Shown: one piece after another, positions 1 to 64,000 of the stretch | Numbering within the stretch: position 1 is the first letter of the stretch | Layout: each line of letters starts with the position of its first letter | Assembly: GCA_000999095.1 (NCBI GenBank) | Contig: LCFP01000006.1 | Coordinates: 1,823 to 65,822 of the forward strand | Source: Candidatus Gottesmanbacteria bacterium GW2011_GWA2_43_14 | Lineage (GTDB): Bacteria > Patescibacteriota > Microgenomatia > 2-02-FULL-39-11 | Length of the DNA stretch: 64,000 nucleotides | Direction: 5' to 3' | Notes under the pieces: generated by a model | The model's input: only the letters and a program-made list of their open reading frames with translations | The model's database searches: none | Told to the model about the DNA's origin: nothing | Program-made: the position numbers and the translations under genes

Positions 1-1
1 G

Positions 2-784
2 CCATCCAGGGATGAGGAAGTTGATTTTGCCCTAAAAAACCATATTCCCATCCCGGTCGAAACTGACAATCCGTTCAGTTATGACGATAACATCGCCAGC
101 AACGCCATAAATTACGGAGACATTGATGACGTTGCTAAAGAAGTGCCTGAAAGCGCTTTTAAATGGACAAAACCGATTGATAAAGCACCCGGCAAGCCTG
201 AATGGATCGAACTGGCTTATGAAAACGGTCTGCCGGTTAAATTGAACGGAAAAACTGAAAAACTTTCAGAGATATTTATTAAGCTCAATATTCTCGGCGG
301 TCAGCACGGAGTCGGCAGGATTAACATGCTGGAAAACGGGCTTTACGGCAATAAATTCAAATGGGTTTATGAAGCCCCGGCTGCCCAGATTCTCATATAT
401 GCCCATAAGGAGCTGGAAAAGCTGGTATTGCCCAAGGAAACGCTAATATTTAAGCACGAGGTGGTCGATAAGAGATGGACCAGGCTGGTATATCAGGCGC
501 AGGTTTTCAGTCCATTGGCATCGGCTTTGATGGCTTTTACGGAAAAGGTGCAAAAATACGTTTCCGGCAAGATAGTCCTTAAGCTATACAAAGGGAATAT
601 CACTGTCGCTTCCAGAAACTCCGGCTCTTCCCTCGTTAATATTGAAGCCAAAAATCTGAAGCTGGCTCTGCCTTTGGATGAAGTTCCTTACGGCTTTGAG
701 GAATACTCGTTTGCCTTACGTCATCCTGAAGTTTTTGCAATCCATCTGGGGAAGGCTGATTATGAAAATTTCAAAAAATATTAA
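2..784 (+). CDS. argG: argininosuccinate synthase, C-terminal part (5' end lies outside the window)
   Basis: The frame is open from position 2. ArgG-like motifs are present: NPFSYDDNI...GRINMLENGLYGNKF...YEAPAAQIL. It ends 23 nt into the next ORF. Confidence 0.8.
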   Translation, partial: PSRDEEVDFALKNHIPIPVETDNPFSYDDNIASNAINYGDIDDVAKEVPESAFKWTKPIDKAPGKPEWIELAYENGLPVKLNGKTEKLSEIFIKLNILGGQHGVGRINMLENGLYGNKFKWVYEAPAAQILIYAHKELEKLVLPKETLIFKHEVVDKRWTRLVYQAQVFSPLASALMAFTEKVQKYVSGKIVLKLYKGNITVASRNSGSSLVNIEAKNLKLALPLDEVPYGFEEYSFALRHPEVFAIHLGKADYENFKKY

Positions 785-2282
785 TCCCTATTGGAGGGAG
801 GGGGAGAGTAAAGATTTCGGCAGGGAGGCCATCGAGTACGCTGCCGGGCAAGATGTCCTTCTGGACCAGGCTTTTGTCCAGTATGAGTGCCTGGTCAACA
901 TGGCCCATCAGGTCATGCTCAGAAAGCAAAAGATAATCAATCCTGAAATAACTGCTAAATTGTTAAAAGGTTTGAAGCGGATAATGTTTCTCGACCAAGC
1001 CGGCAAGTTTATTCTGATAAAAGAACTGGAAGACGTCCACAGCAACGTCGAACAGTATTTAATCCGGAAATACGGCATAGAGACGGGAGGCTATCTCAGG
1101 TTGGGTATTGCCAGAAATGACCAGGTTTACACCGATACCAGGATGTATATGAGGGATAAAATCCTGGCTATTTCCCTGGAGTTGGTTAAATTGATAGAAG
1201 GTCTCAATAAAGCGGCAGAAGCTAATATTTATACTGTCATGCCGGGCTATACCCATCTGAGGGTATCCCAGCCGTTGACCTTCGGCCATTGGCTCACCGC
1301 TAAAGCATTCCATTTTCTTGATGACTTAAGTAATATTATTAAGTATTTTGATATAGTCAACCAATGCCCGTTGGGCATCTTTGAAATGGCCGGAACTCAT
1401 CTTCCCATAGACAGGAATCTGACGGGCAAATTGCTCGGCTTTAATAAACCTACTCCCCACAGCCTTTATACGGCTGATTTGAGAGGGGAGCTTGAAGCAA
1501 AATTAATTGTCGAATTTGCCTTTTTAGCCTTGCATATCAGGAGAACGATGAATGAAATAATCCTCTTTACAACCAATGAGTTTGAGCTTTTTAAGATCGA
1601 TAATCTTTATACAACCGGAGGAACTGCACAGCCGAACCTGGAAAATCCGGATACTTTGGAAGTAATTAGGGCTAATATGGCCTTATTTCTGCCTTCCGCC
1701 GTACAGCTTTTCATGATGATGGATGTGCTGTCATCCGGCTACAACAGGGATAGCCAGCAGACAAAACCGGTTTTATTCAACACGATCAAGGTAATGGCGG
1801 AAGCCTTGCCTGTATTTACCGGAATAGTAACGACATTAAAGCCTAATAAGAAGCAGATGGAAAAACAAGCCAATCTCAATTTTTCCATAGCTCCATCGGT
1901 AGCCATCCAGCTGTCCGTAAAGGGAGGAATATCCTTTCGTGAAGCCCATCGTGTCGTAAAAACCATGATCAGGGAAGGATTTCTGAAAAAGTCATTTTTG
2001 GAAATGACACCGGGGATTATTTCCGAAGCGGCCAAGGAAGCGATCGGCAAAGATTTAAGAGTAAACGAGACCGATATAGCGGAATTTAAAGAAGCCGGGA
2101 AATGCGTCTTACTGCAGGACAGCTTGGGCGGGCCGGCTCCGCAACAGGTCAGGAAAATGATCAAAGCGATAAATTTGAAAACCAATTCATTCAGCAGGCA
2201 GATTACGGATAAAGAAAAAAGGCTGAAAAAGGCAGAGAATTATTTACTGCAGGAAGTAAACAAGCTGATTATGCTAAACTGA
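762..2282 (+). CDS. argH: argininosuccinate lyase (fumarate lyase family)
   Basis: ATG at 762 (MKISKN...). N-terminal region DVLLDQAFVQYECLVNMAHQVML is typical of ASL. It lies directly downstream of argG and overlaps it. The 678 start in the ORF track would overlap argG by 107 nt. Confidence 0.75.
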   Translation: MKISKNINPYWREGESKDFGREAIEYAAGQDVLLDQAFVQYECLVNMAHQVMLRKQKIINPEITAKLLKGLKRIMFLDQAGKFILIKELEDVHSNVEQYLIRKYGIETGGYLRLGIARNDQVYTDTRMYMRDKILAISLELVKLIEGLNKAAEANIYTVMPGYTHLRVSQPLTFGHWLTAKAFHFLDDLSNIIKYFDIVNQCPLGIFEMAGTHLPIDRNLTGKLLGFNKPTPHSLYTADLRGELEAKLIVEFAFLALHIRRTMNEIILFTTNEFELFKIDNLYTTGGTAQPNLENPDTLEVIRANMALFLPSAVQLFMMMDVLSSGYNRDSQQTKPVLFNTIKVMAEALPVFTGIVTTLKPNKKQMEKQANLNFSIAPSVAIQLSVKGGISFREAHRVVKTMIREGFLKKSFLEMTPGIISEAAKEAIGKDLRVNETDIAEFKEAGKCVLLQDSLGGPAPQQVRKMIKAINLKTNSFSRQITDKEKRLKKAENYLLQEVNKLIMLN

Positions 2283-2292
2283 TCTTAAGTTT

Positions 2293-2922
2293 ATGGCAGC
2301 AAAATTTGTTGATCTTACTTTGACTTTGGACAATAAAACACCGGTTTTTCCCGGTGATCCGCCGGTTATCGTGGAGCCAATCGCCTCGCTGGAAAAAGAC
2401 GGTTGTTCGATCCACAGCTTCAGTTTTCCCGGACACTGTTCGACCCATCTGGATGCACCGGCCCATTTTATTGCCGGTGGCCTGAAAATCGATCAAATAC
2501 CAATGGAATGGCTGGTCGGGGAGGGAATCAAGATCAGTCAGCCCGAAAATACAAAGGTTATTGAACTGTCTGGGGATCTATTCAAAAGCAAGCCGAAAAT
2601 TGTTTTGATTCAGACAAACTATATCAATACTATTCAAAGTAAATCATACTTTACCGACCACCCGTTGCTTTCCGAAAAATCGGCCAAAATTCTGATTGCG
2701 GCCGGAGTGAAAATGGTCGGCATGGACTGGCCGAGTCCTGATAAAGAGCCGTTTAATATCCATAAGATTCTCCTTGCGAAAAACGTTTTGATCCTGGAAA
2801 ACGTCTGCAATCTCGATCTTTTGCCCGCATCAGGCTTCCGCGTCCATGTCCTGCCGTTGAAAAGCCCGACGGACGGTGCCCCGGCAAGAGTAATCGCGGA
2901 AATCATGGGGGAATCACTATGA
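2293..2922 (+). CDS. cyclase-family protein (kynurenine formamidase-like)
   Basis: Carries the FPGHCSTHLDAPAHF metal-binding signature of the putative cyclase/arylformamidase family. ATGA overlap with the next gene. Confidence 0.55.
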   Translation: MAAKFVDLTLTLDNKTPVFPGDPPVIVEPIASLEKDGCSIHSFSFPGHCSTHLDAPAHFIAGGLKIDQIPMEWLVGEGIKISQPENTKVIELSGDLFKSKPKIVLIQTNYINTIQSKSYFTDHPLLSEKSAKILIAAGVKMVGMDWPSPDKEPFNIHKILLAKNVLILENVCNLDLLPASGFRVHVLPLKSPTDGAPARVIAEIMGESL

Positions 2923-5618
2923 AATTTACAATCGATCCGAAGATTTTTGAGAAATATCCCGGGGTGGAGATAGGGGTAATCGTTATCAAAGGCATGGACA
3001 ATTCCGGCCGGGATGAAGGGATATTAAAGCTGTTGCGGATGGAGGAAGCCAACCAGAAAAAGCTGCTGGCAGAGACGGAATTGGGTTCATTGGCGGAAAT
3101 AGCTGCCTGGAGGGAGATTTACCGTTCATTCGGCTCCCACCCCAAAGACGACCGCTCTTCTATTGAAGCTCTTTTGAGGCGGGCAAGAGCCGGGAATAAG
3201 GAAATCCCGCATATCAACAAGCTGGTAGACCTTTATAATTATCTTTCCCTCAAACACCATTTGCCGGCCGGGGCTGAAGATCTAGATAAAATCAAAGGCG
3301 ACATCAGGCTGACTTTTGCTGACGGGTCTGAGGAAGGTAAGACCATCGGATCCGAACAGCCGGAAAAATGCGATGCCGGCGAGGTCTTTTACAGAGACGA
3401 TGAAAGCTTTATCTGCCGCAAGTGGAACTGGCGTGAAGCCGACAGGACCAAGATCGGCAAGGACAGCGGTAATGCGGTTCTGGTTATCGAAAAAGCTCCG
3501 CCTGTTTTCCGGGAAAAGTTAGAGGAGGCTTTGGCGGAAACAGAAGGACTTATAAAAAAGCACCTCAAGGCGGAAACGGAAATTTCCGTTTTGTCAGGGG
3601 ATATACAATCGATGAATCTTGTTTTCATCCCGTCTAAAAAAGAGGCGGTAAAACGGATGAAAGTTCCGCCGGTAAAAATCACCAACCCTCTACTTTCACA
3701 AGCGGAATCTTTCACAGCAGAAATAGTTAAGAACGTACTTTTTTCGGCTGTCAAAAAACTCTATCCTGAAAGCGAGATTAATTACTATGATATAAAACTA
3801 GAACATCCTTCTAATGAAAACTATGGGGACTACTCATCTAATATAGCCATGATTATGGCTTCTAAAATTAAAATCAAGCCTATTAAACTGGCTGAAAACA
3901 TTAGTAGGGAGCTAAATGACTATATAGGAAGAGGTCAATCGATATCATATATATCTCATAGTAAAGAATCTAAAGAGGTTGAATTCATTGTTTCAGATAT
4001 CCTGGAGAATTCAAATGGAGTGGTACCAGGCTTTATCAACCTGAAGCTGGCCGAAAAATTCCTTATCAGTCAAATGGGTGAAGTGCCAGATTCTAAAAAG
4101 AGCGTGAAAACGGTCAAAACAGACCCATTCTCTTACAAATTTCTTACGGGAAAAAAGTTGATTTTTGAATTTACCGACCCCAATCCTTTTAAGGAGTTTC
4201 ATATCGGGCACTTATACAGTAATGCCGTCGGCGAGACGATTGCCAGGACAAGCGAGGAGCTCGGAGCGGATGTCAGACGGGCCAATTATTTCGGGGATGT
4301 CGGGATGCATGTGGCAAAATCGATCTGGGGAATGAAGAAGCTGGACAAAAAAATGGAAGATAAATCCCTGGGGGAAAAAGTCAAATATTTGGGTGAAGCT
4401 TATGCTTTGGGGGCGACCGCTTACGGGGAGGACGATAAAGCCAAAGAAGAAATGACCAGAATAAATTTCCTGGTTTTTATTGCCGCCCAGGAGTATATGC
4501 AGAAGAAGATGAAGTGGATACCTCAGATTGATTACCGCCAGTTTATCCGGCCGGATGAAAAAGAGACAGAGGAAGTCGCCGCTTTGTTTGAAAAAGGCCG
4601 TGAATGGAGTCTGGCCTATTTTGAAAGCATTTATGAGCGGTTGGGAACAAAATTCGACTACTATTATCCGGAATCGATTGTCGGTGAATACGGCATGCAG
4701 ACAGTAAAGGATGCCCTGGAGAAGGGTATATTCGAAAAAAGCGACGGGGCAGTAGTTTTCCATGGTGAAAAATACGGACTGCATACCAGGGTTTTTGTTA
4801 ACGCTTTAGGCCTGCCGACTTATGAGGCCAAAGAACTGGGTTTGGCCCCGACAAAATATAAGGATTTTCAATATGATTTTTCGATGATCATAACGGCCAA
4901 GGAAATCAACGAATACTTCCAGGTGCTTCTCAAAGTACTTTCGTTTCTAAAGCCGGAATTGGCTGCCAAAACCCGGCATCTGGGCCACGGCATAGTCAGA
5001 CTGCCGGAAGGCAAAATGAGCTCGAGGACAGGCAAGATAGTCACCGGGGAAAAGCTTTTGGAGATGGTGAAGGCAAAGCTAAAAGAGCGACTGGATACAA
5101 CCAAATCAGACCAGTACACAAAAGAAGAATCCGAGCTCATTTTGGAGAAAACTGCGGTGGCCGCCGTCAAATACTCCATGCTGAAAGTCGCTCTGCCGGC
5201 AGACCTGGTTTTTGATTTGGAAAAATCGGTTAATTTCGACGGTGACAGCGGGCCATATCTCCAGTATACCTATGCCAGATGCCGGAGCGTTTTGAGAAAA
5301 GCTGAAGAATCAGGCGTCAAAAGAGCATCGGAAGCTCCGGTTGATTTGAATAAGGAAGAGAAGAATCTGCTGAGAACATTCTATAAATTCGAAGAAGCGG
5401 TTTTGGAAGCAGGCAAAAATTTCTCACCGTCAACAATTGCCGGCTACCTTTATGATTTGGCCCAGAAATACAATCTTTTTTACAGTAAACACTCAATACT
5501 CGGCAAGGGGAAGGCCCTACCGGCCACACAATTCCGCATAGCTTTGACACAAACTACTTCAGAAATAGTTAAAAAAGGTCTATGGCTGTTGGGGATTGAG
5601 ACAGTTGAGAAAATGTGA
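2919..5618 (+). CDS. argS: arginine--tRNA ligase with an N-terminal B3/4-like (COG3382-type) domain extension
   Basis: Residues ~250-899 contain the Arg_tRNA_synt_N-like segment (NYGDYSSNIAMIMASKI), HIGH (FHIGHLYSNAVGE), KMSSRTGK and the DALR anticodon-binding motif (GPYLQYTYARCRSVL). Residues 1-240 start MKFTIDPKIFEKYPGVEIGVIV, like stand-alone B3/4 tRNA-binding proteins. Confidence 0.8.
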   Translation: MKFTIDPKIFEKYPGVEIGVIVIKGMDNSGRDEGILKLLRMEEANQKKLLAETELGSLAEIAAWREIYRSFGSHPKDDRSSIEALLRRARAGNKEIPHINKLVDLYNYLSLKHHLPAGAEDLDKIKGDIRLTFADGSEEGKTIGSEQPEKCDAGEVFYRDDESFICRKWNWREADRTKIGKDSGNAVLVIEKAPPVFREKLEEALAETEGLIKKHLKAETEISVLSGDIQSMNLVFIPSKKEAVKRMKVPPVKITNPLLSQAESFTAEIVKNVLFSAVKKLYPESEINYYDIKLEHPSNENYGDYSSNIAMIMASKIKIKPIKLAENISRELNDYIGRGQSISYISHSKESKEVEFIVSDILENSNGVVPGFINLKLAEKFLISQMGEVPDSKKSVKTVKTDPFSYKFLTGKKLIFEFTDPNPFKEFHIGHLYSNAVGETIARTSEELGADVRRANYFGDVGMHVAKSIWGMKKLDKKMEDKSLGEKVKYLGEAYALGATAYGEDDKAKEEMTRINFLVFIAAQEYMQKKMKWIPQIDYRQFIRPDEKETEEVAALFEKGREWSLAYFESIYERLGTKFDYYYPESIVGEYGMQTVKDALEKGIFEKSDGAVVFHGEKYGLHTRVFVNALGLPTYEAKELGLAPTKYKDFQYDFSMIITAKEINEYFQVLLKVLSFLKPELAAKTRHLGHGIVRLPEGKMSSRTGKIVTGEKLLEMVKAKLKERLDTTKSDQYTKEESELILEKTAVAAVKYSMLKVALPADLVFDLEKSVNFDGDSGPYLQYTYARCRSVLRKAEESGVKRASEAPVDLNKEEKNLLRTFYKFEEAVLEAGKNFSPSTIAGYLYDLAQKYNLFYSKHSILGKGKALPATQFRIALTQTTSEIVKKGLWLLGIETVEKM

Positions 5619-5638
5619 CAACATAAGACTGTACTCTC

Positions 5639-6433
5639 ATGAGAAAGTATCTGCCCGTCCTAATATTTTTCATAAATCTACTGCTTCTGGGAAAAATCCA
5701 GGTGGTGGCACAGACACCTCCCAAAACAATCAAGCTGGGCACTTTTTCGCCTCCGCCTACCAGGACGCCTACCAGGACACCGACCAAAACCCCGACCAGG
5801 ACACCTACTTCGGTTGTGCCAACTATTACCGGCCAAATTCCGACTTCCTCTGCCACAGATTCTCCTGAACCCACCAATTCGGATGACGGAGGAGGGAATA
5901 ACGGCGGCGATCCTGCTGACTGCGCCAAAATCGGATTATCGATGTATGTGCCTCAGCCGCGTTTTCTTGAAAGTACGACCCTTTGTGAGCAGGGTACGAT
6001 CTGGCCACCTTACCTGCCTTCGTTTGTGCCTAGCAATCTGACCAATCTTGACAATGCCCTGGGCGGCCAGTTCTGGGTCCGTACGAACAGCATAAAGATA
6101 AAAAGCGGCATCACCGGCAACCTGGCATCTTTTTTGGAATATATGGAGAAGCAGCCGGGCTGTACGGTTTTTGTCGGCTACGGCTACCGTTCTTATGCCG
6201 AGCAGGAAGGTTTGTGGTACGGAAACGATTGCCCGACCAATCCGGGTTGCGGAGTGGCTCCCCCCGGCAAAAGCAGCCACCAGGCGGGAATTGCACTGGA
6301 CCTTTTTTGCGCTGAAATGATAGGATCTGATATAAACTTAAAAGTAGTACCGGCGGCGGCCATTACCAATGCCAAGAATTTTGATTTTATCCATCCCGTT
6401 TCCTGGGATACGCCGCATTTCATAGGATTATAA
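5639..6433 (+). CDS. secreted peptidase M15 (VanY/D-Ala-D-Ala carboxypeptidase-like) with a Pro/Thr linker
   Basis: Signal peptide, TPTRTPTRTPTKTPTRTPT linker, and a C-terminal YAEQEGLW...SSHQAGIALDL motif of the SxHxxGxAxD type found in M15 peptidases. Confidence 0.55.
   Translation: MRKYLPVLIFFINLLLLGKIQVVAQTPPKTIKLGTFSPPPTRTPTRTPTKTPTRTPTSVVPTITGQIPTSSATDSPEPTNSDDGGGNNGGDPADCAKIGLSMYVPQPRFLESTTLCEQGTIWPPYLPSFVPSNLTNLDNALGGQFWVRTNSIKIKSGITGNLASFLEYMEKQPGCTVFVGYGYRSYAEQEGLWYGNDCPTNPGCGVAPPGKSSHQAGIALDLFCAEMIGSDINLKVVPAAAITNAKNFDFIHPVSWDTPHFIGL
5755..5812. repeat. low-complexity Pro/Thr linker-coding repeat
   Basis: Repeated acc/ccg/acg codons encoding (TPTR/K)n. Confidence 0.6.
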
Positions 6434-6434
6434 A

Positions 6435-6755
6435 ATGAGAGAAATAAAAATATATACTTTGTTAGCTATTTTTGCAGTAGTTATGCTTTTGATAGTGTTT
6501 GGTGTTATATTCCTGTCCGGCACAGGTAAAGATGCAGAAAGAATAGAGGAGGCTGAAACTGAAAATGAATTTGTACCGCCACAGGATTTCGAGTACGACG
6601 AGAATTTAATTGAAGATTTTAATAACGCTCCCGTCAAAGTTGAATATGATTACACCCTCTCAAGCGGTGAAAAGATTACCATCCGCATCCCCGAAGGAGT
6701 CGATCCGCCTCCTCAGGCCGCAGTCGAGAAGATGTACAGGGAGAGGAAGGAGTAA
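6435..6755 (+). CDS. small membrane-anchored hypothetical protein
   Basis: The ORF starts 2 nt after the M15 peptidase stop. It has an N-terminal TM helix and an acidic tail. No recognisable domain. Confidence 0.35.
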   Translation: MREIKIYTLLAIFAVVMLLIVFGVIFLSGTGKDAERIEEAETENEFVPPQDFEYDENLIEDFNNAPVKVEYDYTLSSGEKITIRIPEGVDPPPQAAVEKMYRERKE

Positions 6756-6820
6756 AAATTAATATAACAATTTATTGACTCTTTTCTTAATTCGTCTTAA
6801 GCTGGAAATAACACCTGCCC

Positions 6821-7840
6821 ATGAGAGATTTTATTGCCCGGATTTTGATAAGCCGGATTGGCATCATTTTTTTATTGTTTATTCTGGTTCTCAGCCTGTT
6901 TGCCGGATACAGTGTTCTTTCCCGTCAAAAAGCACCGCAGCCTGAATATGTCTGCGGAGGCAAAAACTGTTTTGCCGGCTGCTGCGTCCGCGGCAAATGC
7001 CAGCAAAAAGGCATCAATATTGCCGGTTATACTTGTTTTGGTGAGAATAAGTGGGAAACGCCCGACAAAAAAGGTATTGCCTCCGGCACGCCCTATGCGG
7101 TCATAGATGCGGTCACGGGAAAAAGTTCTGTCCCTGATCCGGATGACCCGGCGACAGTGGTAGCCACAGTAGGGCAGGAGAGAATTTTCCAGAAAGACCT
7201 CGACAGCGAAATCTCGCTTTACCCGCCTCAATACAGTCCTGATATCAGAAAAATCCTGATCGATAAGATCAGTGAAGATTCGACACTTCTGCAGAAGGCA
7301 GCCAAAGAAGGAGATGTGGTTTTGGATGAGACTGTTTTTGATACGGTTGACAAGGATTACAGCAAACGGCTGGAGCTGGTCAAAGAAGTAAAAGGGATTT
7401 TTGATTCCCGCCAGAACAGTCTATCGGGCACAATCATCTCCATCTGGTTTTACAATGAGAAGATAGGGCCTTTGGGTTACGAGAAAGGCAAGCAGTTGGC
7501 CTTCCAGAAAATCGATGCCCTCCAGCGGAATGTCAAAAACGGCAATTTAACTTTGGAAGAAGCTGTTGATATCATAAAAAATGACAGGGAGCTGGAACAG
7601 ATTGACAAATCATACAAATCCAACGCTTCATTCCGTTTCGATGTCAGGGAAGGCCAAAAGATCAGCCTTGATCCCGGTTTTGACAGCCAGTTGTGGCAAC
7701 TGTCCGACGGGGATGTTTCCGATGTTTTTCTGGCCAAGGATATACCCGAGTATGATGCGCCGGCGGTTGATGCAGTCTATATGTTTGCCAGGATCGACCG
7801 TAGGCAAATTGCGGAAACCGTAAAGGAGCAGAATTTATGA
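6821..7840 (+). CDS. cassette copy A1: membrane-anchored protein with N-terminal Cys-rich motif and SurA/PrsA-N-like region
   Basis: TM helix, then CGGKNCFAGCCVRGKCQQKGINIAGYTCFGENKWETP, which is shared with ORF 8939. The downstream segment KILIDKISEDSTLLQKAAKEG resembles the SurA N-terminal chaperone domain (weak match). Confidence 0.45.
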   Translation: MRDFIARILISRIGIIFLLFILVLSLFAGYSVLSRQKAPQPEYVCGGKNCFAGCCVRGKCQQKGINIAGYTCFGENKWETPDKKGIASGTPYAVIDAVTGKSSVPDPDDPATVVATVGQERIFQKDLDSEISLYPPQYSPDIRKILIDKISEDSTLLQKAAKEGDVVLDETVFDTVDKDYSKRLELVKEVKGIFDSRQNSLSGTIISIWFYNEKIGPLGYEKGKQLAFQKIDALQRNVKNGNLTLEEAVDIIKNDRELEQIDKSYKSNASFRFDVREGQKISLDPGFDSQLWQLSDGDVSDVFLAKDIPEYDAPAVDAVYMFARIDRRQIAETVKEQNL

Positions 7841-8898
7841 AAAAAATAATCTTAACAGCAATCTTTTTGGGTGTGTTTTTCATCCCGCAAAAAGCCGAAG
7901 CCTATGCTCCGCCGGTCTTCGGCTACGTCAAAACCAAAACTGGCGCCCCGATTGCCGGAATAGCCATCAAATGGCAGGATGCGGAAAATAATTCCTGGTT
8001 CGTCTTTACCGATAATACGGGATATTTCCGCTACCCGGTTTATAACCTGATCAGTAAAAGTATCCGGAAGGATATGTATAACCACATGATTGATACAGAT
8101 ATGGACAGTCTTTCCGACAGCCGGGAAAACAGTATTTTGCCGGGAGACGACGAAGATAAAACCTATGGAGGATTCGGCTGCAGCACCAATCCGCATAAAA
8201 TCACAGCTGTCATGCCCAAAAGCTGGAAAGGAGCTTTTTCCGTACCACCACCGTTTGAGATGGCTCCCGGAGACGAACTCAACAATTCCATGGCTGAGGC
8301 TAAAGTGGTCGATATAATTTACGATCCTAACGCCATGCCTCCTGTTTCGGTTACTCCGACAGGAGTAAAGCCGCCTGTTTCGGTTACTCCTGCTTCCTCA
8401 TGCAACTGTGAAAGCATGACCGTCACCAATAATTTGAGAGTCGGGGAGTTGATTACGATAAGCACCAAAGCAAATACTCCAGTACCGGATTTAGCCGAAG
8501 TCAGGGAAATGGTTTATCACGTCGAGAAAAACGGAGTGGAAATCCTCAAGTCTTTGCCTTTGAAAGCTGAGGAAATTACCGGTTCATACGGCCGCTATCA
8601 AACATCCTGGAAATACCGGATTCCGACAGGAGCAGAATCACCTGGAGAATACCATGTCCATGCCGACATAATTTGTGCCAAAAAGACGGCTGACAACATA
8701 GATAGCGATAGCCGGCAAAGTCTTTGGTCGGGGATATTGGGTATGTTTTTTCAGCCGAACCCCATCTCTGCCCAGGATTGGACATCCGATGTGACCGTAG
8801 TTGCGCCTTCCGGCGTCAATTCGCTTCAGCTGGGGACTTTTCATCCGGTCGTAAACCTGAAATTGGGCTGTAAAGACATGTATTTTACCATCAGATAA
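7837..8898 (+). CDS. cassette copy B1: secreted protein with a conserved C-terminal domain shared with ORF 10212
   Basis: Signal peptide and ATGA overlap with A1. The C-terminal ~130 aa (MVYHVEKNGVEI...GRYQTSW...LQLGTFHPVVNLKLGCKDMYFTI) is paralogous to the C-terminus of ORF 10212. Confidence 0.5.
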   Translation: MKKIILTAIFLGVFFIPQKAEAYAPPVFGYVKTKTGAPIAGIAIKWQDAENNSWFVFTDNTGYFRYPVYNLISKSIRKDMYNHMIDTDMDSLSDSRENSILPGDDEDKTYGGFGCSTNPHKITAVMPKSWKGAFSVPPPFEMAPGDELNNSMAEAKVVDIIYDPNAMPPVSVTPTGVKPPVSVTPASSCNCESMTVTNNLRVGELITISTKANTPVPDLAEVREMVYHVEKNGVEILKSLPLKAEEITGSYGRYQTSWKYRIPTGAESPGEYHVHADIICAKKTADNIDSDSRQSLWSGILGMFFQPNPISAQDWTSDVTVVAPSGVNSLQLGTFHPVVNLKLGCKDMYFTIR

Positions 8899-8938
8899 GT
8901 ATTGACTGGGAAGCGAATAATTCATAAGCTGAAAATAG

Positions 8939-10201
8939 ATGAAACAGAAGCTTGTTGTTATTGCTTCGGTAGTTCTCCTAATTCTGCTGTCTGCCGCAGT
9001 CTTTTATAAATCGAAAAAACCTGTCGAGAGCATGCTTTGCGGAGCAGTTTCCTGTGAAAACGGCTGCTGCGTCAAAGGAAAATGCATTCCTAAAGGACTT
9101 GAAATAGCCGGTTATACCTGCCGTGAAAATAATACCTGGCAGACGCCTGAGGGTAAAATCGAAACAAAACTTCCGGAGGCTGTTTCCATTGCTGTCGGCC
9201 AGGCTCTCGAAGTTCCTGGTTTATTATCTTCTGAAAAAGCCCGTGAAATCGCCCAAAATATAGTCAGTTGGCTGGACGGCATGAAAAATGACAAGGGACA
9301 GTATTTTGCAAACGAAAACTGTGCTTCTGACGGCTTATGCCAGACTTCATCCACCATAGACAAACAAAGAGGAATTATCACAGTCTGGTCCAGATACCGC
9401 AATTATTTAGGCAGCCGAAATGCCCCCGAGATGGACTTGATTGATGCCGAACTGGCTACTTTGACTACTCCGGGAGTAGGCTCTCCGGCACAAAATGACT
9501 ATCTGAACTGTACTTTGATGTATGAACTCCATAAAAGCAATGTTTTTACACCTCAGCAAAAAAATAAAATTACTTCTATATGCAATGACAGTATATTCTA
9601 CGGGGAGGAGATGAATAACTACAACCAACGCTCCAAGTCCGATGAAGCATATTCAGCTGAACCTGCAGTCGAGCTTTTCCTGGAAGGCAAACCTGTAAAT
9701 ACAGGACTTAATGCAAATCCTGACAAGATGATTAAGTATTCATCGTATACGGCGGATATGGCCACTCTTTATATCTGGACCAAAGAAGCAAAAGCTTTGG
9801 AACTTGGCAAATATTTTTTCAATCTAGCCCTCGAGACGAAAAGCCAAGAACTTGAAAATACCGATGACTCTCTACTGGGCCTGGCTGCCTATAAGTTTTA
9901 TGAAGCAACCGGCGAGCAGAAATACCTGGAAGCATCCGGAAAGTTTATGGAAGAAAAATCAACCGGTTTAAAATGCTCAAATTTTGTCTATTGCGTCAAT
10001 TATTTGTATTTCCTCGACTATTATTCGGACAAAACAGATGATCCGGAGATCAAACTGAAGTCGGAAGAACTGTTTGCCATGCTGATGGCAAATTTTTATG
10101 ATTCCGGTAAAAATCTCTTTTATTATAAAAACGAAAACGGGATAAATTATTATCCGGTTGCTCAAAACAGCATCTTATCCGGAATTTTGGCAAATTATTA
10201 G
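8939..10201 (+). CDS. cassette copy A2: membrane-anchored protein with the same N-terminal Cys-rich motif
   Basis: TM helix plus CGAVSCENGCCVKGKCIPKGLEIAGYTCRENNTWQTP. The remainder of the protein is different (no match recognised). Confidence 0.45.
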   Translation: MKQKLVVIASVVLLILLSAAVFYKSKKPVESMLCGAVSCENGCCVKGKCIPKGLEIAGYTCRENNTWQTPEGKIETKLPEAVSIAVGQALEVPGLLSSEKAREIAQNIVSWLDGMKNDKGQYFANENCASDGLCQTSSTIDKQRGIITVWSRYRNYLGSRNAPEMDLIDAELATLTTPGVGSPAQNDYLNCTLMYELHKSNVFTPQQKNKITSICNDSIFYGEEMNNYNQRSKSDEAYSAEPAVELFLEGKPVNTGLNANPDKMIKYSSYTADMATLYIWTKEAKALELGKYFFNLALETKSQELENTDDSLLGLAAYKFYEATGEQKYLEASGKFMEEKSTGLKCSNFVYCVNYLYFLDYYSDKTDDPEIKLKSEELFAMLMANFYDSGKNLFYYKNENGINYYPVAQNSILSGILANY

Positions 10202-10211
10202 TCATTAATAG

Positions 10212-12545
10212 ATGAAATTTAAATTTATTCTCAGCCTTTTTTTTCTATTTCTCACTCTTTTTTCTGTTGTCAGTATTATTGACAATTCAACATATGCTGT
10301 AGGATATGGTTGTCCGGCCGGTTGGGGTTGCAGCGGATGCAGCAGCGGATGCACCGGGGAGGCTTGTACCCAAGCAAATTGCTGCTATGCTAATAATCCT
10401 AATAATCCTGACGGAACTAAAAAAACTCCTCCTCCAGCCTGTTTGTCATATTGTCAGGCTGAATGTTTCGGTTTGTGGGAAGATTCCTGCGGCCCGGGTA
10501 AAAAAATCACAGATGAAGAAACCTTTAACTGCGGAGCCTGCGACAATGACGTAACCTGTTACAAATGCGGGCCTGATGACGAGGATGAACCTGGAGGTCC
10601 TACCAGTCCGCCGCCTCCGCCTCCTTCCAATACCCCTGTCCCGCCGCCGCCGACTAAAACACCGACGCCTGCGTCTCCGACAAATACTCCTACCAAAACA
10701 CCGACACCGACAATAACTCCTATACCGCGACCGGGCCTTTGCGAAAGTGAAACCATAGAGAAGTCGACAGTGTTTCCCGGTGACGGCTTTATTTTAAGTT
10801 CTGAAGCGGCTGAGGATGTTCCCCAATTTTATTATGCGTTTTATAACCTGGATAACCTTTACGGACCCGGCAACCCCAAACCTTTCTGTGTCAAAAATGT
10901 GGGGGACAATACCACTCCGTCAAGCAATTGTCCTGCCGGATCATCCCATCTGATATATAAAGACCCCGATACTTCTCCCAGGAATGTCGGTGCAGTCACT
11001 TTGTTTTATGAAGGTGTTTTTGTGGAAGACTGGGCAAACATAAATAAGGTACCCAGTAAAGTATCCATAAATGCGTACTTTATAGACAGCGAAGGCAGAC
11101 TATCAGCTTCAGACCCGGATTGTGTCGTTACTTTAAATAAAGGGACAGGCCCTCCGCCGCCACCCGGAACGCCGCCATACGGAACGCCGCCACCCGGACC
11201 CGGAACCCCCGGTTATACTCCGCCCCCGGGACCAGGAACGCCTCCATACGGAACGCCTCCTCCAGGAGGACCTGCCTGTAACCAACCATGCAATCCCTAC
11301 CAGCCATTCGACTGTCCTGAGGATTGCCCGTCATGTCCTTTTGTCAATCCCAAATGTGTGCCCGATAAACTTCCTCCCGGAGGACCCCAGTGCGGCGAGC
11401 CCTGCAATCCCGACAAGCCCAATGAATGTCCTGACGATTGTCCTTTCTGTCCTGATGCCAATCCGATCTGTGTCAGCGATGATGACTTCCCACCGTCTCC
11501 CACACCCGGAGCGCCGGGATGCGGCGAGCCGTGTAATCCGGATGAGGCATTTGATTGTCCTGATGAATGTCCGTCCTGTCCGACGGACAATCCGATCTGT
11601 GTGCCTGACAAACCGCCGCTCGGCGGCCCTCAGTGCGGCGAGCCCTGCAATCCGGACCAGCCCAGCGACTGCCCGGATGATTGCCCGTTCTGCCCGGTTA
11701 CTAACCCGATTTGCGTAGAAGATGATGATATTGCTCCGACTCCAACAGGAGCTCCTTCCTGCGGAGAACCATGCAGTCCTGAAACGCCGTATGACTGTCC
11801 TGAGGATTGCCCGTCATGTCCTGAAGTCAATCCTGAATGCGTGCCTGCTGAATCGCCTCCCGGAGGACCTCAGTGCGGCGAGCCCTGCAATCCGGACCAG
11901 CCCAATGAATGCCCTGACGAATGTCCTTTCTGTCCTGATGCCAATCCCCAATGCGATACTGAAGAAGAACCGCGCGGACCGACACCGCCTGCAGCCTGTG
12001 ACTGCGACAGCGTAACTTATGCCGGCAATTTCATCAGCGGACAGACCGTCACCGTAACCACCTTTGCCGTTTCCTTATTCCCGGATACAACCGAAGTCCG
12101 GACCATGACTTACCATGTGGAAAAAGACGGTGTGGAAATAGGTCTTTCCGATCCGGTCCCGGCAGAGGAGATATCCGGCTCAAACGGCCGCTACCAGACA
12201 CAGTGGGATTTCATTGTACCTGAAGGAGAGGATGCCGCAGGCCATTACCGCATCTGGGTAAAAATCATCTGCGGACGGATCACAGCCTCTGTCCTGGGCA
12301 CTGAAACGCCCCAAAAAACAACGTTCCTGGACAACCTGGTCAATTTCCTGTCCAACATATTTTTCTTAAACAAAAGAAACAGTTTACAGCCTCTGGCTGT
12401 AGCAACACCTACAGGCATTCCCGATTTCGGCAAGAGCAAACCGACAGTCCTGGCCCCGACAGCCAAATCGCTGCAGCTGGGGACTTTCCATCCGGTAACC
12501 AACCTTAAAGTGGGATGCAAGGAAATCAGCTTCGATATCCTCTGA
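10212..12545 (+). CDS. cassette copy B2: large secreted Cys/Pro-rich repeat protein with the shared C-terminal domain
   Basis: Signal peptide, Cys-rich N-terminal region and a PT linker. About six CGEPCNPDxPxxCPDDCP(F/S)CPxxNPxCV modules. C-terminus MTYHVEKDGVEI...GRYQTQW...LQLGTFHPVTNLKVGCKEISFDI. Confidence 0.55.
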   Translation: MKFKFILSLFFLFLTLFSVVSIIDNSTYAVGYGCPAGWGCSGCSSGCTGEACTQANCCYANNPNNPDGTKKTPPPACLSYCQAECFGLWEDSCGPGKKITDEETFNCGACDNDVTCYKCGPDDEDEPGGPTSPPPPPPSNTPVPPPPTKTPTPASPTNTPTKTPTPTITPIPRPGLCESETIEKSTVFPGDGFILSSEAAEDVPQFYYAFYNLDNLYGPGNPKPFCVKNVGDNTTPSSNCPAGSSHLIYKDPDTSPRNVGAVTLFYEGVFVEDWANINKVPSKVSINAYFIDSEGRLSASDPDCVVTLNKGTGPPPPPGTPPYGTPPPGPGTPGYTPPPGPGTPPYGTPPPGGPACNQPCNPYQPFDCPEDCPSCPFVNPKCVPDKLPPGGPQCGEPCNPDKPNECPDDCPFCPDANPICVSDDDFPPSPTPGAPGCGEPCNPDEAFDCPDECPSCPTDNPICVPDKPPLGGPQCGEPCNPDQPSDCPDDCPFCPVTNPICVEDDDIAPTPTGAPSCGEPCSPETPYDCPEDCPSCPEVNPECVPAESPPGGPQCGEPCNPDQPNECPDECPFCPDANPQCDTEEEPRGPTPPAACDCDSVTYAGNFISGQTVTVTTFAVSLFPDTTEVRTMTYHVEKDGVEIGLSDPVPAEEISGSNGRYQTQWDFIVPEGEDAAGHYRIWVKIICGRITASVLGTETPQKTTFLDNLVNFLSNIFFLNKRNSLQPLAVATPTGIPDFGKSKPTVLAPTAKSLQLGTFHPVTNLKVGCKEISFDIL
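11275..11965. repeat. about three tandem copies of a ~240-nt coding repeat (Cys-rich module pairs)
   Basis: The nucleotide strings gagccctgcaatcc(c/g)ga(c/a)(c/a)agcccaatgaatg(t/c)cctgacga(t/a)tgtcctttctgtcctgatgccaatcc recur near 11398 and 11880. The stretch near 11640 is a related but more diverged copy (...agcccagcgactgcccggatgattgcccgttctgcccggttactaaccc). So the period is about 240 nt. Confidence 0.6.
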
Positions 12546-12557
12546 ATGAGTAGGATT

Positions 12558-13202
12558 TTATTCTACTTTTATGCGATCAAAAGGAACACCCGTTTTGGTA
12601 TTGTTGATACCCAGGAACATGCGAAGTCCGCCGAACCCGGCATTTTTATAGCCGCTGATCAGCCTTTTCGGATCGATAAACGGTGATAATGTAGCCCAGC
12701 CGGAGTCAGGCAATTGCATTACGAGATAATTCTCAATATCTGATATGGGAATTTTTATTCTCAGGAAATATAATTTCGACCCTTCGGGCATTTCAGGATG
12801 GTTAATTATATCGAGAAGTTTTCCTGAGTTGAGAGTCAAGGTATCTCTCTTGACCGGTTTTTGGGAATCTGAAATTAAGAAGGATTCCTGACCGTTCAGA
12901 TATCGGACATCGCCGTTTTTGATAATATATGCCTTGGGAAAATTCCCTAACCACATGACAGCTTTATCAGTGGCAGACCCGTTGGGTCCGATTATCATGC
13001 TTAAATCACGCTTTAGTCCTTCATGCACTATAATTCCATCTCCAGTCAGCCATATGCCGCCTCTCAGGTTACCCAAATCCAAATTATGGAAGTAAAGATC
13101 AGGATAAACAGCCCTCAGAATGGTTCGGCCATGGGTAACTCTGATCCCTAATTTTTCTGGACTTAAATGAGAGTCAGGAATATTCTGTTCCAGATTTTTC
13201 AT
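12558..13202 (-). CDS. hypothetical protein
   Basis: ATG at 13202 (MKNLEQ...). The longer track ORF would overlap the upstream holin-like gene. No recognisable motif. Confidence 0.4.
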   Translation of the reverse strand: MKNLEQNIPDSHLSPEKLGIRVTHGRTILRAVYPDLYFHNLDLGNLRGGIWLTGDGIIVHEGLKRDLSMIIGPNGSATDKAVMWLGNFPKAYIIKNGDVRYLNGQESFLISDSQKPVKRDTLTLNSGKLLDIINHPEMPEGSKLYFLRIKIPISDIENYLVMQLPDSGWATLSPFIDPKRLISGYKNAGFGGLRMFLGINNTKTGVPFDRIKVE

Positions 13203-13224
13203 AGGTATATGAAAATTCGCAGAA

Positions 13225-13560
13225 TTAACGGATAAGGATATTGAGCAGGGTTGAAATGACAGTGATGACAATTGAGGCCAGAATGGCTGTGCCGAAATTT
13301 TCAATCTGGAAACCGGAAACAAGTCTGGAAGCAATCAAAAGGAGTATGGCATTGATAACAAACATGAAAAGTCCAAGCGTAAGTATTGTGGCGGGCAAAG
13401 TGAGAATGATCAAAACAGGCTTAAGTATCAGATTAAGGAGGGCAAGAATAAGGGCTACAATAACAGCTGTCACATAATCCGTGATCTTGAAACCTGGTAC
13501 AACGGAGGCGGTCAGGAGGAGGACCAAGGCACGGATAAGCAGATCAACCAGAAATCTCAT
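13225..13560 (-). CDS. DUF360/phage-holin-4-like small membrane protein
   Basis: MRFLVDLLIRALVLLLTASVVPGF...ALLNLILKPVLIILTLPATILTLGLFMFVINAILL matches the four-TM holin family 4 (YvlD-like) pattern. Confidence 0.55.
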   Translation of the reverse strand: MRFLVDLLIRALVLLLTASVVPGFKITDYVTAVIVALILALLNLILKPVLIILTLPATILTLGLFMFVINAILLLIASRLVSGFQIENFGTAILASIVITVISTLLNILIR

Positions 13561-13625
13561 AATGAAATTATATCATTGACGAACCCGCGTTGCATAACCG
13601 TGATTCATATTTTAATATTTCTTGT

Positions 13626-15047
13626 ATGACAGCTACCAATATTAAGTCTCTTTTACTGCTTTTATTGATTATTTTTATGGGAGTTGTGTTAAGGTTTTAC
13701 CGGATAAATACTCTGGCCACCTTCAGGAGCGACCAGGCGATTGAACTGAATGGAGCCTATGAGATATCCCGGGGCAAGTTTTCCCTGATAGGGATAAAGA
13801 CTTCGAATTCCGAGATTCGCAACGGTGCGGTCATGTATTATTTGACTGTCCCTTTTCTCCTTTTGTTTGAAAACCATCCGCTGGCCGGCAGTGTTTTGCA
13901 GACAATGCTTTCATTGGCTACTGCAGCCGTGCTCTATTTACTCCTGGGTAAGGAGAATAAAAGAACTGCTTTGACCGCGGCCTTTCTGGTTGCTGCCTCT
14001 GCCCTCCTGGTCCGTTTTTCCCGGCAAACCATGCTGGCTTTCTATCCATTGTTTTTCTCAGGCTTTGCTTTATGGCTTTTTTCCAAACTGAATGAAAAAT
14101 TCGACAAAAAATCAGTCTTTGCTCTGGGGTTAATCCTGGGGTTCATGCTGCAAATCCATTACAGTACTTTTACGGTGGTTTTATCAGCTTTGCTTTTTCC
14201 CTTTCTGTTTTTACGAAAATATCTGAAAAACTATTTCCTGCTGATAGTACCGGGTTTTCTCATTGGTTTTTTGCCGATGCTGGTTTTTGAGTTGCGGCAT
14301 GAATTTTTCAACACCAAAATGTTATGGGCTTTCGTATCGTCTTCAAGTTCTGCTCCAATGGCTTCTTTCAATCACTTTGTTTACTGGCAAAAAGTCGTGG
14401 CCGGCTTCTTTTTCGGGGAAAATTTTGTTTTTGCAGGAATATTCATCATATGTCTGCTTCTTTGGCTGACCCGGCGAAGATCTGCTTTAAAACAGATTGA
14501 AAAGATATCACTTCTTGCTATTGCTTCAAATGTCCTTTTCGGTTTGGTATTTGTCAAAACATATACGCCTCATTACGCAGTAGCAGCGGTGCCCGCTTTG
14601 GTAGCCATGACGGCCATATTTATCACCGGGGTTGCCGGACGCCTTGCACCTCTGTTACTGGCAATCTTTTTTTTAATAAATTTTCCCGGTTACGGTTTTT
14701 CCGACAATCACGGCTGGACCATGGCTGACGGCTGGAACCAGTCCGGTATTGAAAAAGCTGCTGACACAATTTATGAAGACGCCCTAAACGGGCAATTCAA
14801 TGTAGCCATGTTGGTAGATGCGGAAAATCAGGGATGGCCGCTCCGATATTTTCTTAAAATCCGCGGGAAAGAACCGCAGGCTGCCGATAAATACGACCGG
14901 GCGGAAACCCTTTACCTGGTTTCTGAGCCGGGGATCGACCTGGATAATATTAAGATGTGGGAATTAACTTCGTTTGGAGCCTATACGATCGGCAATCAAT
15001 GGGAGATCCAAAACGGCTATGTCCTATATAAACTGCAGAAAATTTAA
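13626..15047 (+). CDS. polytopic membrane protein, putative GT-C (ArnT/PMT-like) glycosyltransferase
   Basis: About 11 predicted TM helices. Loose ArnT/GT39-like architecture, no diagnostic motif. ATG at 13626 is preferred over the TTG at 13590. Confidence 0.4.
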   Translation: MTATNIKSLLLLLLIIFMGVVLRFYRINTLATFRSDQAIELNGAYEISRGKFSLIGIKTSNSEIRNGAVMYYLTVPFLLLFENHPLAGSVLQTMLSLATAAVLYLLLGKENKRTALTAAFLVAASALLVRFSRQTMLAFYPLFFSGFALWLFSKLNEKFDKKSVFALGLILGFMLQIHYSTFTVVLSALLFPFLFLRKYLKNYFLLIVPGFLIGFLPMLVFELRHEFFNTKMLWAFVSSSSSAPMASFNHFVYWQKVVAGFFFGENFVFAGIFIICLLLWLTRRRSALKQIEKISLLAIASNVLFGLVFVKTYTPHYAVAAVPALVAMTAIFITGVAGRLAPLLLAIFFLINFPGYGFSDNHGWTMADGWNQSGIEKAADTIYEDALNGQFNVAMLVDAENQGWPLRYFLKIRGKEPQAADKYDRAETLYLVSEPGIDLDNIKMWELTSFGAYTIGNQWEIQNGYVLYKLQKI

Positions 15048-15054
15048 CTGTTCT

Positions 15055-15612
15055 TCAGTTTCTGATAATAAAAAAAGCTAACAGAAAATAAATTACCAGG
15101 CTCAATGTGTCCTGGATGACGGTCGAGAAGGGACCGGCACCGAGAGCAGGGTCGGAATGCTTTTTATAAAGAACCTCCGGGATGACCACGGCTATTGTCG
15201 GTGCAATCAGAATATTGACAAACATTGCCCACCCAACGGTCATAGCAACGGGAACCGATTTCAGCCAGAGGTAAGCCGCTCCCGCGATGCTTACCCCTAA
15301 AATAATTCCCATAAATAAGCCGATCTGAAATTCCATCAGAAGATACTTTTTCAAATCCAGCTTGCCCATTTGGAGCTTGCGGACAAAAATAGTTTCACTT
15401 TGCGTGCCGACCGCATCACTCATGTAAACAATCATCGGCAGGAAAAAAGCGAGGCTGATATTTTTTGAAATAACTTCTTCAAACCGGGAAACAAATATTG
15501 TTGAGAAAAAAGCAATCAGAAGACCTAAAAGTAGCCAGGGGAGCCGGAGGCGGATCAGATGGGGCAGGTGGTCAAGAATTTCATCGATTAATACCGGTTT
15601 CACGCTTTTCAT
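15055..15612 (-). CDS. MgtE-family divalent cation transporter, transmembrane domain only
   Basis: RLPWLLLGLLIAFFSTIF...LAFFLPMIVYMSDAVGTQSETIF...GPFSTVIQDTLSLVIYF is typical of the MgtE TM domain. The cytosolic N-domain and CBS domains are absent (185 aa). Confidence 0.6.
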   Translation of the reverse strand: MKSVKPVLIDEILDHLPHLIRLRLPWLLLGLLIAFFSTIFVSRFEEVISKNISLAFFLPMIVYMSDAVGTQSETIFVRKLQMGKLDLKKYLLMEFQIGLFMGIILGVSIAGAAYLWLKSVPVAMTVGWAMFVNILIAPTIAVVIPEVLYKKHSDPALGAGPFSTVIQDTLSLVIYFLLAFFIIRN

Positions 15613-15636
15613 AATGATTCACCTGAAGGAGTAGCC

Positions 15637-16671
15637 TTAAATCCACTTTTTGATCTTGAAGTAGGCGATCATAATGAGAACTACTCCGATCATGGAAAGG
15701 GTGATATAAAATAACGCCAATGGATGGCCGGCGAAGGGCAAAACATCCAGATTCATGCCGTAAATGCCCGAAAGCAGGGTTAAAGGCATGAGGATGACGG
15801 AAAACATGGTCAGGATCTTGATGGTTTCATTGGTTTTAAACGAGAGATAGCTTTCAAAAGTCTGGGAGAGGTTGTTGGAAAGTTCGATGACGTCTTCCAG
15901 ACGGTCCCAGATTTTTTTCAAATGGTCGGTAATATTGGAGAAATAGGTTTTCAGCTCCTCATTGATTAACGGGTGTCCGCTTTCCTCAATAGAGGCAAAA
16001 GAATTCAATTCCGGTTTGATAAGGCTCTGGAAAAAAATGACGTTTCTTCTGAGAAATGACAATTGAATGGTGACATTTTTAGGGTCATCGGCAAAAACTT
16101 CCCGGTCGATTTTTTCGATACCACGTTCAAAGAGGTCAATCAGGGGAAAAATCGAATCAACCAGATTATCGAGAATGCGGTAGAGGAGCATGCCGGGACC
16201 GCCGTTAAAATATTTTTCTTTTTCCTCTTTATTGACTGAAATATTGTGGATAATTTCTTCGATTGCCTGGAAATTGGGATCAATGACAGTCAGAAGATCA
16301 TTTTTTGTCAGGAAGAAATCGACTTCCAGAGAATTGACCCTGTTGGTTTCAGGATTGTACTGGGGGAAATGGAAGACAAAGAAAATATAGTCCTCTTCTT
16401 CATCGATTTTCGGCCTTTGGACAGTCGAGACAATGTCTTCCAAATGGATCGGGTGGATGTCGTAAATTCTTTTCAGATGCCGGATATTCTCTTCATTGGG
16501 GTTTCTTAGAATTATCAGATTGGAGGAGCCCTGGCGTATTTTCTGGATCGGGGGCAAAGTTTTACCGTTGCCGTTCTGTTTTTTACGCATGGAAGAAATA
16601 ATTTCAATGCCCTTGGTGACGGGGAGAGTCGGATTGGTAAATATTTTCAGCAATTTATGATGTTCGATCAC
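15637..16671 (-). CDS. corA: CorA magnesium/cobalt transporter
   Basis: C-terminal YGMNLDVLPF (GMN motif) followed by two TM helices. Length 344 aa. Probable GTG start. Confidence 0.75.
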   Translation of the reverse strand: MIEHHKLLKIFTNPTLPVTKGIEIISSMRKKQNGNGKTLPPIQKIRQGSSNLIILRNPNEENIRHLKRIYDIHPIHLEDIVSTVQRPKIDEEEDYIFFVFHFPQYNPETNRVNSLEVDFFLTKNDLLTVIDPNFQAIEEIIHNISVNKEEKEKYFNGGPGMLLYRILDNLVDSIFPLIDLFERGIEKIDREVFADDPKNVTIQLSFLRRNVIFFQSLIKPELNSFASIEESGHPLINEELKTYFSNITDHLKKIWDRLEDVIELSNNLSQTFESYLSFKTNETIKILTMFSVILMPLTLLSGIYGMNLDVLPFAGHPLALFYITLSMIGVVLIMIAYFKIKKWI

Positions 16672-16778
16672 GATATGTCAATTTTAGTTCCGTAAAAGTG
16701 TCAAGGTCAAGTGAGATAATGACTTAAATTTATGTAGTAAGGTGATCATATAGTAAAATATGAGGTCCTGCCACGGGA

Positions 16779-17951
16779 ATGGATAATTTAAAAAAAGCTT
16801 TACTGATCTTCTTAACCGTTAATTTATGCCTCTATTTATTTATGTGGCAATTTCACTGGCTGGTGCCGTTTAATCAAAATTTATACATCAACAGTTCACA
16901 TCATTATCTGACTGACGAGCGGATCCTGTCGGGAAATTATAATTTTTTGAGAGCTTTGGGACAATATGACGCCCAATGGTATTTGAAGATTGCCGACAAT
17001 GGTTATCCGCCGAACCCCCAGACTGTTGAAATGGAGAATAAGACTGTGATGGACGGCTTGACGTATGCGTTTTTCCCTCTTTACCCTCTATTGATCTCCA
17101 TTCTCAATATGGGCATCAATAACGTTGAGCTGGCTGCTTTTATCCTGGGGCAGATCCTGGCTACGGCTGCGTTTTGCAGCCTTTATTTTGTCGTCAGCCG
17201 GATCTACGGTGAAAAAATTGCCTTTCGGACATCCCTCCTGCTATTTCTTTTTCCCTTCAGTATCTTTTTCCGCAGCTATTATACGGAGAGCCTTTTTTTG
17301 ATGATTTTAGTCTGGTACGGATATTTTCTGGTCAAAAAACAATGGTGGGGAGTGGCGGTGGCAAATGCCCTCATGATGGTGACCCGGCCGACCGGATTGT
17401 TTCTGGTGCCTGTAACAACCGTATTTCTTATTGCCGACTGTCTGAAGAATAAAACCAAGCTGAAGGAGATGATAATAGTTCCTCTGATTACCGGATTGCC
17501 ATTTATCAGCTGGATGATATTTAATTTCAAATCAACCGGTGATCCCTTTTATTGGAAAAACGTCCAAAGTTCGTGGTATTTGACTTCATCTCCTTTGGTT
17601 ATCATCAAAGTTAATTTATATCTTCTGAAAAACTTTTTCGCCCTGCCATTCCACAGTTTTCATACATCAAGGGTTGATATTTTGGCAGTTATGTACGTAG
17701 GATTTATATTGATCGCCGGATTCCGGTTTCTAAAAAGGGAGTGGTGGCTGATGTCCCTTATGATGTGGCTGCCTCTTTTAATTCTCAAAGATACGATGTC
17801 TTTTTCCCGCTACCAGTCAGTCTCTTTTCCGTTGTTTGTCTATCTGGCCGGGAATATGAACAATAAATGGTTTACGGCCGTTTCTGTCATCCTCGGAGCC
17901 TTACTTTTCGCAACTTCACTCTATTTCATCAACTGGCACTGGATCGGCTAG
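16779..17951 (+). CDS. integral membrane protein (possible GT-C-fold mannosyltransferase-like)
   Basis: At least 10 TM helices. No diagnostic motif recognised. Confidence 0.35.
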   Translation: MDNLKKALLIFLTVNLCLYLFMWQFHWLVPFNQNLYINSSHHYLTDERILSGNYNFLRALGQYDAQWYLKIADNGYPPNPQTVEMENKTVMDGLTYAFFPLYPLLISILNMGINNVELAAFILGQILATAAFCSLYFVVSRIYGEKIAFRTSLLLFLFPFSIFFRSYYTESLFLMILVWYGYFLVKKQWWGVAVANALMMVTRPTGLFLVPVTTVFLIADCLKNKTKLKEMIIVPLITGLPFISWMIFNFKSTGDPFYWKNVQSSWYLTSSPLVIIKVNLYLLKNFFALPFHSFHTSRVDILAVMYVGFILIAGFRFLKREWWLMSLMMWLPLLILKDTMSFSRYQSVSFPLFVYLAGNMNNKWFTAVSVILGALLFATSLYFINWHWIG

Positions 17952-18007
17952 CAATAGGGTTTGAACCTTGAGATTTGAGGCTTTTTTCAGTATGATGTTC
18001 TATCATT

Positions 18008-19273
18008 ATGGTATACGATAAAGAGACTTTAAAGAACGGATTGCGCCTTCTGACAATCCCCATGCCAGGAGTAGCCTCGGTGACTTTACTTCTGATGGTC
18101 GGTGCCGGCAGCCGCTATGAAGAAAAAGAGATTAACGGCCTTTCACATTTTTTGGAGCATATGGCATTTAAGGGGACGAAAAAAAGGCCGACGGCTCTCG
18201 ATATCGCTACCCTGATCGACGGCATCGGCGGAGAGTTTAACGCTTTTACCAGTAAAGACCACACCGGTTATTACATCAAAGCCGCTTCCAAGCATTTGCC
18301 GCTGGTTTTTGATGTCCTGTCCGACATGATGCTGCATTCCAAGTTTGATCCGGCGGAAATTGAAAGGGAAAAGGGTGTCATTATCGAAGAGATCAACATG
18401 TATGAAGACATGCCTATACGCAAAATTTCGGACTTGTACGAAAATCTGCTTTACGGAAACACCAAGCTCGGCCGGGACATTGCCGGAATCCCGGATGTCA
18501 TAAGGTCGATCAAAAGAGATGATTTTCTCTCATATCTTAACCGTTTCTACAGCCCGGCCAACACGATTGTGACAGTCAGCGGCGGCATTGACGGGGATTT
18601 AAGGGAGATGACCGCAAAATATCTGGGACTTTGGCAAAACAAAAAAACTGAAAGACCGGAAAAAGCCGGCGACGAACAAAAAAAACCGGCACTTCTTCTG
18701 CGGCATAAAGATACTCAGCAGGCGCATTTATGCATCGGCGTCCGCAGCTACAGTCTGACCAATCCTGACCGTTATAAGCTGGGCCTCTTGACCAATATAT
18801 TGGGCGGCGGCATGTCATCGAGGCTGTTTATTGAAGTCCGCGAGAGAAGGGGATTGGCTTATTATGTCCGCTCATCCAATGAAATGTATACCGATGTCGG
18901 AAATTTTGTCACCCAGGCCGGAGTCGATACCAAACGGATTGACGATGCCATCAAAGTTATCCTGGGTGAATTCAGCCGGATCAGAGAGGAACCGATTAAA
19001 GCGGAAGAACTGAAAAAAGCCAAAGAGAATCTCAAAGGAAAACTGATTTTGGACCTTGAAGACAGCCGGAATGTGGCAGGCTTGTTTGCCTCGGCTGAAC
19101 TTCTTGAGGATAAAGTAAGAACACCTGAGGAAATCATGAAAAATGTTGATAAGGTGACGGCCGAAGAGGTCATGGAAACAGCCCGGAATATCTTTAAAGA
19201 GCAGACATTAAATCTGGCCATCATCGGGCCGTATAAAGAAGAAGAGAGATTCAAAAAACTTTTAAAGCTATAA
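18008..19273 (+). CDS. M16-family zinc peptidase (insulinase/PqqL-like)
   Basis: Inverted zinc motif HFLEHMAFKGT (HxxEH) near the N-terminus. About 420 aa, typical of M16B. Confidence 0.75.
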   Translation: MVYDKETLKNGLRLLTIPMPGVASVTLLLMVGAGSRYEEKEINGLSHFLEHMAFKGTKKRPTALDIATLIDGIGGEFNAFTSKDHTGYYIKAASKHLPLVFDVLSDMMLHSKFDPAEIEREKGVIIEEINMYEDMPIRKISDLYENLLYGNTKLGRDIAGIPDVIRSIKRDDFLSYLNRFYSPANTIVTVSGGIDGDLREMTAKYLGLWQNKKTERPEKAGDEQKKPALLLRHKDTQQAHLCIGVRSYSLTNPDRYKLGLLTNILGGGMSSRLFIEVRERRGLAYYVRSSNEMYTDVGNFVTQAGVDTKRIDDAIKVILGEFSRIREEPIKAEELKKAKENLKGKLILDLEDSRNVAGLFASAELLEDKVRTPEEIMKNVDKVTAEEVMETARNIFKEQTLNLAIIGPYKEEERFKKLLKL

Positions 19274-19280
19274 TAAAGTC

Positions 19281-19706
19281 ATGGAAAGAACAATAGTTTT
19301 GATTAAACCCGATGCCGTCAGTAAAGGCTTTATAGGTAAAATCATTACACGCTTCGAAAAAGAAGGCTTTCTTTTGGTCGCCGCCAAATTCATGAGACTG
19401 CCGGATGATCTCCTGGATGACTGGTATGAGCATCACAAGGAAAAACCATTTTTTCCGGAACTTAAAAGCTTCATGACATCGACCCCCATCATGGCCATGC
19501 TTTGGGAAGGCAAGAATGTCATAGAACGGGTAAGAAAATTATGCGGTCCGACAGACGCCAGCCGCGCTCCAAAAGGCACAATCCGCGGTGATTACGGCGA
19601 AGACGTCCAGAAAAACGCAATTCACGCTTCGGAAGACGATCATGCCGCATCAAAAGAGATGGATCTGATGTTTCTCCCCCATGAAATCCAGGAATGGAAA
19701 AGATAA
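19281..19706 (+). CDS. ndk: nucleoside diphosphate kinase
   Basis: ERTIVLIKPDAV...GFLLVAAKFMRL...NAIHASED is the NDK fold signature, including the active-site His. 141 aa. Confidence 0.85.
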   Translation: MERTIVLIKPDAVSKGFIGKIITRFEKEGFLLVAAKFMRLPDDLLDDWYEHHKEKPFFPELKSFMTSTPIMAMLWEGKNVIERVRKLCGPTDASRAPKGTIRGDYGEDVQKNAIHASEDDHAASKEMDLMFLPHEIQEWKR

Positions 19707-19723
19707 AAAACCGCAGGACGAAT

Positions 19724-20914
19724 TTAAGTAACAAATCGGGAAATTTTTGATCTGATGGAATGGTCTGTCCTGTCAGCTGACTGATAATTCGGAGATTGAA
19801 AATAATAATAGAGGGCAGTCATCAGGGCGGATTGATACAATGGAGCAGCTTCTTGGGCAATACCCATATTACTTGTATGACTTACGCTTTGGCTTCCCGT
19901 TTCTCCGACGATATCGCTCACAATGACAAGAGCAATTGTTTTTATAGGATGTTCATCTGCAAACTTTTGTCTTAAGACAGCCTGTTCAAAAGTAATACCC
20001 ATACCATAAGCAGCGGTCAGATCAAGGTTACCGGCAACAAATAATTCATCTGCCCATTTTCCGGTTTGACCCGATCTAGCTTTTTCCACAAATTGTCTCC
20101 ACATATCAAATTCTTCCGGATTCTGGAATTCCGGAGTGCCAAGGGTGCCGGCGACGGCCACCGGTTTGACTTTCATACCATCTGCTCCGGCTGCATCAAG
20201 GAAAAACTTAGAGAGGATATTATCAGAGGTCGGAGCAAATTTTGATTGGAAATGCGAGCCCAGGAATTCATCCAAAATAGCGACCGGGCCATGACCTGGA
20301 TGCAGGACATTGGTAAACTCCGAATCGCTAAGGATTAATCCGGCTTCACCGACTTTCAAGGAATGCCCTTCACTGGCCCCGGCCAAATAGTCGGTAAAAA
20401 CAGGAGGGTCGATTCCCAAATCAGCTCTTTCGCGGCGGATCAGCTCTTTTACGACTCTTAATTGATGGGCAACAAGAATTGCCCCGTAGCTATGACCAAA
20501 ATACTCGTTGGGATGAACCCGGCCAAAAAAACCCAACATCCAATGTTCGTCATCAATTGGAACGGCATAAACTTCTCCATGGTGGCCTTTGGTTTCAGGT
20601 GCTACATTGTTATGGAAAATTCCTTGGCCTAGTTCCCCGAGACGGACTGCATTTTCACCGGGAGTATGACCTGTCGTAAAAACACCAAAAGCTGAAGGCA
20701 TAGGAAGTCCTTTCTCAGAAAAAGACGTTTCCAGTTCGTCGGCATCCAGGGATATATTGGCTATTTCAAGAGCCTGAACCCCTGCTCTTTCAGCCGTAAT
20801 AATAAAAGGGTTGAGTAAAGATTGAGTTGCCAGCAGGTCTTTTCTTAAGAATTGATCATCAAGAATACCGGAGACGTACTGTTGTCTGCGCCTGTCCGCT
20901 TCAAATCCGTTCAT
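19724..20914 (-). CDS. hypothetical protein (His-rich, possible metal-dependent hydrolase)
   Basis: 396 aa, no signal peptide. Conserved-looking GHTPGEN, GHHGEVY and HPGHGP segments. Family not recognised. Confidence 0.35.
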   Translation of the reverse strand: MNGFEADRRRQQYVSGILDDQFLRKDLLATQSLLNPFIITAERAGVQALEIANISLDADELETSFSEKGLPMPSAFGVFTTGHTPGENAVRLGELGQGIFHNNVAPETKGHHGEVYAVPIDDEHWMLGFFGRVHPNEYFGHSYGAILVAHQLRVVKELIRRERADLGIDPPVFTDYLAGASEGHSLKVGEAGLILSDSEFTNVLHPGHGPVAILDEFLGSHFQSKFAPTSDNILSKFFLDAAGADGMKVKPVAVAGTLGTPEFQNPEEFDMWRQFVEKARSGQTGKWADELFVAGNLDLTAAYGMGITFEQAVLRQKFADEHPIKTIALVIVSDIVGETGSQSVSHTSNMGIAQEAAPLYQSALMTALYYYFQSPNYQSADRTDHSIRSKISRFVT

Positions 20915-20982
20915 ATGACTTCATGAAATACCAAATTCAGAAATAATAGTGTTAATAGCTTGATTTGTCAATCCGGCCGTGA

Positions 20983-21477
20983 TTAGGCAGATTTTTTTTG
21001 CTTGAGTTTATGCAGCTTGGACAAGATATGTTTTTCCTTCTCAAATAAGTATTTAAAAATATCTTTTTCAACAATAAAGCCAACCACTCTGTCTTCATCG
21101 TTTAAGACAGGCAATATTCTGACGTTGTAGGCCATCATTTTGGAGAGGGCTTTGAATACATCCTCATCTTCCCCGACAGTATAAACCCGTTTATTCATTA
21201 AATCCCTGGCAGAAAGCTTGATCTGTTTTTCAATCTGATCGGCAATATCTTCAATCGTCGGCGCCTCAGGGTAAAATTCGGAGAAGAAATCCCGGTAATC
21301 GGGGATGAGGTTTTTCAGAATGTCCTCGGCTGTTATGATGCCTTTTATTTTATTATCAGCATCAACAACCGGCAGGATGTGGAATTTCAGTTTGGAAACA
21401 AGCTGCCAAACCCGGTCTAGTGGAATATCAGGAGTGACTGTTTTGGGCTTCAGCCGCATCAGTTGGCGGACTTTCAT
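20983..21477 (-). CDS. CBS domain pair protein
   Basis: Two CBS-like segments (..HILPVVDADNKIKGIITAEDILK.. and ..RILPVLNDEDRVVGFIVEKDIFK..). Confidence 0.7.
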   Translation of the reverse strand: MKVRQLMRLKPKTVTPDIPLDRVWQLVSKLKFHILPVVDADNKIKGIITAEDILKNLIPDYRDFFSEFYPEAPTIEDIADQIEKQIKLSARDLMNKRVYTVGEDEDVFKALSKMMAYNVRILPVLNDEDRVVGFIVEKDIFKYLFEKEKHILSKLHKLKQKKSA

Positions 21478-21556
21478 AACTTATACCCTTATTAAAAATA
21501 AACGGAACACAAGAAGGTTGTCAAGACAATTGCAATTTACTAAGATAGGCTAAATC

Positions 21557-22414
21557 ATGGCGGTACTTTTTGCTTTATTGGCTTTGGTCGGTTGGGGGAC
21601 AGGGGATATTGTCGTCGCCAAAGTATCCCGGAAAATCGGCAACCGGCTGACTGCCTTTATCTGGCTGATCGCCAGTTTTATCCTGTCATCCCTTTACCTG
21701 CCGCTTGCCGGACCGGTTAACGATTGGCCGATGCTGACAGCAGCAACCCTTCTCGGTTTTGCCGGCACATTGGGAACAATACTTTATTTTCAGGCTTTGG
21801 AAATCGGCAATGCTTCTCTGGTCGGGACCATAAGTGGCGCTTTTCCTATAGTGACAGTTCCTTTGTCAATTTTGCTTTTCCGGGAAAGTCTGTCATGGGT
21901 GCAGTTTGCGGCTATCTTCCTGACTTTAGCCGGTCTGATTTTGTCGACCCTGCATACAGATGACATAAAAAACAGAAATTTGGACCGGCTGCTTAAGGAA
22001 AAGAGCATTCTTTTTTCTTTCGCCACACTTTTAATATGGGGTATATATTGGACTTTGGTACGTTACCCGGTTGAGAAAATCGGCTGGTTTTGGACTGCTT
22101 ACCCCTCATATTTATTCTTTTTTGTCATGATTTTCTTTAAAATGGTGAAAAATTATAAAATAAAAACCCTGATGAATATTAAATTGGCGTTTTTGATCCT
22201 CTTAATGAGCAGTTTGACGACAATTGCCAATTTCGCCTATAACTTGGGCATAACTTACGGATATACCTCAATTGTAGCTCCGGTCGCCGGGTCGTCGCCT
22301 GTTTTATTTGTCATCCTCTCACGCTTTGTTTTCAGGGATAAACTAAACCTGCAACAGAAGATCGGCATCATAACTACATTAACCGGTATCATCCTGATCG
22401 CATTTTCTACTTAA
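21557..22414 (+). CDS. EamA/DMT-superfamily transporter
   Basis: Ten TM helices in a duplicated 5+5 arrangement, typical of EamA. 285 aa. Confidence 0.6.
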   Translation: MAVLFALLALVGWGTGDIVVAKVSRKIGNRLTAFIWLIASFILSSLYLPLAGPVNDWPMLTAATLLGFAGTLGTILYFQALEIGNASLVGTISGAFPIVTVPLSILLFRESLSWVQFAAIFLTLAGLILSTLHTDDIKNRNLDRLLKEKSILFSFATLLIWGIYWTLVRYPVEKIGWFWTAYPSYLFFFVMIFFKMVKNYKIKTLMNIKLAFLILLMSSLTTIANFAYNLGITYGYTSIVAPVAGSSPVLFVILSRFVFRDKLNLQQKIGIITTLTGIILIAFST

Positions 22415-22484
22415 AGCCGATTATTAACACTACTCTTACTCTGATTTCACAGGAATATAACAGGCTGAATATATAGTTGCGAGC

Positions 22485-23924
22485 ATGCCAGGGGAAGTGC
22501 CAGGACCGAGCGGAGAAGAGGAACAAAAGGTAATAGGTCAGGAGGCCGGTGATACGCTACCGACAAAACGAAGACGGTTCCTGAAGGTCGTCTTAGGAGG
22601 GACGGGAGCAGCAGGTCTCAGCGTTTTGGGTTATTACCTTACTAAGTACGGTATGCAATTTTTCAGTGACCCGCAAGATACAGATTACTTGGAAGGCACC
22701 CCGGTAACCCGAAAAACCTTTCCTTCAGCAGTCAGGACATCAGTTCCCAATGATGAGAATACTCCCCCTCCGCCATCTTCAACAAGTACACCTGCGGCAA
22801 CTCTGAACAAAACCGTCACTCCTACGACGTTTGATGAGGCTATGGCAACACCGGCAGTTGAAGTCCGAGAACTGTCACAAGAGCAAAAGGACTTTTTTTT
22901 CGGGCAATTTTTAGCTGACTATGATGTTTTTAAGGAAAGACATACCAGGATTATCTTTGACGGGGAAAGGCAGGTCTATTTCAATGACGACGGAGACATC
23001 TCCATGGAATCGCAGGTATTCGGCGAGCTGTTTGCCCATTTTGCCCAAGATGACGAAGCTTTTCATCAACTGACTAAACTGGACCGGAATTATATTGACG
23101 AGCGCGGATTGGCACCGTGGCTGATCTATGCCAAAGGAGGAGAGGACGAGACGGTCGTTACAGGTGTCATGATGTCCATGGCCTGGGTAAGGCTGCAGCG
23201 TCCGGAGCCTGAATATCAGGAAGAAGGCAGAAAAATCCTTGAGGGAATAAAAGAGTTTTCCATCGACAAGCAATACCTTATCCCCAAACCTTTTCATTGG
23301 GAGGGATTTGACGGGACAGCCAATCCTGCCAGTCCAAGCCCTTTATTTTTGGAAGATTTTGCCAAGGTTGATCCGTATTGGGCTGAAGTAGCAGCCAATA
23401 CCCGGGGTCTGATGGACAAGATCGGAAATCAGATAGAAGAAGGCTCTTTGGCTTCTTTTCCGACTTTGGTTGATATGGCGGAGGGGAAACCTGCTTATGA
23501 CGCTGATCTCGGGGAGCCGCACATCGATTACGACATTGCCTATACGACCTTGAACCAGTTGATGGGACTGCTTTATTGCGAGGACGAGGCAGCCCGGAAA
23601 AACGCCCGGGAGCAGTTGATTCTTTTGGACAGGTTTTATTATGGTAAGATAGCCAGACAGGAAGACAACGGAGATACGACTTATGACATCGAAGGACTGA
23701 AAGACGGGTATTTACTAAACGGAGAAATTGATGAAAGCGAGACAAGATATTCAAGAACCGCCTGGACCATGGCTGCCGCAGCAGCTTCTCTGACATCAGA
23801 GGATAGCGAATACCGGAAGTTTATGCTGGATGAGGTCCTGCCCAACCTGCCGACAAGTTACTCTTTTAACCAGTATATTCACACTTTTACCAATCTGGTC
23901 TTGAGCGGACGGATGAAGGACTAA
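22485..23924 (+). CDS. Tat-signal secreted protein, weak GH8-like motifs
   Basis: The N-terminal RRRFLKVVLGGTGAAGL looks like a twin-arginine signal. SMESQVFGEL and AYDADLGEP loosely resemble the GH8 SEGQSYGM and ATDADL signatures (weak). Confidence 0.35.
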   Translation: MPGEVPGPSGEEEQKVIGQEAGDTLPTKRRRFLKVVLGGTGAAGLSVLGYYLTKYGMQFFSDPQDTDYLEGTPVTRKTFPSAVRTSVPNDENTPPPPSSTSTPAATLNKTVTPTTFDEAMATPAVEVRELSQEQKDFFFGQFLADYDVFKERHTRIIFDGERQVYFNDDGDISMESQVFGELFAHFAQDDEAFHQLTKLDRNYIDERGLAPWLIYAKGGEDETVVTGVMMSMAWVRLQRPEPEYQEEGRKILEGIKEFSIDKQYLIPKPFHWEGFDGTANPASPSPLFLEDFAKVDPYWAEVAANTRGLMDKIGNQIEEGSLASFPTLVDMAEGKPAYDADLGEPHIDYDIAYTTLNQLMGLLYCEDEAARKNAREQLILLDRFYYGKIARQEDNGDTTYDIEGLKDGYLLNGEIDESETRYSRTAWTMAAAAASLTSEDSEYRKFMLDEVLPNLPTSYSFNQYIHTFTNLVLSGRMKD

Positions 23925-23971
23925 TCCAAGCCTCCCAGGAAACAAAACCTCAAGAGGATTGGATTTATGTA

Positions 23972-26200
23972 ATGAGTAAGAAAGAATTTGACCGTCGGGA
24001 TTTTTTAAGGTTGGCCGCAATTTCACCTACGACTTTTCTGCCGAAGATTGTTGAACCTGTCTCCTCTGCCGAAGCAAAAGAAAAGCTGGCTGAGGCAGGA
24101 ATCGCAGACTATCTTCCCGTATTTGCCATGGGACAGCGGATGGTGGACAAATACGGACTGACGCCATGGTCGGAACTTTATGAAGTATGCCAAAAGGTAT
24201 GTGCCGGAGAATTGGGCAAAGATTCCCCGGAAGTAAGCCTGTTGAGAGACGGTTGGGGAGAAAAATACGACCAGGCGTCTGACGACGCGGCTGCCTATGT
24301 AAAAAGCCTGCGCTTTAAACATGCTGACGATGTAAAAAGCCTTTTTAAAGACCATGGAGATAGTGACAAATCATTGGAATATAACAGGGACTACTTCACC
24401 AATGCCGCCCGACATTTCCCGATACACGCAATGTCCCTGTCAAAAAATGTAATCCTTCTTAAAGATGGGGGATGGGTCAGCGGGATCGATGGCCCGACCC
24501 GTATAACCTATGCGGAAAACCCAAATAGGGCCCCAAGTGTTTTTTTGCATGAATCCCAGCATCAGTTTAACGGCGGAGCCTGGAAAAGACTTAAACCCTA
24601 TATCAAAAAAGAGTGGTTTATTCATTTCGCGGAAACAAATATGCTGGCGGTTGAGAAAGCTACTGATTTATGGCTGTCGTCAGATTCAGAAGAGATGGCC
24701 GTCAGTTTTGTCAGGGGCGTATCACCTTTATATGAGTTTTCCCTCTCCGGGGATGCTGTAACAAGAGAAAAACAATTAGCCGATTTGCTGATACTGGAGA
24801 ATAGATTGATACCGGAATTTGGATCACTAGACGGGGATTACTTACAGAGAATGACCAGACTGGTATATTACGCAGTCAATAAAAAGCAGGACATTCGGAA
24901 TAAAATTATGGAAGGCGGAAAAATTTCCCGGCAGGAAATGGAATTATTCCAAGACTTTGAACTGGCTTTTTTGACCGCGCGGATGGTGCAAATTATTGAG
25001 CATCGGCTGGTAGATCCCGTTGAAAACAGCTATGGAGGATTGCCTGAAAATTTGGTCGAAATTACCGAAGATACCTTTTTCAATTTCAAGGCAGTCTTGC
25101 AGCAGGTCCGACTGGCAGCTTTATCCAGGCTCCCCAGGAATACCGACTACAAAACTATTAAAAAAGCCTTCGATATGGCAGTCATAATTGAAAATCCGGA
25201 AGAATTGCCCATATCGGAAGAAGCTAGGAAAGATATGGAATTATTGATTAAATACGGTGCCGTTGTCGTAAATGAGATAAGGTTGGGCGAATCTGAATAT
25301 AAATTCAGCATACTGCGCTTGCCGGATAATCCGACAGCACCCGACCAGCAATATGCGTATTTTCTTCTCAATCAGCCGCGCGGAATGATAAGAGGAATGT
25401 TGATCGGAGCGCCGAAAGGTTATGATTTCTCGCAAATTTCCCGCAAAAGTATTTTCCGAAACCATGACGATATTTCATGGTTATGGGCTTGGGAAAGAGA
25501 CGGACAGCAGGAGTTTTTTTTAATTTCCGAGAAAAATATCGAACCGTTATTGGAAAACCGGTTCAAGCCGCCGTTTGCATTCCGGCCAAACCATAAGCCG
25601 CTTCAGGAGTCTGATTTTTATATATCAACTTTGGGTTTCCACAAGACATTGGTTTTTACGGGATCTTTAAAATCCAGCCATACCAATCAAGGAACCCACA
25701 GCCGCAGGCTGGAAAACGCTACGGCTATAGTCAGAATTGATGAGAGGGACGACACTCATACTTATTCGTTGAGCCATTTTTCTGACTACCCTGAAAGCAT
25801 AGTGTTAATTCCGTCAATTGGTGATCAGGATTGCCTGCTTGCTAAAAATCAGCATGGTGTAAGGCTTTTGACGGAAGGCACAATCAGCAGTTTTTCACCT
25901 ATTAAAATCGGAACAATAAATGATTCCAATGATGATGAGGATTTAAGTTCAGTTGAGGCATTATGGTTGGGACGATATATAGTTAAAATGGATGTATTAA
26001 AAGAAACGGTGCCTTATTTGATTAAATTGCTGAATACAGATCAAAGCCGCGGTCATTTTATCGGTTTTGGCTGGGATTATTCATATCCGGACGGTTTCAG
26101 ATACTATATTTCCAAAAACAGAAGCGAGTTTTATCTGCCTGTTTTTAATATAGAACTAAACGCGGATATTCCGGAGAGAATAATACTTCCAGACGTTTAA
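23972..26200 (+). CDS. Tat-signal secreted protein with an HExxH motif (putative metallopeptidase)
   Basis: The N-terminal RRDFLRLAAISPTTFL looks like a twin-arginine signal. VFLHESQHQF contains HExxH. 742 aa, otherwise unrecognised. Confidence 0.35.
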   Translation: MSKKEFDRRDFLRLAAISPTTFLPKIVEPVSSAEAKEKLAEAGIADYLPVFAMGQRMVDKYGLTPWSELYEVCQKVCAGELGKDSPEVSLLRDGWGEKYDQASDDAAAYVKSLRFKHADDVKSLFKDHGDSDKSLEYNRDYFTNAARHFPIHAMSLSKNVILLKDGGWVSGIDGPTRITYAENPNRAPSVFLHESQHQFNGGAWKRLKPYIKKEWFIHFAETNMLAVEKATDLWLSSDSEEMAVSFVRGVSPLYEFSLSGDAVTREKQLADLLILENRLIPEFGSLDGDYLQRMTRLVYYAVNKKQDIRNKIMEGGKISRQEMELFQDFELAFLTARMVQIIEHRLVDPVENSYGGLPENLVEITEDTFFNFKAVLQQVRLAALSRLPRNTDYKTIKKAFDMAVIIENPEELPISEEARKDMELLIKYGAVVVNEIRLGESEYKFSILRLPDNPTAPDQQYAYFLLNQPRGMIRGMLIGAPKGYDFSQISRKSIFRNHDDISWLWAWERDGQQEFFLISEKNIEPLLENRFKPPFAFRPNHKPLQESDFYISTLGFHKTLVFTGSLKSSHTNQGTHSRRLENATAIVRIDERDDTHTYSLSHFSDYPESIVLIPSIGDQDCLLAKNQHGVRLLTEGTISSFSPIKIGTINDSNDDEDLSSVEALWLGRYIVKMDVLKETVPYLIKLLNTDQSRGHFIGFGWDYSYPDGFRYYISKNRSEFYLPVFNIELNADIPERIILPDV

Positions 26201-26206
26201 TATTCG

Positions 26207-26788
26207 TTAAAGCAAACCTTCTTTTTTGAGAACAGGGATAACATCTTCCAGGGGCAGGCCGATGACATTGGAGAGGGAGCCTTCGACTTTGGTGATGAAA
26301 TCCTGCGCGCTGACCAAAATATAACCGGCGGCGAAACGCGTAAATTCCGTCCGGTCAAGGAAAAAGTTTATCCCGTCATCCGACATCTTCCTGAAAGTGA
26401 CGAAACTTACATTGTCACTCTGGAAAATGACACTTTTTGTTTTATTAGTATATATTTTGATAATGTAAGTAGAGGTTACATATTTATGTTTTTTTCCTGC
26501 TAACCTCTTAAATATTCCGACGGCTTCCTGCCTGTCTTTGGGTTTACCGAGCAGTTTGCGGCCCAAAATAGCGCCCGAATCAGCCGATATGATAATTGCC
26601 GGTTTGGCGATTTTTAATGCAATTTCTTCGCCTTTAAGTTTTGCCCTAAGCTGAAGTGTTTTTTCCGGTGTCGGGGCAATAATCTTTTCTTCGTCCAGTT
26701 GCGAGTGGACAATTTCAAAGGGAATTTTCAGGTATTCCAGCAGTTTTTTCCGTCCCAACGATTGGGAAGCAAGTATCAAGCTCGGCAT
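26207..26788 (-). CDS. maf: Maf-family nucleoside triphosphate pyrophosphatase
   Basis: LILASQSLGRKKLLEYLKIPFEIV is the N-terminal Maf signature. 193 aa. Confidence 0.75.
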   Translation of the reverse strand: MPSLILASQSLGRKKLLEYLKIPFEIVHSQLDEEKIIAPTPEKTLQLRAKLKGEEIALKIAKPAIIISADSGAILGRKLLGKPKDRQEAVGIFKRLAGKKHKYVTSTYIIKIYTNKTKSVIFQSDNVSFVTFRKMSDDGINFFLDRTEFTRFAAGYILVSAQDFITKVEGSLSNVIGLPLEDVIPVLKKEGLL

Positions 26789-26809
26789 TGTAGTAGTATA
26801 ATAAAAAAA

Positions 26810-27037
26810 ATGCCGAATTTCTTTCCCGAGAACAGATGGCTCTTCCTGCCGGTCCTTTTACTGGAAATGGTTTTAAAAGGTTTTGCCCTCTGGAAGGCTG
26901 CCAGAAGAGAGCAGAAATACTGGTTTATTGCATTGCTGGTTTTAAATACAGTCGGCATACTGCCTCTTATTTACCTGCTTTTCTTTTCGGAAAAAATTCA
27001 CTTTAAACAATCCGCAAAGCCTTCAAAGAGAAAATAA
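26810..27037 (+). CDS. DUF5652-like small membrane protein
   Basis: ATG at 26810. LFLPVLLLEMVLKGFALWKAARREQKYWFIALLVLNTVGILPLIYLLFF matches the WKAAR..KxWFI..LxNTxGILP pattern of this CPR-enriched family. Confidence 0.45.
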   Translation: MPNFFPENRWLFLPVLLLEMVLKGFALWKAARREQKYWFIALLVLNTVGILPLIYLLFFSEKIHFKQSAKPSKRK

Positions 27038-27131
27038 CCGTGACCGTCAATTCAGAAAAGTTGGGATTTTCCTCATAATATTCCTCACGAAATTAGGAGT
27101 AACAATCATCAGCGGGTCATATGATCTGAAA

Positions 27132-27914
27132 ATGGAATTCTACCAGGCTTCAGTTCTGGACAGGTATGGTAAGCATGCTGATATCTTTCACCGCTATGAA
27201 ACTACAATTCATGCGGGTAATAATTATCGAAGTCAAATCCTGGATCCGTTTATAGCCGGAATTCCGGAAAATGGCGGCGGAGTACTTGATTTAGCCTCGG
27301 GAGCAGGGGAGATCACCCGTTACCTGAGTGAAAGATTTCCGGTAGTTGCTTTTGACCTTTCAGCTGAAGCTTTAAAATTGACCTCGCTAAAATTTACCGG
27401 TAAGGAAAAAAGACCTTTTCTGGTTCGGGGAATTGCCCAGAATTTACCATTCCAGAAAGAGCAATTTCAGGCAGTTCATGCCAAAGATATCCTGGTGCAC
27501 CTGGAGAATCATTCGGAATTTTTTGCAGGAATAAAAAGAGTATTAGCCCCCGATGGCAAAGTCCTTTTAGTGACGCAGATTATTATGGAAAAGCCTTATT
27601 TTTTAATACATATAGCTAGCGGAGAGGCTGAAAAAGTCTATTTTGATACAACCGCCGACTATATTAAAAAGATAATCTTGCTGGAGAAAGATCAGGAAAT
27701 CCGCTGGGTAACTCCGCCTTATTTTCCTGTCCAACCGCAAGTTTTGATTAACTCAGTCTACAGTTCAGGTTTAAAAATCGATAAATTATTAAAATGGCAG
27801 CCAACCGCGGATGAACCGGACTGGCATTCGGAACCGGAAGACAGGCTGGTGGCTGTCATTACCCGAAAATCCGGAATTGAAAAATTCATCTCCGACTTAT
27901 TTGGAGAGAAATGA
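27132..27914 (+). CDS. class I SAM-dependent methyltransferase
   Basis: VLDLASGAGEITRYL (motif I) ...VVAFDLS (motif II) ...FQAVHAKDILVHL. Confidence 0.65.
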   Translation: MEFYQASVLDRYGKHADIFHRYETTIHAGNNYRSQILDPFIAGIPENGGGVLDLASGAGEITRYLSERFPVVAFDLSAEALKLTSLKFTGKEKRPFLVRGIAQNLPFQKEQFQAVHAKDILVHLENHSEFFAGIKRVLAPDGKVLLVTQIIMEKPYFLIHIASGEAEKVYFDTTADYIKKIILLEKDQEIRWVTPPYFPVQPQVLINSVYSSGLKIDKLLKWQPTADEPDWHSEPEDRLVAVITRKSGIEKFISDLFGEK

Positions 27915-28613
27915 TCTATAGATCAGTGTGGAGATAACTCCCAATGAATAGGAGGAGGCAAAATAGAAAACAATAGGTAACTTTTTGAGTTTAATCCTGA
28001 ACGGATACAGGAGATAAATGGCAAACAGCATGACAAAGGTAAAAATATACATGTCGATACCGATTTCCTCAAAAGCCAGATTGGCAAAAATCCCGAGTCC
28101 TATAAACAAGCTATTGACTGATATAAAAAGCAAATCTTTGCCTGACACAGGTTTCTTTCTGGGCATTTTGGCTTCTATAAGCATCAAGGCAATATTCATG
28201 AGAATAAAACCTGCATAATATACATAGTGGCTGAATGCGTCATCATTGTATTTGATGATATTGCAGAAAGCGGAATCGGACTGACCGGTTGTGCAGAAAC
28301 GGAAGTGCAAATAGTTGGTGACCTCATGAGTACCAGAACCTGCGGCAAATAAATATATACCGGCAATAAACAAAATACTTAAGAAGACATACAGAGCTGT
28401 TTTCCGGAAGGGATGATCACCGGTGATTTCACTTTTGATCAGGTAATAGAGGAGAACAGCCATGAGGGGAATCGGCAGCATAGCATTGAAATCAAGAAGT
28501 CGCAGGAATTCGAAGGGCTGAAGGTGAAGTTGGGTAAGTCCGGTCAATCTGTTGAGCGATAGTATGATAATATTGACCGACAACAAAACCAGATACAAAT
28601 GAATCCGATTCAT
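27897..28613 (-). CDS. polytopic membrane protein, hypothetical
   Basis: About 6 TM helices. ATG at 28613 is preferred to the TTG at 28622. Confidence 0.4.
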   Translation of the reverse strand: MNRIHLYLVLLSVNIIILSLNRLTGLTQLHLQPFEFLRLLDFNAMLPIPLMAVLLYYLIKSEITGDHPFRKTALYVFLSILFIAGIYLFAAGSGTHEVTNYLHFRFCTTGQSDSAFCNIIKYNDDAFSHYVYYAGFILMNIALMLIEAKMPRKKPVSGKDLLFISVNSLFIGLGIFANLAFEEIGIDMYIFTFVMLFAIYLLYPFRIKLKKLPIVFYFASSYSLGVISTLIYRSFLSK

Positions 28614-28633
28614 CGTTATCAATATAACATGAT

Positions 28634-28891
28634 TCAGGAGACAAAATAAATCTTATCGCCTGAATGGACTTTTTGGTCAGTTTTGACGGCTATTTCCTCT
28701 CCTTTTCCGGCTTTTTCAATTGTCTGGTGGTCTTTTTGCATCGAAGAGACAGTCTGGGTAAATTCGTCATCATGATGGGAAAATTTAATTGAATCGCCGA
28801 CCTTTAATTTGGAGGAAAGGTTGATCACCGCCACGGAAATTTTATCGTAATAATGGGTGACTATGCCTATGGGTTTGTTCAAATTGCTCAC
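28634..28891 (-). CDS. small hypothetical protein
   Basis: 85 aa, probable GTG start. No recognisable domain. Confidence 0.3.
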   Translation of the reverse strand: MSNLNKPIGIVTHYYDKISVAVINLSSKLKVGDSIKFSHHDDEFTQTVSSMQKDHQTIEKAGKGEEIAVKTDQKVHSGDKIYFVS

Positions 28892-28912
28892 CCCCTTTGA
28901 AAATCAAGCTTG

Positions 28913-28986
28913 TCGGGATGCGCGGACTTGAACCGCGGGCCTCGTCGTCCCGAACGACGCGCTCTAGCCAACTGAGCTACATCCCG
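28913..28986 (-). tRNA. tRNA-Pro (anticodon CGG)
   Basis: The reverse complement folds as a cloverleaf: acceptor CGGGATG/CATCCCG, D-arm GCTC/GAGC, anticodon stem CGTCG/CGACG with loop TTCGGGA, T-arm CGCGG-TTCAAGT-CCGCG, discriminator A. CCA is not encoded. Confidence 0.85.
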
Positions 28987-29058
28987 AATATTCTGAATTG
29001 AATCTTTTCGTATTTTATCACCTGAATGATAAAATAATAAGCTAGTTAAAGATTTTGA

Positions 29059-29130
29059 GTCCCCGTAGCTCAACGGATAGAGCAGAGGTTTCCTAAACCT
29101 CCGATGGCAGTTCAATTCTGCCCGGGGATA
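29059..29130 (+). tRNA. tRNA-Arg (anticodon CCT)
   Basis: Acceptor GTCCCCG/CGGGGAT (G1-U72 wobble), D-arm GCTC/GAGC, anticodon stem GAGGT/ACCTC with loop TTCCTAA, T-arm GGCAG-TTCAATT-CTGCC. Confidence 0.85.
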
Positions 29131-29213
29131 CTTAAATCAAATCTAAAGATTTGCCGTTTTTTTATTGGCAGAAGGTGTAAAGCTATTCCACCTGGAGGGT
29201 ACAGCCGTAAATT

Positions 29214-29951
29214 ATGAAAGTAAACAGGGAAGTTATCAGGTTTGTCGTCTTCCGTACCCTGGGTAATTTTCTGGTTTTAGCTTCACTTTACGCCATCGGC
29301 AGGACGTTGGGCCCGGCTGCCTGGCTTGAAGCGAAATACAGGGTAAATCAATTCAGAAACGTCCGTTACGAGATTGCCTGGCAGGGTGTTCCGGCCCGGC
29401 CGGACAAAGAAATTACGGATACAGTCAAGCCTACTCCATTTGTGTCCAATACCACCTTTTTCGGGAAATTGGCCGGAGGCGACAAGATAGAATTTCTGGA
29501 GCCGGTTTCCTCCAGATTCGGCATCATCATCCCGAAAATCGGAGCCAATGCACCGATTGCGCCCAATGTGGATGCCGGTAATCCTGAGGCCTACCTGGAA
29601 GCCTTGAAAACGGGTGTGGCACATGCTGCCGGAACTGTCTTTCCGGGTGTGCCCGGCAATATCTTCCTGTTTGCCCATTCGACGGACGATTTTTGGAACG
29701 TCGGCCGCTACAACGCAATTTTTTATCTGCTGAAAGAGCTGGAGAGAGGTGATGAAGTGGATGTTTTCCTTAACGGCAAAAGGCACATCTACAGGGTAAC
29801 CGACAAAATAATTGTCAATCCGGATGAAGTGGAGTATCTGACCAGGCAAACCAATTTTGAACAACTGACTTTACAGACCTGCTGGCCTCCCGGAACAACC
29901 TTTAAAAGACTGCTTGTTCTGGCCGTACCGGAAAAAGACTACCGCGATTAG
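29214..29951 (+). CDS. sortase-family transpeptidase
   Basis: N-terminal membrane anchor and a C-terminal LTLQTCWPP segment (TLxTC catalytic Cys motif). FLFAHST is a His-containing segment. Confidence 0.65.
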   Translation: MKVNREVIRFVVFRTLGNFLVLASLYAIGRTLGPAAWLEAKYRVNQFRNVRYEIAWQGVPARPDKEITDTVKPTPFVSNTTFFGKLAGGDKIEFLEPVSSRFGIIIPKIGANAPIAPNVDAGNPEAYLEALKTGVAHAAGTVFPGVPGNIFLFAHSTDDFWNVGRYNAIFYLLKELERGDEVDVFLNGKRHIYRVTDKIIVNPDEVEYLTRQTNFEQLTLQTCWPPGTTFKRLLVLAVPEKDYRD

Positions 29952-30162
29952 CTATTCTGAAGGCGTAACACTGACCTCAAGCAGCTCGGAGAAGCCTGTT
30001 TTCGGCTGGCTTGTACCGGTGGCATTTCCGGAGGAAGTGGATTCGAAACCCGGAAACGAGAAAAACGGTTTCATGTCGGCGGTACCGGTCAGAAAGTATA
30101 AACCGCCAATAAGTATGGCCAAGCTAAGCAGAATAAGCAACGTTTTTTTGTCCATGTTCTTG

Positions 30163-31395
30163 TTATCTCAGGTCAACCTCGTAAAAATCAGCCGAAGTAC
30201 TGCTGTTAAGATTGGTCAGGATGACAATTTTCCCGCCGCTTGTCCAGGAAAAGACAAACTCGTCGGTAAACGGCCCTGAATAGACTGAACGCTTATTCGT
30301 CCCGTCATAATCAACCACGGTAATTTTTTCCTTTTCCACCAGGATGAGATGTTTCGAGTCGGTGTACCATCTCGGCTGGCTGTCCGCCAGATAATAATTT
30401 TTGTCTTCCTTGATGTCATAGATATAGAATTTTCCGTCATTCAGGCTGCGGGTTTCTTCGGTTGGATTGCGGCCGATAAGAGGCGGATCGATGACCGGTT
30501 TAAGAGAAGCTCCTGCCGTAGCCTGGTAGAGTATTTTGGTTTCATCAGGTGAAAATCTGAGACTGCTTGTCGAAGTTGTCAAAACCCGGCTGATTGCATC
30601 AGGTAAAGAAGCCATATTTGCCTCATCTTTGATCATTTTTTCTTCCTGCCATTCGGCCAGTATTTGCGTATAGCGCGAAGTGATTTCAATAGGCGATGTC
30701 GAAACTCCGTTATCGGTCAGAAGAAGAAAAGCTCTTTCAGCTTCAAGTGCCACAGCAGGGGGCGGGTTTTCCGGGAAAAAAGCGACGATCAACTCTTTTT
30801 CATCGTAAGACCAATACAGTTCGGCATTTTCATAAGGAAAATCAGCTGAAGAGCCTAAAATTGCCGGATCCATGGAAAAAATCTGTTTCGGGTCCGGTTT
30901 GGTACCCAAAGGTCCTGTCCGGAGCTCAAGAAGCCAAACACCTGAAAGGTTGCGGCCGGTGGCGGGATCCGTTTCAGAGCTTTTTACCAGATAGGCGGTT
31001 TTGGTGCCTGAGGGAGAGAGGCGGGGATTGATAACCCCGGTAAAGGTAATTGCCCGCAGGGAGGGGTTGAAAGGTACCAGAAGAGCATCAATCTGGCTGA
31101 CGACTTCACCCTGGATCCTGATTCTTTTTTCCCAGGACTGATATCCTTCCTTGCTGATTTTTATGTCATACCATTCGGGAGCCAGGGTCAGCGAAGCATT
31201 GGTAGCCGAAGTTAATTTGCCGTTTATAAAGATGGAGGCTTTTTCAGGATAGGATGACACCGACAGGATTCCGGTGGGACTGATGCTTTTAGCTTTGGGA
31301 TCAAAGCGGTAACCGCGGCCGTAAAGAACAACCGCTGACGTCAGACCGGCGATAAGAGCCAGGGATAAAATAAAAAGAATCAGTCTTTTAAACAT
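30163..31395 (-). CDS. PEGA-domain protein with a C-terminal beta-propeller (TolB-like) region
   Basis: N-terminal anchor. ILSVSSYPEKASIFINGKLTSATNASLTLAPEWYDIKISKEGYQSWEKRIRI is a PEGA motif. Downstream are repeated propeller-like segments (RFSPDETKILYQA...). Confidence 0.5.
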   Translation of the reverse strand: MFKRLILFILSLALIAGLTSAVVLYGRGYRFDPKAKSISPTGILSVSSYPEKASIFINGKLTSATNASLTLAPEWYDIKISKEGYQSWEKRIRIQGEVVSQIDALLVPFNPSLRAITFTGVINPRLSPSGTKTAYLVKSSETDPATGRNLSGVWLLELRTGPLGTKPDPKQIFSMDPAILGSSADFPYENAELYWSYDEKELIVAFFPENPPPAVALEAERAFLLLTDNGVSTSPIEITSRYTQILAEWQEEKMIKDEANMASLPDAISRVLTTSTSSLRFSPDETKILYQATAGASLKPVIDPPLIGRNPTEETRSLNDGKFYIYDIKEDKNYYLADSQPRWYTDSKHLILVEKEKITVVDYDGTNKRSVYSGPFTDEFVFSWTSGGKIVILTNLNSSTSADFYEVDLR

Positions 31396-31477
31396 CTTTT
31401 GCCCGCCACGAATCCTAATAATTTAAGGCGGGGCGTTGTAATTATAGCATAGGAACAGTAGAATAAACTGGCTGTTT

Positions 31478-32494
31478 ATGTTATTCAAAAGGCTCGGAAT
31501 CGATCTGGGGACAGCCAATTCCCTGGTTTATTTAACCGGAGAGGGCGTGGTATTAAATGAGCCCACCGTGGTGGCGGTTTCAATTGATGACAACCGGGTC
31601 GTAGCCGTCGGCAATGAAGCTAAAGAAATGCTCGGCCGGACCCCGGGAAATATAGTGGCTTCGCGGCCTCTCAAGGAAGGTGTCATCGCCGATTATGTGG
31701 TGACGGAAGCCATGCTGCGTTATTTTTTGGACAAAGTCTGCGGCAAAACCCGTTTTTTTAAACCGGAAGTCATGATCTGCATCCCGGCAGGCTGTACCCA
31801 GGTGGAGAGGCGGGCTGTCATGGATGCCACGCTGTCGGCCGGTGCCAGGACCGTCTATCTGATAGAAGAGCCGTTGGCAGCAGCCATCGGCGCCAAGATC
31901 CCCATTGCCCAGGCATCAGGCAACATGATTGTCGATACCGGCGGCGGTTCCAGCGAGGCGGCGGTCATATCACTTGGCGGAGTCGTCGTCCACCATTCAG
32001 TCCGGGTGGCCGGAAACCGTTTGGACGAAGCCATCGGCGCCTATATTAAAAAAAAGTTCAACCTGATTATCGGTGAAAGGATGAGCGAGTCGGTGAAAAT
32101 CCAGATCGGTGATGCCATGCCCAAGGCTTCACCGAAATCAAGCCTCAGGAAAATGGAAGTCAGAGGGAGGGATAGCCTGTCAGGACTGCCCAGAATGATA
32201 GAAATATCCAGTGACGAAATTGCCGCCGCCTTAGAGAATCCGCTTCAGAACATTATTACTGGTATCAAGGAAGTCCTGGAGAATACGCCGCCCGAGTTGG
32301 CCTCGGATATAATTGATAAAGGCATAGTACTGTCCGGCGGCACGGCACTTTTGACCAACATAGACAAACTCATCATGGAAGCGACGGGAGTGGCGGTCCA
32401 CGTTTCAGAAGACCCGCTCCTTTGCGTCGTCAGGGGAACCGGGGTGGCGTTGGAAAACATCGATTTGTATAAAAGATCCATCGCCAGAAGATAG
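31478..32494 (+). CDS. mreB: rod-shape-determining protein MreB (actin-like ATPase)
   Basis: LGIDLGTANSLVY...NEPTVVA...DTGGGSSEAAVISLGG are actin-fold phosphate 1/2 and adenosine motifs. 338 aa. Confidence 0.85.
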   Translation: MLFKRLGIDLGTANSLVYLTGEGVVLNEPTVVAVSIDDNRVVAVGNEAKEMLGRTPGNIVASRPLKEGVIADYVVTEAMLRYFLDKVCGKTRFFKPEVMICIPAGCTQVERRAVMDATLSAGARTVYLIEEPLAAAIGAKIPIAQASGNMIVDTGGGSSEAAVISLGGVVVHHSVRVAGNRLDEAIGAYIKKKFNLIIGERMSESVKIQIGDAMPKASPKSSLRKMEVRGRDSLSGLPRMIEISSDEIAAALENPLQNIITGIKEVLENTPPELASDIIDKGIVLSGGTALLTNIDKLIMEATGVAVHVSEDPLLCVVRGTGVALENIDLYKRSIARR

Positions 32495-32729
32495 TTAACC
32501 TTATAGTTATATATAGAAGATATTTGTATATAAAATGGTTATCCTGACTGCAAAAATTTTTCAACAACAGGCCCGGGAATTGCCAACAAATTAAACTTCT
32601 GTTAATCTGCAGTGGCAATATTGACATTTTGTCTTATCATGAAAGTATTATTGACTGAATAATATTTGTATACATAAAATTGATTACTGCCAATAAAAGA
32701 TTTTAAAAAGCTGTCCAAAAAGACAATTT

Positions 32730-33587
32730 ATGCAAAAAAATACGGTAAAAATTCTGGGCGTGAAAATAACTACAGAGGATGAAGGTTTAATCCTGGAGAA
32801 AATCGATAAGTACTTAAAAAAAGGTAAAATCCGAAAGGTAAAAGACGAAAACAACAGGGTAAAACCATACGTTATTTTTACTCCGAATCCGGAAATTATT
32901 GTTTTGGCTCAAAAAGAGGCATCGTTTAAAAAGGCCGTCAATAAGGCCCAAATCAATATTCCTGACGGATCCGGCGTCATTTGGGCAATCGGAAAAAAAT
33001 TCGGCAGGAAAGTCAGAAGAATTTCCGGTGCTGATATGATGATTTCCTTGTGCCGGATGGCGGTTAAAAAGAGCTATAGGATAGGACTTATAGGCGGACG
33101 CTCCGGTTTAGCACTCGCTGCGTCCAAGTGCTTGGAGTCCCAATTTCCCGGCATCAAAATTATGCTGTTGGGCGAGCCGGAAATCAGAATTATTAAATCA
33201 AATTTTAATATTCATGATGCAAACGGCAAGCATATTGAAACCGGCAAATACATTAACTATTTGGCAAAGGAGCTTTCAGACAAGAAACTGGATATAGTTT
33301 TTGTCGCTTTGGGCTTTCCCAAGCAGGAGTTTTTTATAACGGAACTGGCGGCCTGTATAAACCGTCTTAAAGGGAATCAGCCTGTTGTCCTGATGGCGGT
33401 CGGGGGCAGTTTGGACTATCTCGCGGGCAATGTCAGCCGTGCTCCGCGATGGTTGCGGATGCGGGGATTGGAATGGTCATACCGGCTAATAAAAGAACCC
33501 TGGCGTCTAAAAAGGCACATTTTAGGTTCAGTTTTTTTCCCTCAAGTATATTTCAGCAATTTAAAAACCGGCAAAATTTGCATTTAA
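32730..33587 (+). CDS. WecB/TagA/CpsF-family glycosyltransferase (GT26)
   Basis: VIFTPNPEIIVLAQKE...NIPDGSGVIWA...GFPKQEFFI is the TagA/WecG pattern. Confidence 0.65.
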   Translation: MQKNTVKILGVKITTEDEGLILEKIDKYLKKGKIRKVKDENNRVKPYVIFTPNPEIIVLAQKEASFKKAVNKAQINIPDGSGVIWAIGKKFGRKVRRISGADMMISLCRMAVKKSYRIGLIGGRSGLALAASKCLESQFPGIKIMLLGEPEIRIIKSNFNIHDANGKHIETGKYINYLAKELSDKKLDIVFVALGFPKQEFFITELAACINRLKGNQPVVLMAVGGSLDYLAGNVSRAPRWLRMRGLEWSYRLIKEPWRLKRHILGSVFFPQVYFSNLKTGKICI

Positions 33588-33618
33588 ATCACCCAATCAA
33601 ATAAAATTGTGGGATAAA

Positions 33619-34830
33619 ATGAAAATCCTTTATTTACAAACTTTCCCCCTGTGGGGTTCAGGATCCGGAACTTATGCCCGTTTCCTCGCTCAGGAAGCCG
33701 GTCGCCACTTTAAAGTTGCCATGGTCGCCCCGGAAACACGCCATGTACCAAACGTCACTTTATACCCTTTAAAAACTTCCAAAAAAGTCGTCTTTACAGG
33801 ACATCCGGAATGGCCTCATGCCACGCTCTATACCGATATCAGTAATCACGACCTGATCGAGCTCTATGAAGAAATGCTCAATAGCGTCAGGGCAGCTGTT
33901 GAAGATTTCAGCCCCAACATTATCCATGTCCATCATGCTTTTCCCTTGTCCTGGACCGGCAGGGTAATCAAAAGCATCTACCAGATCCCTTACGTCATCT
34001 CCATCCACGGCTCGGAACTGCCGACTGTGCAAAAAGATAAACGATATCTGGCTTTGACCGGTGATGCTTTGAGGCGTGCCCGCCGGATTGTGCCCAATTC
34101 CTTTTGGACTAAAGACTGGATGTTTAAAGTCTTCGGGGATGAATTCCGTTCCCAGGTGAGGGTTATTCCCGGAGGGGTCGATGTCAGGCGCTTTAATCCC
34201 AATCTGCCGACGGATGAGATTGACAGAAAGTACGGTCTGACGGGTAAAAAAGTCGTCATGTTTGCCGGCAAGCTGACGTCTTATAAAGGAGTCAGATATC
34301 TGATTGCCGCCGCAAAGAAAATCCCGGCCGAAGTCATCATTGTCGGAGAAGGACCGGAAAGGAAGTTCTTGGAAGAAAGAACCAAATCTTTAGAACTTAA
34401 AAATATCCATTTTATCGGACATGTGGCTGAGGGGGATGAGCTTCGCAAATTTTACAACCGGGCTGATGTTTTTGTAGCTCCGTCCGTTTGGGACGAGCCG
34501 TTGGGCCTGGTCATCCTGGAAGCCATGTCCTGTAAGACGCCGGTGGTTGTCACCCGGAAAGGCGGCATCCCTTTGGCCGTCAAAGATGGAATCAACGGCT
34601 TTTTTGTCAGGCCGAAAAATTCCACGGAAATTGCCTTGAAGGTGAACAAGCTTTTGTCCAGCGAAGAAAAAAGGGATAAAATGGCGGAAAACGCCCGCCG
34701 GATCGTTGAAGAAAAGTTTTCCTGGGAGACGATTGCCCACCGTTTTATCCTGATGTATATGCGTTTTGCCCATTTTCCCAAACAAAAGCAAAATAATTCC
34801 CCGAAACACAAGCAGCTCAAAATCAGTTAA
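33619..34830 (+). CDS. GT4-family glycosyltransferase
   Basis: C-terminal VFVAPSVWDEPLGLVILEAMSCKTPVV (EX7E motif). ATG at 33619. Confidence 0.7.
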   Translation: MKILYLQTFPLWGSGSGTYARFLAQEAGRHFKVAMVAPETRHVPNVTLYPLKTSKKVVFTGHPEWPHATLYTDISNHDLIELYEEMLNSVRAAVEDFSPNIIHVHHAFPLSWTGRVIKSIYQIPYVISIHGSELPTVQKDKRYLALTGDALRRARRIVPNSFWTKDWMFKVFGDEFRSQVRVIPGGVDVRRFNPNLPTDEIDRKYGLTGKKVVMFAGKLTSYKGVRYLIAAAKKIPAEVIIVGEGPERKFLEERTKSLELKNIHFIGHVAEGDELRKFYNRADVFVAPSVWDEPLGLVILEAMSCKTPVVVTRKGGIPLAVKDGINGFFVRPKNSTEIALKVNKLLSSEEKRDKMAENARRIVEEKFSWETIAHRFILMYMRFAHFPKQKQNNSPKHKQLKIS

Positions 34831-34844
34831 GTTATACTGGAACC

Positions 34845-35900
34845 ATGAGGATTGCTATCTTGGGCTCAGCGGCCATGTCCGTACCGCCGTCCCATCAGGG
34901 AGGCACGGAATGGATTGCTTATTACCAGGCCAAAGGTCTTGCCGGTTTGGGGCATAAGATAACGCTTGTATCTTTTAAAGGATCTTTACCGGGTGATTAT
35001 AAGTTAATCGAAATAGGATACACCTACGAAGCTAAAACTTCTGCTGATATTGATGAAATAGAATCTTCCCGGGCGCTTCGTACAGAGAATGTCAGACTGG
35101 CGGAAACCATGGGGAAATTGGCAGAGCTGATTTCTGATTATGATTTGATTTTAAATAACATGCGGGGGGAGGCGGTTTTCCTGCCGCTGGCCAAGTTTCT
35201 CGGCAAACCGCTGGTTAACGTCATGCACCTGCCGCTTTTTCCCGAACTGGCTAACATATTCAAAATATATAATACTAATATAATCACCATCAGCAATAAC
35301 CAGCGGAAAAAGTTTCCGGATCTGAATTATTTAAGTACTGTCTATAACTGTGTTGATACTGAAAAATATGTTTATAACCCTCGGCCAAAGGCCGACTATT
35401 TATTGATGATGGGGACAATCGGCAGGCATAAAAATCAGGGAGCGGCAGTCAGGATTGCCAAAAAACTGGGCATGAAACTGATTTTGGCCGGAAAAATTCG
35501 GGATAAGGAATATTTTGAGGAACTGAAAAAAGATATTGACGGGGAGCAGATTCAATGGTTCGGGGAACTGGATTTTGGGAAAAAAGTCGCTCTGTACCAA
35601 AATGCCAAAGCTTTTTTGTTTCCCATAGTCTGGGAGGAGCCATTCGGTCTGGTCATGATTGAAGCCATGGCCTGCGGTACGCCGGTCGTTGCTTTCGGAA
35701 ACGGGGCAATTCCTGAGGTAATAGTTAATGGAAAGACCGGGTTTGTAATAGAAAATAATAGTGAAGAAGAAATGGCCGAAGCGGTCAGAAAAATTGACAC
35801 GATCAAGCGCCAGGACAGCCGCAACCACGTCATGGAAAATTTCACAGTTGAGAAGATGGTCAAAGGATACGAGGCTGCTTTGGCGGAAATAATTACCTAG
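34845..35900 (+). CDS. GT4-family glycosyltransferase
   Basis: FLFPIVWEEPFGLVMIEAMACGTPVVAF (EX7E). Confidence 0.7.
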   Translation: MRIAILGSAAMSVPPSHQGGTEWIAYYQAKGLAGLGHKITLVSFKGSLPGDYKLIEIGYTYEAKTSADIDEIESSRALRTENVRLAETMGKLAELISDYDLILNNMRGEAVFLPLAKFLGKPLVNVMHLPLFPELANIFKIYNTNIITISNNQRKKFPDLNYLSTVYNCVDTEKYVYNPRPKADYLLMMGTIGRHKNQGAAVRIAKKLGMKLILAGKIRDKEYFEELKKDIDGEQIQWFGELDFGKKVALYQNAKAFLFPIVWEEPFGLVMIEAMACGTPVVAFGNGAIPEVIVNGKTGFVIENNSEEEMAEAVRKIDTIKRQDSRNHVMENFTVEKMVKGYEAALAEIIT

Positions 35901-35934
35901 GTTGCGTATCTGCGCCACCTCCCAGGTTGATGAT
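35896..35934. repeat. conserved 39-nt intergenic element, copy 1
   Basis: cctaggttgcgtatctgcgccacctcccaggttgatgat matches 40448..40486 at 36/39 positions. It contains a 22-nt imperfect palindrome and a CACCTCC anti-SD-like core. Confidence 0.6.
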
Positions 35935-35936
35935 AG

Positions 35937-36707
35937 TTAGAGCAGTTCCGAAAAGACGGCGATGCGGTGGGAATAGCTTTGAATGCCACGGTTGAAATAA
36001 CCGTTGCAGGTTAATAGAACCAGGCGGGGAATATCATAAGTACCGAAAATATAATCTATGGGTACCTGGTCATAGGCATAGGATTCTGATCCGGTAACCT
36101 GAAATGTGAGAGTATTTTCGAAAATGGTGGAAACCTGAATGATGTCGCCGGCTGCCAGACGAGCCAAATTATAAAAGACTGCCGGTCTGCCCCTGTCCGT
36201 ATCGTAATGGCCTGCAATGACTACATTTCCCGGTTCTCCCGGTACCGGTCCGTTTTTAAACCAGGCAACGTTGCCCCATTGGGAGGGAACTTCCATTTTG
36301 CCGTTTTCATCAACTCCCACAAACTCGATTTCAGCATCAACTCCCAACTTTTCGATTATCAGTCGCAAGGGAAGCATAAGTGGAGTAGGAGTGGGCGTAG
36401 GGGACGGTGTAATCGTAGGTGTGGGGGTGGGAGTGCTGGTTATAACCAGTTGAACGATGCGGTTGAAAATGCCGTTGTCTTCGGTACTTTGTGATCCGGC
36501 AATCCGTGTTGTGTTAAACCATAGGAGGCCAGTCGTTGCGACGAGAAGCAGTATTTTTAATGCCCAGGCACGGGAAAAAATATCCGGAAGGTATCGGGGT
36601 TTTAGGTACAAAGAGAGGTAAGCCACAACAAGAGACCACGCCGGAGACTTCGCTGATTTTTTCAGGCTGATACTTTTAATGGTAAATATGATTCCGCTTT
36701 TTTTCAT
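35937..36707 (-). CDS. sortase-family transpeptidase with Pro/Thr linker
   Basis: N-terminal anchor, a (TP)n linker, then HYDTDRGRPAVFYNL...LVLLTCNGYF (catalytic TLxTC-type Cys segment). Confidence 0.6.
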   Translation of the reverse strand: MKKSGIIFTIKSISLKKSAKSPAWSLVVAYLSLYLKPRYLPDIFSRAWALKILLLVATTGLLWFNTTRIAGSQSTEDNGIFNRIVQLVITSTPTPTPTITPSPTPTPTPLMLPLRLIIEKLGVDAEIEFVGVDENGKMEVPSQWGNVAWFKNGPVPGEPGNVVIAGHYDTDRGRPAVFYNLARLAAGDIIQVSTIFENTLTFQVTGSESYAYDQVPIDYIFGTYDIPRLVLLTCNGYFNRGIQSYSHRIAVFSELL

Positions 36708-36816
36708 ATAGATTGCCACAAGGCTCTGTATTATAACTGAGATGACGAATTTTAAATATACCCCGGGGAAAAGCTTCTTTCTTCCTATTTGGGGGTTAAT
36801 ATTTTATACTGGATGT

Positions 36817-37866
36817 ATGAAGATTGCCCTTTTGGCCCCTCCTTATTTGTCTGTTCCGCCCAAAGCCTACGGAGGGACTGAAAAAATCGTCTCACTACTT
36901 AGCGACGGCCTGGTCGACCGCGGCCACGACGTCACCCTTTTTGCTACCGGCGACAGTCTGACCAGGGCAAAACTGGTAAGCATTTTTCCCGAAGAACTCG
37001 GCAACAGCGGGCTTATCAAAGGCAGCGCTTTGATGCCCATGCTGCATTTCCGGGAATGCTTCAGGAGATCTGGGGAATTTGAAATCATCCATAACCATGC
37101 GCAATATCTGCCGATGTTTCTTTCCGAATATTCCCAAACCCCGGTGGTCCATACGATGCACGGATCTTTTTATCCCCATGAGGTGCCGGAAGACAAAAGA
37201 AAGATTCTGAAGACATTTAAAGGACAGCCATTCATTTCAATTTCCGATAATCAGCGAAAAGGCTTGCCTGAGTTGAATTTTGTGGCGACCGTTTATAACG
37301 GGCTTGACCTCGACGAATATACCTATATCGAAAAACCCAGGGGCAAGTATTTATTATGGGTAGGCAGGATTACCGAAAAGAAAGGCCCGACAGAAGCCAT
37401 AGACACAGCCAATAAATTGGGCATGCCTCTGGTTATTGCTGCGGCCTTAGATCCGGTTGACCGCCCGTATTTTGAGAAGGAGATAAAACCCAAAGTTGAC
37501 GGCAAAAAAATTTCCTTTGTCGGAGAACTGAGCCAGACTACCCTGGATGACCTGTACGGCAATGCCTACTGCACGCTATTTCCCATCAGCTGGCATGAGC
37601 CTTTCGGCCTGGTAATGATTGAATCGATGGCCTGCGGCACACCGGTTGTAGGTTTCGATATAGGATCAGTAGCTGAAGTTATTGCAGATGGCAAAACAGG
37701 CTTTGTGATAAACCCTGAAAGCGGAGTTGAAGGTATGATCCACGCTGTCAGGGAGATAGAACGTATTCAGAGAGGCGATTGCCGGACACATGTAGTTGAA
37801 AAATTTTCCAAAGAAGTAATGGTTGAGGCATATATATCAGCCTATGCTAAAATTATTCACGGATGA
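36817..37866 (+). CDS. GT4-family glycosyltransferase
   Basis: LFPISWHEPFGLVMIESMACGTPVVGF (EX7E). ATG at 36817. Confidence 0.7.
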   Translation: MKIALLAPPYLSVPPKAYGGTEKIVSLLSDGLVDRGHDVTLFATGDSLTRAKLVSIFPEELGNSGLIKGSALMPMLHFRECFRRSGEFEIIHNHAQYLPMFLSEYSQTPVVHTMHGSFYPHEVPEDKRKILKTFKGQPFISISDNQRKGLPELNFVATVYNGLDLDEYTYIEKPRGKYLLWVGRITEKKGPTEAIDTANKLGMPLVIAAALDPVDRPYFEKEIKPKVDGKKISFVGELSQTTLDDLYGNAYCTLFPISWHEPFGLVMIESMACGTPVVGFDIGSVAEVIADGKTGFVINPESGVEGMIHAVREIERIQRGDCRTHVVEKFSKEVMVEAYISAYAKIIHG

Positions 37867-39014
37867 AAATTGCAGTTTACATCTCTCCCGCGCACGGCGT
37901 ACCTCCCAGAGAGGAAGATATACTGGCCCCCTGGGAACTGGTCAGCGATCTAGCCGACGGTTTGGTTGACCGCGGGCACCAGGTAAATTTATACGCGGCT
38001 AAAGAATCCCAAACCAAAGCAAACCTGCGCCATTTCGAAATTTCCACGACTTACGAGCAAAAAAACCGTTTGCCCAGGGAACATTACAAAAAACTGGTCT
38101 ACGACAGGGAATTTGAGTTGTTTGAAAAAATGATGAATGAAGTCAAGACCGAAGGCATCGGGATTGTGCATGTCCACCATCCGGTGGAAAGACTGGCCTA
38201 CTTTGTACAAAAGTATCCGGATATAAATTTCCTGTTTACCCTGCACGATCCGATATCAGCTGAGAGGGCGCCCAAACTGGCGCAACTTGCCGGAAGCGGA
38301 AATTGTTTTTTTATCTCGATCAGTAATTCCCAGCGGGGACAATATCAACTGCCTTTTGCGGCAACTGTCTATAACGGCATCCATCTCGAAGAATATCCTT
38401 TCAGCGGGGAAAGCGCCGATTATAATCTAATTGCAGGCAGAATCATTCCCGACAAAGGAGACGCGGAGGCTATTGAAGCAGTGAGGAGAAGTTCCGGCAA
38501 ACTGATCATTGCCGGAAAGGTTTACCAGGACAGTCCGGGAGACTATGATTATTTTAAAAATAAAATCCAGCCAAATATTGACAATGAACATGTTTTTTTG
38601 GAAAGTGAGATCAATAAAAGCAAATTGATCGCTTATTACAGCCAGGCGAGATCATATTTGTTTCCGGTAAAATGGGAGGAGCCCTTTGGGCTTGTGATGA
38701 TAGAGGCGATGAGTGTCGGCTGTCCGATCATTGCCTATGCCAGAGGAGCTGTGCCGGAAATCGTCAAAGACGGAATCACCGGTTTTATCATTAACCAAAA
38801 TGCTGAAAACATCAGGGGAGACTGGCAGATAAAACAAAGCGGAGTGGAAGGTTTGTCTGAAGCCATCAATCGTATTAAATCAATGGGAGCAGAAGACTAT
38901 ATGAATATGAGAAAACAATGCAGGCAGCATGTATTTGAGAAGTTCACTTTTGAAAGGATGATTTCAGGATATGAGGAAATATACCGTCAGTTCTATAAGG
39001 AGGAGATGAAATGA
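37863..39014 (+). CDS. GT4-family glycosyltransferase
   Basis: LFPVKWEEPFGLVMIEAMSVGCPIIAY (EX7E). ATGA overlaps on both sides. Confidence 0.65.
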   Translation: MKIAVYISPAHGVPPREEDILAPWELVSDLADGLVDRGHQVNLYAAKESQTKANLRHFEISTTYEQKNRLPREHYKKLVYDREFELFEKMMNEVKTEGIGIVHVHHPVERLAYFVQKYPDINFLFTLHDPISAERAPKLAQLAGSGNCFFISISNSQRGQYQLPFAATVYNGIHLEEYPFSGESADYNLIAGRIIPDKGDAEAIEAVRRSSGKLIIAGKVYQDSPGDYDYFKNKIQPNIDNEHVFLESEINKSKLIAYYSQARSYLFPVKWEEPFGLVMIEAMSVGCPIIAYARGAVPEIVKDGITGFIINQNAENIRGDWQIKQSGVEGLSEAINRIKSMGAEDYMNMRKQCRQHVFEKFTFERMISGYEEIYRQFYKEEMK

Positions 39015-40441
39015 AAGTGCTGTATGCCTCATGGGAACTGGATCCTTATATCAAGCTGGGCGGATTGGGCGACGTGGCCAGGTCCCTTCCGGCGGCTTTG
39101 GGTAAGAACGGGGTAGATATTAAAAATGTCATGCCCTTTTACAAAGCGGTGAAGATAGACAAAAAAAATCTGGTCAAGACAGGCGAGCTTGAAGTTGAGT
39201 ATGACGGAAGATCTGAAAGAGTGATTATTTATGAAACGATCAATCCGACAAACCGGATCCCGCTCTTTCTTCTGCAAAATAGAAAATACCTGTCTTTTGC
39301 TGATTCACAAAATAATTTCGCTTTTTTTGCCAAAGCGATTGTTGAAATTATCCGTCAAAAAACCATAGCCTGGATACCTGATATCATTCACTGCAATGAC
39401 CATCATTTAGGCCTTTTACCCCTGTTGGTCAGGCATAACAAACTGAAAGTAAAAACCATACTGACGATCCATAATTTGTCCTACCAGGGACATGCCCCGA
39501 TTGCCGTAATTGAGAAGTTAGGCCTTAAAACTTCCCATTGCCGTCCCCATGCCTGGGAAATAAAAAGCCGCCAGCTGAATTTTCTTTTGGAAGGGATCAT
39601 CCATGCGGATGTAATCAATACGGTATCGCCGACTTATGCCAGAGAGATCATGCGGGAGGAATTCGGCATGGGCCTTGAGGATATTTTGAGAGGGAAAGAG
39701 GGGAGAGTCTTCGGAATCCTAAACGGCATCGACAAGGAATACAACAACCTGTTGCATTACCAAGCCCTGGATTATCCGTTTTTAAGCGGAATTGCGGGAG
39801 GATCGAAAAAATTATATTCGTGGCAGGAAGGTAAAAAACACAACAAGGCCCATTTACAGGAAAAAATGAAACTCAAGATTGATTCCGATATTCCCATATT
39901 TGCCTTCATTGGCAGATTTGATGCCCAGCAAAAGGGAATAGACATACTTCATAAGCTGATACGGCGCGGAGCCTATGAGAAATACCAGTTTGTCATATTA
40001 GGCAACGGCAATTCCGATTGGGAAGAAAGATATGCCTGGCTGTCCAAGTTCTATCCGGAAAGCGTATCCTGCAATTTCCTCTTTGATCCGCATCTGGCCC
40101 ATCTTATTTATGCCGGAGCTGATTTTATTCTGATTCCATCACGTTTTGAGCCCTGCGGTTTAATTCAAATGATTGCCATGACTTCCGGTACCCTGCCCAT
40201 AGCCCATAAAACCGGTGGATTAGCCGACTCAATAAAAAACGGGAGAAACGGCTTTCTTTTCGAAAACTATACCTCAGAATCCCTGGGAATGATGATTGAC
40301 AAAGCCGTGGATATTCAGAAAAACGACCGTGCCAAATATGAAGAAATGGTCAGTACAGCAATGAGAACCGACTTCTCATGGGACAAAAGCGCCAGGGAAT
40401 ATATCGGACTTTATGACAAATTGTATTTGGGCGAATATTGA
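39011..40441 (+). CDS. glgA: glycogen/starch synthase (GT5)
   Basis: N-terminal MKVLYASWELDPYIKLGGLGDVARSLPAAL (K-x-GGL motif). C-terminal HKTGGLADSI. 476 aa. Confidence 0.75.
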   Translation: MKVLYASWELDPYIKLGGLGDVARSLPAALGKNGVDIKNVMPFYKAVKIDKKNLVKTGELEVEYDGRSERVIIYETINPTNRIPLFLLQNRKYLSFADSQNNFAFFAKAIVEIIRQKTIAWIPDIIHCNDHHLGLLPLLVRHNKLKVKTILTIHNLSYQGHAPIAVIEKLGLKTSHCRPHAWEIKSRQLNFLLEGIIHADVINTVSPTYAREIMREEFGMGLEDILRGKEGRVFGILNGIDKEYNNLLHYQALDYPFLSGIAGGSKKLYSWQEGKKHNKAHLQEKMKLKIDSDIPIFAFIGRFDAQQKGIDILHKLIRRGAYEKYQFVILGNGNSDWEERYAWLSKFYPESVSCNFLFDPHLAHLIYAGADFILIPSRFEPCGLIQMIAMTSGTLPIAHKTGGLADSIKNGRNGFLFENYTSESLGMMIDKAVDIQKNDRAKYEEMVSTAMRTDFSWDKSAREYIGLYDKLYLGEY

Positions 40442-40447
40442 TAAATT

Positions 40448-40486
40448 CCCAGGTTGCGTAGCTGCGCCACCTCCCAGGTTGAAGAT
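40448..40486. repeat. conserved 39-nt intergenic element, copy 2
   Basis: cccaggttgcgtagctgcgccacctcccaggttgaagat lies immediately upstream of the ATG at 40487. Confidence 0.6.
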
Positions 40487-41530
40487 ATGAAATATAGGAC
40501 TCTTGCTCTTGCCGGTACCTTTGACCGTCTGCATTACGGCCACCGGGTTTTTATTTCGCAAGCCTTCCGAAAATCCGATAAGATCATTATCGGTTTAACT
40601 TCCGATACATTCGTTCAAAACAAAATTTCCAATAAACGGCCAAGGGCGAAATCCTATCATGACAGGGAGAATGAGCTGATTATGTTTTTGGAGGAAAATG
40701 ACTGGAAAAAAAGAAGCAGGATCGTCAAAATCGATGATGTTTACGGTCCGGCAATTGAAGGCAATGGGATTGAAGCCATACTGGCAACACAGGATTCCAT
40801 CGCGGGAGCCCGCCAGGTAAACGAAAAAAGGCTGGAGTTGGGTCTTGCGCCATTATCAATTGAGGAAGTCAGCCTGGTCAAAGCCGAGGACGGAGGCACC
40901 ATTTCCTCGACCAGAATCAGGATCGGTGAAATAAACCGCTACGGAAAAGTTCTCGGGGACTTGGATATATTCGGCAAAAAAATGCCGGAAAATCTCAGAT
41001 TGAAACTGAAACTTCCCATAGGCCATCTCATTTCCAATCCTGAAGCCGATATTTTGAAAGCCGGTAAAAAACTAAGGGAGCAGATAGACAGAACAAGTCC
41101 TGTACTTATATCAGCAGTCGGAGATGAAGCAGTCTATGTCATGAATAAGCTGGGTCTTCCTTACCATTTGGCCATCGTTGATTTTCACGTTAAAAGAGTC
41201 AGAAGACATCAGGAGTTGGCTGATTTGGCTTTCGGAAAGGGATTTTTCCTCAGTGAAACCGGCAATAAAATCACCAGAATCGCAAATCCTGCCGGCCATA
41301 TTACCCAAAAACTGGTAAAAACCATAAGCCGGAACCTGAGACTTTCGCTCTCCGACGGCAAATTGAGGGTTATCGAAGTTGAAGGTGAGGAGGATTTGGC
41401 AGCCCTGCCGGCTGTTTTATTGTCGCCGCTTACCTCTCTGGTTTTTTACGGGCAGCCCGACCGGGGTGTAGTGGCTGTTGAGACGACTTTGAAAAAGAAA
41501 GAAGAATTGCTGGAGATGATGAACCAATGA
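40487..41530 (+). CDS. cytidylyltransferase-like (archaeal-type PPAT-like) domain fused to a DUF359-like C-terminal domain
   Basis: The N-terminal LALAGTFDRLHYGHRVFI...IIGLTSD is the (H/T)xGH nucleotidyltransferase motif as in archaeal PPAT. The C-terminal ~170 aa (LISAVGDEAVYVMNKLGLPYHLAIVDFHVKR) resembles archaeal DUF359/GTP-dependent dephospho-CoA kinase proteins, from memory. Confidence 0.45.
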   Translation: MKYRTLALAGTFDRLHYGHRVFISQAFRKSDKIIIGLTSDTFVQNKISNKRPRAKSYHDRENELIMFLEENDWKKRSRIVKIDDVYGPAIEGNGIEAILATQDSIAGARQVNEKRLELGLAPLSIEEVSLVKAEDGGTISSTRIRIGEINRYGKVLGDLDIFGKKMPENLRLKLKLPIGHLISNPEADILKAGKKLREQIDRTSPVLISAVGDEAVYVMNKLGLPYHLAIVDFHVKRVRRHQELADLAFGKGFFLSETGNKITRIANPAGHITQKLVKTISRNLRLSLSDGKLRVIEVEGEEDLAALPAVLLSPLTSLVFYGQPDRGVVAVETTLKKKEELLEMMNQ

Positions 41531-42234
41531 TAAAGATTGAAAGATCAGAGGCTGAAGATCTTTGGCCAAGGTGCGCAGAAATAATTTTTGAGAAACTGAC
41601 GGATGCGGACAATAACCGTAAAAGAACACTGACGTTTTTGTCGGGAGGATCAGCGGTTTCATTATATTCTTTACTTTCCGAAAAACTGAAAAAAGCACCC
41701 CTACACCCCCGGCGACATGTATTTGCACAGGCAGATGAACGTTTCCAGCCTGAAAATAAAAACGATATTAATGCTTATCAAATTGAAAAAAGCGGTTTAC
41801 CTCAAAGCCTGCGTGAAAAAAATATCGCTTTCCATGCCATTCCCCAAAGAGAAACATTGATGGAAGCGCAAGATAATTACCGCCTGACGATAAACAGATT
41901 ATTCAACATAAGCGACATAAAAATTGCCGTTTTGGGGATTGGGGAGGACGGGCATACCGCCGGACTGCTGCCTGGATATATGGATAAGTGGGATACGCAA
42001 TCATTGGTTGCCGGATATGAAAACAGCGGAGGCTTTCCCCAGAGGATCAGTCTTACCCCTCAAGCAATCAGCCGATGCGGACTTGCCCTGGTCGTTTTAT
42101 CGGGAAAATCCAAACAGCCGGTGCTGCAGAGGCTTTTGGATAAAAAAGAGAACGATTTGAATAAATTTCCGGCTGAGGCAATTAACAGCATCAGTGAAGT
42201 GAAAATCCTGACTGATTTTCCGATACTCCATTGA
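41527..42234 (+). CDS. pgl: 6-phosphogluconolactonase (glucosamine-6-P isomerase/Pgl family)
   Basis: FLSGGSAVSLYSLL...HVFAQADERFQPEN...LGIGEDGHTAGLLPG are the family signatures. Confidence 0.7.
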   Translation: MIKIERSEAEDLWPRCAEIIFEKLTDADNNRKRTLTFLSGGSAVSLYSLLSEKLKKAPLHPRRHVFAQADERFQPENKNDINAYQIEKSGLPQSLREKNIAFHAIPQRETLMEAQDNYRLTINRLFNISDIKIAVLGIGEDGHTAGLLPGYMDKWDTQSLVAGYENSGGFPQRISLTPQAISRCGLALVVLSGKSKQPVLQRLLDKKENDLNKFPAEAINSISEVKILTDFPILH

Positions 42235-42266
42235 CAAGTACGTCTGACAATACTTTAATGTAATTA

Positions 42267-43622
42267 ATGGGAAGCAAAAGGTATTACCCTACACTTTTGA
42301 CTTTGGCCGGAATCATAATCCTGACTGCAGGAGTGATCGCCGGCAAAGCGCTTGTTTCCACAGGCACCCGCTTTAACCCTTTCGCCCAGACTTTGCCGAT
42401 GCCTCTTCTTTCCGAACTTTCAGTAAAGCCTGTTGCTGATACCTATGCCAGTCAGACTTCCCAGACGGAAAATTTCGGCAGCGACCCTGTACTTGTTGTC
42501 AGCGGCAAAGGCAATCCCGACAGAGAAAGCTATTTGAAATTTGACATTAAACTAGCCGGAGAAATATATAATGCCAACCTGAAAATGTTCGTTCCGGAAA
42601 ACGGAACGTTGGACGGTCCCGAAATTTACGCCGCCGGCAGCAACTGGAGTGAGACTGAATTAAATTTTCTGAATAAACCGCCGGTTTCCGGCAGCGCCGT
42701 CGATAACAGGGGTTTTATCGGAAGCGGGGAATGGGTGAATTATAATGTTTCAGCGGTTGTCAAAAGCAGCGGGCTGTATACTTTTGTCCTTAAAGCGACC
42801 AGTTTTGACGGAGTCATTTTTTCTTCAAGGGAAGGCCTGAATCCTCCTGTTTTAACGGTTAACTATCTGCCGAAATATCCTTCTCCGACACCGACCTGTG
42901 TTCCGAAGCCGACTTTATGTCCGCCGCCGCTTGCGGGTACACCCGCTACCTGTCCCTATCCCATTCCTCCCCCCGGCGGCTGGTTCTGTCCGGAAAAATC
43001 ACCTACCCCGACTTTGCCTCAGGGCGATGCGGATGAGGACGGCAAAGTCGACGGCCGGGACTATGTCATCTGGTTGCTTCACTACATTCAAAACACGGCA
43101 AACAGCCATAAACACGGAGATTTCAATAATGACGGCATAGTCGACGGGCTGGATTATGTCATCTGGCTCAAGCAATATCTGATTATGCACCAGATTACCC
43201 CTACCTCTAGCCCTTCATGCATACCCTTGCCAGATTGTGTTTACGGCACCAAAGATGAATACGGTGTGATAAGTTATTGCGATCTGCCGGCCGGCAATTA
43301 CTGTCCTTTGCCTACCTGCGTGCCGCCCCCTCCCTGTATTTACGGAGAAATCCAGGAAAACGGATCAGTACTATATTGCGATCCTATGCCGCTGACATCT
43401 TATTGCCGGCCGACGCCGAATCCTACTTGCTCACCAATTCCCGATTCCTGCATTAAATGGGAAAATGGAGTTCCGACTTTAATCTGTGAATCCGCTATGA
43501 ATCTCTTACCGTGGTGCCCGCTGCCGTCCTGCACTCCCAGGCCTGCCTGTCTGGATACGGAACCGAAATGCCTCCTTCCGGAAACTCCTGACATGTGTCC
43601 TCCGGCAACTTCAACTTCCTAA
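42267..43622 (+). CDS. secreted protein: N-terminal beta-sandwich-like domain, internal dockerin-like module, Cys-rich C-terminal tail
   Basis: Signal/anchor. Internal DADEDGKVDGRDYVIWLLHY...GDFNNDGIVDGLDYVIWLKQY forms two Ca-loop repeats. The C-terminus has repeated CxPxPxC...YCD modules. Confidence 0.5.
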   Translation: MGSKRYYPTLLTLAGIIILTAGVIAGKALVSTGTRFNPFAQTLPMPLLSELSVKPVADTYASQTSQTENFGSDPVLVVSGKGNPDRESYLKFDIKLAGEIYNANLKMFVPENGTLDGPEIYAAGSNWSETELNFLNKPPVSGSAVDNRGFIGSGEWVNYNVSAVVKSSGLYTFVLKATSFDGVIFSSREGLNPPVLTVNYLPKYPSPTPTCVPKPTLCPPPLAGTPATCPYPIPPPGGWFCPEKSPTPTLPQGDADEDGKVDGRDYVIWLLHYIQNTANSHKHGDFNNDGIVDGLDYVIWLKQYLIMHQITPTSSPSCIPLPDCVYGTKDEYGVISYCDLPAGNYCPLPTCVPPPPCIYGEIQENGSVLYCDPMPLTSYCRPTPNPTCSPIPDSCIKWENGVPTLICESAMNLLPWCPLPSCTPRPACLDTEPKCLLPETPDMCPPATSTS

Positions 43623-43677
43623 CGCAGTTGAATGTTCCTGTTGACTTTCCCTCAGCTTAATTTTTTAATGGAAACAG

Positions 43678-44781
43678 ATGGATAATAAAGGTATTCCGGT
43701 CTCTGTGATGGCTTTGTTAGGTCTTTTTATTTTAATAACGGGTATCGGAGCAGGAAAAAAATTGGCTTCACAAAGTACAAGATTTTCACCCCTGGCCGTT
43801 AAGCCCAATATTTCACCGACCCCTACTCCTACACCGAAAACTTCCAACTGCAGCCAAACCTGCAATTATTCAGTTAATCCGCAGATTATTTGCCAGATAG
43901 GCTTGTCGTGTTACTATTTGGGCTTGGGTACTCCGGCACCGGGAGCTCCCGGTGTTTGTCGCAAGCCTGGCTGCCAGGAGAAATCCGATTGTATCTGCGC
44001 TCCGACCATTACAGGCATAAACCTGCCTGATTTGGTGGTGACCCAAATGAAAATCGAACTTGAAACAAGATCAGGTTGTTACAATTCTCCTCCCAATTTA
44101 CGATTAAGCGCTTATATCAAGAACATCGGAAATACCGAGGCAGGTCAATTTGTGGTTGATGTAAATGGTGATAGGAAAACAGTTACAGGCGGACTCCCGG
44201 CAGGTCAAACAGCATTTGTTTGGGGTTTTAATCTTGGTTATGGACAGCCCGCTACAGCTTTTGCAGATGCCACCTTTTTAGTCGAGGAATCCAATGAAGA
44301 CAATAATGAACTGACCGCATTGGTCCCGATACCCACACTGCCACCGGTCACTTGTACCCCTACCCCTTCAAGCGGGGCGGAAATTCCCGGTGATGCCAAC
44401 GGGGATAACAAAGTCGACGGACTCGACTATGTCATCTGGCTGAACAACTATAACAAAACAGTTACAACAGGATCAGCTGCAGGGGACTTCGACAAAAACG
44501 GCAAGGTAGACGGCATTGATTATGTGAAATGGTTAATCCAATATATTTTTATGAACCAAATTTCACCCACTCCTACAATTACTCCATCACCGAGCATATC
44601 ACTCCAGCAAACTGCCTGTGAGAACCAGGGATATATATGGAAAATCTTCAGTAACGGCTGTGTTGACAGTTGTGATTTGGCTGCCAATCCCCAGTTGAAT
44701 TGCACGCAGGTTTTGACTCCGGGTTGTGATTGCGGGGCAGACAGCTGTTGGAACGGCACAAGTTGCCAGAATAATCCGTAG
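43678..44781 (+). CDS. secreted protein with CARDB-like domain, internal dockerin-like module and Cys-rich tail
   Basis: The PT linker, PDLVVTQMKIE...NIGNTEAGQFVVDVNGD...ESNEDNNELT is CARDB-like. Then GDANGDNKVDGLDYVIWLNNY...GDFDKNGKVDGIDYVKWLIQY. Confidence 0.5.
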   Translation: MDNKGIPVSVMALLGLFILITGIGAGKKLASQSTRFSPLAVKPNISPTPTPTPKTSNCSQTCNYSVNPQIICQIGLSCYYLGLGTPAPGAPGVCRKPGCQEKSDCICAPTITGINLPDLVVTQMKIELETRSGCYNSPPNLRLSAYIKNIGNTEAGQFVVDVNGDRKTVTGGLPAGQTAFVWGFNLGYGQPATAFADATFLVEESNEDNNELTALVPIPTLPPVTCTPTPSSGAEIPGDANGDNKVDGLDYVIWLNNYNKTVTTGSAAGDFDKNGKVDGIDYVKWLIQYIFMNQISPTPTITPSPSISLQQTACENQGYIWKIFSNGCVDSCDLAANPQLNCTQVLTPGCDCGADSCWNGTSCQNNP

Positions 44782-44805
44782 AAATAACAAGCTTTTTGGC
44801 GAAAG

Positions 44806-45345
44806 TTACCTTAATTGAATTATTTCCGGCTTCAATTCTTCCACATTATCCGTAACTATCTGCATATCGTCAGGATTAAAATTCAGCCTGCCTGATGCAA
44901 AATCCCCGCCCATAAATTTAATGGAAGCTAGTTGAAACTTTCCCGAGGGTAGTTTTGATCCCGGTGAGGCACCCATGACAAGGATAACAGTGCCTTCGGT
45001 GTTGGCTTTTTCCAGGGGAGTTTCATCGATTGTGGTAGAAAGATTACCGCCGGGTTCAATCTGAGTTATGTTTAACTCTTGAGGATCAAAAGACATATTC
45101 AACCGGGCAAATGCTACTTTTTCTTTCCCGGAGTCGGCCAATACAGTGACGAGAGTTTCATTTGTCACTTCGGTTTTTTCGGCTTTAAAAGACAAAATGA
45201 CCGGTTTAAGCTCCGGATCGAAATTTGCATTTTTACTCCGGTTAAGAAATAGCAACAGAAAAACGGGCACCGCGAACAGAATCAGGATATAAAACCACGG
45301 ATGTAGTTTATTGGTTTTTACCTGAACCGGCCTTTTTTCTTTCAT
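44806..45345 (-). CDS. N-terminally membrane-anchored protein, candidate cohesin-like beta-sandwich (no dockerin)
   Basis: One TM helix and then a ~140-aa domain (KVAFARLNMSFDPQELNITQIEPGG...GTVILVMGASP...GKFQLASIKF). It is paralogous to ORF 49473 and loosely cohesin-like. Confidence 0.4.
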   Translation of the reverse strand: MKEKRPVQVKTNKLHPWFYILILFAVPVFLLLFLNRSKNANFDPELKPVILSFKAEKTEVTNETLVTVLADSGKEKVAFARLNMSFDPQELNITQIEPGGNLSTTIDETPLEKANTEGTVILVMGASPGSKLPSGKFQLASIKFMGGDFASGRLNFNPDDMQIVTDNVEELKPEIIQLR

Positions 45346-45348
45346 TTT

Positions 45349-48279
45349 TTACTTATTGTAATTATTCAGCCAGATGACATAGTCGAGACCGTCCACTTTT
45401 CCCGAGTTATTAAAGTCACCATTTACTGCTCCCGTTGCAGATTGGTTGTAATGGTTAAGCCAGGCTACGTAATCAAGACCGTCAACCTTGTCGTCCCCAT
45501 TGGCATCACCGGGTTTGCCTATTGGCGGTGTTGTCGGTGAGGGACCGGTTGTAACAGGCGGAGAAGTAGGACAGTTGGTGCCGGTGCAGGAGACCTGAAT
45601 AGTGGAGATAAGATTGTCCAGATAATATAAGTCTCCCAGCATCATCGGGGCATCCAACCGTTTGGCCAGTTCATTGTAGCTTTCCTTAAGTATCAGGGCT
45701 TTGGCCTGGAACAGGGAATGGGTTTGCTGGTAAGGTGTCGCCGCACCTTCACCCTGGACTTCCCGGTTCAAAGCCTCAAACCATAACGGTATTTCAGCAG
45801 TGTATGTATTGACAGCGTCCTGAACCTTGGTTTTGGCATTAACATTCAGATAGTCTGCCAAAGCAGGAGTCAGGTACATGAAGTTCCAGGCATGTTTGAG
45901 GGTGGCATAGTAATTTGCCGCGTTATTGGTACCTGTAGTGCCCAGTGTTTGTACCGGACTGATTTGAAAATTGTTTTTTCTCTCGGTGAGTAAAGAGTTC
46001 AAGGTTGTTTCGTAAGGTCCGTATACGGATGACGGCTGGCCGGCCAGTTTGGCCAATTCCACATATCCCTTGTAGCCGGCGATCAATCCGTTAACTGCTT
46101 GCGGCCACATACCGGGACAGGCAGGGGAACAATATGACGGACGAGCGGCGGAAAGTTTGGATTTGGCGGAATTAAAGACGGTTAAAGCCTGAGAAGGATT
46201 CTCTTTGGCATATTGCCACATGGCGTAGAATTGATATGGAGGCCAGTTCCACATATTTTCCCAGAGTTTCGAAGTTGAAGGTCCCATATTGGCAATTTTC
46301 CCGGCCATACCAGGAGGGTAGGAAAAACTGTCCCTGAATTTACCGTCCTTCCAGCCAATGTGGCTGTACTGGTAAGGCGGGAATTGGGTAAATTCGTTTT
46401 GGAGGTATGTTTTTACCTGTGTTTTTAATCCGGCAGATAAATACGGGAGCGCTCTGAGCAGATAATAATGAATGTCTCCCGGGGCATGCCAGTAGTCCAG
46501 TAGCATATCACCCAGGGACGACTGCATATGCTGATCAAAGTTTCCGCCTACACCGTATCCCGGTTTCAGGTGCCCGGCATTGACGATTTTCTGCACTTCC
46601 GTTTCCAGGATATTAACAAGCTGGGCAACAGGCGGCACTCCCGCAGGTTCACCTATGGTTGCCGGGGCGGGGGCGTCTGAGATTGAGGCCGATTTGCCTG
46701 TTCCATTTGGTGAAAAAGCGATCAAGGCGTTGCTTCTTATAGCATACATTTTGCCGTCGTAAATTGCCGGACCGGCGTTGTCCCCATGGGAGGCATAAAA
46801 ACGGCCAACTGTCGTCGGGTCGCTCCAGAAAAATTTTTGCATCTGGCTGAAATAGTTATCGGGCAGGTCGCCGCTGTTTTCACCTATTTTGCCGGTTAAA
46901 TGTCTCCACTGACGGGTTGTATCCAGTGAAGGATAAGCAGTATTTGATTTGGATATATCAGCACTGCCTATAAACCTATCGCAACAAAGATTCCAATAAA
47001 TGTATTTGCCTCCACCCGATAGGCCTGTATACTCATCCAAAGGCCAGGCCAGGCTCTGGCCGAAATGTTTGGATACAGCGAGGCTGAGGAAACTACTGCC
47101 GTATTCCCAGCCTGTAGCGCGGGAGCCGGTAAAGCTGTTGTTTTGAAACAGCGGGGTGCGGAAATACAAGATATTCTGGTTATTGTAGCCGCTGAGAACA
47201 GGCGGATAAGCGGTTTCCCAATCCTGAACTGATCTTAAAACAGGGACGGCATCGGTTTTACCGTCCTTGTCAGTATCAAAATTAACTTCCACCCCATTGG
47301 CCTGGTTCAGGACGAAAACATTTCTTTGGTGCGGATTGCTTTCAAAGTAGTTGGGAATTGTTGTAGACATAAGGGGATTTATGGAAACATCAACGGTTTT
47401 TGTCTGGGAACCGACGGTGTGAGTGACAATTTGACCGGCCGGATTATCAGAGGTAGTTCCCCCTATTATCAAATCCCTTTCGTATCCAAAATCATTGCCT
47501 CCGGTAAAATCTCCTGAAGTATTTCTCTGTTCCTCGGTGCGGGTGAAAATAACCTTGTCGCTGTAAATCACCGGCCACCAGGTGATAAAGCCCATGCCCG
47601 GAAGTTTGACTTTCCAGGACAGGGTTCCGCCTGTGGTTAAAGCGTAAGCATTGCCGTCCTGGGCACCAAAAAAGATTTTACCGCCGGAGTAGGCGGCTGA
47701 AAACAGGATCGGTCCGGGACCATCAGTTTTATATTTCCATTTTTTACTGCCGGTTGAGGCATCCAAAGCATACATGTATCCGTCACGGTTACCGGCAAAG
47801 ACAGTGTTTTCGGCAAAGAGGGGACTGGTTGAAAAACCGGCGCCTCCTTCGGTTGATACATCAAATACCCATTTTTTACTCCCGTTGGAAACATTGATGG
47901 CATGCACTTTGCGGTCCAGTCCGGAAGCATATAAAGTGCCGGCATTGTAAGTAGGAGAGTGTCCGATCGGCATCTCGGTTGCGTAAATCCATTCCTGGGT
48001 GCCGGTATCGGCATTGAAAGCGTATACTCCGCGGGCAGTCGAAACAAAGACCTTGTTTTCCGCTCCCACAGGCTGCACCCTTTGTGAAACATATGGCACC
48101 AGTCTTTTCACCCAAAGGGCTTTTAAAAGTCCCGGTGCTTCATTCGGCGTCCAGGAAGTCCGCTGTGCATTTCCTCCGGCTGTTGACCAGGGAATATCAG
48201 TTTGGGCAATAGCGGGAGACAGGGAAGTCGTCAGAAGAAGGCAGACGGTTAAAGATATTAGTAAAATTTTCACAGCCAT
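45349..48279 (-). CDS. secreted PQQ-like beta-propeller repeat protein with a C-terminal dockerin-like module
   Basis: Repeats of (V/A)YA(F/L)(N/D)xxTGxxKW at the N-terminus, a large additional domain, and C-terminal GDANGDDKVDGLDYVAWLNHYN...GDFNNSGKVDGLDYVIWLNNYNK. Confidence 0.55.
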   Translation of the reverse strand: MAVKILLISLTVCLLLTTSLSPAIAQTDIPWSTAGGNAQRTSWTPNEAPGLLKALWVKRLVPYVSQRVQPVGAENKVFVSTARGVYAFNADTGTQEWIYATEMPIGHSPTYNAGTLYASGLDRKVHAINVSNGSKKWVFDVSTEGGAGFSTSPLFAENTVFAGNRDGYMYALDASTGSKKWKYKTDGPGPILFSAAYSGGKIFFGAQDGNAYALTTGGTLSWKVKLPGMGFITWWPVIYSDKVIFTRTEEQRNTSGDFTGGNDFGYERDLIIGGTTSDNPAGQIVTHTVGSQTKTVDVSINPLMSTTIPNYFESNPHQRNVFVLNQANGVEVNFDTDKDGKTDAVPVLRSVQDWETAYPPVLSGYNNQNILYFRTPLFQNNSFTGSRATGWEYGSSFLSLAVSKHFGQSLAWPLDEYTGLSGGGKYIYWNLCCDRFIGSADISKSNTAYPSLDTTRQWRHLTGKIGENSGDLPDNYFSQMQKFFWSDPTTVGRFYASHGDNAGPAIYDGKMYAIRSNALIAFSPNGTGKSASISDAPAPATIGEPAGVPPVAQLVNILETEVQKIVNAGHLKPGYGVGGNFDQHMQSSLGDMLLDYWHAPGDIHYYLLRALPYLSAGLKTQVKTYLQNEFTQFPPYQYSHIGWKDGKFRDSFSYPPGMAGKIANMGPSTSKLWENMWNWPPYQFYAMWQYAKENPSQALTVFNSAKSKLSAARPSYCSPACPGMWPQAVNGLIAGYKGYVELAKLAGQPSSVYGPYETTLNSLLTERKNNFQISPVQTLGTTGTNNAANYYATLKHAWNFMYLTPALADYLNVNAKTKVQDAVNTYTAEIPLWFEALNREVQGEGAATPYQQTHSLFQAKALILKESYNELAKRLDAPMMLGDLYYLDNLISTIQVSCTGTNCPTSPPVTTGPSPTTPPIGKPGDANGDDKVDGLDYVAWLNHYNQSATGAVNGDFNNSGKVDGLDYVIWLNNYNK

Positions 48280-48282
48280 ATA

Positions 48283-49455
48283 TTAATAATTGCTTAACCA
48301 GATCACATAATCAAGCCCGTCCACTTTGCCGTTTCCGTCAAAATCTCCGGAAACCGAGCCATTAGTTACGGTTTTGTTATAGTTGTTGAGCCAGATGACA
48401 TAGTCGAGTCCGTCGGCTTTCCCGTCTCCATTGGCATCGCCCGGCTTGCCGGCTACCGTAACAGAAGGAGGAGAGGCAGAACCGGTGAACCAGGAAGCGG
48501 CGTAAATATTGGTTTTGAAAAATTTGAGCATGTGAGCGGCAGCTTTTTCTGCCCCTTTTCCGGCAACATTTTCAATCGGATGTGTGCCGTCCGTAGTCTC
48601 AAAATCAGAGGAAAACCAAGACAGACCTTCACTATTGGCATGGCCGTCGTCAGCCCAGAGGTAGGGACCCCAGGCCAAAACCGGACCGTTAGAATAATAG
48701 ACTTTGGCGTTTGTCCCGTTTATCTGGTCAAGAATTACCCGGCGCGCGGCAATGGCGCTTTCATAGGCATAAGGCTCATCGTTTAAATCTTTTGTGGCAT
48801 AACCGCCGTAGGTGCGGTTGGAGAAAAAAATAATTTTGGCATTGGGAAAGCGGTTGCCGATCTCATCGATAATGATTCTCTGATGTTCGGCTAAAGTTGA
48901 GACATACTCACCGCCTTCGGCCAGACAGTCAGTACAATTGCTGCCGTCCTGCGGTGCAAAATTGGCATGGAGCATCCAAATAGCCTGAACCTGGGCTGAG
49001 GTAACGCCGCTGTTGGTTAATTGGAGGGTGACATAATCCCAATTTTCGCCATTAGCCCATTTCTCAGCTACAACCGAGCCGCGGGCGCCGTTGACGATCA
49101 CTACCTTGGACGAGACACCGTTATCATTGGCCGCCTGCCCGATAAAAGCATCGGATTTTCTCCTGGTATTGGACATGCCCATGGTCAGAAGCACAATTTT
49201 ACCGGAAGAACTTGGATTGCCGGAGCCGTCCCTGGAGGTAATTTGGGACCGGGCTTCCGACAGTTTCTGGGCGTGGGCTGCGGGAGGATTATTTTGATAA
49301 TTGCCGTACAGGCCGCCGGTTTCATTCTGGTATTTCTGGCTGCCCGTCATATCCATAAGAGGTATGCAGTCGCTGGTGCAAATATTAGCGTAAACCCTGG
49401 GAGGAATTAAAAAAAAAGAGCCGAAGGCCACCAGAATGGCAAGAATAATTGTCAC
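48283..49455 (-). CDS. secreted SGNH/GDSL-like hydrolase (putative carbohydrate esterase) with a C-terminal dockerin-like module
   Basis: ..LLTMGMSNT (block I-like) ... TDGTHPIEN (block V DGxHP). Dockerin GDANGDGKADGLDYVIWLNNY...GDFDGNGKVDGLDYVIWLSNY. Paralog of ORF 52186. GTG start. Confidence 0.5.
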   Translation of the reverse strand: MTIILAILVAFGSFFLIPPRVYANICTSDCIPLMDMTGSQKYQNETGGLYGNYQNNPPAAHAQKLSEARSQITSRDGSGNPSSSGKIVLLTMGMSNTRRKSDAFIGQAANDNGVSSKVVIVNGARGSVVAEKWANGENWDYVTLQLTNSGVTSAQVQAIWMLHANFAPQDGSNCTDCLAEGGEYVSTLAEHQRIIIDEIGNRFPNAKIIFFSNRTYGGYATKDLNDEPYAYESAIAARRVILDQINGTNAKVYYSNGPVLAWGPYLWADDGHANSEGLSWFSSDFETTDGTHPIENVAGKGAEKAAAHMLKFFKTNIYAASWFTGSASPPSVTVAGKPGDANGDGKADGLDYVIWLNNYNKTVTNGSVSGDFDGNGKVDGLDYVIWLSNY

Positions 49456-49472
49456 GGAATGTTCCTGTTATT

Positions 49473-50276
49473 TCAGCCCTTGGCTGCCCTGCGCCAAATT
49501 TCAAAATCGATCAGGTCAACTTTACCATCCTGATTGAGATCGGCAATTTTGCTTGTCAGTGACTTTTGATATTCAGCTTTCCATTGATTATAGCAGTCAA
49601 TCGAGCCTACCACGTTGCAGGCTTGAGGGTTGCCCGTAGGAGGTGTCAATGTCGGAGGAGTATTAGTCGGAGGTAGCGTCGGATTGGTCCCGCCGTTGTT
49701 TATGGCGGCGCTTGCAGCGTTTACGGTTAATTCCGTACCCCCCGCGCTGACGATTTGCATATCGGAAGCAAGGAATGTGAGCGTTGAGGTATCCGTGTTA
49801 TTGGAGCTTACCGAAGCAAGAGTGAAAGAAGCAAATTCGAAGGAAGAAGCCGGTTGAGTATCCGTGGGGGAAGCGGCAATCACAATAACGGCTTTGCCGC
49901 TTGTATTGGCATTGGCCATGGTCGTTTTCTCAACCACAGTTGATAGGCTGGCTGTGGTGGTGATTTCGGAATCAAATTTAACTTTCGTTTTGTCAAAAAC
50001 GATAACCACCCGGGCAAAAGCAACAGCCTGCCCATGGGGGTCAAGCATGATTTTGACATTTGCATTCGGCGGCAAATTGAAAGAGGCAGGAGAAAATGCG
50101 GCGTCAACCGAGCCGGTTAACTGTGCCTTCGAGAAGTAATTGATAGTATTCTGGACCGCAATAACAGTTATGGGCAGAATCAGTAGAATTAAGATAAAGG
50201 CTAATGGATTCCCTATGGATTTGTTGTCCAGGGTGCGGTAAATTTTTTTGATTTTTCTGGCAGCCGGTTTTATCAT
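49473..50276 (-). CDS. N-terminally membrane-anchored cohesin-like candidate with a single C-terminal dockerin-like half-repeat
   Basis: TM helix, then VAFARVVIVFDKTKVKFDSE...GKAVIVIAASP...FEFASFTLA...MQIVSAGG, paralogous to ORF 44806. A PT linker, then ADLNQDGKVDLIDFEIW. ATG at 50276. Confidence 0.4.
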   Translation of the reverse strand: MIKPAARKIKKIYRTLDNKSIGNPLAFILILLILPITVIAVQNTINYFSKAQLTGSVDAAFSPASFNLPPNANVKIMLDPHGQAVAFARVVIVFDKTKVKFDSEITTTASLSTVVEKTTMANANTSGKAVIVIAASPTDTQPASSFEFASFTLASVSSNNTDTSTLTFLASDMQIVSAGGTELTVNAASAAINNGGTNPTLPPTNTPPTLTPPTGNPQACNVVGSIDCYNQWKAEYQKSLTSKIADLNQDGKVDLIDFEIWRRAAKG

Positions 50277-50323
50277 CTCCTTCAATCAAAGCATAAAACA
50301 GGGTCGCTAATCAAGAAGAATAT

Positions 50324-52132
50324 TCATTTGTTATAATTATTTAACCAAATAACGTAGTCCAGTCCGTCCGCTTTGCCGTTTTTATCAAAGTCACCGCCGG
50401 CCGCTCCCGTGGTTACAGTTTTATTGTAGTTATTCAGCCAGACAACATAATCCAGGCCGTCAACCTTTCCGTCTCCATTGGCATCTCCTGCTTTGCCCGC
50501 CGGGGAAGTAGGAGTCGGGGATTTGGTGGCAGGAGGTGTCGGGGAAGCAGTGACCGATAAAGGCATGGTTAGCTCGTAAAGCCTGCCGTCAGTAAGACCG
50601 AGGTTATCCTCAACGGTCAAAGTTACAAAATATTTACCGTTAGCTGAATAAGTATGTGATACTTCTTTACTGTTTGAACTGGTTCCATCATCAAAATTCC
50701 AGGTGTATTTGCTGACAGTACCGATCCTGTCAGATGAGGCTCCGGCATTAAAATTGACGGTCAAGGCATTGATGCCGGGACTTACGGAAAAATTGGCCAC
50801 GGGAGGCTGGTTCCCGGGTTGGTTAAGGCTGTTTTGGGCTGCGGTCAGTTCATTTGAAAGAAAGCTGACCAGTTGGGGGTGCTGTGAGGACAAATTATTT
50901 TTTTCACCGATATCCGAAGCTAAATTAAAGAGCATCTGGGGATTTGAAACCATACCGCATTCAGCCATCCAGGTTTGGCCGCCTGAGCTTTGCGTCATCA
51001 GTTTCCATTTTCCGGCAATGACGGCTTTATTTTTTGACAGCCAGGTGAAAGCGATATCGTCATCAGGACGCTCGCCGTTGCCGAAGATAACCGATGACAA
51101 ATCCTGGCCGTCGATGGCACGGTCCATGGGAAGGGCAGCTCCGGTCAATTTTGCGAAAGTCGGATATAGGTCAAATATTGCCCCGATTTTATCAACTGTC
51201 CTGCCGGAAGATATAAATCCAGGCCAATTGGCGATAAACGGCACCCTGATGCCTCCTTCGTAATAAGTTCCTTTACCGCAATACAAAGGACCGGCGGAGC
51301 CGCCCTGCGGGGCATTGGCTATAGCCGGCCCGTTATCGCTGGCAAAAACAATCAGGGTGTTGTTCCTGAGACCAAGCTTGTCGATTTCCGCCACAACCTG
51401 GCCGACACCCCAATCCATTTCTTCGACAACATCGCCGTAAGTCCCGTCAAGAGATTTGCCGGCAAAATCAGGGTGGGCAACAAGGGGAGCATGAGGAGCG
51501 GTATATGCTAAATAGAGAAAAAACGGTATGTTTTTGTTTTGATTGATAAAATTCACCGCCTCCGAGGTAAAATTATGAGTCAGCATCGACAGGTCAGCCG
51601 GATTTTCAATTACCTCCGTACCTCTCATCAGAGGAATCTGCCCTCCGTTATAATTGTTCGAATACCAGACGCCGTACCAGTAATCAAAACCATGAAGAGT
51701 GGGGTTGTATTGGGTTTGATGACCAAGGTGCCATTTGCCGATTATGCCCGTTTTATAGCTTTTGCTTTTTAAAAGTTCCGCTATGGTAATTTCCGATGCA
51801 GCCAGGCCTTTTTGGGAAGAGGTACCGGAAATGGAGATGATTTCATCGATGCCTACCCGTCTTGAATAGCGGCCGGTTACAAAAGCTGCCCTGGTCGGGC
51901 AGCAGACACCTGAGTTTGCATAGAATTGGCTGAATTTGCTGCCTCCCTGGGCCAGTTTGTCGATATTGGGAGTTTTTATCTTTGTTGAACCGTAACTACC
52001 CAAATCACCGTAGCCAAGATCATCGGCCAGGATAAAGACGATATTCGGTTTAACAGGAAGTGTCTGGGCGGAGATACCGGCGGGTACAGCCAGCGGAAAA
52101 AGAAAAAAAAATATAAAGACGAATTTTTTCAT
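50324..52132 (-). CDS. secreted Cys-type sulfatase with PKD domain and C-terminal dockerin-like module
   Basis: PNIVFILADDLGYGDLGSYGS...CCPTRAAFVTGRY is the sulfatase N-terminal signature with the C-x-P-x-R formylglycine site. A PKD-like segment (YTWNFDDGTSS...GKYFVTLTVED). C-terminal GDANGDGKVDGLDYVVWLNNY...GDFDKNGKADGLDYVIWLNNYNK. Confidence 0.75.
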   Translation of the reverse strand: MKKFVFIFFFLFPLAVPAGISAQTLPVKPNIVFILADDLGYGDLGSYGSTKIKTPNIDKLAQGGSKFSQFYANSGVCCPTRAAFVTGRYSRRVGIDEIISISGTSSQKGLAASEITIAELLKSKSYKTGIIGKWHLGHQTQYNPTLHGFDYWYGVWYSNNYNGGQIPLMRGTEVIENPADLSMLTHNFTSEAVNFINQNKNIPFFLYLAYTAPHAPLVAHPDFAGKSLDGTYGDVVEEMDWGVGQVVAEIDKLGLRNNTLIVFASDNGPAIANAPQGGSAGPLYCGKGTYYEGGIRVPFIANWPGFISSGRTVDKIGAIFDLYPTFAKLTGAALPMDRAIDGQDLSSVIFGNGERPDDDIAFTWLSKNKAVIAGKWKLMTQSSGGQTWMAECGMVSNPQMLFNLASDIGEKNNLSSQHPQLVSFLSNELTAAQNSLNQPGNQPPVANFSVSPGINALTVNFNAGASSDRIGTVSKYTWNFDDGTSSNSKEVSHTYSANGKYFVTLTVEDNLGLTDGRLYELTMPLSVTASPTPPATKSPTPTSPAGKAGDANGDGKVDGLDYVVWLNNYNKTVTTGAAGGDFDKNGKADGLDYVIWLNNYNK

Positions 52133-52185
52133 GATGAATTCAGTATAGAATCCAATCAGGCAAATTTACAAATAGGACAGACGGA

Positions 52186-53370
52186 TTATTTATTGTAATT
52201 GACCAGCCAGATGACATAGTCCAGGCCGTCAACTTTGCCGTTGCCGTCAAAATCTCCCGAAGCTGAGCCGTTGGATACGGTTTTATTATAGTTATTGAGC
52301 CAGACTACATAGTCGAGACCGTCAACCTTGTTGTCTCCGTTGGCGTCACCCGGTTTTTGCCCTGATGGGGGCGTCGGTGTTTTGCTTGGTGAGACATTCA
52401 TTGTCGGAGGCGGTGCAGATCCCGTAAACCAGGAAGCGGCCAAAGGGCTGGTTTTAAAGAAATTCATTAACATCTGAGCCACCTTGAGTTCTCCTGAGGC
52501 TGATGGATGTCCGCCGTCATCCTGGAAATCTTCGCATTTCCAGACAAGGCCGTCGCTGCGCGGATTGAGACCGTCTGCCCAGATATAAGGGGCCCAAACA
52601 ATAACCGGACTGTTGTTATAGTCAATTTCTGAAGTGCCTGTCGGATTGGTGATACCCATTTGATCCTGGATCAACCAGCGGAAAGCAAAACCGCTTTCAT
52701 AGGCAAGAGGTTCAATACTGGAGTGACCGGAAGCATATCCGGCATAAATGCGGCTGGATACATAGATAATTTTAATTGCAGGGTAGTCTGTTTTTAATTT
52801 TTTGACCATATAAACAAGATTAGATTTAAGCAGCATTGCATCTTCAAGTCCGGGGGTTTCAGCGGTATCCCTGTTTGCCTGTTTCAGCCAAACGACCTGA
52901 ACCTGTTCTTTTGAGAGACCGGCTGAGGAAATCCGGCTTGAAAGGACGCTCCAAGGATTGGTGCCCGGTTCCGGAGTTACCCATCTGTCGGCACTTTGGC
53001 CGCTTTGGGCGCCGTTGACGGTGACTATTGAATTTTGAACTCCAGGGTCGGAGTCGACCAATTCCTGAAAAACAATGAATTCCTGGGAAACATTGGACAT
53101 TCCCACAGATATAAAGCCGATTTTTCCGTTTACCGGTTTGACCTGTCCGGCAGCTATTTGAGCCATTTGCAGGTGGGCAAGGGGAACGGAGTTGCTGCCG
53201 TTTACATATAAACCGCCTGACTGCCCTTTGTATAACTGGTTGGCGCCCATATCAATAAGGGGAATAAAACCGACAGAGGTATTGGCGCAATTTTTCGCTG
53301 CCAGAAGAGGATTAACTGAAATTTGCATAAGAAGCAGAAATAACAAGACTGAGGTCAATTTTTTTGACAT
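52186..53370 (-). CDS. secreted SGNH/GDSL-like hydrolase with a C-terminal dockerin-like module
   Basis: ..FISVGMSNV ... DDGGHPSASG (DGxHP) ... dockerin GDANGDNKVDGLDYVVWLNNY...GDFDGNGKVDGLDYVIWLVNYNK. Confidence 0.5.
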   Translation of the reverse strand: MSKKLTSVLLFLLLMQISVNPLLAAKNCANTSVGFIPLIDMGANQLYKGQSGGLYVNGSNSVPLAHLQMAQIAAGQVKPVNGKIGFISVGMSNVSQEFIVFQELVDSDPGVQNSIVTVNGAQSGQSADRWVTPEPGTNPWSVLSSRISSAGLSKEQVQVVWLKQANRDTAETPGLEDAMLLKSNLVYMVKKLKTDYPAIKIIYVSSRIYAGYASGHSSIEPLAYESGFAFRWLIQDQMGITNPTGTSEIDYNNSPVIVWAPYIWADGLNPRSDGLVWKCEDFQDDGGHPSASGELKVAQMLMNFFKTSPLAASWFTGSAPPPTMNVSPSKTPTPPSGQKPGDANGDNKVDGLDYVVWLNNYNKTVSNGSASGDFDGNGKVDGLDYVIWLVNYNK

Positions 53371-53374
53371 AAGT

Positions 53375-54697
53375 TTATTTGTTATAATTATTCAGCCAGA
53401 TAACGTAATCGAGTCCGTCAACTTTACCGTTTTTATCAAAGTCCCCGCCGGCTGCTCCCGTAGTTATGGATTTATTGTAGTTATTCAGCCAGATGACATA
53501 ATCCAGCCCGTCAACCTTGCCGTCCCCGTTGGCGTCCCCCGGTTTTGCGAGATCTCCGGTTATAACTGGTATGGTCGGGCTGAGTGTGATTTTTGTCGGA
53601 GTGACCTGGGCCGGAGTGCTGGTTGCCGTGCCCGGTCCGGCTGATAAGGTGCCTTTGATTGTGGACAACTTATCAGCGCCGGTATAAACAAAGACAAAAT
53701 TTTTACCGTCGGCGGATGTCCATTTATTGGAAAAATTCCAGAAGACTGTTTTGGCTTCCGCCCCCTGAAGACCGACAGACCAGGCATTGGCAAAAAGGAC
53801 TGTTTTCCAGGGATTTTGTACGTTATTCGGATCTCCCCAGGGCGCCGGAGCCTCATAAATACCGATATATCCGCCGGTTCCCCTTTTTATCTGCTGGGTG
53901 ACCAGAAAATACTTCTTAAGCCCTGCATTATATACGGCGCTGGTTCTCATGACTCCGTTGGCGACGTCGGTAAAGACCGGTTTTTTGAGGCTGACATTAC
54001 TGTTCCATTGGGGCACACCACCGGAGTAGCCGGTGAAGAACTGGTAGTTTGCACGGTTCATGGGATCGCTTTTGGGTACGCGCATAAGGTATATATACCC
54101 GGGTTTCTGTACGTCCCAGGTGCTGTTCTGGATACCTGGGGCATAGATATAAAGATATGACGGATCGCCTCCGGCATAGTCTTTGCCGTATTGGAGGAAG
54201 GTAGGACAGAAAAAATTGCCGCCGTTGGACTGGTCGAATTGCCAGGAAGCCTGAGCCCATTGCGTACCGTGGGTGGTTGATTTATACAGTTTCTGGAAAC
54301 TGTAGGCTGAGTTGTCCGATGCATTTCCGCATACCCACATATAAAGTATACCTCCGACAGAAATAATGCCGTAACTTTTGCCGTTGCCCGTCCATAAGTT
54401 TTGGCCCGTAAAATTGTCTGCTCCTCCGGATATTTTGGCTACGCCCTGGCTGTACTTGGCGCTGTCTCCGAAGCCTCCGCCGTCTCCGAAATTGGTGTAT
54501 TGGGCGTCATCGTCTGCCCAGGTCACCGGCCAGTTGTCACTGCCGCTGGTTATGGAATAGGATTTTTTACTGGCGGTATCAAAACTTACGGAAATTGAAC
54601 TTTGGGCGTAGGGGGCAGCGGCAAAGACGGGGACCGAATATAAATTGAGGGAGACAGTGGTCAAAAAAAATCCCGTCAACAACAGGAGCAGCTTCAT
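53375..54697 (-). CDS. secreted BNR/Asp-box-type beta-propeller protein (sialidase/glycosidase-like) with a C-terminal dockerin-like module
   Basis: WADDDAQYTNFGDGGGFG and an Asp-box-like STTHGTQW. Paralog of ORF 60081. Dockerin GDANGDGKVDGLDYVIWLNNY...GDFDKNGKVDGLDYVIWLNNYNK. Confidence 0.45.
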   Translation of the reverse strand: MKLLLLLTGFFLTTVSLNLYSVPVFAAAPYAQSSISVSFDTASKKSYSITSGSDNWPVTWADDDAQYTNFGDGGGFGDSAKYSQGVAKISGGADNFTGQNLWTGNGKSYGIISVGGILYMWVCGNASDNSAYSFQKLYKSTTHGTQWAQASWQFDQSNGGNFFCPTFLQYGKDYAGGDPSYLYIYAPGIQNSTWDVQKPGYIYLMRVPKSDPMNRANYQFFTGYSGGVPQWNSNVSLKKPVFTDVANGVMRTSAVYNAGLKKYFLVTQQIKRGTGGYIGIYEAPAPWGDPNNVQNPWKTVLFANAWSVGLQGAEAKTVFWNFSNKWTSADGKNFVFVYTGADKLSTIKGTLSAGPGTATSTPAQVTPTKITLSPTIPVITGDLAKPGDANGDGKVDGLDYVIWLNNYNKSITTGAAGGDFDKNGKVDGLDYVIWLNNYNK

Positions 54698-54745
54698 ATA
54701 ATTACTTTATGTGAGCGGGAATAAATGATCAAGAAGGAAACATGC

Positions 54746-56056
54746 CTATATGTTGTAATTGTTCAGCCAGATAACGTAGTCCAGCCCGTCTACTTTCCCG
54801 GAATTATTGAAATCACCACTTCCTGCTCCCGCAACCTGCTGGTTGTAGTGGTTAAGCCAGATGACATAATCCAGTCCGTCAACTTTAGTATCTCCGTTGG
54901 CATCTCCCTGTTTACCGATCGTCCCTACATTTATGGTGACTGTGGCTGTGTTGGAAAAAGCAAGGCCGTCATTTACCCTCCATTTAAAAGTATCGTTGCC
55001 CGAATAGCCCGAGACAGGTGTATAAACCCAATCATTGTCGGTTGCGGCACCGTTTATAGAGCCGTGAAGTGGCAGTTGAGTAACCGAGTATATATATGGA
55101 CCCGGTCCGTCAGGATCAGCAAAGGAAAAGATTATCGAGAGGGGTGTCTCTACCGCAGTAGAGTAGGTGCTGTTTTGAACAGTCGGAGGATGGTTGACTC
55201 CGGTTGGTTCTGCAGTTGGCGTCGGTCCTGTATTGCCGCACGAATTGCCGGCCGGCCATTCTATTTTTGAAGGAGTGCCTCCATTGCCAAAGCCGGCGGC
55301 GCAGGCGTTATCAAGGGCGTAATTGGCCAATGATATGGAAACAGATTCGTCAGGTCTATGGTACTCTCCAACGACAACAGGTTTTCCCAGGCTTGTCCTG
55401 GCGTTATTGACTTTTGTTGCTACTTGAGGACCTGTGGTAGATTCCGTGGGAGGATTGGTTTGCAGAACCATATAATCGCACCAGCTTTGCGAGCAGTATT
55501 CCCATTTATTTGGCGTCTGGTGTGCTGCCAACGGTTTATTTGTCAAACTGTCCATGTGATTTCCTATCTCCTGAATTTCGCTTGCCGTCCAATATTCATT
55601 CGATTCCAGACCAACCACATAACTGTTGGTTTTGGCGTCAATTTGGGGAATAAATGCGCTTAAATCAGTTTTTATTGCCGCAACAGTTTTACCTTTCCAG
55701 GTTCCGGTATCACTGGTAAGCCAGACTACCGCTTTGATACCGGCAGTGTTTAATTCCGTCAATAAAGAATTAAATCCCGATGGGTTTGGATAATAATTGA
55801 AAGCGCTGGCAGTGACGGACAGGTAAGCGTGGGTATAGCCTCTAGATTTAAGTTGAGAGATATAAGCCGAACGCTGGCTGGCAGATGCGGTCGGGAAATA
55901 GGTTGTGCCGCAATTGCTGCCGCAGGCCGGCAGGGATAGAAAATCAGTGGCATGGGGAAGAACTCCGGCAGTGCTTTCAGCTTTAACCGGCTTGACGGAA
56001 ATCATGCTTATAATCAGGAAGAATGAACAAATAATCAGGCCAGCGTAATTTTTCAT
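54746..56056 (-). CDS. secreted clan GH-A-like TIM-barrel glycoside hydrolase with an Ig/cadherin-like domain and a C-terminal dockerin-like module
   Basis: VVGLESNEYW (NE acid/base-like) and PVVVGEYH (GE nucleophile-like). A beta-sandwich segment (YSVTQLPLHGSINGAATDNDWVYTP..TVTINV). Dockerin GDANGDTKVDGLDYVIWLNHY...GDFNNSGKVDGLDYVIWLNNYNI. Confidence 0.45.
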   Translation of the reverse strand: MKNYAGLIICSFFLIISMISVKPVKAESTAGVLPHATDFLSLPACGSNCGTTYFPTASASQRSAYISQLKSRGYTHAYLSVTASAFNYYPNPSGFNSLLTELNTAGIKAVVWLTSDTGTWKGKTVAAIKTDLSAFIPQIDAKTNSYVVGLESNEYWTASEIQEIGNHMDSLTNKPLAAHQTPNKWEYCSQSWCDYMVLQTNPPTESTTGPQVATKVNNARTSLGKPVVVGEYHRPDESVSISLANYALDNACAAGFGNGGTPSKIEWPAGNSCGNTGPTPTAEPTGVNHPPTVQNSTYSTAVETPLSIIFSFADPDGPGPYIYSVTQLPLHGSINGAATDNDWVYTPVSGYSGNDTFKWRVNDGLAFSNTATVTINVGTIGKQGDANGDTKVDGLDYVIWLNHYNQQVAGAGSGDFNNSGKVDGLDYVIWLNNYNI

Positions 56057-56079
56057 ATTAATTGATCATAACATTGAGA

Positions 56080-57423
56080 TTATTTGTTGTAGTTATTCAA
56101 CCAGATAACATAATCCAGACCATCTACCTTGCCTGAATTATTGAAGTCACCACTTCCTGCTCCCGTTGCCGACTGGTTGTAGTGGTTAAGCCAGACAACA
56201 TAATCCAGCCCGTCAACTTTGCCGTCCCCGTTGGCATCACCTGGCTTTCCGGATACTATTGGGGTAGGTGTTTTCGTTGGCAAAATGGAAGGACCACCCT
56301 CAAATAAAGGATTTGAACCGGTTATATTAGCCTCAATTATGTGGGGTATCCCTCCACTCGTCTTTGGGGAATCGTCGACACCAACGCCAGCAAAAACCAC
56401 ACCGTTTTTCTGGTTCCAAAGAATATATGTTCCTCCCGCCCCTGCGCCCCAAGCCCAGGATGTCGAGGCATTTTTATAAAAATCCCCAGCGGAATTGGTC
56501 CATGTCAAATAACCATAAGGAGATTCAGGAAAGGTCGCTTTAGTTAAAAAGCTGATTACCCCGTCGTTACAACCATCGTAATTTACCAACATTCCTGCGG
56601 TTTTTTTAGTTTCCTGTTCTTCAACAAACCATTGGGGAACCAGTACTGTGTTGTTCCATCTTCCTCGTGCTAGCATTAAAAGACCCAATCTACCCATGTC
56701 TTCCAAATCCAGCACCAACCTAATGCCGTCGGTATTTAGCTGCGTATTCCAGCCCTGCATTCCGATAGCTGAGAAATATGCCTGATTAAGCACTGTTTTA
56801 TAATTTGAGGCAGTATAGCTGCCACCAGGACTGCCCCAAGCTTTAAATAATGCCTCATTCAAATTCTTTAAATTGAGGTCAGAGTAAGTCCACATCTGGC
56901 CGGGTGCATAGTCAATGCTGTCCCCACAGCCCGGATAATCAAAGCCTGCAGACTGTGTAATTACGTGCCACCAAGTCGCGTCTTTATCCTTACCTGTTAA
57001 ATTTGTTTGATAAAAACTAATTTTTTGAGTTTTAAAGTCGGGAATTTTCCCCTGATTGACTGCTGCACCGACGGTCAGGGCATGCCAGGTTTTCCGCAAC
57101 GATTTGACCTCGGAAGTCTGGTTAAAATCTCCAGATACATGCACAAGATAGCCATGACGCCACAATGCCCATCGCGTCGCTTTACCAGACAGATCAGTTA
57201 TTATATTACCGCTAAGATTAACCGTCTGGGGTGTTTGTTGATTTTGTTGGGACAATGTTTGGCCGGGAGGAGGGAAATAATAACCTGCAGCATTTATTCC
57301 TTTGGGCAAGAAAAGGGTCAAAAAAAATAACAACGACAAATATCTTTTAGTCGAACGTTCCACACCTAAATTCGCACAGACTCGCCTAACCATCTCGAGA
57401 CAAAAAAATTTTTTACTTACCAT
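56080..57423 (-). CDS. secreted beta-lactamase-fold serine hydrolase (esterase/PBP-like) with a C-terminal dockerin-like module
   Basis: An SLRK S-x-x-K motif within ..SEVKSLRKTWHALTVGAAV.. Dockerin GDANGDGKVDGLDYVVWLNHY...GDFNNSGKVDGLDYVIWLNNYNK. The 5' end overlaps the next gene by 11 nt, so an alternative ATG at 57393 is possible. Confidence 0.45.
   Translation of the reverse strand: MVSKKFFCLEMVRRVCANLGVERSTKRYLSLLFFLTLFLPKGINAAGYYFPPPGQTLSQQNQQTPQTVNLSGNIITDLSGKATRWALWRHGYLVHVSGDFNQTSEVKSLRKTWHALTVGAAVNQGKIPDFKTQKISFYQTNLTGKDKDATWWHVITQSAGFDYPGCGDSIDYAPGQMWTYSDLNLKNLNEALFKAWGSPGGSYTASNYKTVLNQAYFSAIGMQGWNTQLNTDGIRLVLDLEDMGRLGLLMLARGRWNNTVLVPQWFVEEQETKKTAGMLVNYDGCNDGVISFLTKATFPESPYGYLTWTNSAGDFYKNASTSWAWGAGAGGTYILWNQKNGVVFAGVGVDDSPKTSGGIPHIIEANITGSNPLFEGGPSILPTKTPTPIVSGKPGDANGDGKVDGLDYVVWLNHYNQSATGAGSGDFNNSGKVDGLDYVIWLNNYNK

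Positions 57424-64000: not shown

Follow-up and report, generated by a model that had tools for sequence, protein, structure and literature searches.

The locus reported here resembles several described systems, each in part. In Myxococcus TraA, the signal peptide is followed by an N-terminal head that is hypervariable, and tandem repeats rich in Cys lead to a conserved C-terminus; the alleles of TraA are chimeric and a partner gene is encoded alongside (PMC3820747, PMC6372800). In Proteus, the adjacent genes of IdsD and IdsE carry variable regions that differ between strains and go together, and the binding of the two proteins is experimental (PMC4471559). The membrane-anchored fungal GH76 enzymes Dfg5 and Dcw1 cross-link glycoproteins into walls (PMC3372484, PMC7902864). 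Cohesin-dockerin assemblies carry small constant modules on variable bodies, with Pro/Thr linkers. PrsA is the membrane-anchored parvulin foldase of Gram-positive bacteria.

The source of the present locus is Candidatus Gottesmanbacteria, an uncultivated groundwater lineage of the Candidate Phyla Radiation (CPR); the protein A1 described below matches a hypothetical protein from Candidatus Gottesmanbacteria GW2011_GWA2 at 100% identity. Two neighbouring gene pairs, each an A gene followed by a B gene, lie in the stretch of 64,000 nucleotides that was analysed (the window). We propose, at about even chances, that they are two conserved A-then-B pairs of a Gottesmanbacteria-specific envelope locus, in which A would be a membrane-anchored maturation or tethering partner and B a displayed surface protein, the two being translationally coupled.

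Layout of the locus and its flanks

The features are given below by window position.

5639..6433, +: VanY/M15-type peptidase, secreted, with a Pro/Thr-rich linker (Pfam VanY PF02557, E=5e-8)
5729-5746, +: TIKLGTF motif in VanY, directly after the signal peptide (motif scan)
6435..6755, +: single-TM protein of 106 aa (ORF; hydrophobic segment at residues 1-34)
6821..7840, +: A1, predicted N-in signal-anchor protein (ORF, hydropathy, A1/A2 alignment)
~6857-6919, +: A1 TM core
6953-7063, +: A1 6-Cys knottin-like module
7157-7837, +: A1 putative PrsA/SurA-like body, a helical N-domain and a parvulin-like beta-alpha3-beta-alpha-beta2 domain
7837..8898, +: B1, predicted secreted protein (ORF, hydropathy)
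7837-7902, +: B1 signal peptide
~7900-8331, +: B1 CarboxypepD_reg-like beta-sandwich head (Pfam CarboxypepD_reg, E=1e-3)
8374-8895, +: B1 shared C-terminal Ig-like domain (alignment with B2, AF2, Foldseek)
8824-8841, +: B1 invariant LQLGTF motif
8939..10201, +: A2, predicted N-in signal-anchor protein (ORF, hydropathy, A1/A2 alignment)
8951-9007, +: A2 TM
9029..10586, +: counterpart in the window of the block that varies between strains, comprising the post-anchor part of A2 (Cys module and body) and the B2 signal peptide and head
9038-9148, +: A2 6-Cys module
9221-10198, +: A2 putative six-hairpin (alpha/alpha)6 glycosidase-like body (family profile against PDB, Pfam)
10212..12545, +: B2, predicted secreted protein; 59 Cys, Pro content 18% (ORF, hydropathy, composition)
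10212-10298, +: B2 signal peptide
10299-10568, +: B2 hypervariable Cys-rich head, followed by a Pro/Thr stalk
~10728-11147, +: B2 middle beta-rich domain, followed by a Pro/Gly linker
11277-11954, +: B2 Cys repeats, six of 27 aa (243-nt tandem repeat)
11970-12542, +: B2 shared C-terminal Ig-like domain (alignment with B1, AF2, Foldseek)
12471-12488, +: B2 LQLGTF motif

The four ORFs, of 339 (A1), 353 (B1), 420 (A2) and 777 aa (B2), are all on the + strand, at the coordinates first assigned to them from the bare sequence. The stop of A1 overlaps the start of B1 in ATGA, and A2 and B2 are spaced by 10 nt; both junctions, which had also been pointed out before, were reproduced, and the genes are tightly coupled. 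Operon structure is likely judging from gene spacing, promoter and terminator scans being uninformative. The VanY gene opens the same-strand cluster, and the gene of the 106-aa TM protein starts 1 nt past its stop; this protein is 67% identical to its ortholog in the relative L013, is also present in L023, and is kept upstream of A1 in relatives. The 3' flank holds a Phage_holin_4_2 protein (E=1e-31), with a 258-aa ORF on the minus strand between it and B2. The pairs had been placed between an M15 peptidase and a holin-like gene; both flanks are indeed there, with the 106-aa TM gene (6435-6755) and the 258-aa ORF intervening.

Two PMT_2 genes (GT-C, protein mannosyltransferase-like) are nearby, and Pro/Thr-rich linkers occur in the Bs and in VanY. 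Further copies of the A-side Cys module or the B-side domain were not found elsewhere in the 64-kb window. The locus lies on the chromosome in a syntenic setting (ArgS ... MgtE, CorA, M16), and no B-domain relatives were found among 2.9 million viral contigs; thus, a phage or prophage element was rejected.

Shared modules, variable bodies

The A proteins align at their N-termini only (36 of 84 positions identical, 43%, E=8e-18), over the TM helix and the motif C-x4-C-x3-CC-x4-C-x11-C...W.TP; beyond this region A1 and A2 are dissimilar, in agreement with the earlier description of a common anchor and Cys motif followed by complete divergence. The B proteins align at their C-termini only (81 of 191 identical, 42%, E=1e-40), and the shared domain spans residues 180-353 of B1 and 587-777 of B2. 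It had been taken to be ~130 aa long; its C-terminal confinement stands, and its length is about 175-190 aa. DNA similarity is confined to 63 nt at the 3' ends of B1 and B2 (79%); thus, the resemblance is old and has been maintained at the protein level.

The pattern C-x4-C-x3-CC-x4-C-x11-C is invariant in 15 of the 16 aligned A modules, and its spacing presumably lies inside the range of the classical inhibitor-cystine-knot (ICK, knottin) consensus; the AF2 pLDDT over the module is low (42-52). Unlike the inhibitor-cystine-knot mini-domains that it resembles in six-Cys spacing, the A module is the juxtamembrane part of a large protein and not a free peptide. The B domain is modelled by AF2 as a seven-stranded sandwich (pLDDT 82-97 for residues 11-110) with one further, terminal strand, and Foldseek relates it with probability 1.0 to Wzt CBD, RhoGDI, TRAP subunits and CBM21 (E 4e-4 to 7e-3). 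We are confident that this model represents an Ig-like/E-set beta-sandwich. The domain ends in an invariant LQLGTF...GC segment. A scan of the window for LQLGTF-type motifs gave three matches against 0.09 expected, one of them in VanY, whose ortholog in L013/L023 retains SIKLGSF. A C-terminal sorting signal of the LPXTG, PEP-CTERM or MYXO-CTERM type was also considered and rejected, as hydrophobic segments are missing from the C-termini of B1 and B2, which are modelled as a beta-strand of the Ig-like domain.

Both modules are previously undescribed, very rare and confined to one lineage. The Cys module matches no Pfam family and the B domain no Pfam or NCBIfam family; the former has 13 genuine matches among 1.84 billion representative proteins, the latter is carried by 2 of 185,579 species genomes, and the named sources of both are Gottesmanbacteria in every case. 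The Cys module is combined with four or more types of body and the B domain with a wide variety of heads, so that the notion of constant ends with swapped bodies holds across modules. The As have a single N-terminal hydrophobic segment and the Bs signal-peptide-like N-termini; the Bs look secreted and modular, in line with the view that they are surface proteins.

The A bodies could be assigned to folds weakly to moderately. In A1, basic residues come before the single hydrophobic segment at the N-terminus (residues 3-36) and the disulfide-type Cys module comes after it, and hydropathy therefore predicts an extracytoplasmic protein with a membrane anchor. Three concordant signals, each weak, suggest that its body is PrsA/SurA-like: a match to Pfam SurA_N_3 (E=0.077; score 13 bits, cut-off 27); a profile match to LIC12922, a SurA homolog (E=0.074; PMC11358297); and Foldseek hits led by PrsA 5tvl (E=8e-4), 9ibn, SurA 9hga and PrsA 6vj6, with TM-scores of only ~0.2. 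In the AF2 model (pLDDT 62), the beta-alpha3-beta-alpha-beta2 order at residues 200-324 fits parvulin topology. All sequence matches score under curated cut-offs, and no Pfam rotamase family was matched at E<=1. A1 would thus share with PrsA and SurA, its top structural matches, the membrane anchorage, the extracytoplasmic location and the order of a helical SurA-N-like part before the beta-alpha3-beta-alpha-beta2 domain; it differs in that its anchor is a TM helix and not a lipid, in the extra 6-Cys module, in the missing rotamase match, and in the overlap of its gene with that of one secreted protein, to which it is dedicated as a partner. The head of this secreted protein, B1, is homologous to a 655-aa protein of L014 (E=1e-14), which itself matches CarboxypepD_reg (2e-13) and SdrD_B (6e-12).

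For A2, a family profile of 11 sequences was compared with the PDB. The best 17 matches are all six-hairpin glycosidases, at E-values of only 1e-4 to 1e-2: GH9 (1ks8, E=1.3e-4), GH76 mannanases (~2e-3), the six-hairpin glycosidase 6ex6 (5e-3) and GH127. Searched singly, family members touch Pfam GH127_cat, GH88 and GH76, GH127_cat in 5 of 11 and below its cut-off. Five acidic positions (171, 187, 196, 273, 326) and an aromatic set are conserved in the family; among the conserved positions, neither an adjacent Asp-Asp pair, which is catalytic in GH76, nor a known GH catalytic motif was seen. These profile matches give weak to moderate support to a six-hairpin (alpha/alpha)6 glycosidase-like domain. 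Like the fungal Dfg5/Dcw1, A2 is predicted to be membrane-anchored and outward-facing, it adjoins a Pro/Thr-rich secreted protein, and PMT_2 genes are near; unlike the GH76 alpha-1,6-mannanases, it has no identified Asp-Asp pair and its alleles diverge to ~33% identity. The earlier suggestion of a cognate chaperone is a fair guess for the A1-B1 pair, since the A1 body resembles a PrsA/SurA-type foldase.

Block exchange between strains

Between strains, a block of ~1.3-1.7 kb that carries the A2 body and the B2 head is replaced while the sequence on either side is conserved, a second instance of constant ends around swapped bodies. Comparing L020 with L023, identity is 91.5% up to A2 codon ~80, there is no DNA similarity up to B2 codon ~125, and identity is then 85%; between L010 and L023 the breakpoints are at A2 codon ~31 and B2 codon ~119. 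The block alleles are homologous and of one fold, and they are mosaic at the protein level too. Across six genomes, in pairs that are not independent, A2 body and B2 head co-vary with r=0.93. This co-replacement may reflect linkage in one recombination tract and not interaction. Block exchange between strains makes the locus a candidate system for recognition or attachment at the cell surface.

This brings the locus close to TraA and to IdsD/IdsE. B2 has a TraA-like layout, with a partner gene alongside, and its chimeric alleles suggest recombination; however, it has no sequence homology to TraA and no PA14 domain, its C-terminus is Ig-like and not a MYXO-CTERM tripartite tag, the organism is monoderm-like, and its partner gene lies upstream and is variable too. 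As in Proteus, adjacent genes have strain-differing variable regions that go together, yet in the Ids proteins the variable parts are subdomains that span the membrane, type VI secretion serves for export, and their experimental binding compares here with co-replacement in six genomes (PMC4471559).

Possible relationships between A and B

Among 18 non-redundant B-domain genes, 16 have an A gene adjacent, down to ~30% identity, with gaps of at most 45 nt or overlaps of 4-8 nt. Such overlapping or abutting frames in very divergent loci are hard to explain without functional coupling, and they argue, as does the swapping of A2 body and B2 head as one block, against the possibility that A and B have no specific link. 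In that case, the B domain would be a self-sufficient wall- or S-layer-binding domain, and the As independent envelope enzymes or chaperones sharing an operon. The B domain does resemble carbohydrate-binding sandwiches (Wzt CBD, CBM21), it occurs without any A upstream in L035 and L040, and in L040 and L041 it is surrounded by cohesin, dockerin and CARDB surface-protein genes; on balance we regard this explanation as rather unlikely. A specific link could instead lie in the shared modules, the juxtamembrane 6-Cys module of A acting as a specific receptor for the Ig-like domain of B in a cohesin-dockerin manner; A would then tether B to the membrane, with the bodies as interchangeable cargo. 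Both modules are limited to the same loci of one narrow lineage, every complete window-type locus has at least one A with a Cys module, in L024 each Cys module and each B domain has its nearest relative in the same genome (54% identity between the Cys modules, 69% between the B domains; other genomes give 29-43%), and the A2 module of the window is nearer to that of A1 (52%) than to those of its own orthologs (39-43%). As for cohesin-dockerin assemblies themselves, the genes next to the B domain in L040/L041 encode genuine cohesin and dockerin proteins; the window proteins match neither, and the Cys module is disulfide-rich and not EF-hand-like as dockerin is. However, both pairs of L039 keep their B domains with a Cys module in neither A, the A2 orthologs of L023 and L020 and one A of L026 lack the module while their Bs retain the domain, and no A accompanies the domain in L035 and L040. 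The pairing of Cys motif and C-terminal domain implied by the sequence-only reading is therefore not obligatory, and docking of this kind appears quite unlikely.

The same reading took A1-B1 and A2-B2 as a literal tandem duplication, diverged copies of one ancestral pair serving surface-protein or effector diversification. The shared ends do come in the same order, and pairs are directly tandem (A-B-A-B) in L024, L026 and L039; the homologous six-hairpin bodies of both As in L026 (33% identity) and the B domains of L024 mean that pair duplication happened in some lineages. In the window, however, the A bodies (PrsA-like and six-hairpin) are unrelated and so are the B heads, the DNA repeat is no longer than 63 nt, each pair has its own orthologs (60-87% identity), and a HepT/MNT toxin-antitoxin module separates the pairs in the closest relatives (L010, L013, L023). 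A recent duplicate is rejected, since only 84 aa of the As and ~190 aa of the Bs align and the bodies have different folds; descent of the two as diverged copies of one pair, too, is very unlikely. A distant A1-like/B1-head-like pair in L014 also exists without both shared modules, which links the A body with the B head and not with these modules. Effector diversification is not supported: no sign of effector or toxin domains was seen. Extremely improbable, and largely refuted, is a polymorphic toxin-immunity or bacteriocin locus, in which the block spans the gene boundary as in CdiA-CT/CdiI or a LanC-like toroid A2 modifies the Cys-rich B2: the block does run from the 3' portion of one gene into the 5' portion of the following one, HepT/MNT adjoins in relatives, and the A2 family matches LanCL1 very weakly (E=1.4), but its glycosidase matches are 10,000-fold better, no toxin, immunity or lanthipeptide family was matched in Pfam, NCBIfam or PDB, the alleles are homologs that share one fold rather than unrelated toxins, both products are extracytoplasmic by predicted topology, and viral relatives were not found. 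Overall, the original observation was confirmed, and its interpretation was supported only in part.

For the envelope-locus proposal, we suggest the following mechanism. Each A would be held in the membrane by its N-terminal signal-anchor, with the body facing outward and the knottin-like 6-Cys module beside the membrane. Each B, co-produced with its A from overlapping or nearly abutting reading frames, would be exported via its signal peptide and displayed on the surface, possibly glycosylated, as a variable head on Pro/Thr-rich stalks with the conserved Ig-like domain at the C-terminus. At the outer face of the membrane, each A may then act on, or hold, the head of its own B, a relationship that would be physical or enzymatic: A1 would fold B1, and A2 would process or bind glycan, possibly linking B2 into the wall, much as fungal wall glycoproteins are incorporated by membrane-anchored GH76 enzymes. 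The shared modules would give generic functions, namely membrane positioning for A and attachment of the base of B to a common envelope component.

It is also conceivable, though quite doubtful, that the A2 six-hairpin body and the B2 Cys-rich head form an allele-specific cognate binding pair, and that the shared modules and LQLGTF make up a previously undescribed docking system. An LQLGTF-like segment also stands at the start of the mature VanY peptidase encoded nearby; one possibility is that an LQLGTF donor strand plugs into the Ig-like domain, assembling several secreted proteins on the surface. If the cognate-pair reading is true, this episymbiotic CPR bacterium would have in the locus a polymorphic determinant of surface recognition or attachment with which to tell apart kin, hosts or partners, and exchange of the block between strains would diversify it.

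Gene pairs and their orthologs

All four open reading frames lie on the plus strand, exactly where the sequence-only reading had placed them, and they form two A-then-B pairs:

6821-7840, plus strand: A1, membrane anchor, six-Cys module and body
7837-8898, plus strand: B1, secreted, variable head and shared C-terminal domain
8939-10201, plus strand: A2, membrane anchor, six-Cys module and body
10212-12545, plus strand: B2, secreted, variable head and shared C-terminal domain

The sequence of A1 matches, at 100% identity, that of a Candidatus Gottesmanbacteria GW2011_GWA2 hypothetical protein. As had been read from the DNA, the A1 and B1 frames share ATGA, and 10 nt lie between A2 and B2. Pairwise alignment upheld the claim that A1 and A2 are similar at the N-terminus only (36 of 84 residues identical, E=8e-18), and B1 and B2 proved similar at the C-terminus only (81/191 identical, E=1e-40); their common domain, previously put at about 130 aa, is in fact about 175-190 aa long (B1 180-353, B2 587-777). 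A six-frame phmmer search found no further copy of either module in the 64-kb window. In DNA sequence the pairs resemble each other over 63 nt alone (79%), where B1 and B2 end, and recent gene conversion between them was rejected on this ground; the resemblance of A1 to A2 and of B1 to B2 is old and maintained at the protein level.

The two pairs had been read as a tandem duplication, in the literal sense an unlikely explanation. They are not recent duplicates; each gene has its own ortholog in relatives, whose contigs are syntenic with the window. In L023 (Gottesmanbacteria RIFCSPLOWO2_01_FULL_42_22), the order is ArgS, VanY, a 104-aa TM protein, a two-gene insert, A1, B1, HepT/MNT (other strand), A2 and B2, with a holin-family gene, MgtE and CorA further downstream. 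Identity to the orthologs in these relatives is 68-72% for A1, 60-62% for B1, 32-33% for A2 and 75% for the C-terminal half of B2. The window pairs look tandem because a toxin-antitoxin pair that separates them in three relatives is missing there:

L010 3915-4753, opposite strand: HepT/MNT (nucleotidyltransferase-type) pair between B1 and A2
L013 6179-7017, opposite strand: the same
L023 7161-7999, opposite strand: the same

The B domains of close relatives also group by ortholog (B1 66-67%, B2 83%, B1 versus B2 46%). The two B domains of L024 (Gottesmanbacteria RBG_13_37_7) are 69% identical to each other versus 29-37% to those of the window, its two Cys modules are mutual best matches (54%), and the Cys module of the window's A2 is 52% identical to that of A1 versus 39-43% to those of its own orthologs. 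These values point to lineage-specific duplication or exchange of modules inside a locus; as the modules are short, the signal is no more than suggestive.

Public annotation splits B2 orthologs, starting them at an internal Met and calling an antisense ORF over the repeats rich in Pro and Cys. Protein databases accordingly under-represent these proteins and list them at wrong sizes:

L001 2393-4555: B2-type gene, called as 4115-4555 plus an antisense call at 3244-4044
L024 6785-8152: B2-type gene with a truncated public call

The window has similar antisense ORFs, for example at 11297-11611 on the minus strand. Other features around the locus were recorded. A 258-aa ORF without a family match (12558-13334, minus strand) is convergent with B2 and, with its TTG start, overlaps the holin-family gene (13225-13560) by 110 nt; a start at an internal Met (MKNLEQ...) would abolish the overlap. 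Upstream, the arginyl-tRNA synthetase gene (2919-5618, 899 aa) encodes an unusual fusion, in which an N-terminal B3/4 domain (PF03483, E=3e-23) precedes the normal ArgRS domains. Between the small TM gene and A1, L013 (1718-4101) and L023 (2700-5083) encode a 682-aa Ala/Glu-rich protein and a 102-aa protein, both absent from the window and with no family match on record. Promoter and terminator scans gave background counts.

The pairing rule and the two shared modules

HMMs of the four modules served to annotate all loci fetched, and non-redundant B-domain genes with a known upstream region were counted. An A-type gene, defined by an N-terminal anchor and an extracytoplasmic body, stands directly 5' on the same strand in 16 of the 18, with gaps of at most 45 nt or overlaps of 4-8 nt. 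The order A-B-A-B recurs in three much more divergent loci (L024, L026 and L039), and single A-B pairs occur in L025, L036 and L041; the homologs are therefore clearly adjacent elsewhere, a point on which the sequence-only reading had staked itself. Only L035 and L040 depart from the rule; both are members of a divergent subgroup whose neighbours are surface-protein genes of the subtilisin and cohesin/dockerin kinds.

Six Cys make up the A module, C-x4-C-x3-CC-x4-C-x11-C, which is followed by W.TP and lies about 10 residues past the TM helix. Its spacing agrees with the knottin consensus; the disulfide connectivity in the model is too uncertain to follow. A hevein/CBM18 assignment found no support in Pfam and was set aside, the model being too poor to bear on it. 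When 1.84 billion representative proteins were searched exhaustively by HMM, 14 matches were returned, of which 13 are genuine; the other, P0014 (1005 aa), was dropped as spurious, being a Sushi-repeat protein from an animal. In all 13 the module directly follows the N-terminal anchor, at about residues 30-115, and it is carried on at least four kinds of body (PrsA-like, short parvulin-like, six-hairpin and Reg_prop beta-propeller), in line with the constant termini and swapped bodies of the sequence-only reading.

The B module is modelled with confidence as an Ig-like sandwich (pLDDT 82-97); about 50 linker residues, modelled with low confidence, and one last strand come after it. The module resembles generic E-set and carbohydrate-binding sandwiches (Wzt CBD, RhoGDI, CBM21). 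It was found in 4 clusters among 5.8 billion (word-indexed search), in two of 185,579 species genomes, both Gottesmanbacteria, and at 14 metagenome loci. No relatives were found on viral contigs, and a phage origin of the locus was rejected on that ground. Pfam and NCBIfam contain no family for either module. The motif LQLGTF, which immediately precedes the final B-domain strand and is positioned by AF2 at low confidence, does not vary in any member of the family, even where overall identity is down to about 30%. The pattern [LIV][QKR][LY]G[TS]F has three matches in the window versus 0.09 expected, in B1, B2 and VanY:

5729-5746: TIKLGTF, in the VanY/M15 peptidase gene (5639-6433), immediately behind the signal peptide and ahead of the Pro/Thr linker

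The VanY motif is kept in the orthologs of L013 and L023. Possibly, LQLGTF is a shared recognition or strand-donation element.

Docking of the Cys module with the B domain is a rival explanation. Of 15 complete A genes, 10 encode the Cys module. Both A proteins of L039, A2 of L023 and of L020, and one A of L026 lack it, and the adjacent B proteins retain their domain; strict one-to-one docking is therefore unlikely.

Bodies, heads and an exchanged block

Single-sequence searches with A1, A2, B1 and B2 against PDB and NCBIfam gave nothing usable. For the A1 body, three independent lines, each individually weak, agree on a possible PrsA/SurA-like fold: a Pfam match to SurA_N_3 (E=0.077); a family-profile match (E=0.074) to LIC12922, a structural homolog of SurA (PMC11358297); and an AlphaFold model (mean pLDDT 62, body 60-88) with a helical domain followed by a beta-alpha3-beta-alpha-beta2 domain, whose best PDB match is PrsA of S. 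pneumoniae (E=8e-4), followed by a PrsA-type PPIase of E. faecium, SurA and PrsA of B. cereus. The B1 head weakly matches CarboxypepD_reg (1e-3). It has a homolog (E=1e-14) in the head of a 655-aa protein, where CarboxypepD_reg and SdrD_B domains are clearly recognised. In L014 (4618-7546; also in L015-L017), a distant A1-like protein, 47% identical over the body and without the Cys module, precedes this 655-aa protein, which has the B1 head only and lacks the B C-terminal domain. As this pair has neither shared module, the pairing of a PrsA-like body with a B1 head predates them.

The A2 body is most likely a six-hairpin (alpha/alpha)6 domain, glycosidase-like by profile. The profile of its 11-sequence family, in which five acidic positions (E171, D187, E196, D273 and E326) and several aromatic ones are conserved, matches a GH9 endoglucanase (E=1.3e-4), several GH76 alpha-1,6-mannanases (about 2e-3), a 'six-hairpin glycosidase' and GH127 enzymes; a LanC-like assignment was rejected (E=1.4 versus 1e-4 for glycosidases). 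B2 has 59 Cys and 18% Pro. Its signal peptide precedes a Cys-rich head (about 90 aa), which is followed by a Pro/Thr stalk and a middle domain rich in beta structure; a Pro/Gly linker then leads to six repeats of 27 aa (CGEPCNPDxPxxCPxxCPxCPxxNPxC) and, last, to the shared C-terminal domain. A phospholipase A2 match on the head (E=0.004) was dismissed as Cys-composition noise, the His-Asp catalytic motif being absent. At 10001-12000 the window has a GC content of 0.51 with negative GC skew, versus 0.44-0.46 elsewhere; this rise is the composition of the Pro/Gly/Cys-rich repeats of B2, not a sign of foreign DNA.

A block comprising the post-anchor part of A2 and the signal peptide and head of B2 is replaced between strains. 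P0011, the A2 of L020, is 86-100% identical to L023-type A2 over its first 85 or so residues and 23-52% thereafter, where it is 50-80% identical to the type of the window and P0010. The DNA of L020 and L023 is 91.5% identical up to about A2 codon 80, then lacks detectable similarity for about 1.3 kb, and similarity resumes (85%) at about B2 codon 125. L010 and L023 show a like pattern, with breakpoints at about A2 codon 31 and B2 codon 119, and the Cys module inside their replaced block is present in L010 and absent in L023. Identities of A2 bodies and B2 heads co-vary (Pearson 0.93; six genomes, 15 non-independent pairs). Bodies and heads group the window with L020 and L018, and the B2 middle domain groups L010, L023 and L020 (80-85%). 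The variable unit therefore crosses the gene boundary. A1-B1 evolve congruently with their flanks.

The block replacement, together with the L014 pair that lacks the shared modules, points to A body and B head as functionally matched parts, and the shared modules look like generic add-ons. Of two further rival explanations, the absence of any specific A-B relationship is unlikely and a toxin-immunity pair very unlikely.

A putative surface-protein locus

We hold the descriptive picture of pairs, modules, topology and block exchange with high confidence, and regard a mechanism in which A acts on B as an even bet. In the reading that is supported best, A and B would be a translationally coupled pair, in which the membrane-anchored, outward-facing A folds, processes or holds the head of the secreted B encoded by the neighbouring gene, B being a modular surface protein on Pro/Thr stalks. 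Membrane-anchored GH76 enzymes put mannosylated glycoproteins into fungal walls (PMC3372484, PMC7902864); on a wholly inferred model, A2 may act likewise. The PMT_2 genes nearby and the linkers rich in Pro and Thr fit this model. Two PMT_2 membrane proteins (GT-C, dolichyl-phosphate-mannose protein mannosyltransferase-like; 13590-15047 and 16779-17951, E about 9e-8 each) are encoded just downstream of the locus, flanking the MgtE/CorA genes, and could glycosylate the Pro/Thr-rich linkers of VanY, B1 and B2.

In three divergent genomes, the A/B genes have a UvrD-type helicase on one side and, on the other, a DsbD_TM protein with a CxxC thioredoxin-like part fused or adjacent (L024 9214-10332, L025 9993-11096, L026 11111-12391); FemAB genes lie beyond. 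Such neighbours are consistent with disulfide bonding of the Cys-rich products; DsbD, FemAB or UvrD neighbours of this kind are absent from the window. Surface-assembly neighbourhoods of CPR-like genomes hold the B-domain genes of L040 (1356-4364, 5591-6955) and L041 (3230-7814), which adjoin proteins with genuine cohesin and dockerin domains (Pfam E 1e-11 to 1e-12), CARDB proteins and an S8 peptidase that carries a dockerin.

The closest functional parallels include PrsA with its secreted clients and membrane-anchored GH76 enzymes with wall glycoproteins. For the block exchange, they are Myxococcus TraA, with a variable head, Cys-rich repeats, a conserved C-terminal end and chimeric alleles (PMC3820747), and Proteus IdsD/IdsE, two neighbouring genes whose variable regions are matched (PMC4471559). 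The window proteins belong to none of these families, and no defining sequence feature of theirs scored above curated thresholds. Our search of the literature on Gottesmanbacteria or CPR with Cys-rich proteins or PrsA found no description of this locus. We class it as a locus for a putative surface protein and its dedicated partner, in which two lineage-restricted modules not described before are used; a genuinely new system of recognition or docking is improbable.

Attachment to other cells is the presumed way of life of CPR bacteria, and essentially no molecules that mediate it are known. Cys-rich extracellular proteins have been pointed to as candidates, no more (PMC4736985). The locus supplies two lineage-restricted protein modules without an existing family, and a strict gene-pair rule in which a membrane-anchored partner precedes a surface protein. 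The block exchanged between strains across a two-gene boundary is a pattern known from bacterial recognition loci, and truncated public calls mean that these proteins are under-counted in surveys. If A body and B head are a cognate pair, surface recognition in an uncultivated phylum would become testable with recombinant proteins.

Follow-up and report, generated by a model that had tools for sequence, protein, structure and literature searches.

The 777-aa protein UV73_C0006G0012 of Candidatus Gottesmanbacteria, an uncultured groundwater bacterium of the CPR, contains six copies of a 27-aa, six-cysteine module that is a new family within a familiar design. We propose, giving it an even chance of being correct, that the array of these modules is a disulfide-stapled, acidic and proline-rich stalk whose length is altered by duplication or loss of units. 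The name was taken from a 100% identical database protein (NCBI, Candidatus Gottesmanbacteria GW2011_GWA2_4x). The reading frame is open over all 777 codons and the overall domain order is head, linker 1, mid beta-sandwich, linker 2, array, C-terminal beta-sandwich and tail (Table 1). Positions refer to the window, which is the whole 64-kb stretch of DNA that was analyzed.

Table 1. Features of the gene for the modular protein and of its cluster partners (positions in nt of the window).
Feature	Position	Strand	Characteristics and basis
Cluster partner, N-terminal TM, 6-Cys motif, weakly SurA/PrsA-like region	6821..7840	+	homologues adjoin relatives (L001, L002)
Cluster partner, signal-like N-terminus, weak CarboxypepD_reg match	7837..8898	+	C-terminal domain and tail as in the 777-aa protein
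Cluster partner, N-terminal TM, same 6-Cys motif as 6821..7840, helical domain	8939..10201	+	homologues (L001, L002)
Gene for the 777-aa modular protein	10212..12545	+	ORF list
Putative signal peptide	10212..10301	+	MKFK, hydrophobic core, ..STYA/VG; sequence reading
N-terminal Cys-rich head, aa 31-124	10302..10583	+	15 Cys; composition, orthologue comparison
Linker 1, Pro/Thr-rich, aa 125-174	10584..10733	+	22 Pro/51 aa; pLDDT <50
Mid beta-sandwich domain, aa 175-318	10734..11165	+	motif FYNLDNLYGPGNPKP, 4 Cys; pLDDT 91-97
Linker 2, Pro/Gly-rich, aa 319-355	11166..11276	+	15-nt short-period repeat at 11155-11198 (TRF)
Array, six modules and linkers	11277..11996	+	three di-module units (243, 240, 237 nt); TRF, alignment
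Module 1 (S-type)	11277..11357	+	CNQPCNPYQPFDCPEDCPSCPFVNPKC, starts at aa 356
Module 2 (F-type)	11391..11471	+	CGEPCNPDKPNECPDDCPFCPDANPIC, starts at aa 394
Module 3 (S-type)	11520..11600	+	CGEPCNPDEAFDCPDECPSCPTDNPIC, starts at aa 437
Module 4 (F-type)	11634..11714	+	CGEPCNPDQPSDCPDDCPFCPVTNPIC, starts at aa 475
Module 5 (S-type)	11760..11840	+	CGEPCSPETPYDCPEDCPSCPEVNPEC, starts at aa 517
Module 6 (F-type)	11874..11954	+	CGEPCNPDQPNECPDECPFCPDANPQC, starts at aa 555
C-terminal beta-sandwich domain, aa 596-692	11997..12287	+	CxC...YQTxW...YRIW..C; pLDDT 80-91, six strands
Conserved C-terminal tail	12288..12542	+	amphipathic helix (FLDNLVNFLSNIFFL), linker, SLQLGTFHPVxNLKxGCKExxFxI; alignments

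Organization of the repeat array

Tandem Repeats Finder (TRF) reports a period of 243 nt with 2.7 copies and 73% matches at 11284-11944. The initial annotation had described tandem coding repeats of about 240 nt with six modules, and we indeed found three such units with the modules spread over nt 11277-11954; the repeat is far beyond chance. The alternation of CPSCP and CPFCP variants is likewise seen along the six modules, as are the Pro-rich spacers between them, which take the forms VPDKxPPGGPQ and V(S/E)DDD..PTPxGAP. The description as a ‘4-Cys/3-Pro module’ has to be corrected: each module contains six invariant Cys (C-x3-C-x7-C-x3-C-x2-C-x6-C) and seven to eight Pro, and the consensus string given at the time itself already contained six Cys.

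Over its 240 aa, the array comprises 36 Cys (15%), 65 Pro, 48 Asp+Glu and five Lys+Arg residues and no His, with a pI of 4.05 and a net charge of about -43. In a comparison of 18 distinct modules, drawn from five or more gene variants, 12 of the 27 residues are invariant (C1, C5, P7, C13, P14, C17, P18, C20, P21, N24, P25 and C27) and the Cys spacing is always 3-7-3-2-6, with the remaining positions variable, mostly by interchange of D, E, N and Q. Identity between modules amounts to 78-94% at codon positions 1 and 2 and to 33-78% at position 3. The modules are under purifying selection, with synonymous sites diverged and the protein sequence kept.

The relatives encode 6, 4, 4, 3 and 2 modules, which bears out the suspicion of a variable repeat number, and the versions with two and three modules have an identical C-terminal region. 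Module copy number differs between populations, apparently also within them. Linker 2 is 44, 88, and 66 aa long in three orthologues, in which the total spacer (Pro linker plus array) is kept at 284, 253, and 231 aa, because the Pro linker is longer where modules are fewer. A distant relative (P0008) encodes one module that is not Pro-rich at the same position, with a Cys spacing of 3-7-6-2-6. Since this is nearly the same spacing, the cystine framework is older than its Pro-rich variant.

Domains flanking the array

The protein contains 59 Cys (15 in the head, 4 in the mid domain, 36 in the array and 4 in the C-terminal domain), just short of the more than 60 originally counted. Its signal-like segment is modelled as a helix (aa 2-21) in the full-length AlphaFold model, and reading of the N-terminus revealed neither a twin-arginine motif nor a lipobox. 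The protein had been called extracellular: the signal-peptide-like segment that this claim requires is present, while export and cleavage (..STYA/VG) are presumed from the sequence. By LPXTG-type criteria there is no sortase signal at the other end, as the C-terminus ...LAPTAKSLQLGTFHPVTNLKVGCKEISFDIL lacks both a hydrophobic segment and a basic tail.

The head evolves fast between orthologues and has an odd Cys count in all three of them (15, 13, and 17). The Cys-dense N-terminal region that had been noticed earlier is present as the stretch GCPAGWGCSGCSSGCTGEACTQANCCYAN (aa 33-61), and only a hairpin (aa 98-120) is modelled at pLDDT 67-84. A PDB sequence search with the full protein weakly matched head residues 27-67 to snake-venom phospholipase A2 (E=0.004). 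We rejected this match because the catalytic motif CCxxHDxC gives way to NCCYANN here and orthologues P0002 and P0003 have not kept the stretch.

Foldseek ranks the F-spondin reeler domain (E=8e-6, TM 0.5), NPC2/ML and CARDB highest for the mid domain. The domain is shared with metagenomic and MAG proteins (P0004-P0007 and P0009), one of them from the same genome; among the homologues, C226 and C240 either both occur or are both missing, and C177 and C304 occur in all. The C-terminal position in homologues with this mid domain is occupied by a TM-like hydrophobic end (P0006, P0009) or a dockerin (P0007, Pfam E=5e-4), which suggests that the C-terminus is the attachment end. By this analogy of position, the C-terminal domain of the 777-aa protein may serve as anchor. 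It is 39% identical to the C-terminus of the product of upstream gene 7837-8898 (w_7837) and 27% identical to P0008, and its four Cys are retained in all paralogues. The tail has one invariant Cys within its terminal motif and is modelled with a helix (aa 705-717) and two strands (753-759 and 771-776), all at low pLDDT.

Searches for known families and predicted fold

No Pfam-A family matched the whole protein (hmmscan, E<=10) and no NCBIfam family matched the protein or the array (E<=1). EGF and anaphylatoxin domains, named at the outset as possible trivial explanations, are thus not found by Pfam at E<=10, and LDL-A, TSP type 3, granulin and similar modules were also rejected for having no Pfam or NCBIfam match. 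An exhaustive profile search of 1.84 billion representative proteins retrieved only the module's own orthologue cluster, and the sole PDB sequence match of a di-module profile, the N-terminus of a copper ATPase, is not significant (E=0.45). The initial annotation recognized no homolog, which now extends to Pfam, NCBIfam, the PDB and the 1.84 billion proteins outside the orthologue cluster.

In an AlphaFold2 model of a di-module, the modules have a pLDDT of 76-79 and the linkers of <50, in line with the earlier image of beads on a Pro linker. The modelled beta-bridges fall next to Cys II, V, and VI, at residues 4, 19, 26, and 28 of the module. We should note that the alignment is shallow, that only two of five models reached a pLDDT of about 70, and that the array has a pLDDT of about 35 in the full-length model. 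Inhibitor cystine knots (ICK) follow the consensus CX3-7CX3-6CX0-5CX1-4CX4-13C with the connectivity I-IV, II-V, III-VI; loop 2 of the module, with seven residues, is at or just past the classical range. By its Cys spacing and modelled beta-bridges, a knottin fold of the module, as first suggested, is compatible but unproven. A structural search with the module model gave a cystine-knot peptide (8sdp_Y) as the sole, insignificant match (E=9.3), and by sequence the module belongs to no knottin family in Pfam (E<=10) or NCBIfam (E<=1), with nothing in the PDB below E=0.45.

State of the cysteines

Among the proteins with Cys in the window, the number of Cys is even in 16 of 20 exported and in five of 17 cytoplasmic ones (Fisher p=0.0025), a bias more indicative of disulfides than of metal thiolates. 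Together with the paired gain and loss of Cys in the mid domain, it makes the disulfide-rich character claimed at first likely. Judging from these sequence statistics and the shallow-alignment model, each module probably contains three intramodule disulfides, and we infer that the pairing partners lie within the modules. No Dsb, VKOR or MdbA gene is present among the 53 ORFs of the window; the distant relative P0008 is followed, three genes further downstream, by a DsbA/Thioredoxin_4 gene, and CPR genomes are reported to be enriched in MdbA-like oxidoreductases beside VKOR (bioRxiv 10.1101/335083). Counting against a disulfide stalk, extracellular free thiols or metal thiolates are conceivable in an anaerobe from a suboxic aquifer.

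C13, C17, and C20 have the spacing of a radical-SAM cluster (CxxxCxxC), which we treat as coincidence because the protein has a signal-like N-terminus and no twin-arginine motif and the modules are just 27 aa long. A RiPP precursor was also considered, as a radical-SAM gene is located near orthologue P0002, but neither the window nor L004 shows conservation of this gene.

Gene cluster and neighborhood

The modular protein is encoded downstream of three cluster partners. The product of 6821..7840 has a PDB profile match to LIC12922 that is not significant (E=0.46). That of 7837..8898 ends in a paralogous C-terminal domain and tail of the same type as in the 777-aa protein. The product of 8939..10201 has homologues in L001 (33% identity, E=7e-71) and L002; its helical domain is weakly similar to (alpha/alpha)6 barrels, with weak PDB profile matches to Lin0763, GH9, GH76, and GH127. 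A promoter and terminator scan of 6300-12900 gave counts equal to those of shuffled sequence.

The window also encodes 12 dockerin proteins and two sortase genes. A cohesin or scaffoldin identity, prompted by these dockerins, is not supported: cohesin gave no Pfam match and is not among the best 50 Foldseek matches (reeler, ML, CARDB, and Ig-like folds).

A further reading, which we consider rather improbable as a whole, is that a conserved four-part gene cluster encodes a CPR surface-attachment system not described so far, with the array as its length-adjustable stalk and with a cystine-knot-like module. The four parts may be a membrane-anchored SurA/PrsA-like protein and a membrane-anchored (alpha/alpha)6-like protein with a common N-terminal six-Cys motif, and two secreted proteins with a common new C-terminal domain consisting of a beta-sandwich and a Cys tail. 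This domain would replace the TM and dockerin anchors of the homologues. Through the one conserved Cys left without a partner, the secreted proteins would be joined covalently, either with one another or with the envelope, and the 27-aa module would be a new bacterial cystine-knot-like fold family restricted to Gottesmanbacteria.

The proposed stalk and its alternatives

We propose a spacer role for the array because it lies between two beta-sandwich domains that are confidently predicted in the full-length AlphaFold model. The six modules would be autonomous mini-domains, each probably locked by three intramodule disulfides, stiffened by the invariant Cys-Pro and Asn-Pro dipeptides and strung on short Pro-rich or acidic linkers. 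Array and preceding Pro/Gly linker would then form a semi-rigid, strongly acidic and protease-resistant spacer of 230-285 aa that keeps the distal parts, a Cys-rich head and an Ig-like domain of the reeler type, at a distance from the attachment domain at the C-terminus on the CPR cell surface. Recombination between repeats would change its length through duplication or loss of complete modules or of di-module units. Rigidity and spacer function are presumptive. The ‘fibre’ once suggested is disfavored if taken as homogeneous, since the array makes up only 240 of 777 aa and has a spacer position between beta-sandwich domains. The strict conservation of 12 of 27 residues seems more than a passive spacer would require and could reflect a role in binding or cross-linking.

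Cross-linking, which we consider unlikely, would make the array a hinge-like element in which CP(F/S)CP and other Cys bond parallel chains or neighboring envelope proteins into covalent oligomers or a cross-linked surface layer, as in the IgG1/IgG3 hinge, cornified-envelope and keratin-associated proteins. The invariant CPxCP does resemble the hinge core, and the full-length model, which is of a monomer, gives the array a low score. The Cys counts are odd for the whole protein, for all three heads and for w_7837 (five), which leaves one Cys or more free to bond with another molecule. However, the odd Cys of the modular protein is in the head and the array has exactly six per module, the di-module forms compact beads in a monomer model, and the single module of P0008 keeps a six-Cys framework without CPxCP.

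Just as unlikely, in our estimate, is a multivalent binding array of the SCREP type, with modules acting as ligand-binding or inhibitor domains (e.g., a knottin-type protease inhibitor or an adhesin) and repetition giving avidity for a host-cell or mineral target. CPR bacteria need host attachment, for which Cys-rich proteins have been proposed as mediators (PMC4736985), and the SCREP architecture is common in bacteria, where most examples have unrecognized domains and linkers are more often disordered (PMC6262176, PMC9885460). The ICK-compatible spacing and the conserved residues would fit such a role. Against it, residues that vary are mostly acidic or polar ones that replace each other, with no distinct hypervariable or reactive-site loop, the array is internal between folded domains and not at a free end, and the compensation of fewer modules by a longer Pro linker suggests that length matters over valency.

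It is highly unlikely that the array is an extracellular metal or cation sponge, in which metallothionein-like or zinc-knuckle-like thiolates and/or the 48 acidic residues bind Cu, Zn, Cd, Fe or Ca2+/Mg2+. The Cys content, the CxxC and CxxxC motifs, the negative charge and the anoxic habitat would agree with this, as would the neighboring cation transporter genes MgtE and CorA and the weak copper-ATPase match, which falls in a metal-binding N-terminus with CPxC. This match is, however, not significant, and the MgtE/CorA synteny persists in relatives with other genes intervening, so the link is unspecific. Metallothioneins are cytoplasmic proteins with dense CxC, CC and CxxC clusters that form thiolate-metal clusters, whereas the array has one CxxC per module, no CxC or CC and no His, in a protein with a signal-like N-terminus. 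The absence of a twin-arginine motif speaks against export with a pre-bound cofactor and the even-Cys signature for disulfide formation in exported proteins, so that the metal binding initially suggested is disfavored. The acidic residues may still bind Ca2+, which would fit the stalk model.

We see practically no chance that the array is a repeat expansion made in assembly or a low-complexity stretch without coding function. In relatives, several metagenome contigs do end within the array or a short way upstream, and one orthologue is annotated at NCBI as its last 146 aa only. However, the di-module units are only 69-75% identical at the DNA level and no exact repeat in the array exceeds 37 nt, third codon positions are far more diverged than first and second ones, the frame is open throughout, and intact orthologous ORFs occur in at least six independent assemblies, which disposes of the artefact initially considered.

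Comparison with known systems

CPR bacteria (Patescibacteria) are tiny, are thought to be attached to other cells and have surface proteins that are mostly unannotated ‘dark matter’. The locus is a compact, testable case of how such proteins are built from lineage-specific folded domains, Pro-rich linkers and a six-Cys mini-domain. Should the module prove to be a rigid bead stapled by disulfides, it would represent a new bacterial mini-protein scaffold, mark oxidative folding as active outside the cytoplasm of an anaerobic CPR lineage and explain why these genes break short-read assemblies and are mis-annotated. As no more than a spacer, the array would be an ordinary solution with a new sequence.

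Knottins, including the tandem spider toxins DkTx and Hi1a, also have about 27-30 residues, six Cys and tandem arrangements with linkers. The module loops fit or nearly fit the ICK consensus and the modelled beta-bridges are located where the ICK sheet lies. In contrast to knottins, the module is extremely Pro-rich and acidic without sequence similarity to Pfam knottin-type families, and the array is embedded in a 777-aa multidomain bacterial protein, whereas knottins are free peptides.

The IgG1/IgG3 hinge has the core CPPCP/CPRCP in a Pro-rich rigid spacer between globular domains, and in IgG3 it is a tandem repeat with a copy number that varies between alleles. The hinge Cys are, however, interchain in a dimer without a folded bead, whereas the array has six Cys per unit and is predicted to be compact; the two are not homologous. 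Eukaryotic stalks of EGF-like, TNFR-CRD, LDL-A or TSP type 3 modules are likewise rod-like spacers of small, cystine-stabilized and often acidic tandem domains, from which the module differs in Cys spacing, loop content and the absence of a Ca-binding consensus and of any Pfam match (E<=10).

Large Cys-rich extracellular proteins are known from the CPR. Those of the groundwater Peregrinibacteria also have signal peptides and a very high Cys content, vary at strain level, and have been proposed to confer rigidity or attachment (Anantharaman et al., 2016; PMC4736985). With a mean of 1,655 aa and a weak resemblance to Myxococcus Cys-rich repeats (PMC4736985), they are much larger, and no sequence relationship to the module was detected in Pfam, NCBIfam or profile searches.

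With its signal-like N-terminus and six homologous six-Cys modules, the protein has the SCREP architecture, defined by a signal peptide and two or more tandem homologous Cys-rich domains (PMC6262176), resembling the tandem homologous disulfide-rich domains with linkers collected in ScrepYard. SCREPs are, however, an architecture class and no homologous family, and here the repeats form one third of a larger protein in which unrelated globular domains flank the array.

Organization of the repeat array

The repeat region lies within an ORF encoding 777 aa, and its product matches NCBI UV73_C0006G0012, encoded in a groundwater genome bin of Candidatus Gottesmanbacteria (CPR/Microgenomates), at 100% identity. 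Tandem Repeats Finder detected a period of 243 nt with 2.7 copies and 73% matches. Translation revealed six modules alternating between CPSCP (S-type) and CPFCP (F-type) variants, with linkers as described in the initial annotation. Its Cys counts were too low per module (four, where we count six: C-x3-C-x7-C-x3-C-x2-C-x6-C) and too high for the protein (more than 60, where we count 59: head 15, mid domain 4, array 36, C-terminal domain 4). The array contains 48 acidic versus 5 basic residues and no His. The repeat is true coding DNA subject to purifying selection: modules compared with one another agree at 78-94% of codon positions 1+2 but at only 33-78% of position 3.

Features of the window and domain order of the 777-aa protein
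Feature	Window (nt)	Protein (aa)	Remarks
Arginyl-tRNA synthetase	2919-5618		N-terminal B3/4 domain (PF03483, E=3e-23)
Cluster gene 1	6821-7840		TM, six-Cys motif, weakly SurA-like region
Cluster gene 2 (paralogue)	7837-8898		N-terminal signal-like segment; C-terminal domain and tail as in 777-aa protein (39% identity)
Cluster gene 3	8939-10201		TM, same six-Cys motif, weakly (alpha/alpha)6-like domain
Cluster gene 4 (777-aa protein)	10212-12545 (+)		
Putative signal peptide		1-30	From sequence; no twin-arginine, no lipobox
Cys-rich head	10302-10583	31-124	Fast-evolving
Pro/Thr linker		125-174	
Mid domain (beta-sandwich)		175-318	pLDDT 91-97
Pro/Gly linker		319-355	
Short-period tandem repeat in Pro-rich linker	11155-11198		(GTPPP)-like
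Array		356-595	
Six 27-aa modules	11277-11954	starts 356, 394, 437, 475, 517, 555	
Tandem Repeats Finder interval	11284-11944		
Second beta-sandwich		596-692	pLDDT 80-91
Conserved tail		693-777	Amphipathic helix, then SLQLGTFHPVxNLKxGCKExxFxI
Second beta-sandwich plus tail	11997-12542		
PMT_2 glycosyltransferases	13590-15047, 16779-17951		GT39/ArnT-like, membrane
479-aa protein	22485-23924		Twin-arginine-like N-terminus (RRRFLKVV)
742-aa protein	23972-26200		Twin-arginine-like N-terminus (RRDFLRLA)
Sortases	29214-29951 (+), 35937-36719 (-)		
Dockerin proteins	42267-61334		Twelve, consecutive or nearly so

Distribution of the module family

The initial annotation recognized no homolog, and our searches with the module found none beyond the protein's own orthologues. 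The module matched no family in Pfam (E<=10) or NCBIfam (E<=1), which speaks against a known domain such as EGF or anaphylatoxin, and had no significant match among PDB sequences. An exhaustive search of 1.84 billion representative proteins with a profile of seven di-modules (two modules plus linkers) returned only the own orthologue cluster. DNA-level scans of one genome per species (185,579 species) and of JGI metagenomes detected the module in Gottesmanbacteria only. Twelve positions never vary among 18 distinct modules (C1, C5, P7, C13, P14, C17, P18, C20, P21, N24, P25, and C27), and the others are mostly D/E/N/Q. The distant relative P0008 has one module at the same place, directly upstream of the same C-terminal domain, which is not Pro-rich and has a Cys spacing of 3-7-6-2-6; the Pro-rich Gottesmanbacteria version thus seems younger than the six-Cys framework.

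Domain context and copy number

Foldseek places the mid domain closest to the F-spondin reeler domain (E=8e-6, TM 0.5), NPC2/ML, and CARDB, with no cohesin among these best structural neighbors. This domain also occurs in five metagenomic/MAG proteins without a Pfam family above threshold (P0004-P0007 and P0009; P0005 is from the same genome as the window). Their C-termini differ, with a hydrophobic TM-like end in P0006/P0009 and a dockerin (E=5e-4) in P0007. Such interchangeability suggests that the C-terminus is the attachment end, and the array would then, judged by its position, be a spacer between this end and the distal domains. In the distant homologues P0006/P0009, the equivalent place behind the mid domain (aa ~485-610) is occupied by another type of module with eight Cys (CGYxPCxxxxxxCxxGxxCxxxxxGxxYCSxPEYxxRC....CC), present twice and separated from the TM-like end by a Pro/Gln-rich linker.

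The repeat number, previously considered probably variable, indeed differs between species: six modules in the window, four in each of the P0002 and P0003 (RIFCSPLOWO2_01_FULL_42_22) orthologue types, two in the RIFCSPHIGHO2_01_FULL_40_15 type, and at least two at locus L012. It apparently varies within a population as well, as one contig whose C-terminal protein sequence equals that of the two-module type has three modules, the third being an exact copy of its neighbor. Duplication can involve one module (37 aa) or a whole di-module (about 80 aa). In three orthologues the total spacer measures 284, 253, and 231 aa because fewer modules go with a longer Pro-linker, which fits a length constraint.

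Several short-read contigs break inside the array or in the Pro-rich repeat just upstream. In relatives, this linker consists of (GGSGTPPP)n and (YPPDGYPT)n repeats (5' ends of L007/L009; P0002 aa 300-375), whose number is unequal between near-identical contigs. Gene callers mis-handle this family: at L004 2300-4555 (GCA_001779135.1, MFJH01000048.1) the orthologue ORF is intact (~720 aa), while the deposited version holds the last 146 aa only (A2781_00905), with antisense ORFs over the Pro/Cys-rich part.

Module structure and redox state

AlphaFold2, run on a seven-row di-module alignment (two of five models confident), scored both modules at pLDDT 76-79 and the linkers at <50, with isolated beta-bridges at module residues 4, 19, 26, and 28. 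The model thus fits the beads on a Pro linker proposed initially. Their "knottin-like" nature is a lead, not a result: an inhibitor-cystine-knot topology would accommodate both the Cys spacing and the placement of the bridges, but the only Foldseek match, a cystine-knot peptide, had E=9.3.

An even-Cys criterion, reportedly from Dutton et al. 2008, was run on 53 window ORFs. Among Cys-containing proteins, 16/20 exported versus 5/17 cytoplasmic ones have an even count (Fisher p=0.0025); PMC4597128 mentions the principle. Across homologues, the mid-domain residues C226 and C240 appear or disappear together, with C177 and C304 kept in all. MdbA-like oxidoreductases adjoining VKOR are reportedly enriched in CPR genomes (bioRxiv 10.1101/335083), and a DsbA-like gene lies near P0008; no oxidase gene was found within the 64-kb window. 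Given this evidence, together with exactly six Cys per module, the lack of His, and the acidic excess, the array is much more likely disulfide-bonded than metallothionein-like.

Gene cluster and other loci

The 777-aa protein is encoded by the final gene in a closely packed group of four (junctions: 4-nt overlap, 40-nt gap, 10-nt gap), and relatives at L001 and L002 are flanked by homologues of the cluster partners. Each predicted product carries a hydrophobic segment at its N-terminus, so all are probably extracytoplasmic. The otherwise different membrane-anchored products of genes 1 and 3 have in common an N-terminal extracytoplasmic six-Cys motif (CGxxxCxxGCCVxGxCxxKxxxxAGYTC) that adjoins the end of the TM helix and also occurs at L001 1778-3178. 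The C-terminal beta-sandwich and tail of the 777-aa protein and its paralogue recur in P0008, with a highly conserved SLQLGTFHPVxNLKxGCKxxxFxI and an invariant Cys, and are a candidate new module for attachment or sorting. Since the 777-aa protein lacks an LPXTG-type signal, substrates of the two sortases lie elsewhere. O-glycosylation of Pro/Thr-rich linkers of secreted proteins by the nearby PMT_2 enzymes is speculative.

The secreted-looking dockerin proteins (terminal type I, PF00404) vary widely in their catalytic or binding parts, which comprise CBM96, CARDB, PQQ beta-propeller, sulfatase+PKD, Big_9/cadherin-like, GH5/39-like, beta-lactamase fold, and DUF4185; no cohesin partner was found among 53 window ORFs scanned (two of these in NCBIfam only). 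The B3/4 domain normally occurs in the PheRS beta subunit, making its arginyl-tRNA synthetase fusion unusual. The 479- and 742-aa proteins have no Pfam family.

Interpretation

In the best-supported reading, the array would be a disulfide-stapled, Pro-stiffened, strongly acidic stalk, its length altered by module gain or loss. Two features keep an interchain hinge or cross-linker alive, namely the CPxCP motif and an odd number of Cys that is conserved. The number is odd in the whole protein, in the heads of all three orthologues (15 in the window, 13 and 17 in P0002/P0003), and in the paralogue (5), implying a conserved unpaired Cys; with a sortase and an M16 peptidase set aside, these two cluster products are the sole odd-Cys exported proteins in the window. 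A SCREP-type array for multivalent binding or inhibition (PMC6262176, PMC9885460) is a rival to the stalk, as is a metal or cation binder. An artefactual repeat, considered in the initial annotation as an assembly error, is essentially excluded because the di-module units share only 69-75% identity, with exact repeats no longer than 37 nt.

Tandem secreted Cys-rich domains are a recognized architecture with many uncharacterized bacterial members (PMC6262176, PMC9885460), and Cys-rich extracellular proteins were already noted in CPR (PMC4736985). New compared with these are the module family itself, for which no relatives are detectable beyond a few Gottesmanbacteria, the copy-number variation documented for it, and the conserved cluster, with its new C-terminal domain, in which it is embedded.

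Follow-up and report, generated by a model that had tools for sequence, protein, structure and literature searches.

Two predicted membrane-anchored proteins with a cohesin fold embedded in a dockerin gene array of a Candidatus Gottesmanbacteria bacterium

Results

A dockerin gene array with two embedded, predicted anchored proteins

The window analyzed here, a 64-kb stretch of contig LCFP01000006.1 of Candidatus Gottesmanbacteria bacterium GW2011_GWA2_43_14, contains one tight minus-strand run of genes in which those of two small proteins, W179 and W270, lie among genes for dockerin-tagged secreted proteins, with gaps to their neighbours of 3, 3 and 17 nt. W179 is a short, predicted membrane-anchored protein with one cohesin and no dockerin, and W270 consists of an N-terminal helix, a cohesin, a Pro/Thr linker and an atypical dockerin. 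The locus comprises the following features:

42267..44781 (+), two convergent genes with internal dockerins and Cys-rich tails (CBM96 plus dockerin; CARDB plus dockerin)
44806..45345 (-), W179, an ORF of 179 aa (UV73_C0006G0046, KKS97692.1, UniRef A0A0G1DJD4)
44818..45204 (-), cohesin-fold domain of W179, aa 48-176
45244..45300 (-), predicted TM helix of W179, PWFYILILFAVPVFLLLFL (hydropathy KD 2.52, checked translation)
45349..49455 (-), two dockerin-tagged secreted proteins between the cohesin genes (Dockerin_1 above the gathering threshold, short signal peptides)
49473..50285 (-), W270, assigned by ORF and database identity (UV73_C0006G0049, KKS97695.1, UniRef A0A0G1DIN3)
49476..49631 (-), atypical dockerin-like module of W270, ~52 aa (Pfam Dockerin_1, homologs, hhalign)
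49506-49541 (-), canonical Ca2+ loop of this module, DLNQDGKVDLID
49632..49697 (-), Pro/Thr-rich linker of W270, NGGTNPTLPPTNTPPTLTPPTG (from the sequence)
49698..50117 (-), cohesin-fold domain of W270, aa 57-196 (AF2 pLDDT 94.8, pTM 0.88)
50154..50210 (-), hydrophobic helix of W270, NPLAFILILLILPITVIAV (KD 2.57)
50324..61334 (-), nine more co-directional dockerin-tagged secreted proteins
61326-62384 (+), a third predicted anchored protein without dockerin
62412..63689 (-), a further dockerin-tagged protein

The two genes between W179 and W270 encode a 976-aa PQQ-like beta-propeller and a 390-aa protein whose family was not recognised. W179 is the final gene of the minus-strand dockerin operon, its start lying 3 nt beyond the stop codon of the 976-aa dockerin gene, and the convergent pair at 42267..44781 forms the edge of the array. 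The proteins of 50324..61334 include a sulfatase with PKD, a GH5/GH39-like, a beta-lactamase-fold, a DUF4185 and a Big_9/cadherin-like protein, together with others of unrecognised family. Sixteen dockerin-bearing genes were counted in the window, W270 among them, and seven more in the next 10 kb (locus L005); the array runs more than 10 kb past the window end. In all, at least 22 secreted enzymes carry a near-identical, internally symmetrical dockerin at the end or, in some cases, at the start.

For W270 two starts are available, the annotated ATG at 50276 (NCBI KKS97695.1, 267 aa) and a TTG at 50285, 9 nt upstream, which gives 270 aa. A sequence-only reading of this DNA had placed two paralogous ORFs at 44806-45345 and 49473-50276; both are present, and their products align with each other by BLASTP with E = 8e-15 and 32% identity across 110 aa. 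The same reading had taken them as the only small array proteins that lack the full dockerin pair, which had to be given up, since 61326-62384 (+) encodes a third anchored, dockerin-less protein. Chance ORFs were dropped as an explanation, because the exact proteins are found in NCBI, in UniRef and in several assemblies, and hundreds of homologs exist.

The domains of W179 and W270 adopt a predicted cohesin fold

By sequence alone the two domains matched Pfam Cohesin below the threshold or not at all. The Cohesin HMM search that had been proposed with the earlier reading gave 15.6-16.5 bits (E 0.01-0.02) for W179 with PF00963, below the gathering threshold of 24.1, and no match for W270. In phmmer searches of PDB sequences both proteins returned only noise (a KDPG aldolase, a Fab fragment), and the family profiles A2 and A4 returned zero matches. 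Hence, the family has no sequence-only tie to solved cohesins, and structure prediction was needed. High-confidence models were obtained for both domains, and solved cohesins ranked above every other beta-sandwich, with a clear margin over all other folds in two independent searches with two independent models. For the W270 domain the best 50 Foldseek matches in the PDB were all cohesins (best E 5.5e-9, TM 0.76-0.78). Type I cohesins fitted better than type II (TM 0.74-0.78 versus 0.55-0.65). Both domains are thus predicted to be flattened beta-sandwiches (jelly-rolls) of ~140 aa whose nearest relatives are solved cohesins. A carbohydrate-binding (CBM) or pilin-like sandwich was dropped as an identity for the domain, because cohesins rank above all such folds. 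The cohesin-like, beta-rich and Cys-free character proposed earlier was borne out: the cohesin-fold domains contain no Cys, and the only two Cys of W270 sit in its C-terminal module.

The domain occurs exactly twice in the 64-kb window (six-frame HMM scan), and its family profile comprises 737 representatives in a 50%-identity library. Among isolated family domains 5 of 86 matched Pfam Cohesin (best E 8.7e-6), and among full-length members Cohesin was found in 9 of 105 (best E 1.7e-14) and Dockerin_1 in 26 of 105; elsewhere the family cohesins are also fused to surface domains (CBM96, Big_7, FN3, CarboxypepD_reg). A homologue search with profile A4 yielded only 5 proteins, none of which added to the family picture. 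The UniRef name of both W179 and W270 is "Cohesin domain-containing protein".

We read W179 and W270 as proteins of the cohesin fold and, most likely, as the sites at which the array enzymes dock on the cell surface, in keeping with the tethering role that had been proposed earlier. It would be quite improbable that the sandwiches are instead generic surface modules (carbohydrate- or wall-binding domains, adhesin or pilin-like stalks, spacers) that lie in the array only through clustering of surface-protein genes. Against such modules stand the ranking of cohesins over every other fold, the match of some family members to Pfam Cohesin over this same domain, and the proximity to dockerin genes in all eight related loci, distant members included (see below); furthermore, without a cohesin the more than 20 dockerins of this genome would have no partner.

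W270 carries an atypical dockerin

What had been read in W270 as a half-dockerin turned out to be a complete dockerin-like module of ~52 aa, in which a C-x7-C loop is followed by a helix (YNQWKAEY), a linker, a Ca2+ loop and a second helix (FEIWRR). With Pfam Dockerin_1 (PF00404) it scored 15.9 bits, under the gathering threshold of 22.9, over profile positions 32-51 only. When aligned with the array dockerins by hhalign, the module matched with a probability of 87% (E 3.9e-6, columns 12-47 against 15-52), the aligned parts being helix 1, the linker, the second Ca2+ loop and helix 3, whereas in place of the first Ca2+ loop there is the conserved C-x7-C loop. The classical layout of two tandem repeats of ~22 aa, each with a 12-residue, EF-hand-like Ca2+ loop and a helix, was not found in this module, since only the second loop is canonical. 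One canonical loop together with the hhalign match points to a homologous but degenerate, single-loop dockerin. Ten homologs retain the module, and both Cys are invariant among them; at the linker position the homologs also have linkers, of varying length. A consistent split in dockerin flavour was seen: the dockerins of cohesin-bearing proteins are of the D-L/I-x-D-F type or contain Cys, and those of the enzymes are of the D-G-x-D-Y type.

W179 and W270 have signal-anchor-like N-termini

As had been proposed, a hydrophobic helix lies near the N-terminus of each protein, and it is the only one: a hydropathy scan detected no further TM-like segment in either. The best 19-residue window of W179 (KD 2.52) starts at aa 16, after a K/R-rich stretch of 15 aa with 5 K/R, and that of W270 in its 267-aa form (KD 2.57) at aa 23 with 7 K/R ahead, the K/R-rich N-terminus measuring 22-25 aa depending on the start. 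Across the family a hydrophobic segment lies N-terminal to the cohesin domain in 145 of 157 proteins. The array enzymes, in contrast, have short cleavable signal peptides, with 0-2 K/R in the n-region and A-x-A or A|Q sites after it, whereas the long, K/R-rich N-termini of W179 and W270 resemble signal anchors. Neither SLH repeats nor an LPXTG motif was found in W179 or W270, and the N-terminal helix with its positive-inside n-region is the candidate for envelope attachment. For W179 this helix is predicted to be a signal anchor with N-in/C-out topology. After the helix of W270 there is a motif, VQxTxNYxSKA|Q, conserved in close homologs and class-wide, and its SKA|Q site could be a cleavage site. 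The cohesin of W179 lies only ~13 residues from the membrane, and at this distance it may offer poor access to enzymes of 400-1000 aa beneath a cell wall.

Both classes recur beside dockerin genes

In each of the eight independent loci examined (8/8) the cohesin/dockerin gene neighbourhood was present again. Cohesin-family genes were found within 10 kb of DG-x-DY dockerin genes, often adjoining them, in L001/L007, L002/L003, L004, L006, L008, L011 and L012, and distant family members lie directly downstream of a lone dockerin-tagged Pel9A-like enzyme. Two members of the short class, P0044 and P0045, lie on contigs too short to show gene context and were left out of the locus comparison. A search for related loci with the narrow alignment A5 gave 3 loci only, all from Gottesmanbacteria. 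The nearest relatives of W179 are short anchor-plus-cohesin proteins of ~170-200 aa, and those of W270 are proteins with one or more cohesins, a linker and a one-loop dockerin. As to whether related arrays always keep both genes, the two classes occur together in a second locus of Gottesmanbacteria (L001/L007), and L004 and L006 have apparent counterparts of them; L008 has a W270-type gene alone and no W179-type within the ~18 kb of available DNA.

Discussion

We consider it likely that W179 and W270 are divergent surface cohesins and the receptors of a display system that resembles a cellulosome but is non-cellulolytic, and that W270 acts as an adaptor on a W179-type anchor. In such a display, the array enzymes would be exported through ordinary cleavable signal peptides and then caught at the cell surface by Ca2+-dependent binding of their dockerins to divergent cohesin modules that this CPR bacterium would present on the outside of its cytoplasmic membrane. 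W179, with its putative signal-anchor helix and membrane-near cohesin, would be the basal anchor. The divergent dockerin of W270 combines a single Ca2+ loop with a disulfide loop. Its most likely partner is another cohesin, that of W179 being the obvious candidate, and W270 would in this way hold its own cohesin, to which enzymes would bind, clear of the membrane or wall. The earlier idea of W270 docking via its C-terminal module to another copy is a plausible inference. With two cohesins for more than 20 dockerins, the larger part of the enzymes would be unbound at any given time.

The helix of W270 bears on this arrangement, since with it docking onto W179 is not required for surface attachment, and, if it is an anchor, a two-tier model becomes less necessary. 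Alternatively, W179 and W270 could be parallel, independent anchors in a single tier, both binding enzyme dockerins directly, and the W270 module would bind not a cohesin of the same cell but a component of the cell wall or S-layer, a different cell (e.g., an episymbiosis host) or a substrate. This we judge to be rather unlikely, although several observations fit it: each protein has its own N-terminal helix and positive-inside n-region, the loss of one Ca2+ loop and the gain of a conserved disulfide loop may have moved the specificity of the module off cohesins, L008 has no W179-type gene in its available ~18 kb, and family cohesins also occur fused to other surface domains. On the other hand, the module still aligns to dockerins in helix 1, Ca loop 2 and helix 3, and the two classes are distinct and conserved; they co-occur in L001/L007 as well as in the window, and L004 and L006 have apparent counterparts. 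There are also two dockerin flavours, and in characterised cellulosomes such a split marks scaffoldin-to-anchor docking, as with the type I versus type II pairs of C. thermocellum.

The proposed adaptor role of W270 has its closest parallel in two-tier anchoring systems, i.e., the type II dockerin of CipA on SdbA/OlpB/Orf2p in C. thermocellum and the ScaA/ScaB adaptors of A. cellulolyticus. As in these, W270 bears a cohesin and a dockerin of another flavour than that of the enzymes, and the cluster also encodes a dockerin-less, predicted cell-bound cohesin, W179. Unlike in these, W270 has a Pro/Thr linker, and no X-module, ahead of its dockerin, in which C-x7-C stands in place of the first Ca2+ loop; both cohesins are nearer to type I than to type II, and W270 has a helix of its own. 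Neither a type II cohesin, with its extra helix and beta-flaps, nor an X-module-dockerin dyad, which define a type II pair, was found in W179 or W270. When compared with the type I cohesins of scaffoldins and anchoring proteins in cellulosomes (C. acetobutylicum CaCohA2 6KGC/6KGF, C. thermocellum CipA Coh2 1OHZ and OlpA 3UL4, A. cellulolyticus ScaC 4UYP), the domains share just 8-18% sequence identity with PF00963 sub-threshold or absent. In place of SLH repeats or sortase/LPXTG anchoring there is a predicted N-terminal TM helix, and in place of long scaffoldins one cohesin per protein; the cargo is mostly non-cellulase (sulfatase, beta-lactamase fold, PQQ-like propellers, DUF4185, unknowns), and the host is a CPR bacterium. 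Non-cellulosomal pairs (Archaeoglobus fulgidus 2XDH; Clostridium perfringens GH84/GH33 2JH2, 2VO8, 2W1N; Ruminococcus bromii amylosome Sca5 7URP/7UVG), whose structures were among the fold matches, likewise place the fold outside cellulose degradation, in simple proteins with one or two cohesins. Those systems have few dockerin proteins, or form toxin or amylase complexes, whereas here the genes of more than 20 dockerin proteins, which two predicted anchored cohesins would serve, lie in a single ~32-kb array.

The cohesin label of W179 and W270 is already in public databases, and similar systems have been reported from related CPR bacteria. A cellulosome has reportedly been claimed for Roizmanbacterium by Geesink et al. 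in 2020. In the portions of two reports that were accessible, cohesin/dockerin ("cellulosome") components are described for Cand. Shapirobacterales (expressed), Cand. Roizmanbacterium and the Saccharibacteria member T. rhizospherense (10.1101/2021.08.21.457207; 10.1101/211649). As far as these portions go, the reports infer a minimal cohesin-dockerin system in the same superphylum (Shapirobacterales and Roizmanbacterium being Microgenomates, as Gottesmanbacteria are) from domain annotation and offer no analysis of architecture or locus, and a TM-anchored short class, a disulfide-loop dockerin or a large array was not found described in them. Our literature search found no paper on dockerins in Gottesmanbacteria. 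We raise tentatively, and with some doubt, that this is a previously uncharacterised TM-anchored two-tier system of Gottesmanbacteria and related CPR bacteria, in which the W179 class would specifically bind a new dockerin subtype, whose disulfide-stapled C-x7-C loop takes the place of the first Ca2+ site, and the W270-class cohesin on its Pro/Thr stalk would display any of more than 20 interchangeable hydrolases on the surface of an ultra-small cell, targeting polymers or host envelopes and not cellulose.

If the binding pairs are confirmed, a TM-anchored single cohesin and a one-loop disulfide dockerin would offer protein-display engineering a pair of compact components. Since this divergent family of 737 representatives mostly escapes Pfam, cohesin counts made via Pfam or dbCAN in CPR genomes and metagenomes are probably underestimates. 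Members of the CPR, whose genomes are tiny, are believed to rely on hosts or scavenging. The cargo, as judged from its sequences (a sulfatase, beta-lactamase-fold esterases/peptidases, GH5/39-like and DUF4185 proteins, PQQ-like propellers), points to scavenging of glycans or envelopes and not to cellulolysis, and the fact that over 20 dockerin-tagged enzymes and two cohesins take up more than 30 kb of the genome implies that the surface display of hydrolases would be central to the lifestyle of this organism.

Predicted cohesin fold of two probably membrane-anchored paralogs

The window lies within a 100.6-kb scaffold of Candidatus Gottesmanbacteria (CPR, Microgenomates), and its dockerin-tagged gene array contains two proteins that a sequence-only reading had proposed to be membrane-anchored paralogs serving as cohesin-like receptors for the dockerin enzymes. 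Both correspond to deposited proteins at the proposed coordinates:

44806-45345, minus strand: W179 (UV73_C0006G0046, 179 aa), a short anchor plus a cohesin-like domain; exact match
49473-50276, minus strand: W270 (UV73_C0006G0049, 267 aa), a helix, cohesin-like domain, Pro/Thr linker and atypical dockerin; annotated ATG start, the mechanical ORF starting at a TTG 9 nt upstream (50285)

Their paralogy was confirmed by BLASTP (E 8e-15, 32% identity, 110 residues), and a six-frame scan of the 64 kb with a family HMM detected the W179 and W270 domain copies only. As proposed, each protein has a single N-terminal hydrophobic helix (hydropathy value 2.5-2.6) with 5-7 Lys/Arg ahead of it, and no second TM-like segment was found by hydropathy in either. 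Family-wide, a hydrophobic segment lies N-terminal to the first cohesin-family domain in 145 of 157 proteins. The n-regions of W179 and W270 are long and basic, as is typical of signal anchors; those of the array enzymes are short, with A-x-A or A|Q cleavage-type sites (the bar marks the putative signal-peptidase cleavage point).

The Pfam Cohesin model matched W179 below threshold (15.6-16.5 bits; gathering threshold 24.1) and did not match W270, and sequence searches with phmmer and family profiles found no solved structure for the family. We then gathered homologs, excised the domain and predicted the structure of the W270 copy from a 20-sequence alignment (pLDDT 94.8, pTM 0.88). When this model was compared with the PDB by Foldseek, cohesins filled all top 50 ranks (best E 5.5e-9), with TM scores of 0.76-0.78 across the whole domain, and the matches included the dockerin-complexed cohesin crystals 6KGF, 5LXV, 5NRM, 1OHZ and 2CCL. 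Furthermore, Pfam Cohesin matched 5 of 86 isolated family domains (best E 8.7e-6) and 9 of 105 full-length members (best E 1.7e-14), and UniRef names both W179 and W270 'Cohesin domain-containing protein'. Because of these structural matches, family matches and names, the domains are clearly not of an unrelated fold, and they almost certainly have the cohesin fold. In some metagenomic relatives (P0036, of 2276 aa, and P0018-P0020) the cohesin domain occurs in 3 to 9 tandem copies, so the family does include true multi-cohesin scaffoldins.

The C-terminal module and N-terminal motif of W270

Two further features of W270 are conserved among its homologs:

49476-49631, minus strand: atypical dockerin-like module, conserved in homologs P0003-P0012, P0028 and P0029
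50154-50120 region, minus strand: conserved TM and juxtamembrane sequence, present in W270 and at the N-termini of W270-class homologs

The C-terminal module had been taken for a half-dockerin, and Pfam detects only its second repeat. When profiles of the W270-class module and of 13 enzyme dockerins of the window were compared, module columns 12-47 aligned with enzyme-dockerin columns 15-52 (probability 87%, E 3.9e-6). Since the aligned part comprises helix 1, the linker, the second Ca2+ loop and helix 3, the module is a whole dockerin-like module and the earlier reading has to be revised. Close W270 homologs have in common these ~52 aa, C-x7-C-[YF]-x-Q-W-x-x-E-[YF]-x8-A-D-L-N-x-D-G-x-V-D-L-x-D-F-E-x-W-R-R, which terminate in W-R-R-A-x-Y-P, and the module is kept in cohesin-bearing proteins of several Gottesmanbacteria. 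Both Cys of the C-x7-C loop are invariant among the close homologs, and this loop, which takes the place of the first Ca2+ loop, is probably disulfide-bonded.

The N-terminal consensus of the W270 class is NP-x-x-F-x-L-x-LL-x-LP-x-T-x-x-x-VQQT-x-NY-L-S-K/R-A-Q-T. Its conserved VQQTxNYLSKA|Q motif follows the helix and is similar to the A|Q sites for signal peptidase in the array enzymes; the W179 class has a Lys-rich juxtamembrane stretch instead. Such strong conservation is unusual for a mere anchor, and the sequence might be cleaved by signal peptidase or be recognised in some sorting step.

Gene context in the window

The genes of W179 and W270 are part of one closely spaced series of co-directional genes on the minus strand. 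The gene of a 976-aa dockerin protein ends, with its stop codon, 3 nt ahead of the W179 start. W270 is preceded at ~40 nt by a dockerin-tagged sulfatase and followed after 17 nt by a 390-aa dockerin protein. Besides these two, all genes from 42267 to 63689 encode a Dockerin_1 module except one, and three genes of this interval depart from the rest:

61326-62384, plus strand: third dockerin-less protein, 352 aa (NCBI: 323 aa), opposite to the rest of the array
42267-43622 and 43678-44781, plus strand: convergent CBM96+dockerin and CARDB+dockerin genes

Hence W179 and W270 are not, as had been proposed, the only small array proteins without a dockerin pair. In the third protein, which has no Pfam match, a very basic N-terminus precedes a TM helix (about aa 45); the protein is repetitive, with recurring Y/F-x-x-G motifs, looks from its sequence like a beta-propeller, and could be an additional anchored component. 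The CBM96 and CARDB proteins carry the dockerin mid-protein, followed by long Cys/Pro-rich tails, where the rest of the array has C-terminal dockerins, and they have in common the N-terminal motif AGK-x-L-x-S-x-x-TRF-x-P past the hydrophobic segment. The enzyme dockerins are internally duplicated and ~80% identical to each other. The array runs >10 kb past the window end, where seven further dockerin proteins are encoded (L005, the adjoining scaffold sequence, 1-9954), at least one with an N-terminal dockerin (8632-9951; loops at aa 31 and 61), and no further cohesin copy was found in L005 1-9954. Immediately upstream of the array, a run of four GT4-family glycosyltransferase genes is followed by a glycogen/starch-synthase-like gene (39011-40441); the stretch (33607-40441, plus strand) may be a surface-glycan locus beside the display system.

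Related loci and the two cohesin classes

Each independent locus that could be read has dockerin genes of the D-G-x-D-Y type no more than 10 kb from a family cohesin gene, which usually adjoins them. These loci come from Gottesmanbacteria RIFCSPLOWO2_01_FULL_42_22 (L001/L007), RBG_16_37_8 (L004) and RIFCSPHIGHO2_01_FULL_40_15 (L006 and L008), together with L002/L003, L011 and L012. L008 has the same layout as the window in that a W270-type gene stands amid seven dockerin genes. In L002/L003 and L011, the latter on a 765-kb contig, a Pel9A-like beta-helix (pectate-lyase-like) enzyme with a canonical C-terminal dockerin is immediately followed, after about 10 nt, by the gene of a distant family cohesin, so that a one-enzyme/one-cohesin gene pair is conserved in two divergent lineages:

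L002 8392-11182; L003 8241-11031; L011 7021-10852: Pel9A-like enzyme and cohesin pair

The closest relatives of W179 are short proteins (about 170-200 aa) of anchor and cohesin only, and those of W270 have cohesin(s), linker and a one-loop dockerin. L001/L007 has both classes, its 196-aa gene lying about 2 kb from a two-cohesin gene. The dockerin flavours consistently differ, being D-L/I-x-D-F/L or Cys-containing in cohesin proteins and D-G-x-D-Y in enzymes.

A candidate surface-display system

In terms of fold and genomic logic, these results support the receptor and tether interpretation: W179 and W270 are likely to be functional dockerin receptors that tether the array enzymes, and a cohesin-like fold without dockerin binding is very improbable. 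The results fit best with a minimal surface-display system resembling a cellulosome, in which Sec-secreted enzymes would be captured by membrane-held cohesins. In Clostridium thermocellum, type I and type II cohesin-dockerin pairs coexist, and by analogy the presence of two cohesin classes and of two dockerin flavours suggests a pair of specificities. W179 might then be a basal anchor that binds the atypical dockerin of W270, whose cohesin, on its Pro/Thr stalk, would bind enzymes; this wiring, drawn by analogy, is tentative. The conserved VQQTxNYLSKA|Q motif fits it, and since SKA|Q resembles the enzyme sites, W270 could be released there and then re-docked. That both proteins are parallel, single-tier anchors, the atypical dockerin having another target, is rather unlikely.

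The kind of system is already known, and W179 and W270 already carry a cohesin-domain label in UniRef. Expressed cohesin and dockerin proteins are described for Cand. Shapirobacterales (CPR) in 10.1101/2021.08.21.457207, which cites Geesink et al. 2020 for 'cellulosomes' in Cand. Roizmanbacterium. For a Saccharibacterium, 10.1101/211649 reports a 'two-subunit cellulosome'. In the literature searched we found no mention of dockerins in Gottesmanbacteria, and no description of a TM-anchored short cohesin class, a C-x7-C dockerin variant or an array of >20 genes. The short TM-anchored cohesins, the C-x7-C dockerin and the >20-gene array are thus the variant features of this system that are worth testing.

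Follow-up and report, generated by a model that had tools for sequence, protein, structure and literature searches.

A dockerin-bearing S1 sulfatase and predicted single-cohesin membrane anchors in a gene cluster of Candidatus Gottesmanbacteria

Introduction

In the cellulosomes of Clostridia and Ruminococcus, and in the ‘mucinolysome’ of Limousia, a duplicated type I dockerin is carried by many secreted hydrolases. The same arrangement, together with putative partners of the cohesin fold and clustering of the genes in the genome, is seen at the Candidatus Gottesmanbacteria locus described here. In contrast to the cellulosomes, however, the ~76 kb of scaffold that we covered has no multi-cohesin scaffoldin, only single-cohesin proteins with an N-terminal transmembrane (TM) anchor, and the locus has no clear cellulase set. 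For the mucin-degrading cohesin-dockerin system of Limousia, no sulfatase that bears a dockerin was reported, whereas in the Gottesmanbacteria cluster a sulfatase is found among the cargo. In their use of a single cohesin to tether dockerin proteins, the anchors predicted here resemble OlpA/OlpC of C. thermocellum and the Archaeoglobus fulgidus protein of PDB entry 2XDH.

That Microgenomates possess cohesin-dockerin modules has been published before. Proteins with cohesins and dockerins have been noted, and detected as expressed, in Ca. Shapirobacterales and Ca. Roizmanbacterium, which have the CPR supergroup and a groundwater habitat in common with Gottesmanbacteria, and their authors read the modules as cellulosomes that degrade cellulose. 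In the accessible part of those reports, neither a sulfatase cargo nor a TM-anchored single-cohesin family is described, and both are features of the present locus.

The described proteins closest in fold to the sulfatase are human ARSA (S1_1, 1AUK), STS (S1_3, 1P49) and GALNS (S1_5, 4FDI) and the Pseudoalteromonas carrageenan sulfatase PsS1_19B (S1_19, 6PRM). The C-x-P-x-R signature and the metal-binding and catalytic residues are likewise common to all of them. The four differ from the Gottesmanbacteria protein in having neither the C-terminal PKD domain nor the dockerin.

Results and discussion

The window that we analyzed is a stretch of 64,000 nucleotides which, judged from the GW2011 name, appears to derive from a groundwater metagenome-assembled genome (MAG). 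The list of open reading frames (ORFs) places a gene with an ATG start at 50324..52132 on the minus strand; its 602-aa product is identical to GenBank KKS97696.1 (UniRef100_A0A0G1FRQ2) from a Ca. Gottesmanbacteria MAG. In agreement with this origin, the MreB encoded in the window matches KKS97680.1 of Ca. Gottesmanbacteria at 100% identity. An initial annotation had called the 602-aa product a Cys-type, formylglycine-dependent sulfatase that carries a PKD domain plus a dockerin. This is borne out by the Pfam matches to Sulfatase PF00884 (residues 29–332, E 8.3e-61), PKD_4 (residues 441–515, E 2.9e-20) and Dockerin_1 (residues 548–595, E 4.4e-5, 24.0 bits where the cutoff is 22.9), as well as by the motifs it had quoted, ADDLGYGD (residue 36) and CCPTRAAFVTGR (residue 77).

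The AF2 model (pLDDT 88.7, pTM 0.82) resolves three modules with a disordered linker between them, all encoded on the minus strand. A putative Sec-type signal peptide, MKKFVFIFFFLFPLAVPAGISAQ, was read by eye in residues 1–23 (52064..52132), a segment of low pLDDT. The S1 catalytic domain follows at residues 29–440 (50813..52048), assigned from PF00884, from PDB matches to STS, GALNS and ARSA and from its ARSA fold, and consists of an N-terminal alkaline-phosphatase-like subdomain and a C-terminal subdomain. Within it lies the formylglycine motif C77-C-P-T-R81 (51890..51904), located by the homolog alignment and by the pairing of C77 with Cys69 of ARSA. The PKD domain (residues 441–523; 50564..50812) is modelled as a β-sandwich with pLDDT ~95 and is found in all close homologs, including those free of a dockerin. 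A Pro/Thr-rich linker (residues 524–547; 50492..50563), with pLDDT <50 at residues 527–544, leads to the dockerin at residues 548–602 (50327..50491), which was defined by Pfam, motif and AF2 and has two segments, DANGDGKVDGLDYVVWLNNY and DFDKNGKADGLDYVIWLNNY, each made of a Ca loop and a helix. These loops, D550-A-N-G-D-G-K-V-D-G-L-D and D581-F-D-K-N-G-K-A-D-G-L-D, precede modelled helices at residues 559–568 and 590–599. A duplicated segment of ~22 residues, with the Ca ligand D/N at positions 1, 3, 5, 9 and 12 and a helix after it, is the hallmark of a type I dockerin, and the sulfatase dockerin has this pattern.

The extended signature of the sulfatase, G-V-C77-C-P-T-R-A-A-F-V-T-G, fits (C/S)-x-(P/A)-x-R, and C77, P79 and R81 are invariant in an alignment of 40 homologs. 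The set D37, D38, C77, R81, K133, H135, H214, D266, N267 and K287 aligns with the catalytic stretches of ARSA, where we take the counterparts to be D29, D30, C69, R73, K123, H125, H229, D281, N282 and K302, and it too is invariant across the 40 homologs. More widely, the signature is kept in 118 of the 120 homolog clusters listed, with Cys in 148 matches versus Ser in 3. Loss of the Cys in orthologs had been named by the initial annotation as grounds for giving up its assignment; instead, the catalytic Cys is kept in all close homologs. From its sequence, then, the protein is an ordinary family S1 sulfatase of the Cys type with an intact catalytic apparatus, predicted to be secreted and active.

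We compared the sulfatase with S1 proteins of assigned subfamily. Sequence scores were 288 bits for STS, 251 for GALNS, 242 for ARSA and 232–233 for S1_15 and S1_19. Against the PDB, the best fold match of the AF2 model was ARSA (E 9e-45, TM 0.80), and the closest folds as a group, ARSA, STS, GALNS and PsS1_19B, gave TM 0.75–0.82 on the target. Identity to S1_1, S1_3, S1_5 and S1_19 structures was ~34% alike, and because these four subfamilies differ in substrate, specificity is not transferable from any of them. An NCBIfam search of the sulfatase reached no equivalog cutoff. The GenBank product name ‘GalNAc-6-sulfatase’ (S1_5) was rejected as over-specific, since GALNS/S1_5 is not clearly the nearest. 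The mucins, glycosaminoglycans and algal polysaccharides that had been put forward as substrates likewise find no support in a subfamily-equidistant enzyme from what appears to be a groundwater MAG.

In a scan of genome-representative contigs, the nearest genome-resolved relatives share 41–47% identity with the sulfatase and belong to other phyla (Pontiellaceae, Gemmatimonadetes, Rhodothermales and Bryobacterales). A dockerin is present in only two of the 120 homolog clusters listed, namely the window protein (with a strain variant, P0001) and P0002, against more than 100 Gottesmanbacteria-like MreB clusters. The gene is sporadic in its lineage, in keeping with the earlier remark that sulfatases are rare in reduced genomes. 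Since no sulfatase of the Limousia system bears a dockerin either, dockerin-borne sulfatases appear to be uncommon. A literature search for sulfatases in Gottesmanbacteria or CPR returned nothing specific.

The sporadic distribution, the identity of the relatives and the confinement of the dockerin form to these clusters, among those listed, would also be expected if the gene had been acquired laterally and were now under relaxed selection or decaying, contributing little in the lineage. P0001 could be taken in the same sense, with its catalytic His135 replaced by Pro and a 4-aa deletion within the signal peptide; it is, however, a single 2.9-kb contig, in which H135P might stem from faulty assembly or sequencing. 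The scaffold itself recurs in the metagenomes ERZ28564302, JGI 3300025308 and SRR29904086. Against decay, the same 602-aa ORF is intact and identical in three independent assemblies, all catalytic residues are in place, the GC content is that of the neighbouring genes, and the dockerin fused to the enzyme is the lineage's own and has been maintained. We consider decay very improbable.

A Cys-type sulfatase calls for a maturase, and the initial annotation had stressed that neither a formylglycine-generating enzyme (FGE) nor an anaerobic sulfatase-maturating enzyme (anSME) was visible in the window. Consistent with this, a Pfam search of window ORFs of at least 150 aa found no Radical_SAM, SPASM or FGE-sulfatase domain, and none of these was found in the scaffold from ~24.9 to 100.6 kb (~76 kb of the 100.6-kb scaffold), where the extension past the window holds only arginine-biosynthesis genes and further dockerin genes. 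A CxxxCxxC and FGE-motif regex run on all six-frame ORFs returned only a Cys-rich repeat protein (10212–12545), which was rejected as not radical-SAM. At three homolog loci (L003, L033 and L034), too, no linked maturase was found.

Maturase genes typically lie apart from the genes of the sulfatases, and radical-SAM enzymes of the anSME type are widespread among anaerobes. In E. coli, a third, unidentified route of Cys-type formylglycine (FGly) maturation is on record, and an unmodified Cys-type choline sulfatase has been reported to keep residual activity and to remain a multiple-turnover enzyme. Because the ~76 kb are a fraction of the genome, the genes are usually unlinked and a third route exists, the absence of a maturase says little, and the weight that had been placed on it is not warranted. 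The same observations could be read as a genome devoid of both FGE and anSME, with Cys77 either matured through a third system, of the kind recorded for E. coli, or left unmodified, so that the enzyme turns over at a low rate. The empty ~76 kb and the two documented precedents speak for such a genome; the minor share of the genome that those ~76 kb make up, the usual lack of linkage and the prevalence of anSME in anaerobes speak against it, as does the finding that FGly signature and catalytic residues are strictly invariant, as expected of a normally matured enzyme. Overall, we regard it as distinctly unlikely, and continue to favour a maturase encoded elsewhere. Should a complete genome nevertheless prove to encode none of the known maturases, it would offer a compact setting in which to hunt for the third formylglycine-forming system.

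The sulfatase gene lies in a cluster of dockerin genes. Besides the sulfatase, 12 window ORFs pass the Pfam Dockerin_1 gathering score, and with motif evidence the window part of the cluster, at 42267..63725, comprises 14 dockerin-bearing ORFs. Their products include GH-like, β-lactamase-fold, DUF4185, PQQ β-propeller, cadherin/Big_9, CBM96, CARDB and unannotated proteins. The cluster runs at least 10 kb past the window, so that in the ~76 kb of scaffold covered it exceeds 33 kb and encodes more than 20 dockerin-tagged secreted proteins. Twelve genes from 44806 to 61334 are co-directional, with gaps of at most 129 bp; promoter and terminator scans were at background (38 versus 26.7±6.3 and 27 versus 23.1±5.3, respectively). 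Relative to one another, 11 C-terminal dockerins show 70–93% protein identity and ~73% DNA identity, while the catalytic parts are mostly unrelated. Dockerins this alike in protein, yet only ~73% identical in DNA and attached to unrelated catalytic parts, indicate that a common partner has kept them under selection, and not that gene conversion has recently homogenised them.

Candidate partners are encoded within the cluster. Directly downstream of the sulfatase, on the minus strand at 49473..50276, lies UV73_C0006G0049, a ‘hypothetical’ gene for a 267-aa protein that we examined by AF2, Foldseek and family alignment. Its layout is an N-terminal TM anchor, a cohesin-fold domain (residues 56–194; window 49695–50111), a P/T linker and, at the C-terminus, a Cys pair with a single dockerin-like Ca loop. 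The model has pLDDT 82.9 overall and >90 in the domain, and every one of the 50 highest-ranked PDB entries that Foldseek listed for it is a cohesin (TM 0.77–0.80, best E 7e-10), with 3UL4, 4DH2 and 2XDH among them. Many of these cohesin matches were solved as complexes with dockerins. A paralog of 179 aa (44806..45345, minus strand), also a TM-anchored single cohesin, closes the co-directional run and is 32% identical to the 267-aa protein (E 8e-15). It has a sub-threshold Pfam Cohesin match (E 0.018, 15.6 bits versus a cutoff of 24.1), and the 267-aa protein has no match to Pfam Cohesin PF00963. Since neither protein reaches the Pfam threshold, the assignment rests on predicted structure, from which we are confident that these two unannotated genes encode a cohesin fold. 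Compared with OlpA/OlpC and 2XDH, the 267-aa anchor has the extra C-terminal Cys pair and Ca loop, and in place of the SLH domains used by single-cohesin anchors such as OlpA/OlpC it has an N-terminal TM helix.

We therefore return to the earlier proposal that the dockerin places the sulfatase in the same complex as the cluster's glycosidases and esterases. The presence of two cohesin-fold genes in the cluster, one of them next to the sulfatase, agrees with a cohesin-dockerin partnership, and the membrane-anchored product of that next gene is likely to be the partner of the dockerin, as predicted. The proposal of a shared complex fares less well: one cohesin and one membrane anchor per protein argue for individual tethering at the surface and against a single scaffolded complex. 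Tethering to single-cohesin anchors, with binding as predicted here, thus fits better than a multi-enzyme scaffold.

A different account would leave the sulfatase active and its dockerin unpaired with the neighbouring cohesins, the module serving in Ca binding or in attachment to envelope or glycan, or finding its partner elsewhere. It draws on the fold-level, sub-threshold nature of the cohesin assignment, on the ratio of two cohesins to more than 20 dockerins in ~76 kb, and on the orthologs P0002 and P0003, which have no cohesin-like neighbour. It is harder to square with cohesin genes that sit inside the co-directional dockerin cluster, with the strong conservation of dockerin protein sequence across unrelated enzymes, and with structural matches drawn wholly, among the top 50 listed, from cohesins often complexed with dockerins. 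We therefore think an unpaired dockerin fairly unlikely. Many non-cellulosomal dockerins elsewhere have no matching cohesins. Small genes upstream of the sulfatase orthologs were also considered as cohesins and were rejected, being members of another small family.

The model that we favour, an FGly-matured S1 sulfatase tethered through its dockerin to neighbouring cohesin anchors, is moderately probable as a whole. The pre-protein would be directed to export by its Sec signal peptide, and Cys77 in C-C-P-T-R would be oxidised to formylglycine before or during that step. The maturase would be encoded elsewhere in the genome and would most plausibly be a radical-SAM anSME, given that an anaerobic, fermentative way of life is generally assumed for CPR bacteria. 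Once exported, the enzyme would bind through its C-terminal dockerin, in a Ca-dependent manner, to the single cohesin of the 49473–50276 protein or of its 44806–45345 paralog, and would thereby be kept on the cell surface beside more than 20 further hydrolases and binding proteins that likewise carry dockerins. There, the FGly-hydrate, with the metal held by D37/D38/D266/N267 and catalysis by K133/H135/H214/K287, would remove sulfate esters from what is probably a glycan substrate. A bolder composite, in which a surface coat of more than 20 dockerin-tagged hydrolases on single-cohesin anchors includes a laterally acquired sulfatase, and the genome has a third FGly system in place of FGE and anSME, is hardly to be expected.

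The sulfatase itself adds little, being a textbook S1 enzyme that was already deposited and named; what is newly recognised is the predicted cohesin fold in two ‘hypothetical’ genes within a dockerin cluster. A CPR bacterium, for which a small genome is expected, spends more than 33 kb on dockerin-tagged secreted enzymes, and the cluster offers a concrete, testable model for how degradative enzymes may be held on the CPR cell surface. With more than 20 dockerins to be served by two single cohesins, the stoichiometry is poor, unless the anchors are abundant or more cohesins are encoded elsewhere. In the family alignment, some homologs of the 267-aa protein from elsewhere bear two cohesins or a CBM96.

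The sulfatase is a dockerin-bearing member of family S1

An ATG-initiated gene at window positions 50324-52132 (- strand) encodes a protein of 602 amino acids, in which Pfam resolves a Sulfatase domain (PF00884, residues 29-332, E 8.3e-61), a PKD_4 domain (residues 441-515, E 2.9e-20) and a Dockerin_1 module (residues 548-595, 24.0 bits; gathering score 22.9). The sulfatase motifs ADDLGYGD and C77-C-P-T-R81-AAFVTGR begin at residues 36 and 77, and the N-terminus, MKKFVFIFFFLFPLAVPAGISAQ, reads by eye as a Sec-type signal peptide. The initial annotation of a dockerin-tagged, Cys-type sulfatase with a PKD domain is thereby borne out. An AF2 model based on an alignment of 40 homologs was confident (pLDDT 88.7, pTM 0.82) and resolved residues 30-440 as the catalytic domain, 445-523 as a β-sandwich, 527-544 as a disordered Pro/Thr linker and the C-terminus as a module of two helices (559-568 and 590-599). 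This C-terminus consists of two near-identical segments, DANGDGKVDGLDYVVWLNNY and DFDKNGKADGLDYVIWLNNY, each with a loop carrying Asp/Asn at positions 1, 3, 5, 9 and 12 followed by a helix; it is the canonical duplicated F-hand of type I dockerins.

The protein is identical to GenBank KKS97696.1 (UniRef100_A0A0G1FRQ2), and the same 602-aa ORF occurs in three independent assemblies (ENA ERZ28564302, JGI 3300025308 and Logan SRR29904086). The window belongs to a 100,603-bp scaffold; its MreB is 100% identical to KKS97680.1 (Candidatus Gottesmanbacteria; Patescibacteria group, Microgenomates group), the next MreB relatives are all Gottesmanbacteria, and the "GW2011" name of the MAG suggests a groundwater origin. 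By every sequence and structural criterion tested, the window enzyme is a family S1 sulfatase. Among solved structures its fold is nearest to those of ARSA (E 9e-45, TM 0.80), STS, GALNS and PsS1_19B, a carrageenan sulfatase, each at ~34% identity; SulfAtlas assigns ARSA to S1_1, STS to S1_3, GALNS to S1_5 and carrageenan 4S sulfatases to S1_19. Since these subfamilies score alike (STS 288 bits, GALNS 251, ARSA 242, S1_19 ~232) and no NCBIfam equivalog cutoff was approached, the GenBank product name "N-acetylgalactosamine-6-sulfatase" was rejected as over-specific.

A promoter-like TTGTAA-N18-TATACT (52142-52171, - strand) stops 9 nt short of the ATG, with no evident Shine-Dalgarno sequence in the gap. 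The gene could thus be transcribed from a promoter of its own into a near-leaderless mRNA, this being a consensus match of a kind that occurs at background frequency. The region's strongest terminator-like hairpin, GCTGCCC-GACCA-GGGCAGC followed by TTTTGT (51885-51903, - strand), is formed by the codons of the catalytic motif C-C-P-T-R-A-A-F, a placement that is probably coincidental because terminator-like sites are at background frequency.

Conservation of the catalytic residues

The window protein was aligned with the sequences of human ARSA, GALNS and STS. D37, D38, C77, R81, K133, H135, H214, D266, N267 and K287 lie opposite the catalytic set of ARSA, namely D29, D30, C69 (the formylglycine), R73, K123, H125, H229, D281, N282 and K302. 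All ten, together with S158, were invariant in the 40-sequence alignment. The motifs C-[CT]-P-T-R, GKWHLGH, SDNGP and CGKG are kept in nine of the ten closest homologs (P0002-P0014), and the tenth, the strain variant P0001, departs from them only at H135. More broadly, the sulfatase signature is retained in 118 of the 120 homolog clusters listed; of its matches, 148 have Cys and 3 have Ser. Loss of the catalytic Cys from orthologs, which would have spoken against the initial annotation, is therefore not what the alignments show.

Only two changes separate P0001 from the window sulfatase: a deletion of FFFL shortens the signal peptide by 4 aa, and H135P replaces a catalytic His. It derives from a single 2.9-kb ENA contig (2,872 bp) and all other assemblies hold the intact version; a sequencing error or a minor population variant is possible.

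Absence of a linked maturase

A Pfam scan of every window ORF of at least 150 aa found no Radical_SAM, SPASM or FGE-sulfatase domain, and extension outward from the window genes found no maturase at scaffold positions ~24.9-100.6 kb, nor was one adjacent to the sulfatase homologs at loci L003, L033 and L034. The earlier observation that the window lacks a maturase therefore stands, but this absence is uninformative, because the ~76 kb covers just part of the genome and maturase genes are usually unlinked to sulfatase genes. Bacteroides thetaiotaomicron, for example, has one anaerobic sulfatase-maturating enzyme (anSME) for all of its ~28 sulfatases. For a presumably anaerobic groundwater CPR bacterium, the oxygen-independent anSME route would be expected. 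Published work adds that Cys-type sulfatases of E. coli are matured by a third, still unidentified system, and that a Cys-type choline sulfatase left unmodified retains slow turnover.

Matches to CxxxCxxC in the window were confined to six Cys-rich tandem repeats, 'CP(E/D)DCP(S/F)CP', of an unannotated 777-aa ORF without a Pfam match (10212-12545, + strand). The gene is called at 866 aa in the ENA scaffold (L029) and at 777 aa in a second assembly (L028), a difference that points to a varying number of repeats or to collapse during assembly.

Cohesin-fold proteins are encoded beside the sulfatase

The chief value of the locus lies in its unannotated cohesin-fold neighbours, rather than in the sulfatase or the missing maturase. 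Directly downstream of the sulfatase gene, positions 49473-50276 encode a 267-aa protein (UV73_C0006G0049, annotated "hypothetical") with no Pfam match except a sub-threshold Dockerin_1 in its C-terminal segment (E 0.015). It comprises an N-terminal hydrophobic helix, a domain of ~140 aa, a P/T linker, and a C-terminal Cys pair with a lone dockerin-like loop, DLNQDGKVDLIDFEIW. The AF2 model (19-sequence family alignment) had a pLDDT of 82.9, exceeding 90 over residues 56-194, and all 50 of the top 50 Foldseek matches listed from the PDB were cohesins, among them CaCohA2 (6KGD, E 7e-10, TM 0.77), CipA (1AOH and 1OHZ), OlpA, OlpC and the A. fulgidus cohesin 2XDH. On the strength of this model, the 267-aa protein is a candidate dockerin partner of the sulfatase. 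A 179-aa paralog (44806-45345; 32% identity, E 8e-15), whose Pfam Cohesin match is sub-threshold (E 0.018), is the last gene of the same co-directional run as the sulfatase; across the ~76 kb covered, a domain profile detected no copy beyond these two. Elsewhere, some homologs contain a second cohesin, or a CBM96 at the N-terminus.

The initial annotation had placed the sulfatase in one complex with glycosidases and esterases. The candidate cohesin-fold partner next to it supports this idea in part. With one cohesin per membrane-anchored protein, the modelled architecture would fit individual surface tethering better than a multi-enzyme scaffoldin. Cohesin and dockerin proteins are already known in Microgenomates: those of Ca. 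Shapirobacterales were detected as expressed, and Ca. Roizmanbacterium is cited for them too, so the window system is not unprecedented. A dockerin-borne sulfatase seems uncommon: according to a 2026 study of a mucin-degrading cohesin-dockerin system, none of the sulfatases there bears a dockerin, unlike the sulfatase of the window cluster.

At the C-terminus of the 267-aa protein (49473-49560) and of homologs in alignment A1, there is a conserved Cys pair (C..x..CYNQW) together with one dockerin-like Ca loop and helix (ADLNxDGxVDLxDFExWRR). This end of the cohesin-fold proteins looks like a truncated half-dockerin, through which the anchors could bind other cohesins or one another.

A cluster of dockerin proteins

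Fourteen window ORFs contain a dockerin module, and the cluster runs at least 10 kb past the window, for a total of >20 dockerin ORFs over >33 kb. Eleven C-terminal dockerins share 70-93% protein identity (mean 78%) but only ~73% DNA identity, and the catalytic parts of these eleven proteins are unrelated, save three paralog pairs (28-35% identity). From these sequence comparisons, the pattern indicates protein-level selection for a common partner and not recent gene conversion.

Other arrangements also occur. The CBM96 (42267-43622, +) and CARDB (43678-44781, +) ORFs are divergently oriented, with an internal rather than C-terminal dockerin followed by Cys-rich, Pro/Thr tails of ~75-145 aa. 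Beyond the window's right end are a 439-aa protein with an N-terminal dockerin directly after the signal peptide (contig L031, 5022-6341) and a 77-aa ORF consisting solely of signal peptide and dockerin (contig L035, 2505-2738). The dockerin proteins flanking the sulfatase/cohesin pair (48283-49455 and 52186-53370, both - strand) are paralogs (35% identity, E 1.5e-58) with no Pfam catalytic domain; a 'G(M)SN' motif that recalls SGNH/GDSL esterases is present in both.

Origin of the sulfatase and its genomic surroundings

A search of 5.8 billion proteins returned, among the 120 clusters listed, few close relatives at 52-58% identity, each with Sulfatase and PKD domains; only the window sulfatase, its strain variant and P0002 have a dockerin. 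The non-dockerin sulfatase-PKD homologs (P0004-P0010 and P0014) end in a short conserved hydrophobic tail of the "FLPLI" type, '(Y/L)FLPL(I/V)...', which may be a C-terminal sorting signal not recognised so far, and at least one lies on a high-GC contig (L033, GC 0.61) beside gyrA. The nearest genome-resolved relatives (41-47% identity) come from sulfatase-rich groups: Pontiellaceae, Gemmatimonadetes, Rhodothermales, Bryobacterales, Verrucomicrobia and Planctomycetes. Gottesmanbacteria are themselves well sampled, with >100 MreB clusters at >78% identity. The simplest reading would be that the sulfatase-PKD unit was laterally acquired and the lineage's own dockerin fused on afterwards; the GC content of the gene is in line with its neighbours, and the acquisition is therefore not recent.

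A small gene lies ahead of each of the low-GC orthologs P0002 and P0003 (L003 402-908, 168 aa, and L034 402-941, 179 aa), and none of this type precedes the window sulfatase. The two products appear related by eye (N-terminal hydrophobic segment, 'P..W..S', C-terminal 'IL(S/T)(S/T)FR(L/F)'); they were considered as cohesins and rejected, and belong to another small family.

The sulfatase shares its cluster with a GH5/GH39-like protein, beta-lactamase-fold proteins, DUF4185 proteins, PQQ-type beta-propellers, cadherin/Big_9 proteins and CBM96, a set that suggests complex glycans or cell envelopes as targets. They specify none of the substrates proposed initially (mucins, glycosaminoglycans, algal polysaccharides), which were guesses without support here. 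Elsewhere in the window, an 899-aa arginyl-tRNA synthetase (2919-5618, +) carries, N-terminally of its ArgRS N-terminal domain, a fused B3_4 domain, which is familiar chiefly from PheRS beta subunits. Its gene adjoins argG, argH and OTCase genes, more arginine biosynthesis than expected of a CPR genome.
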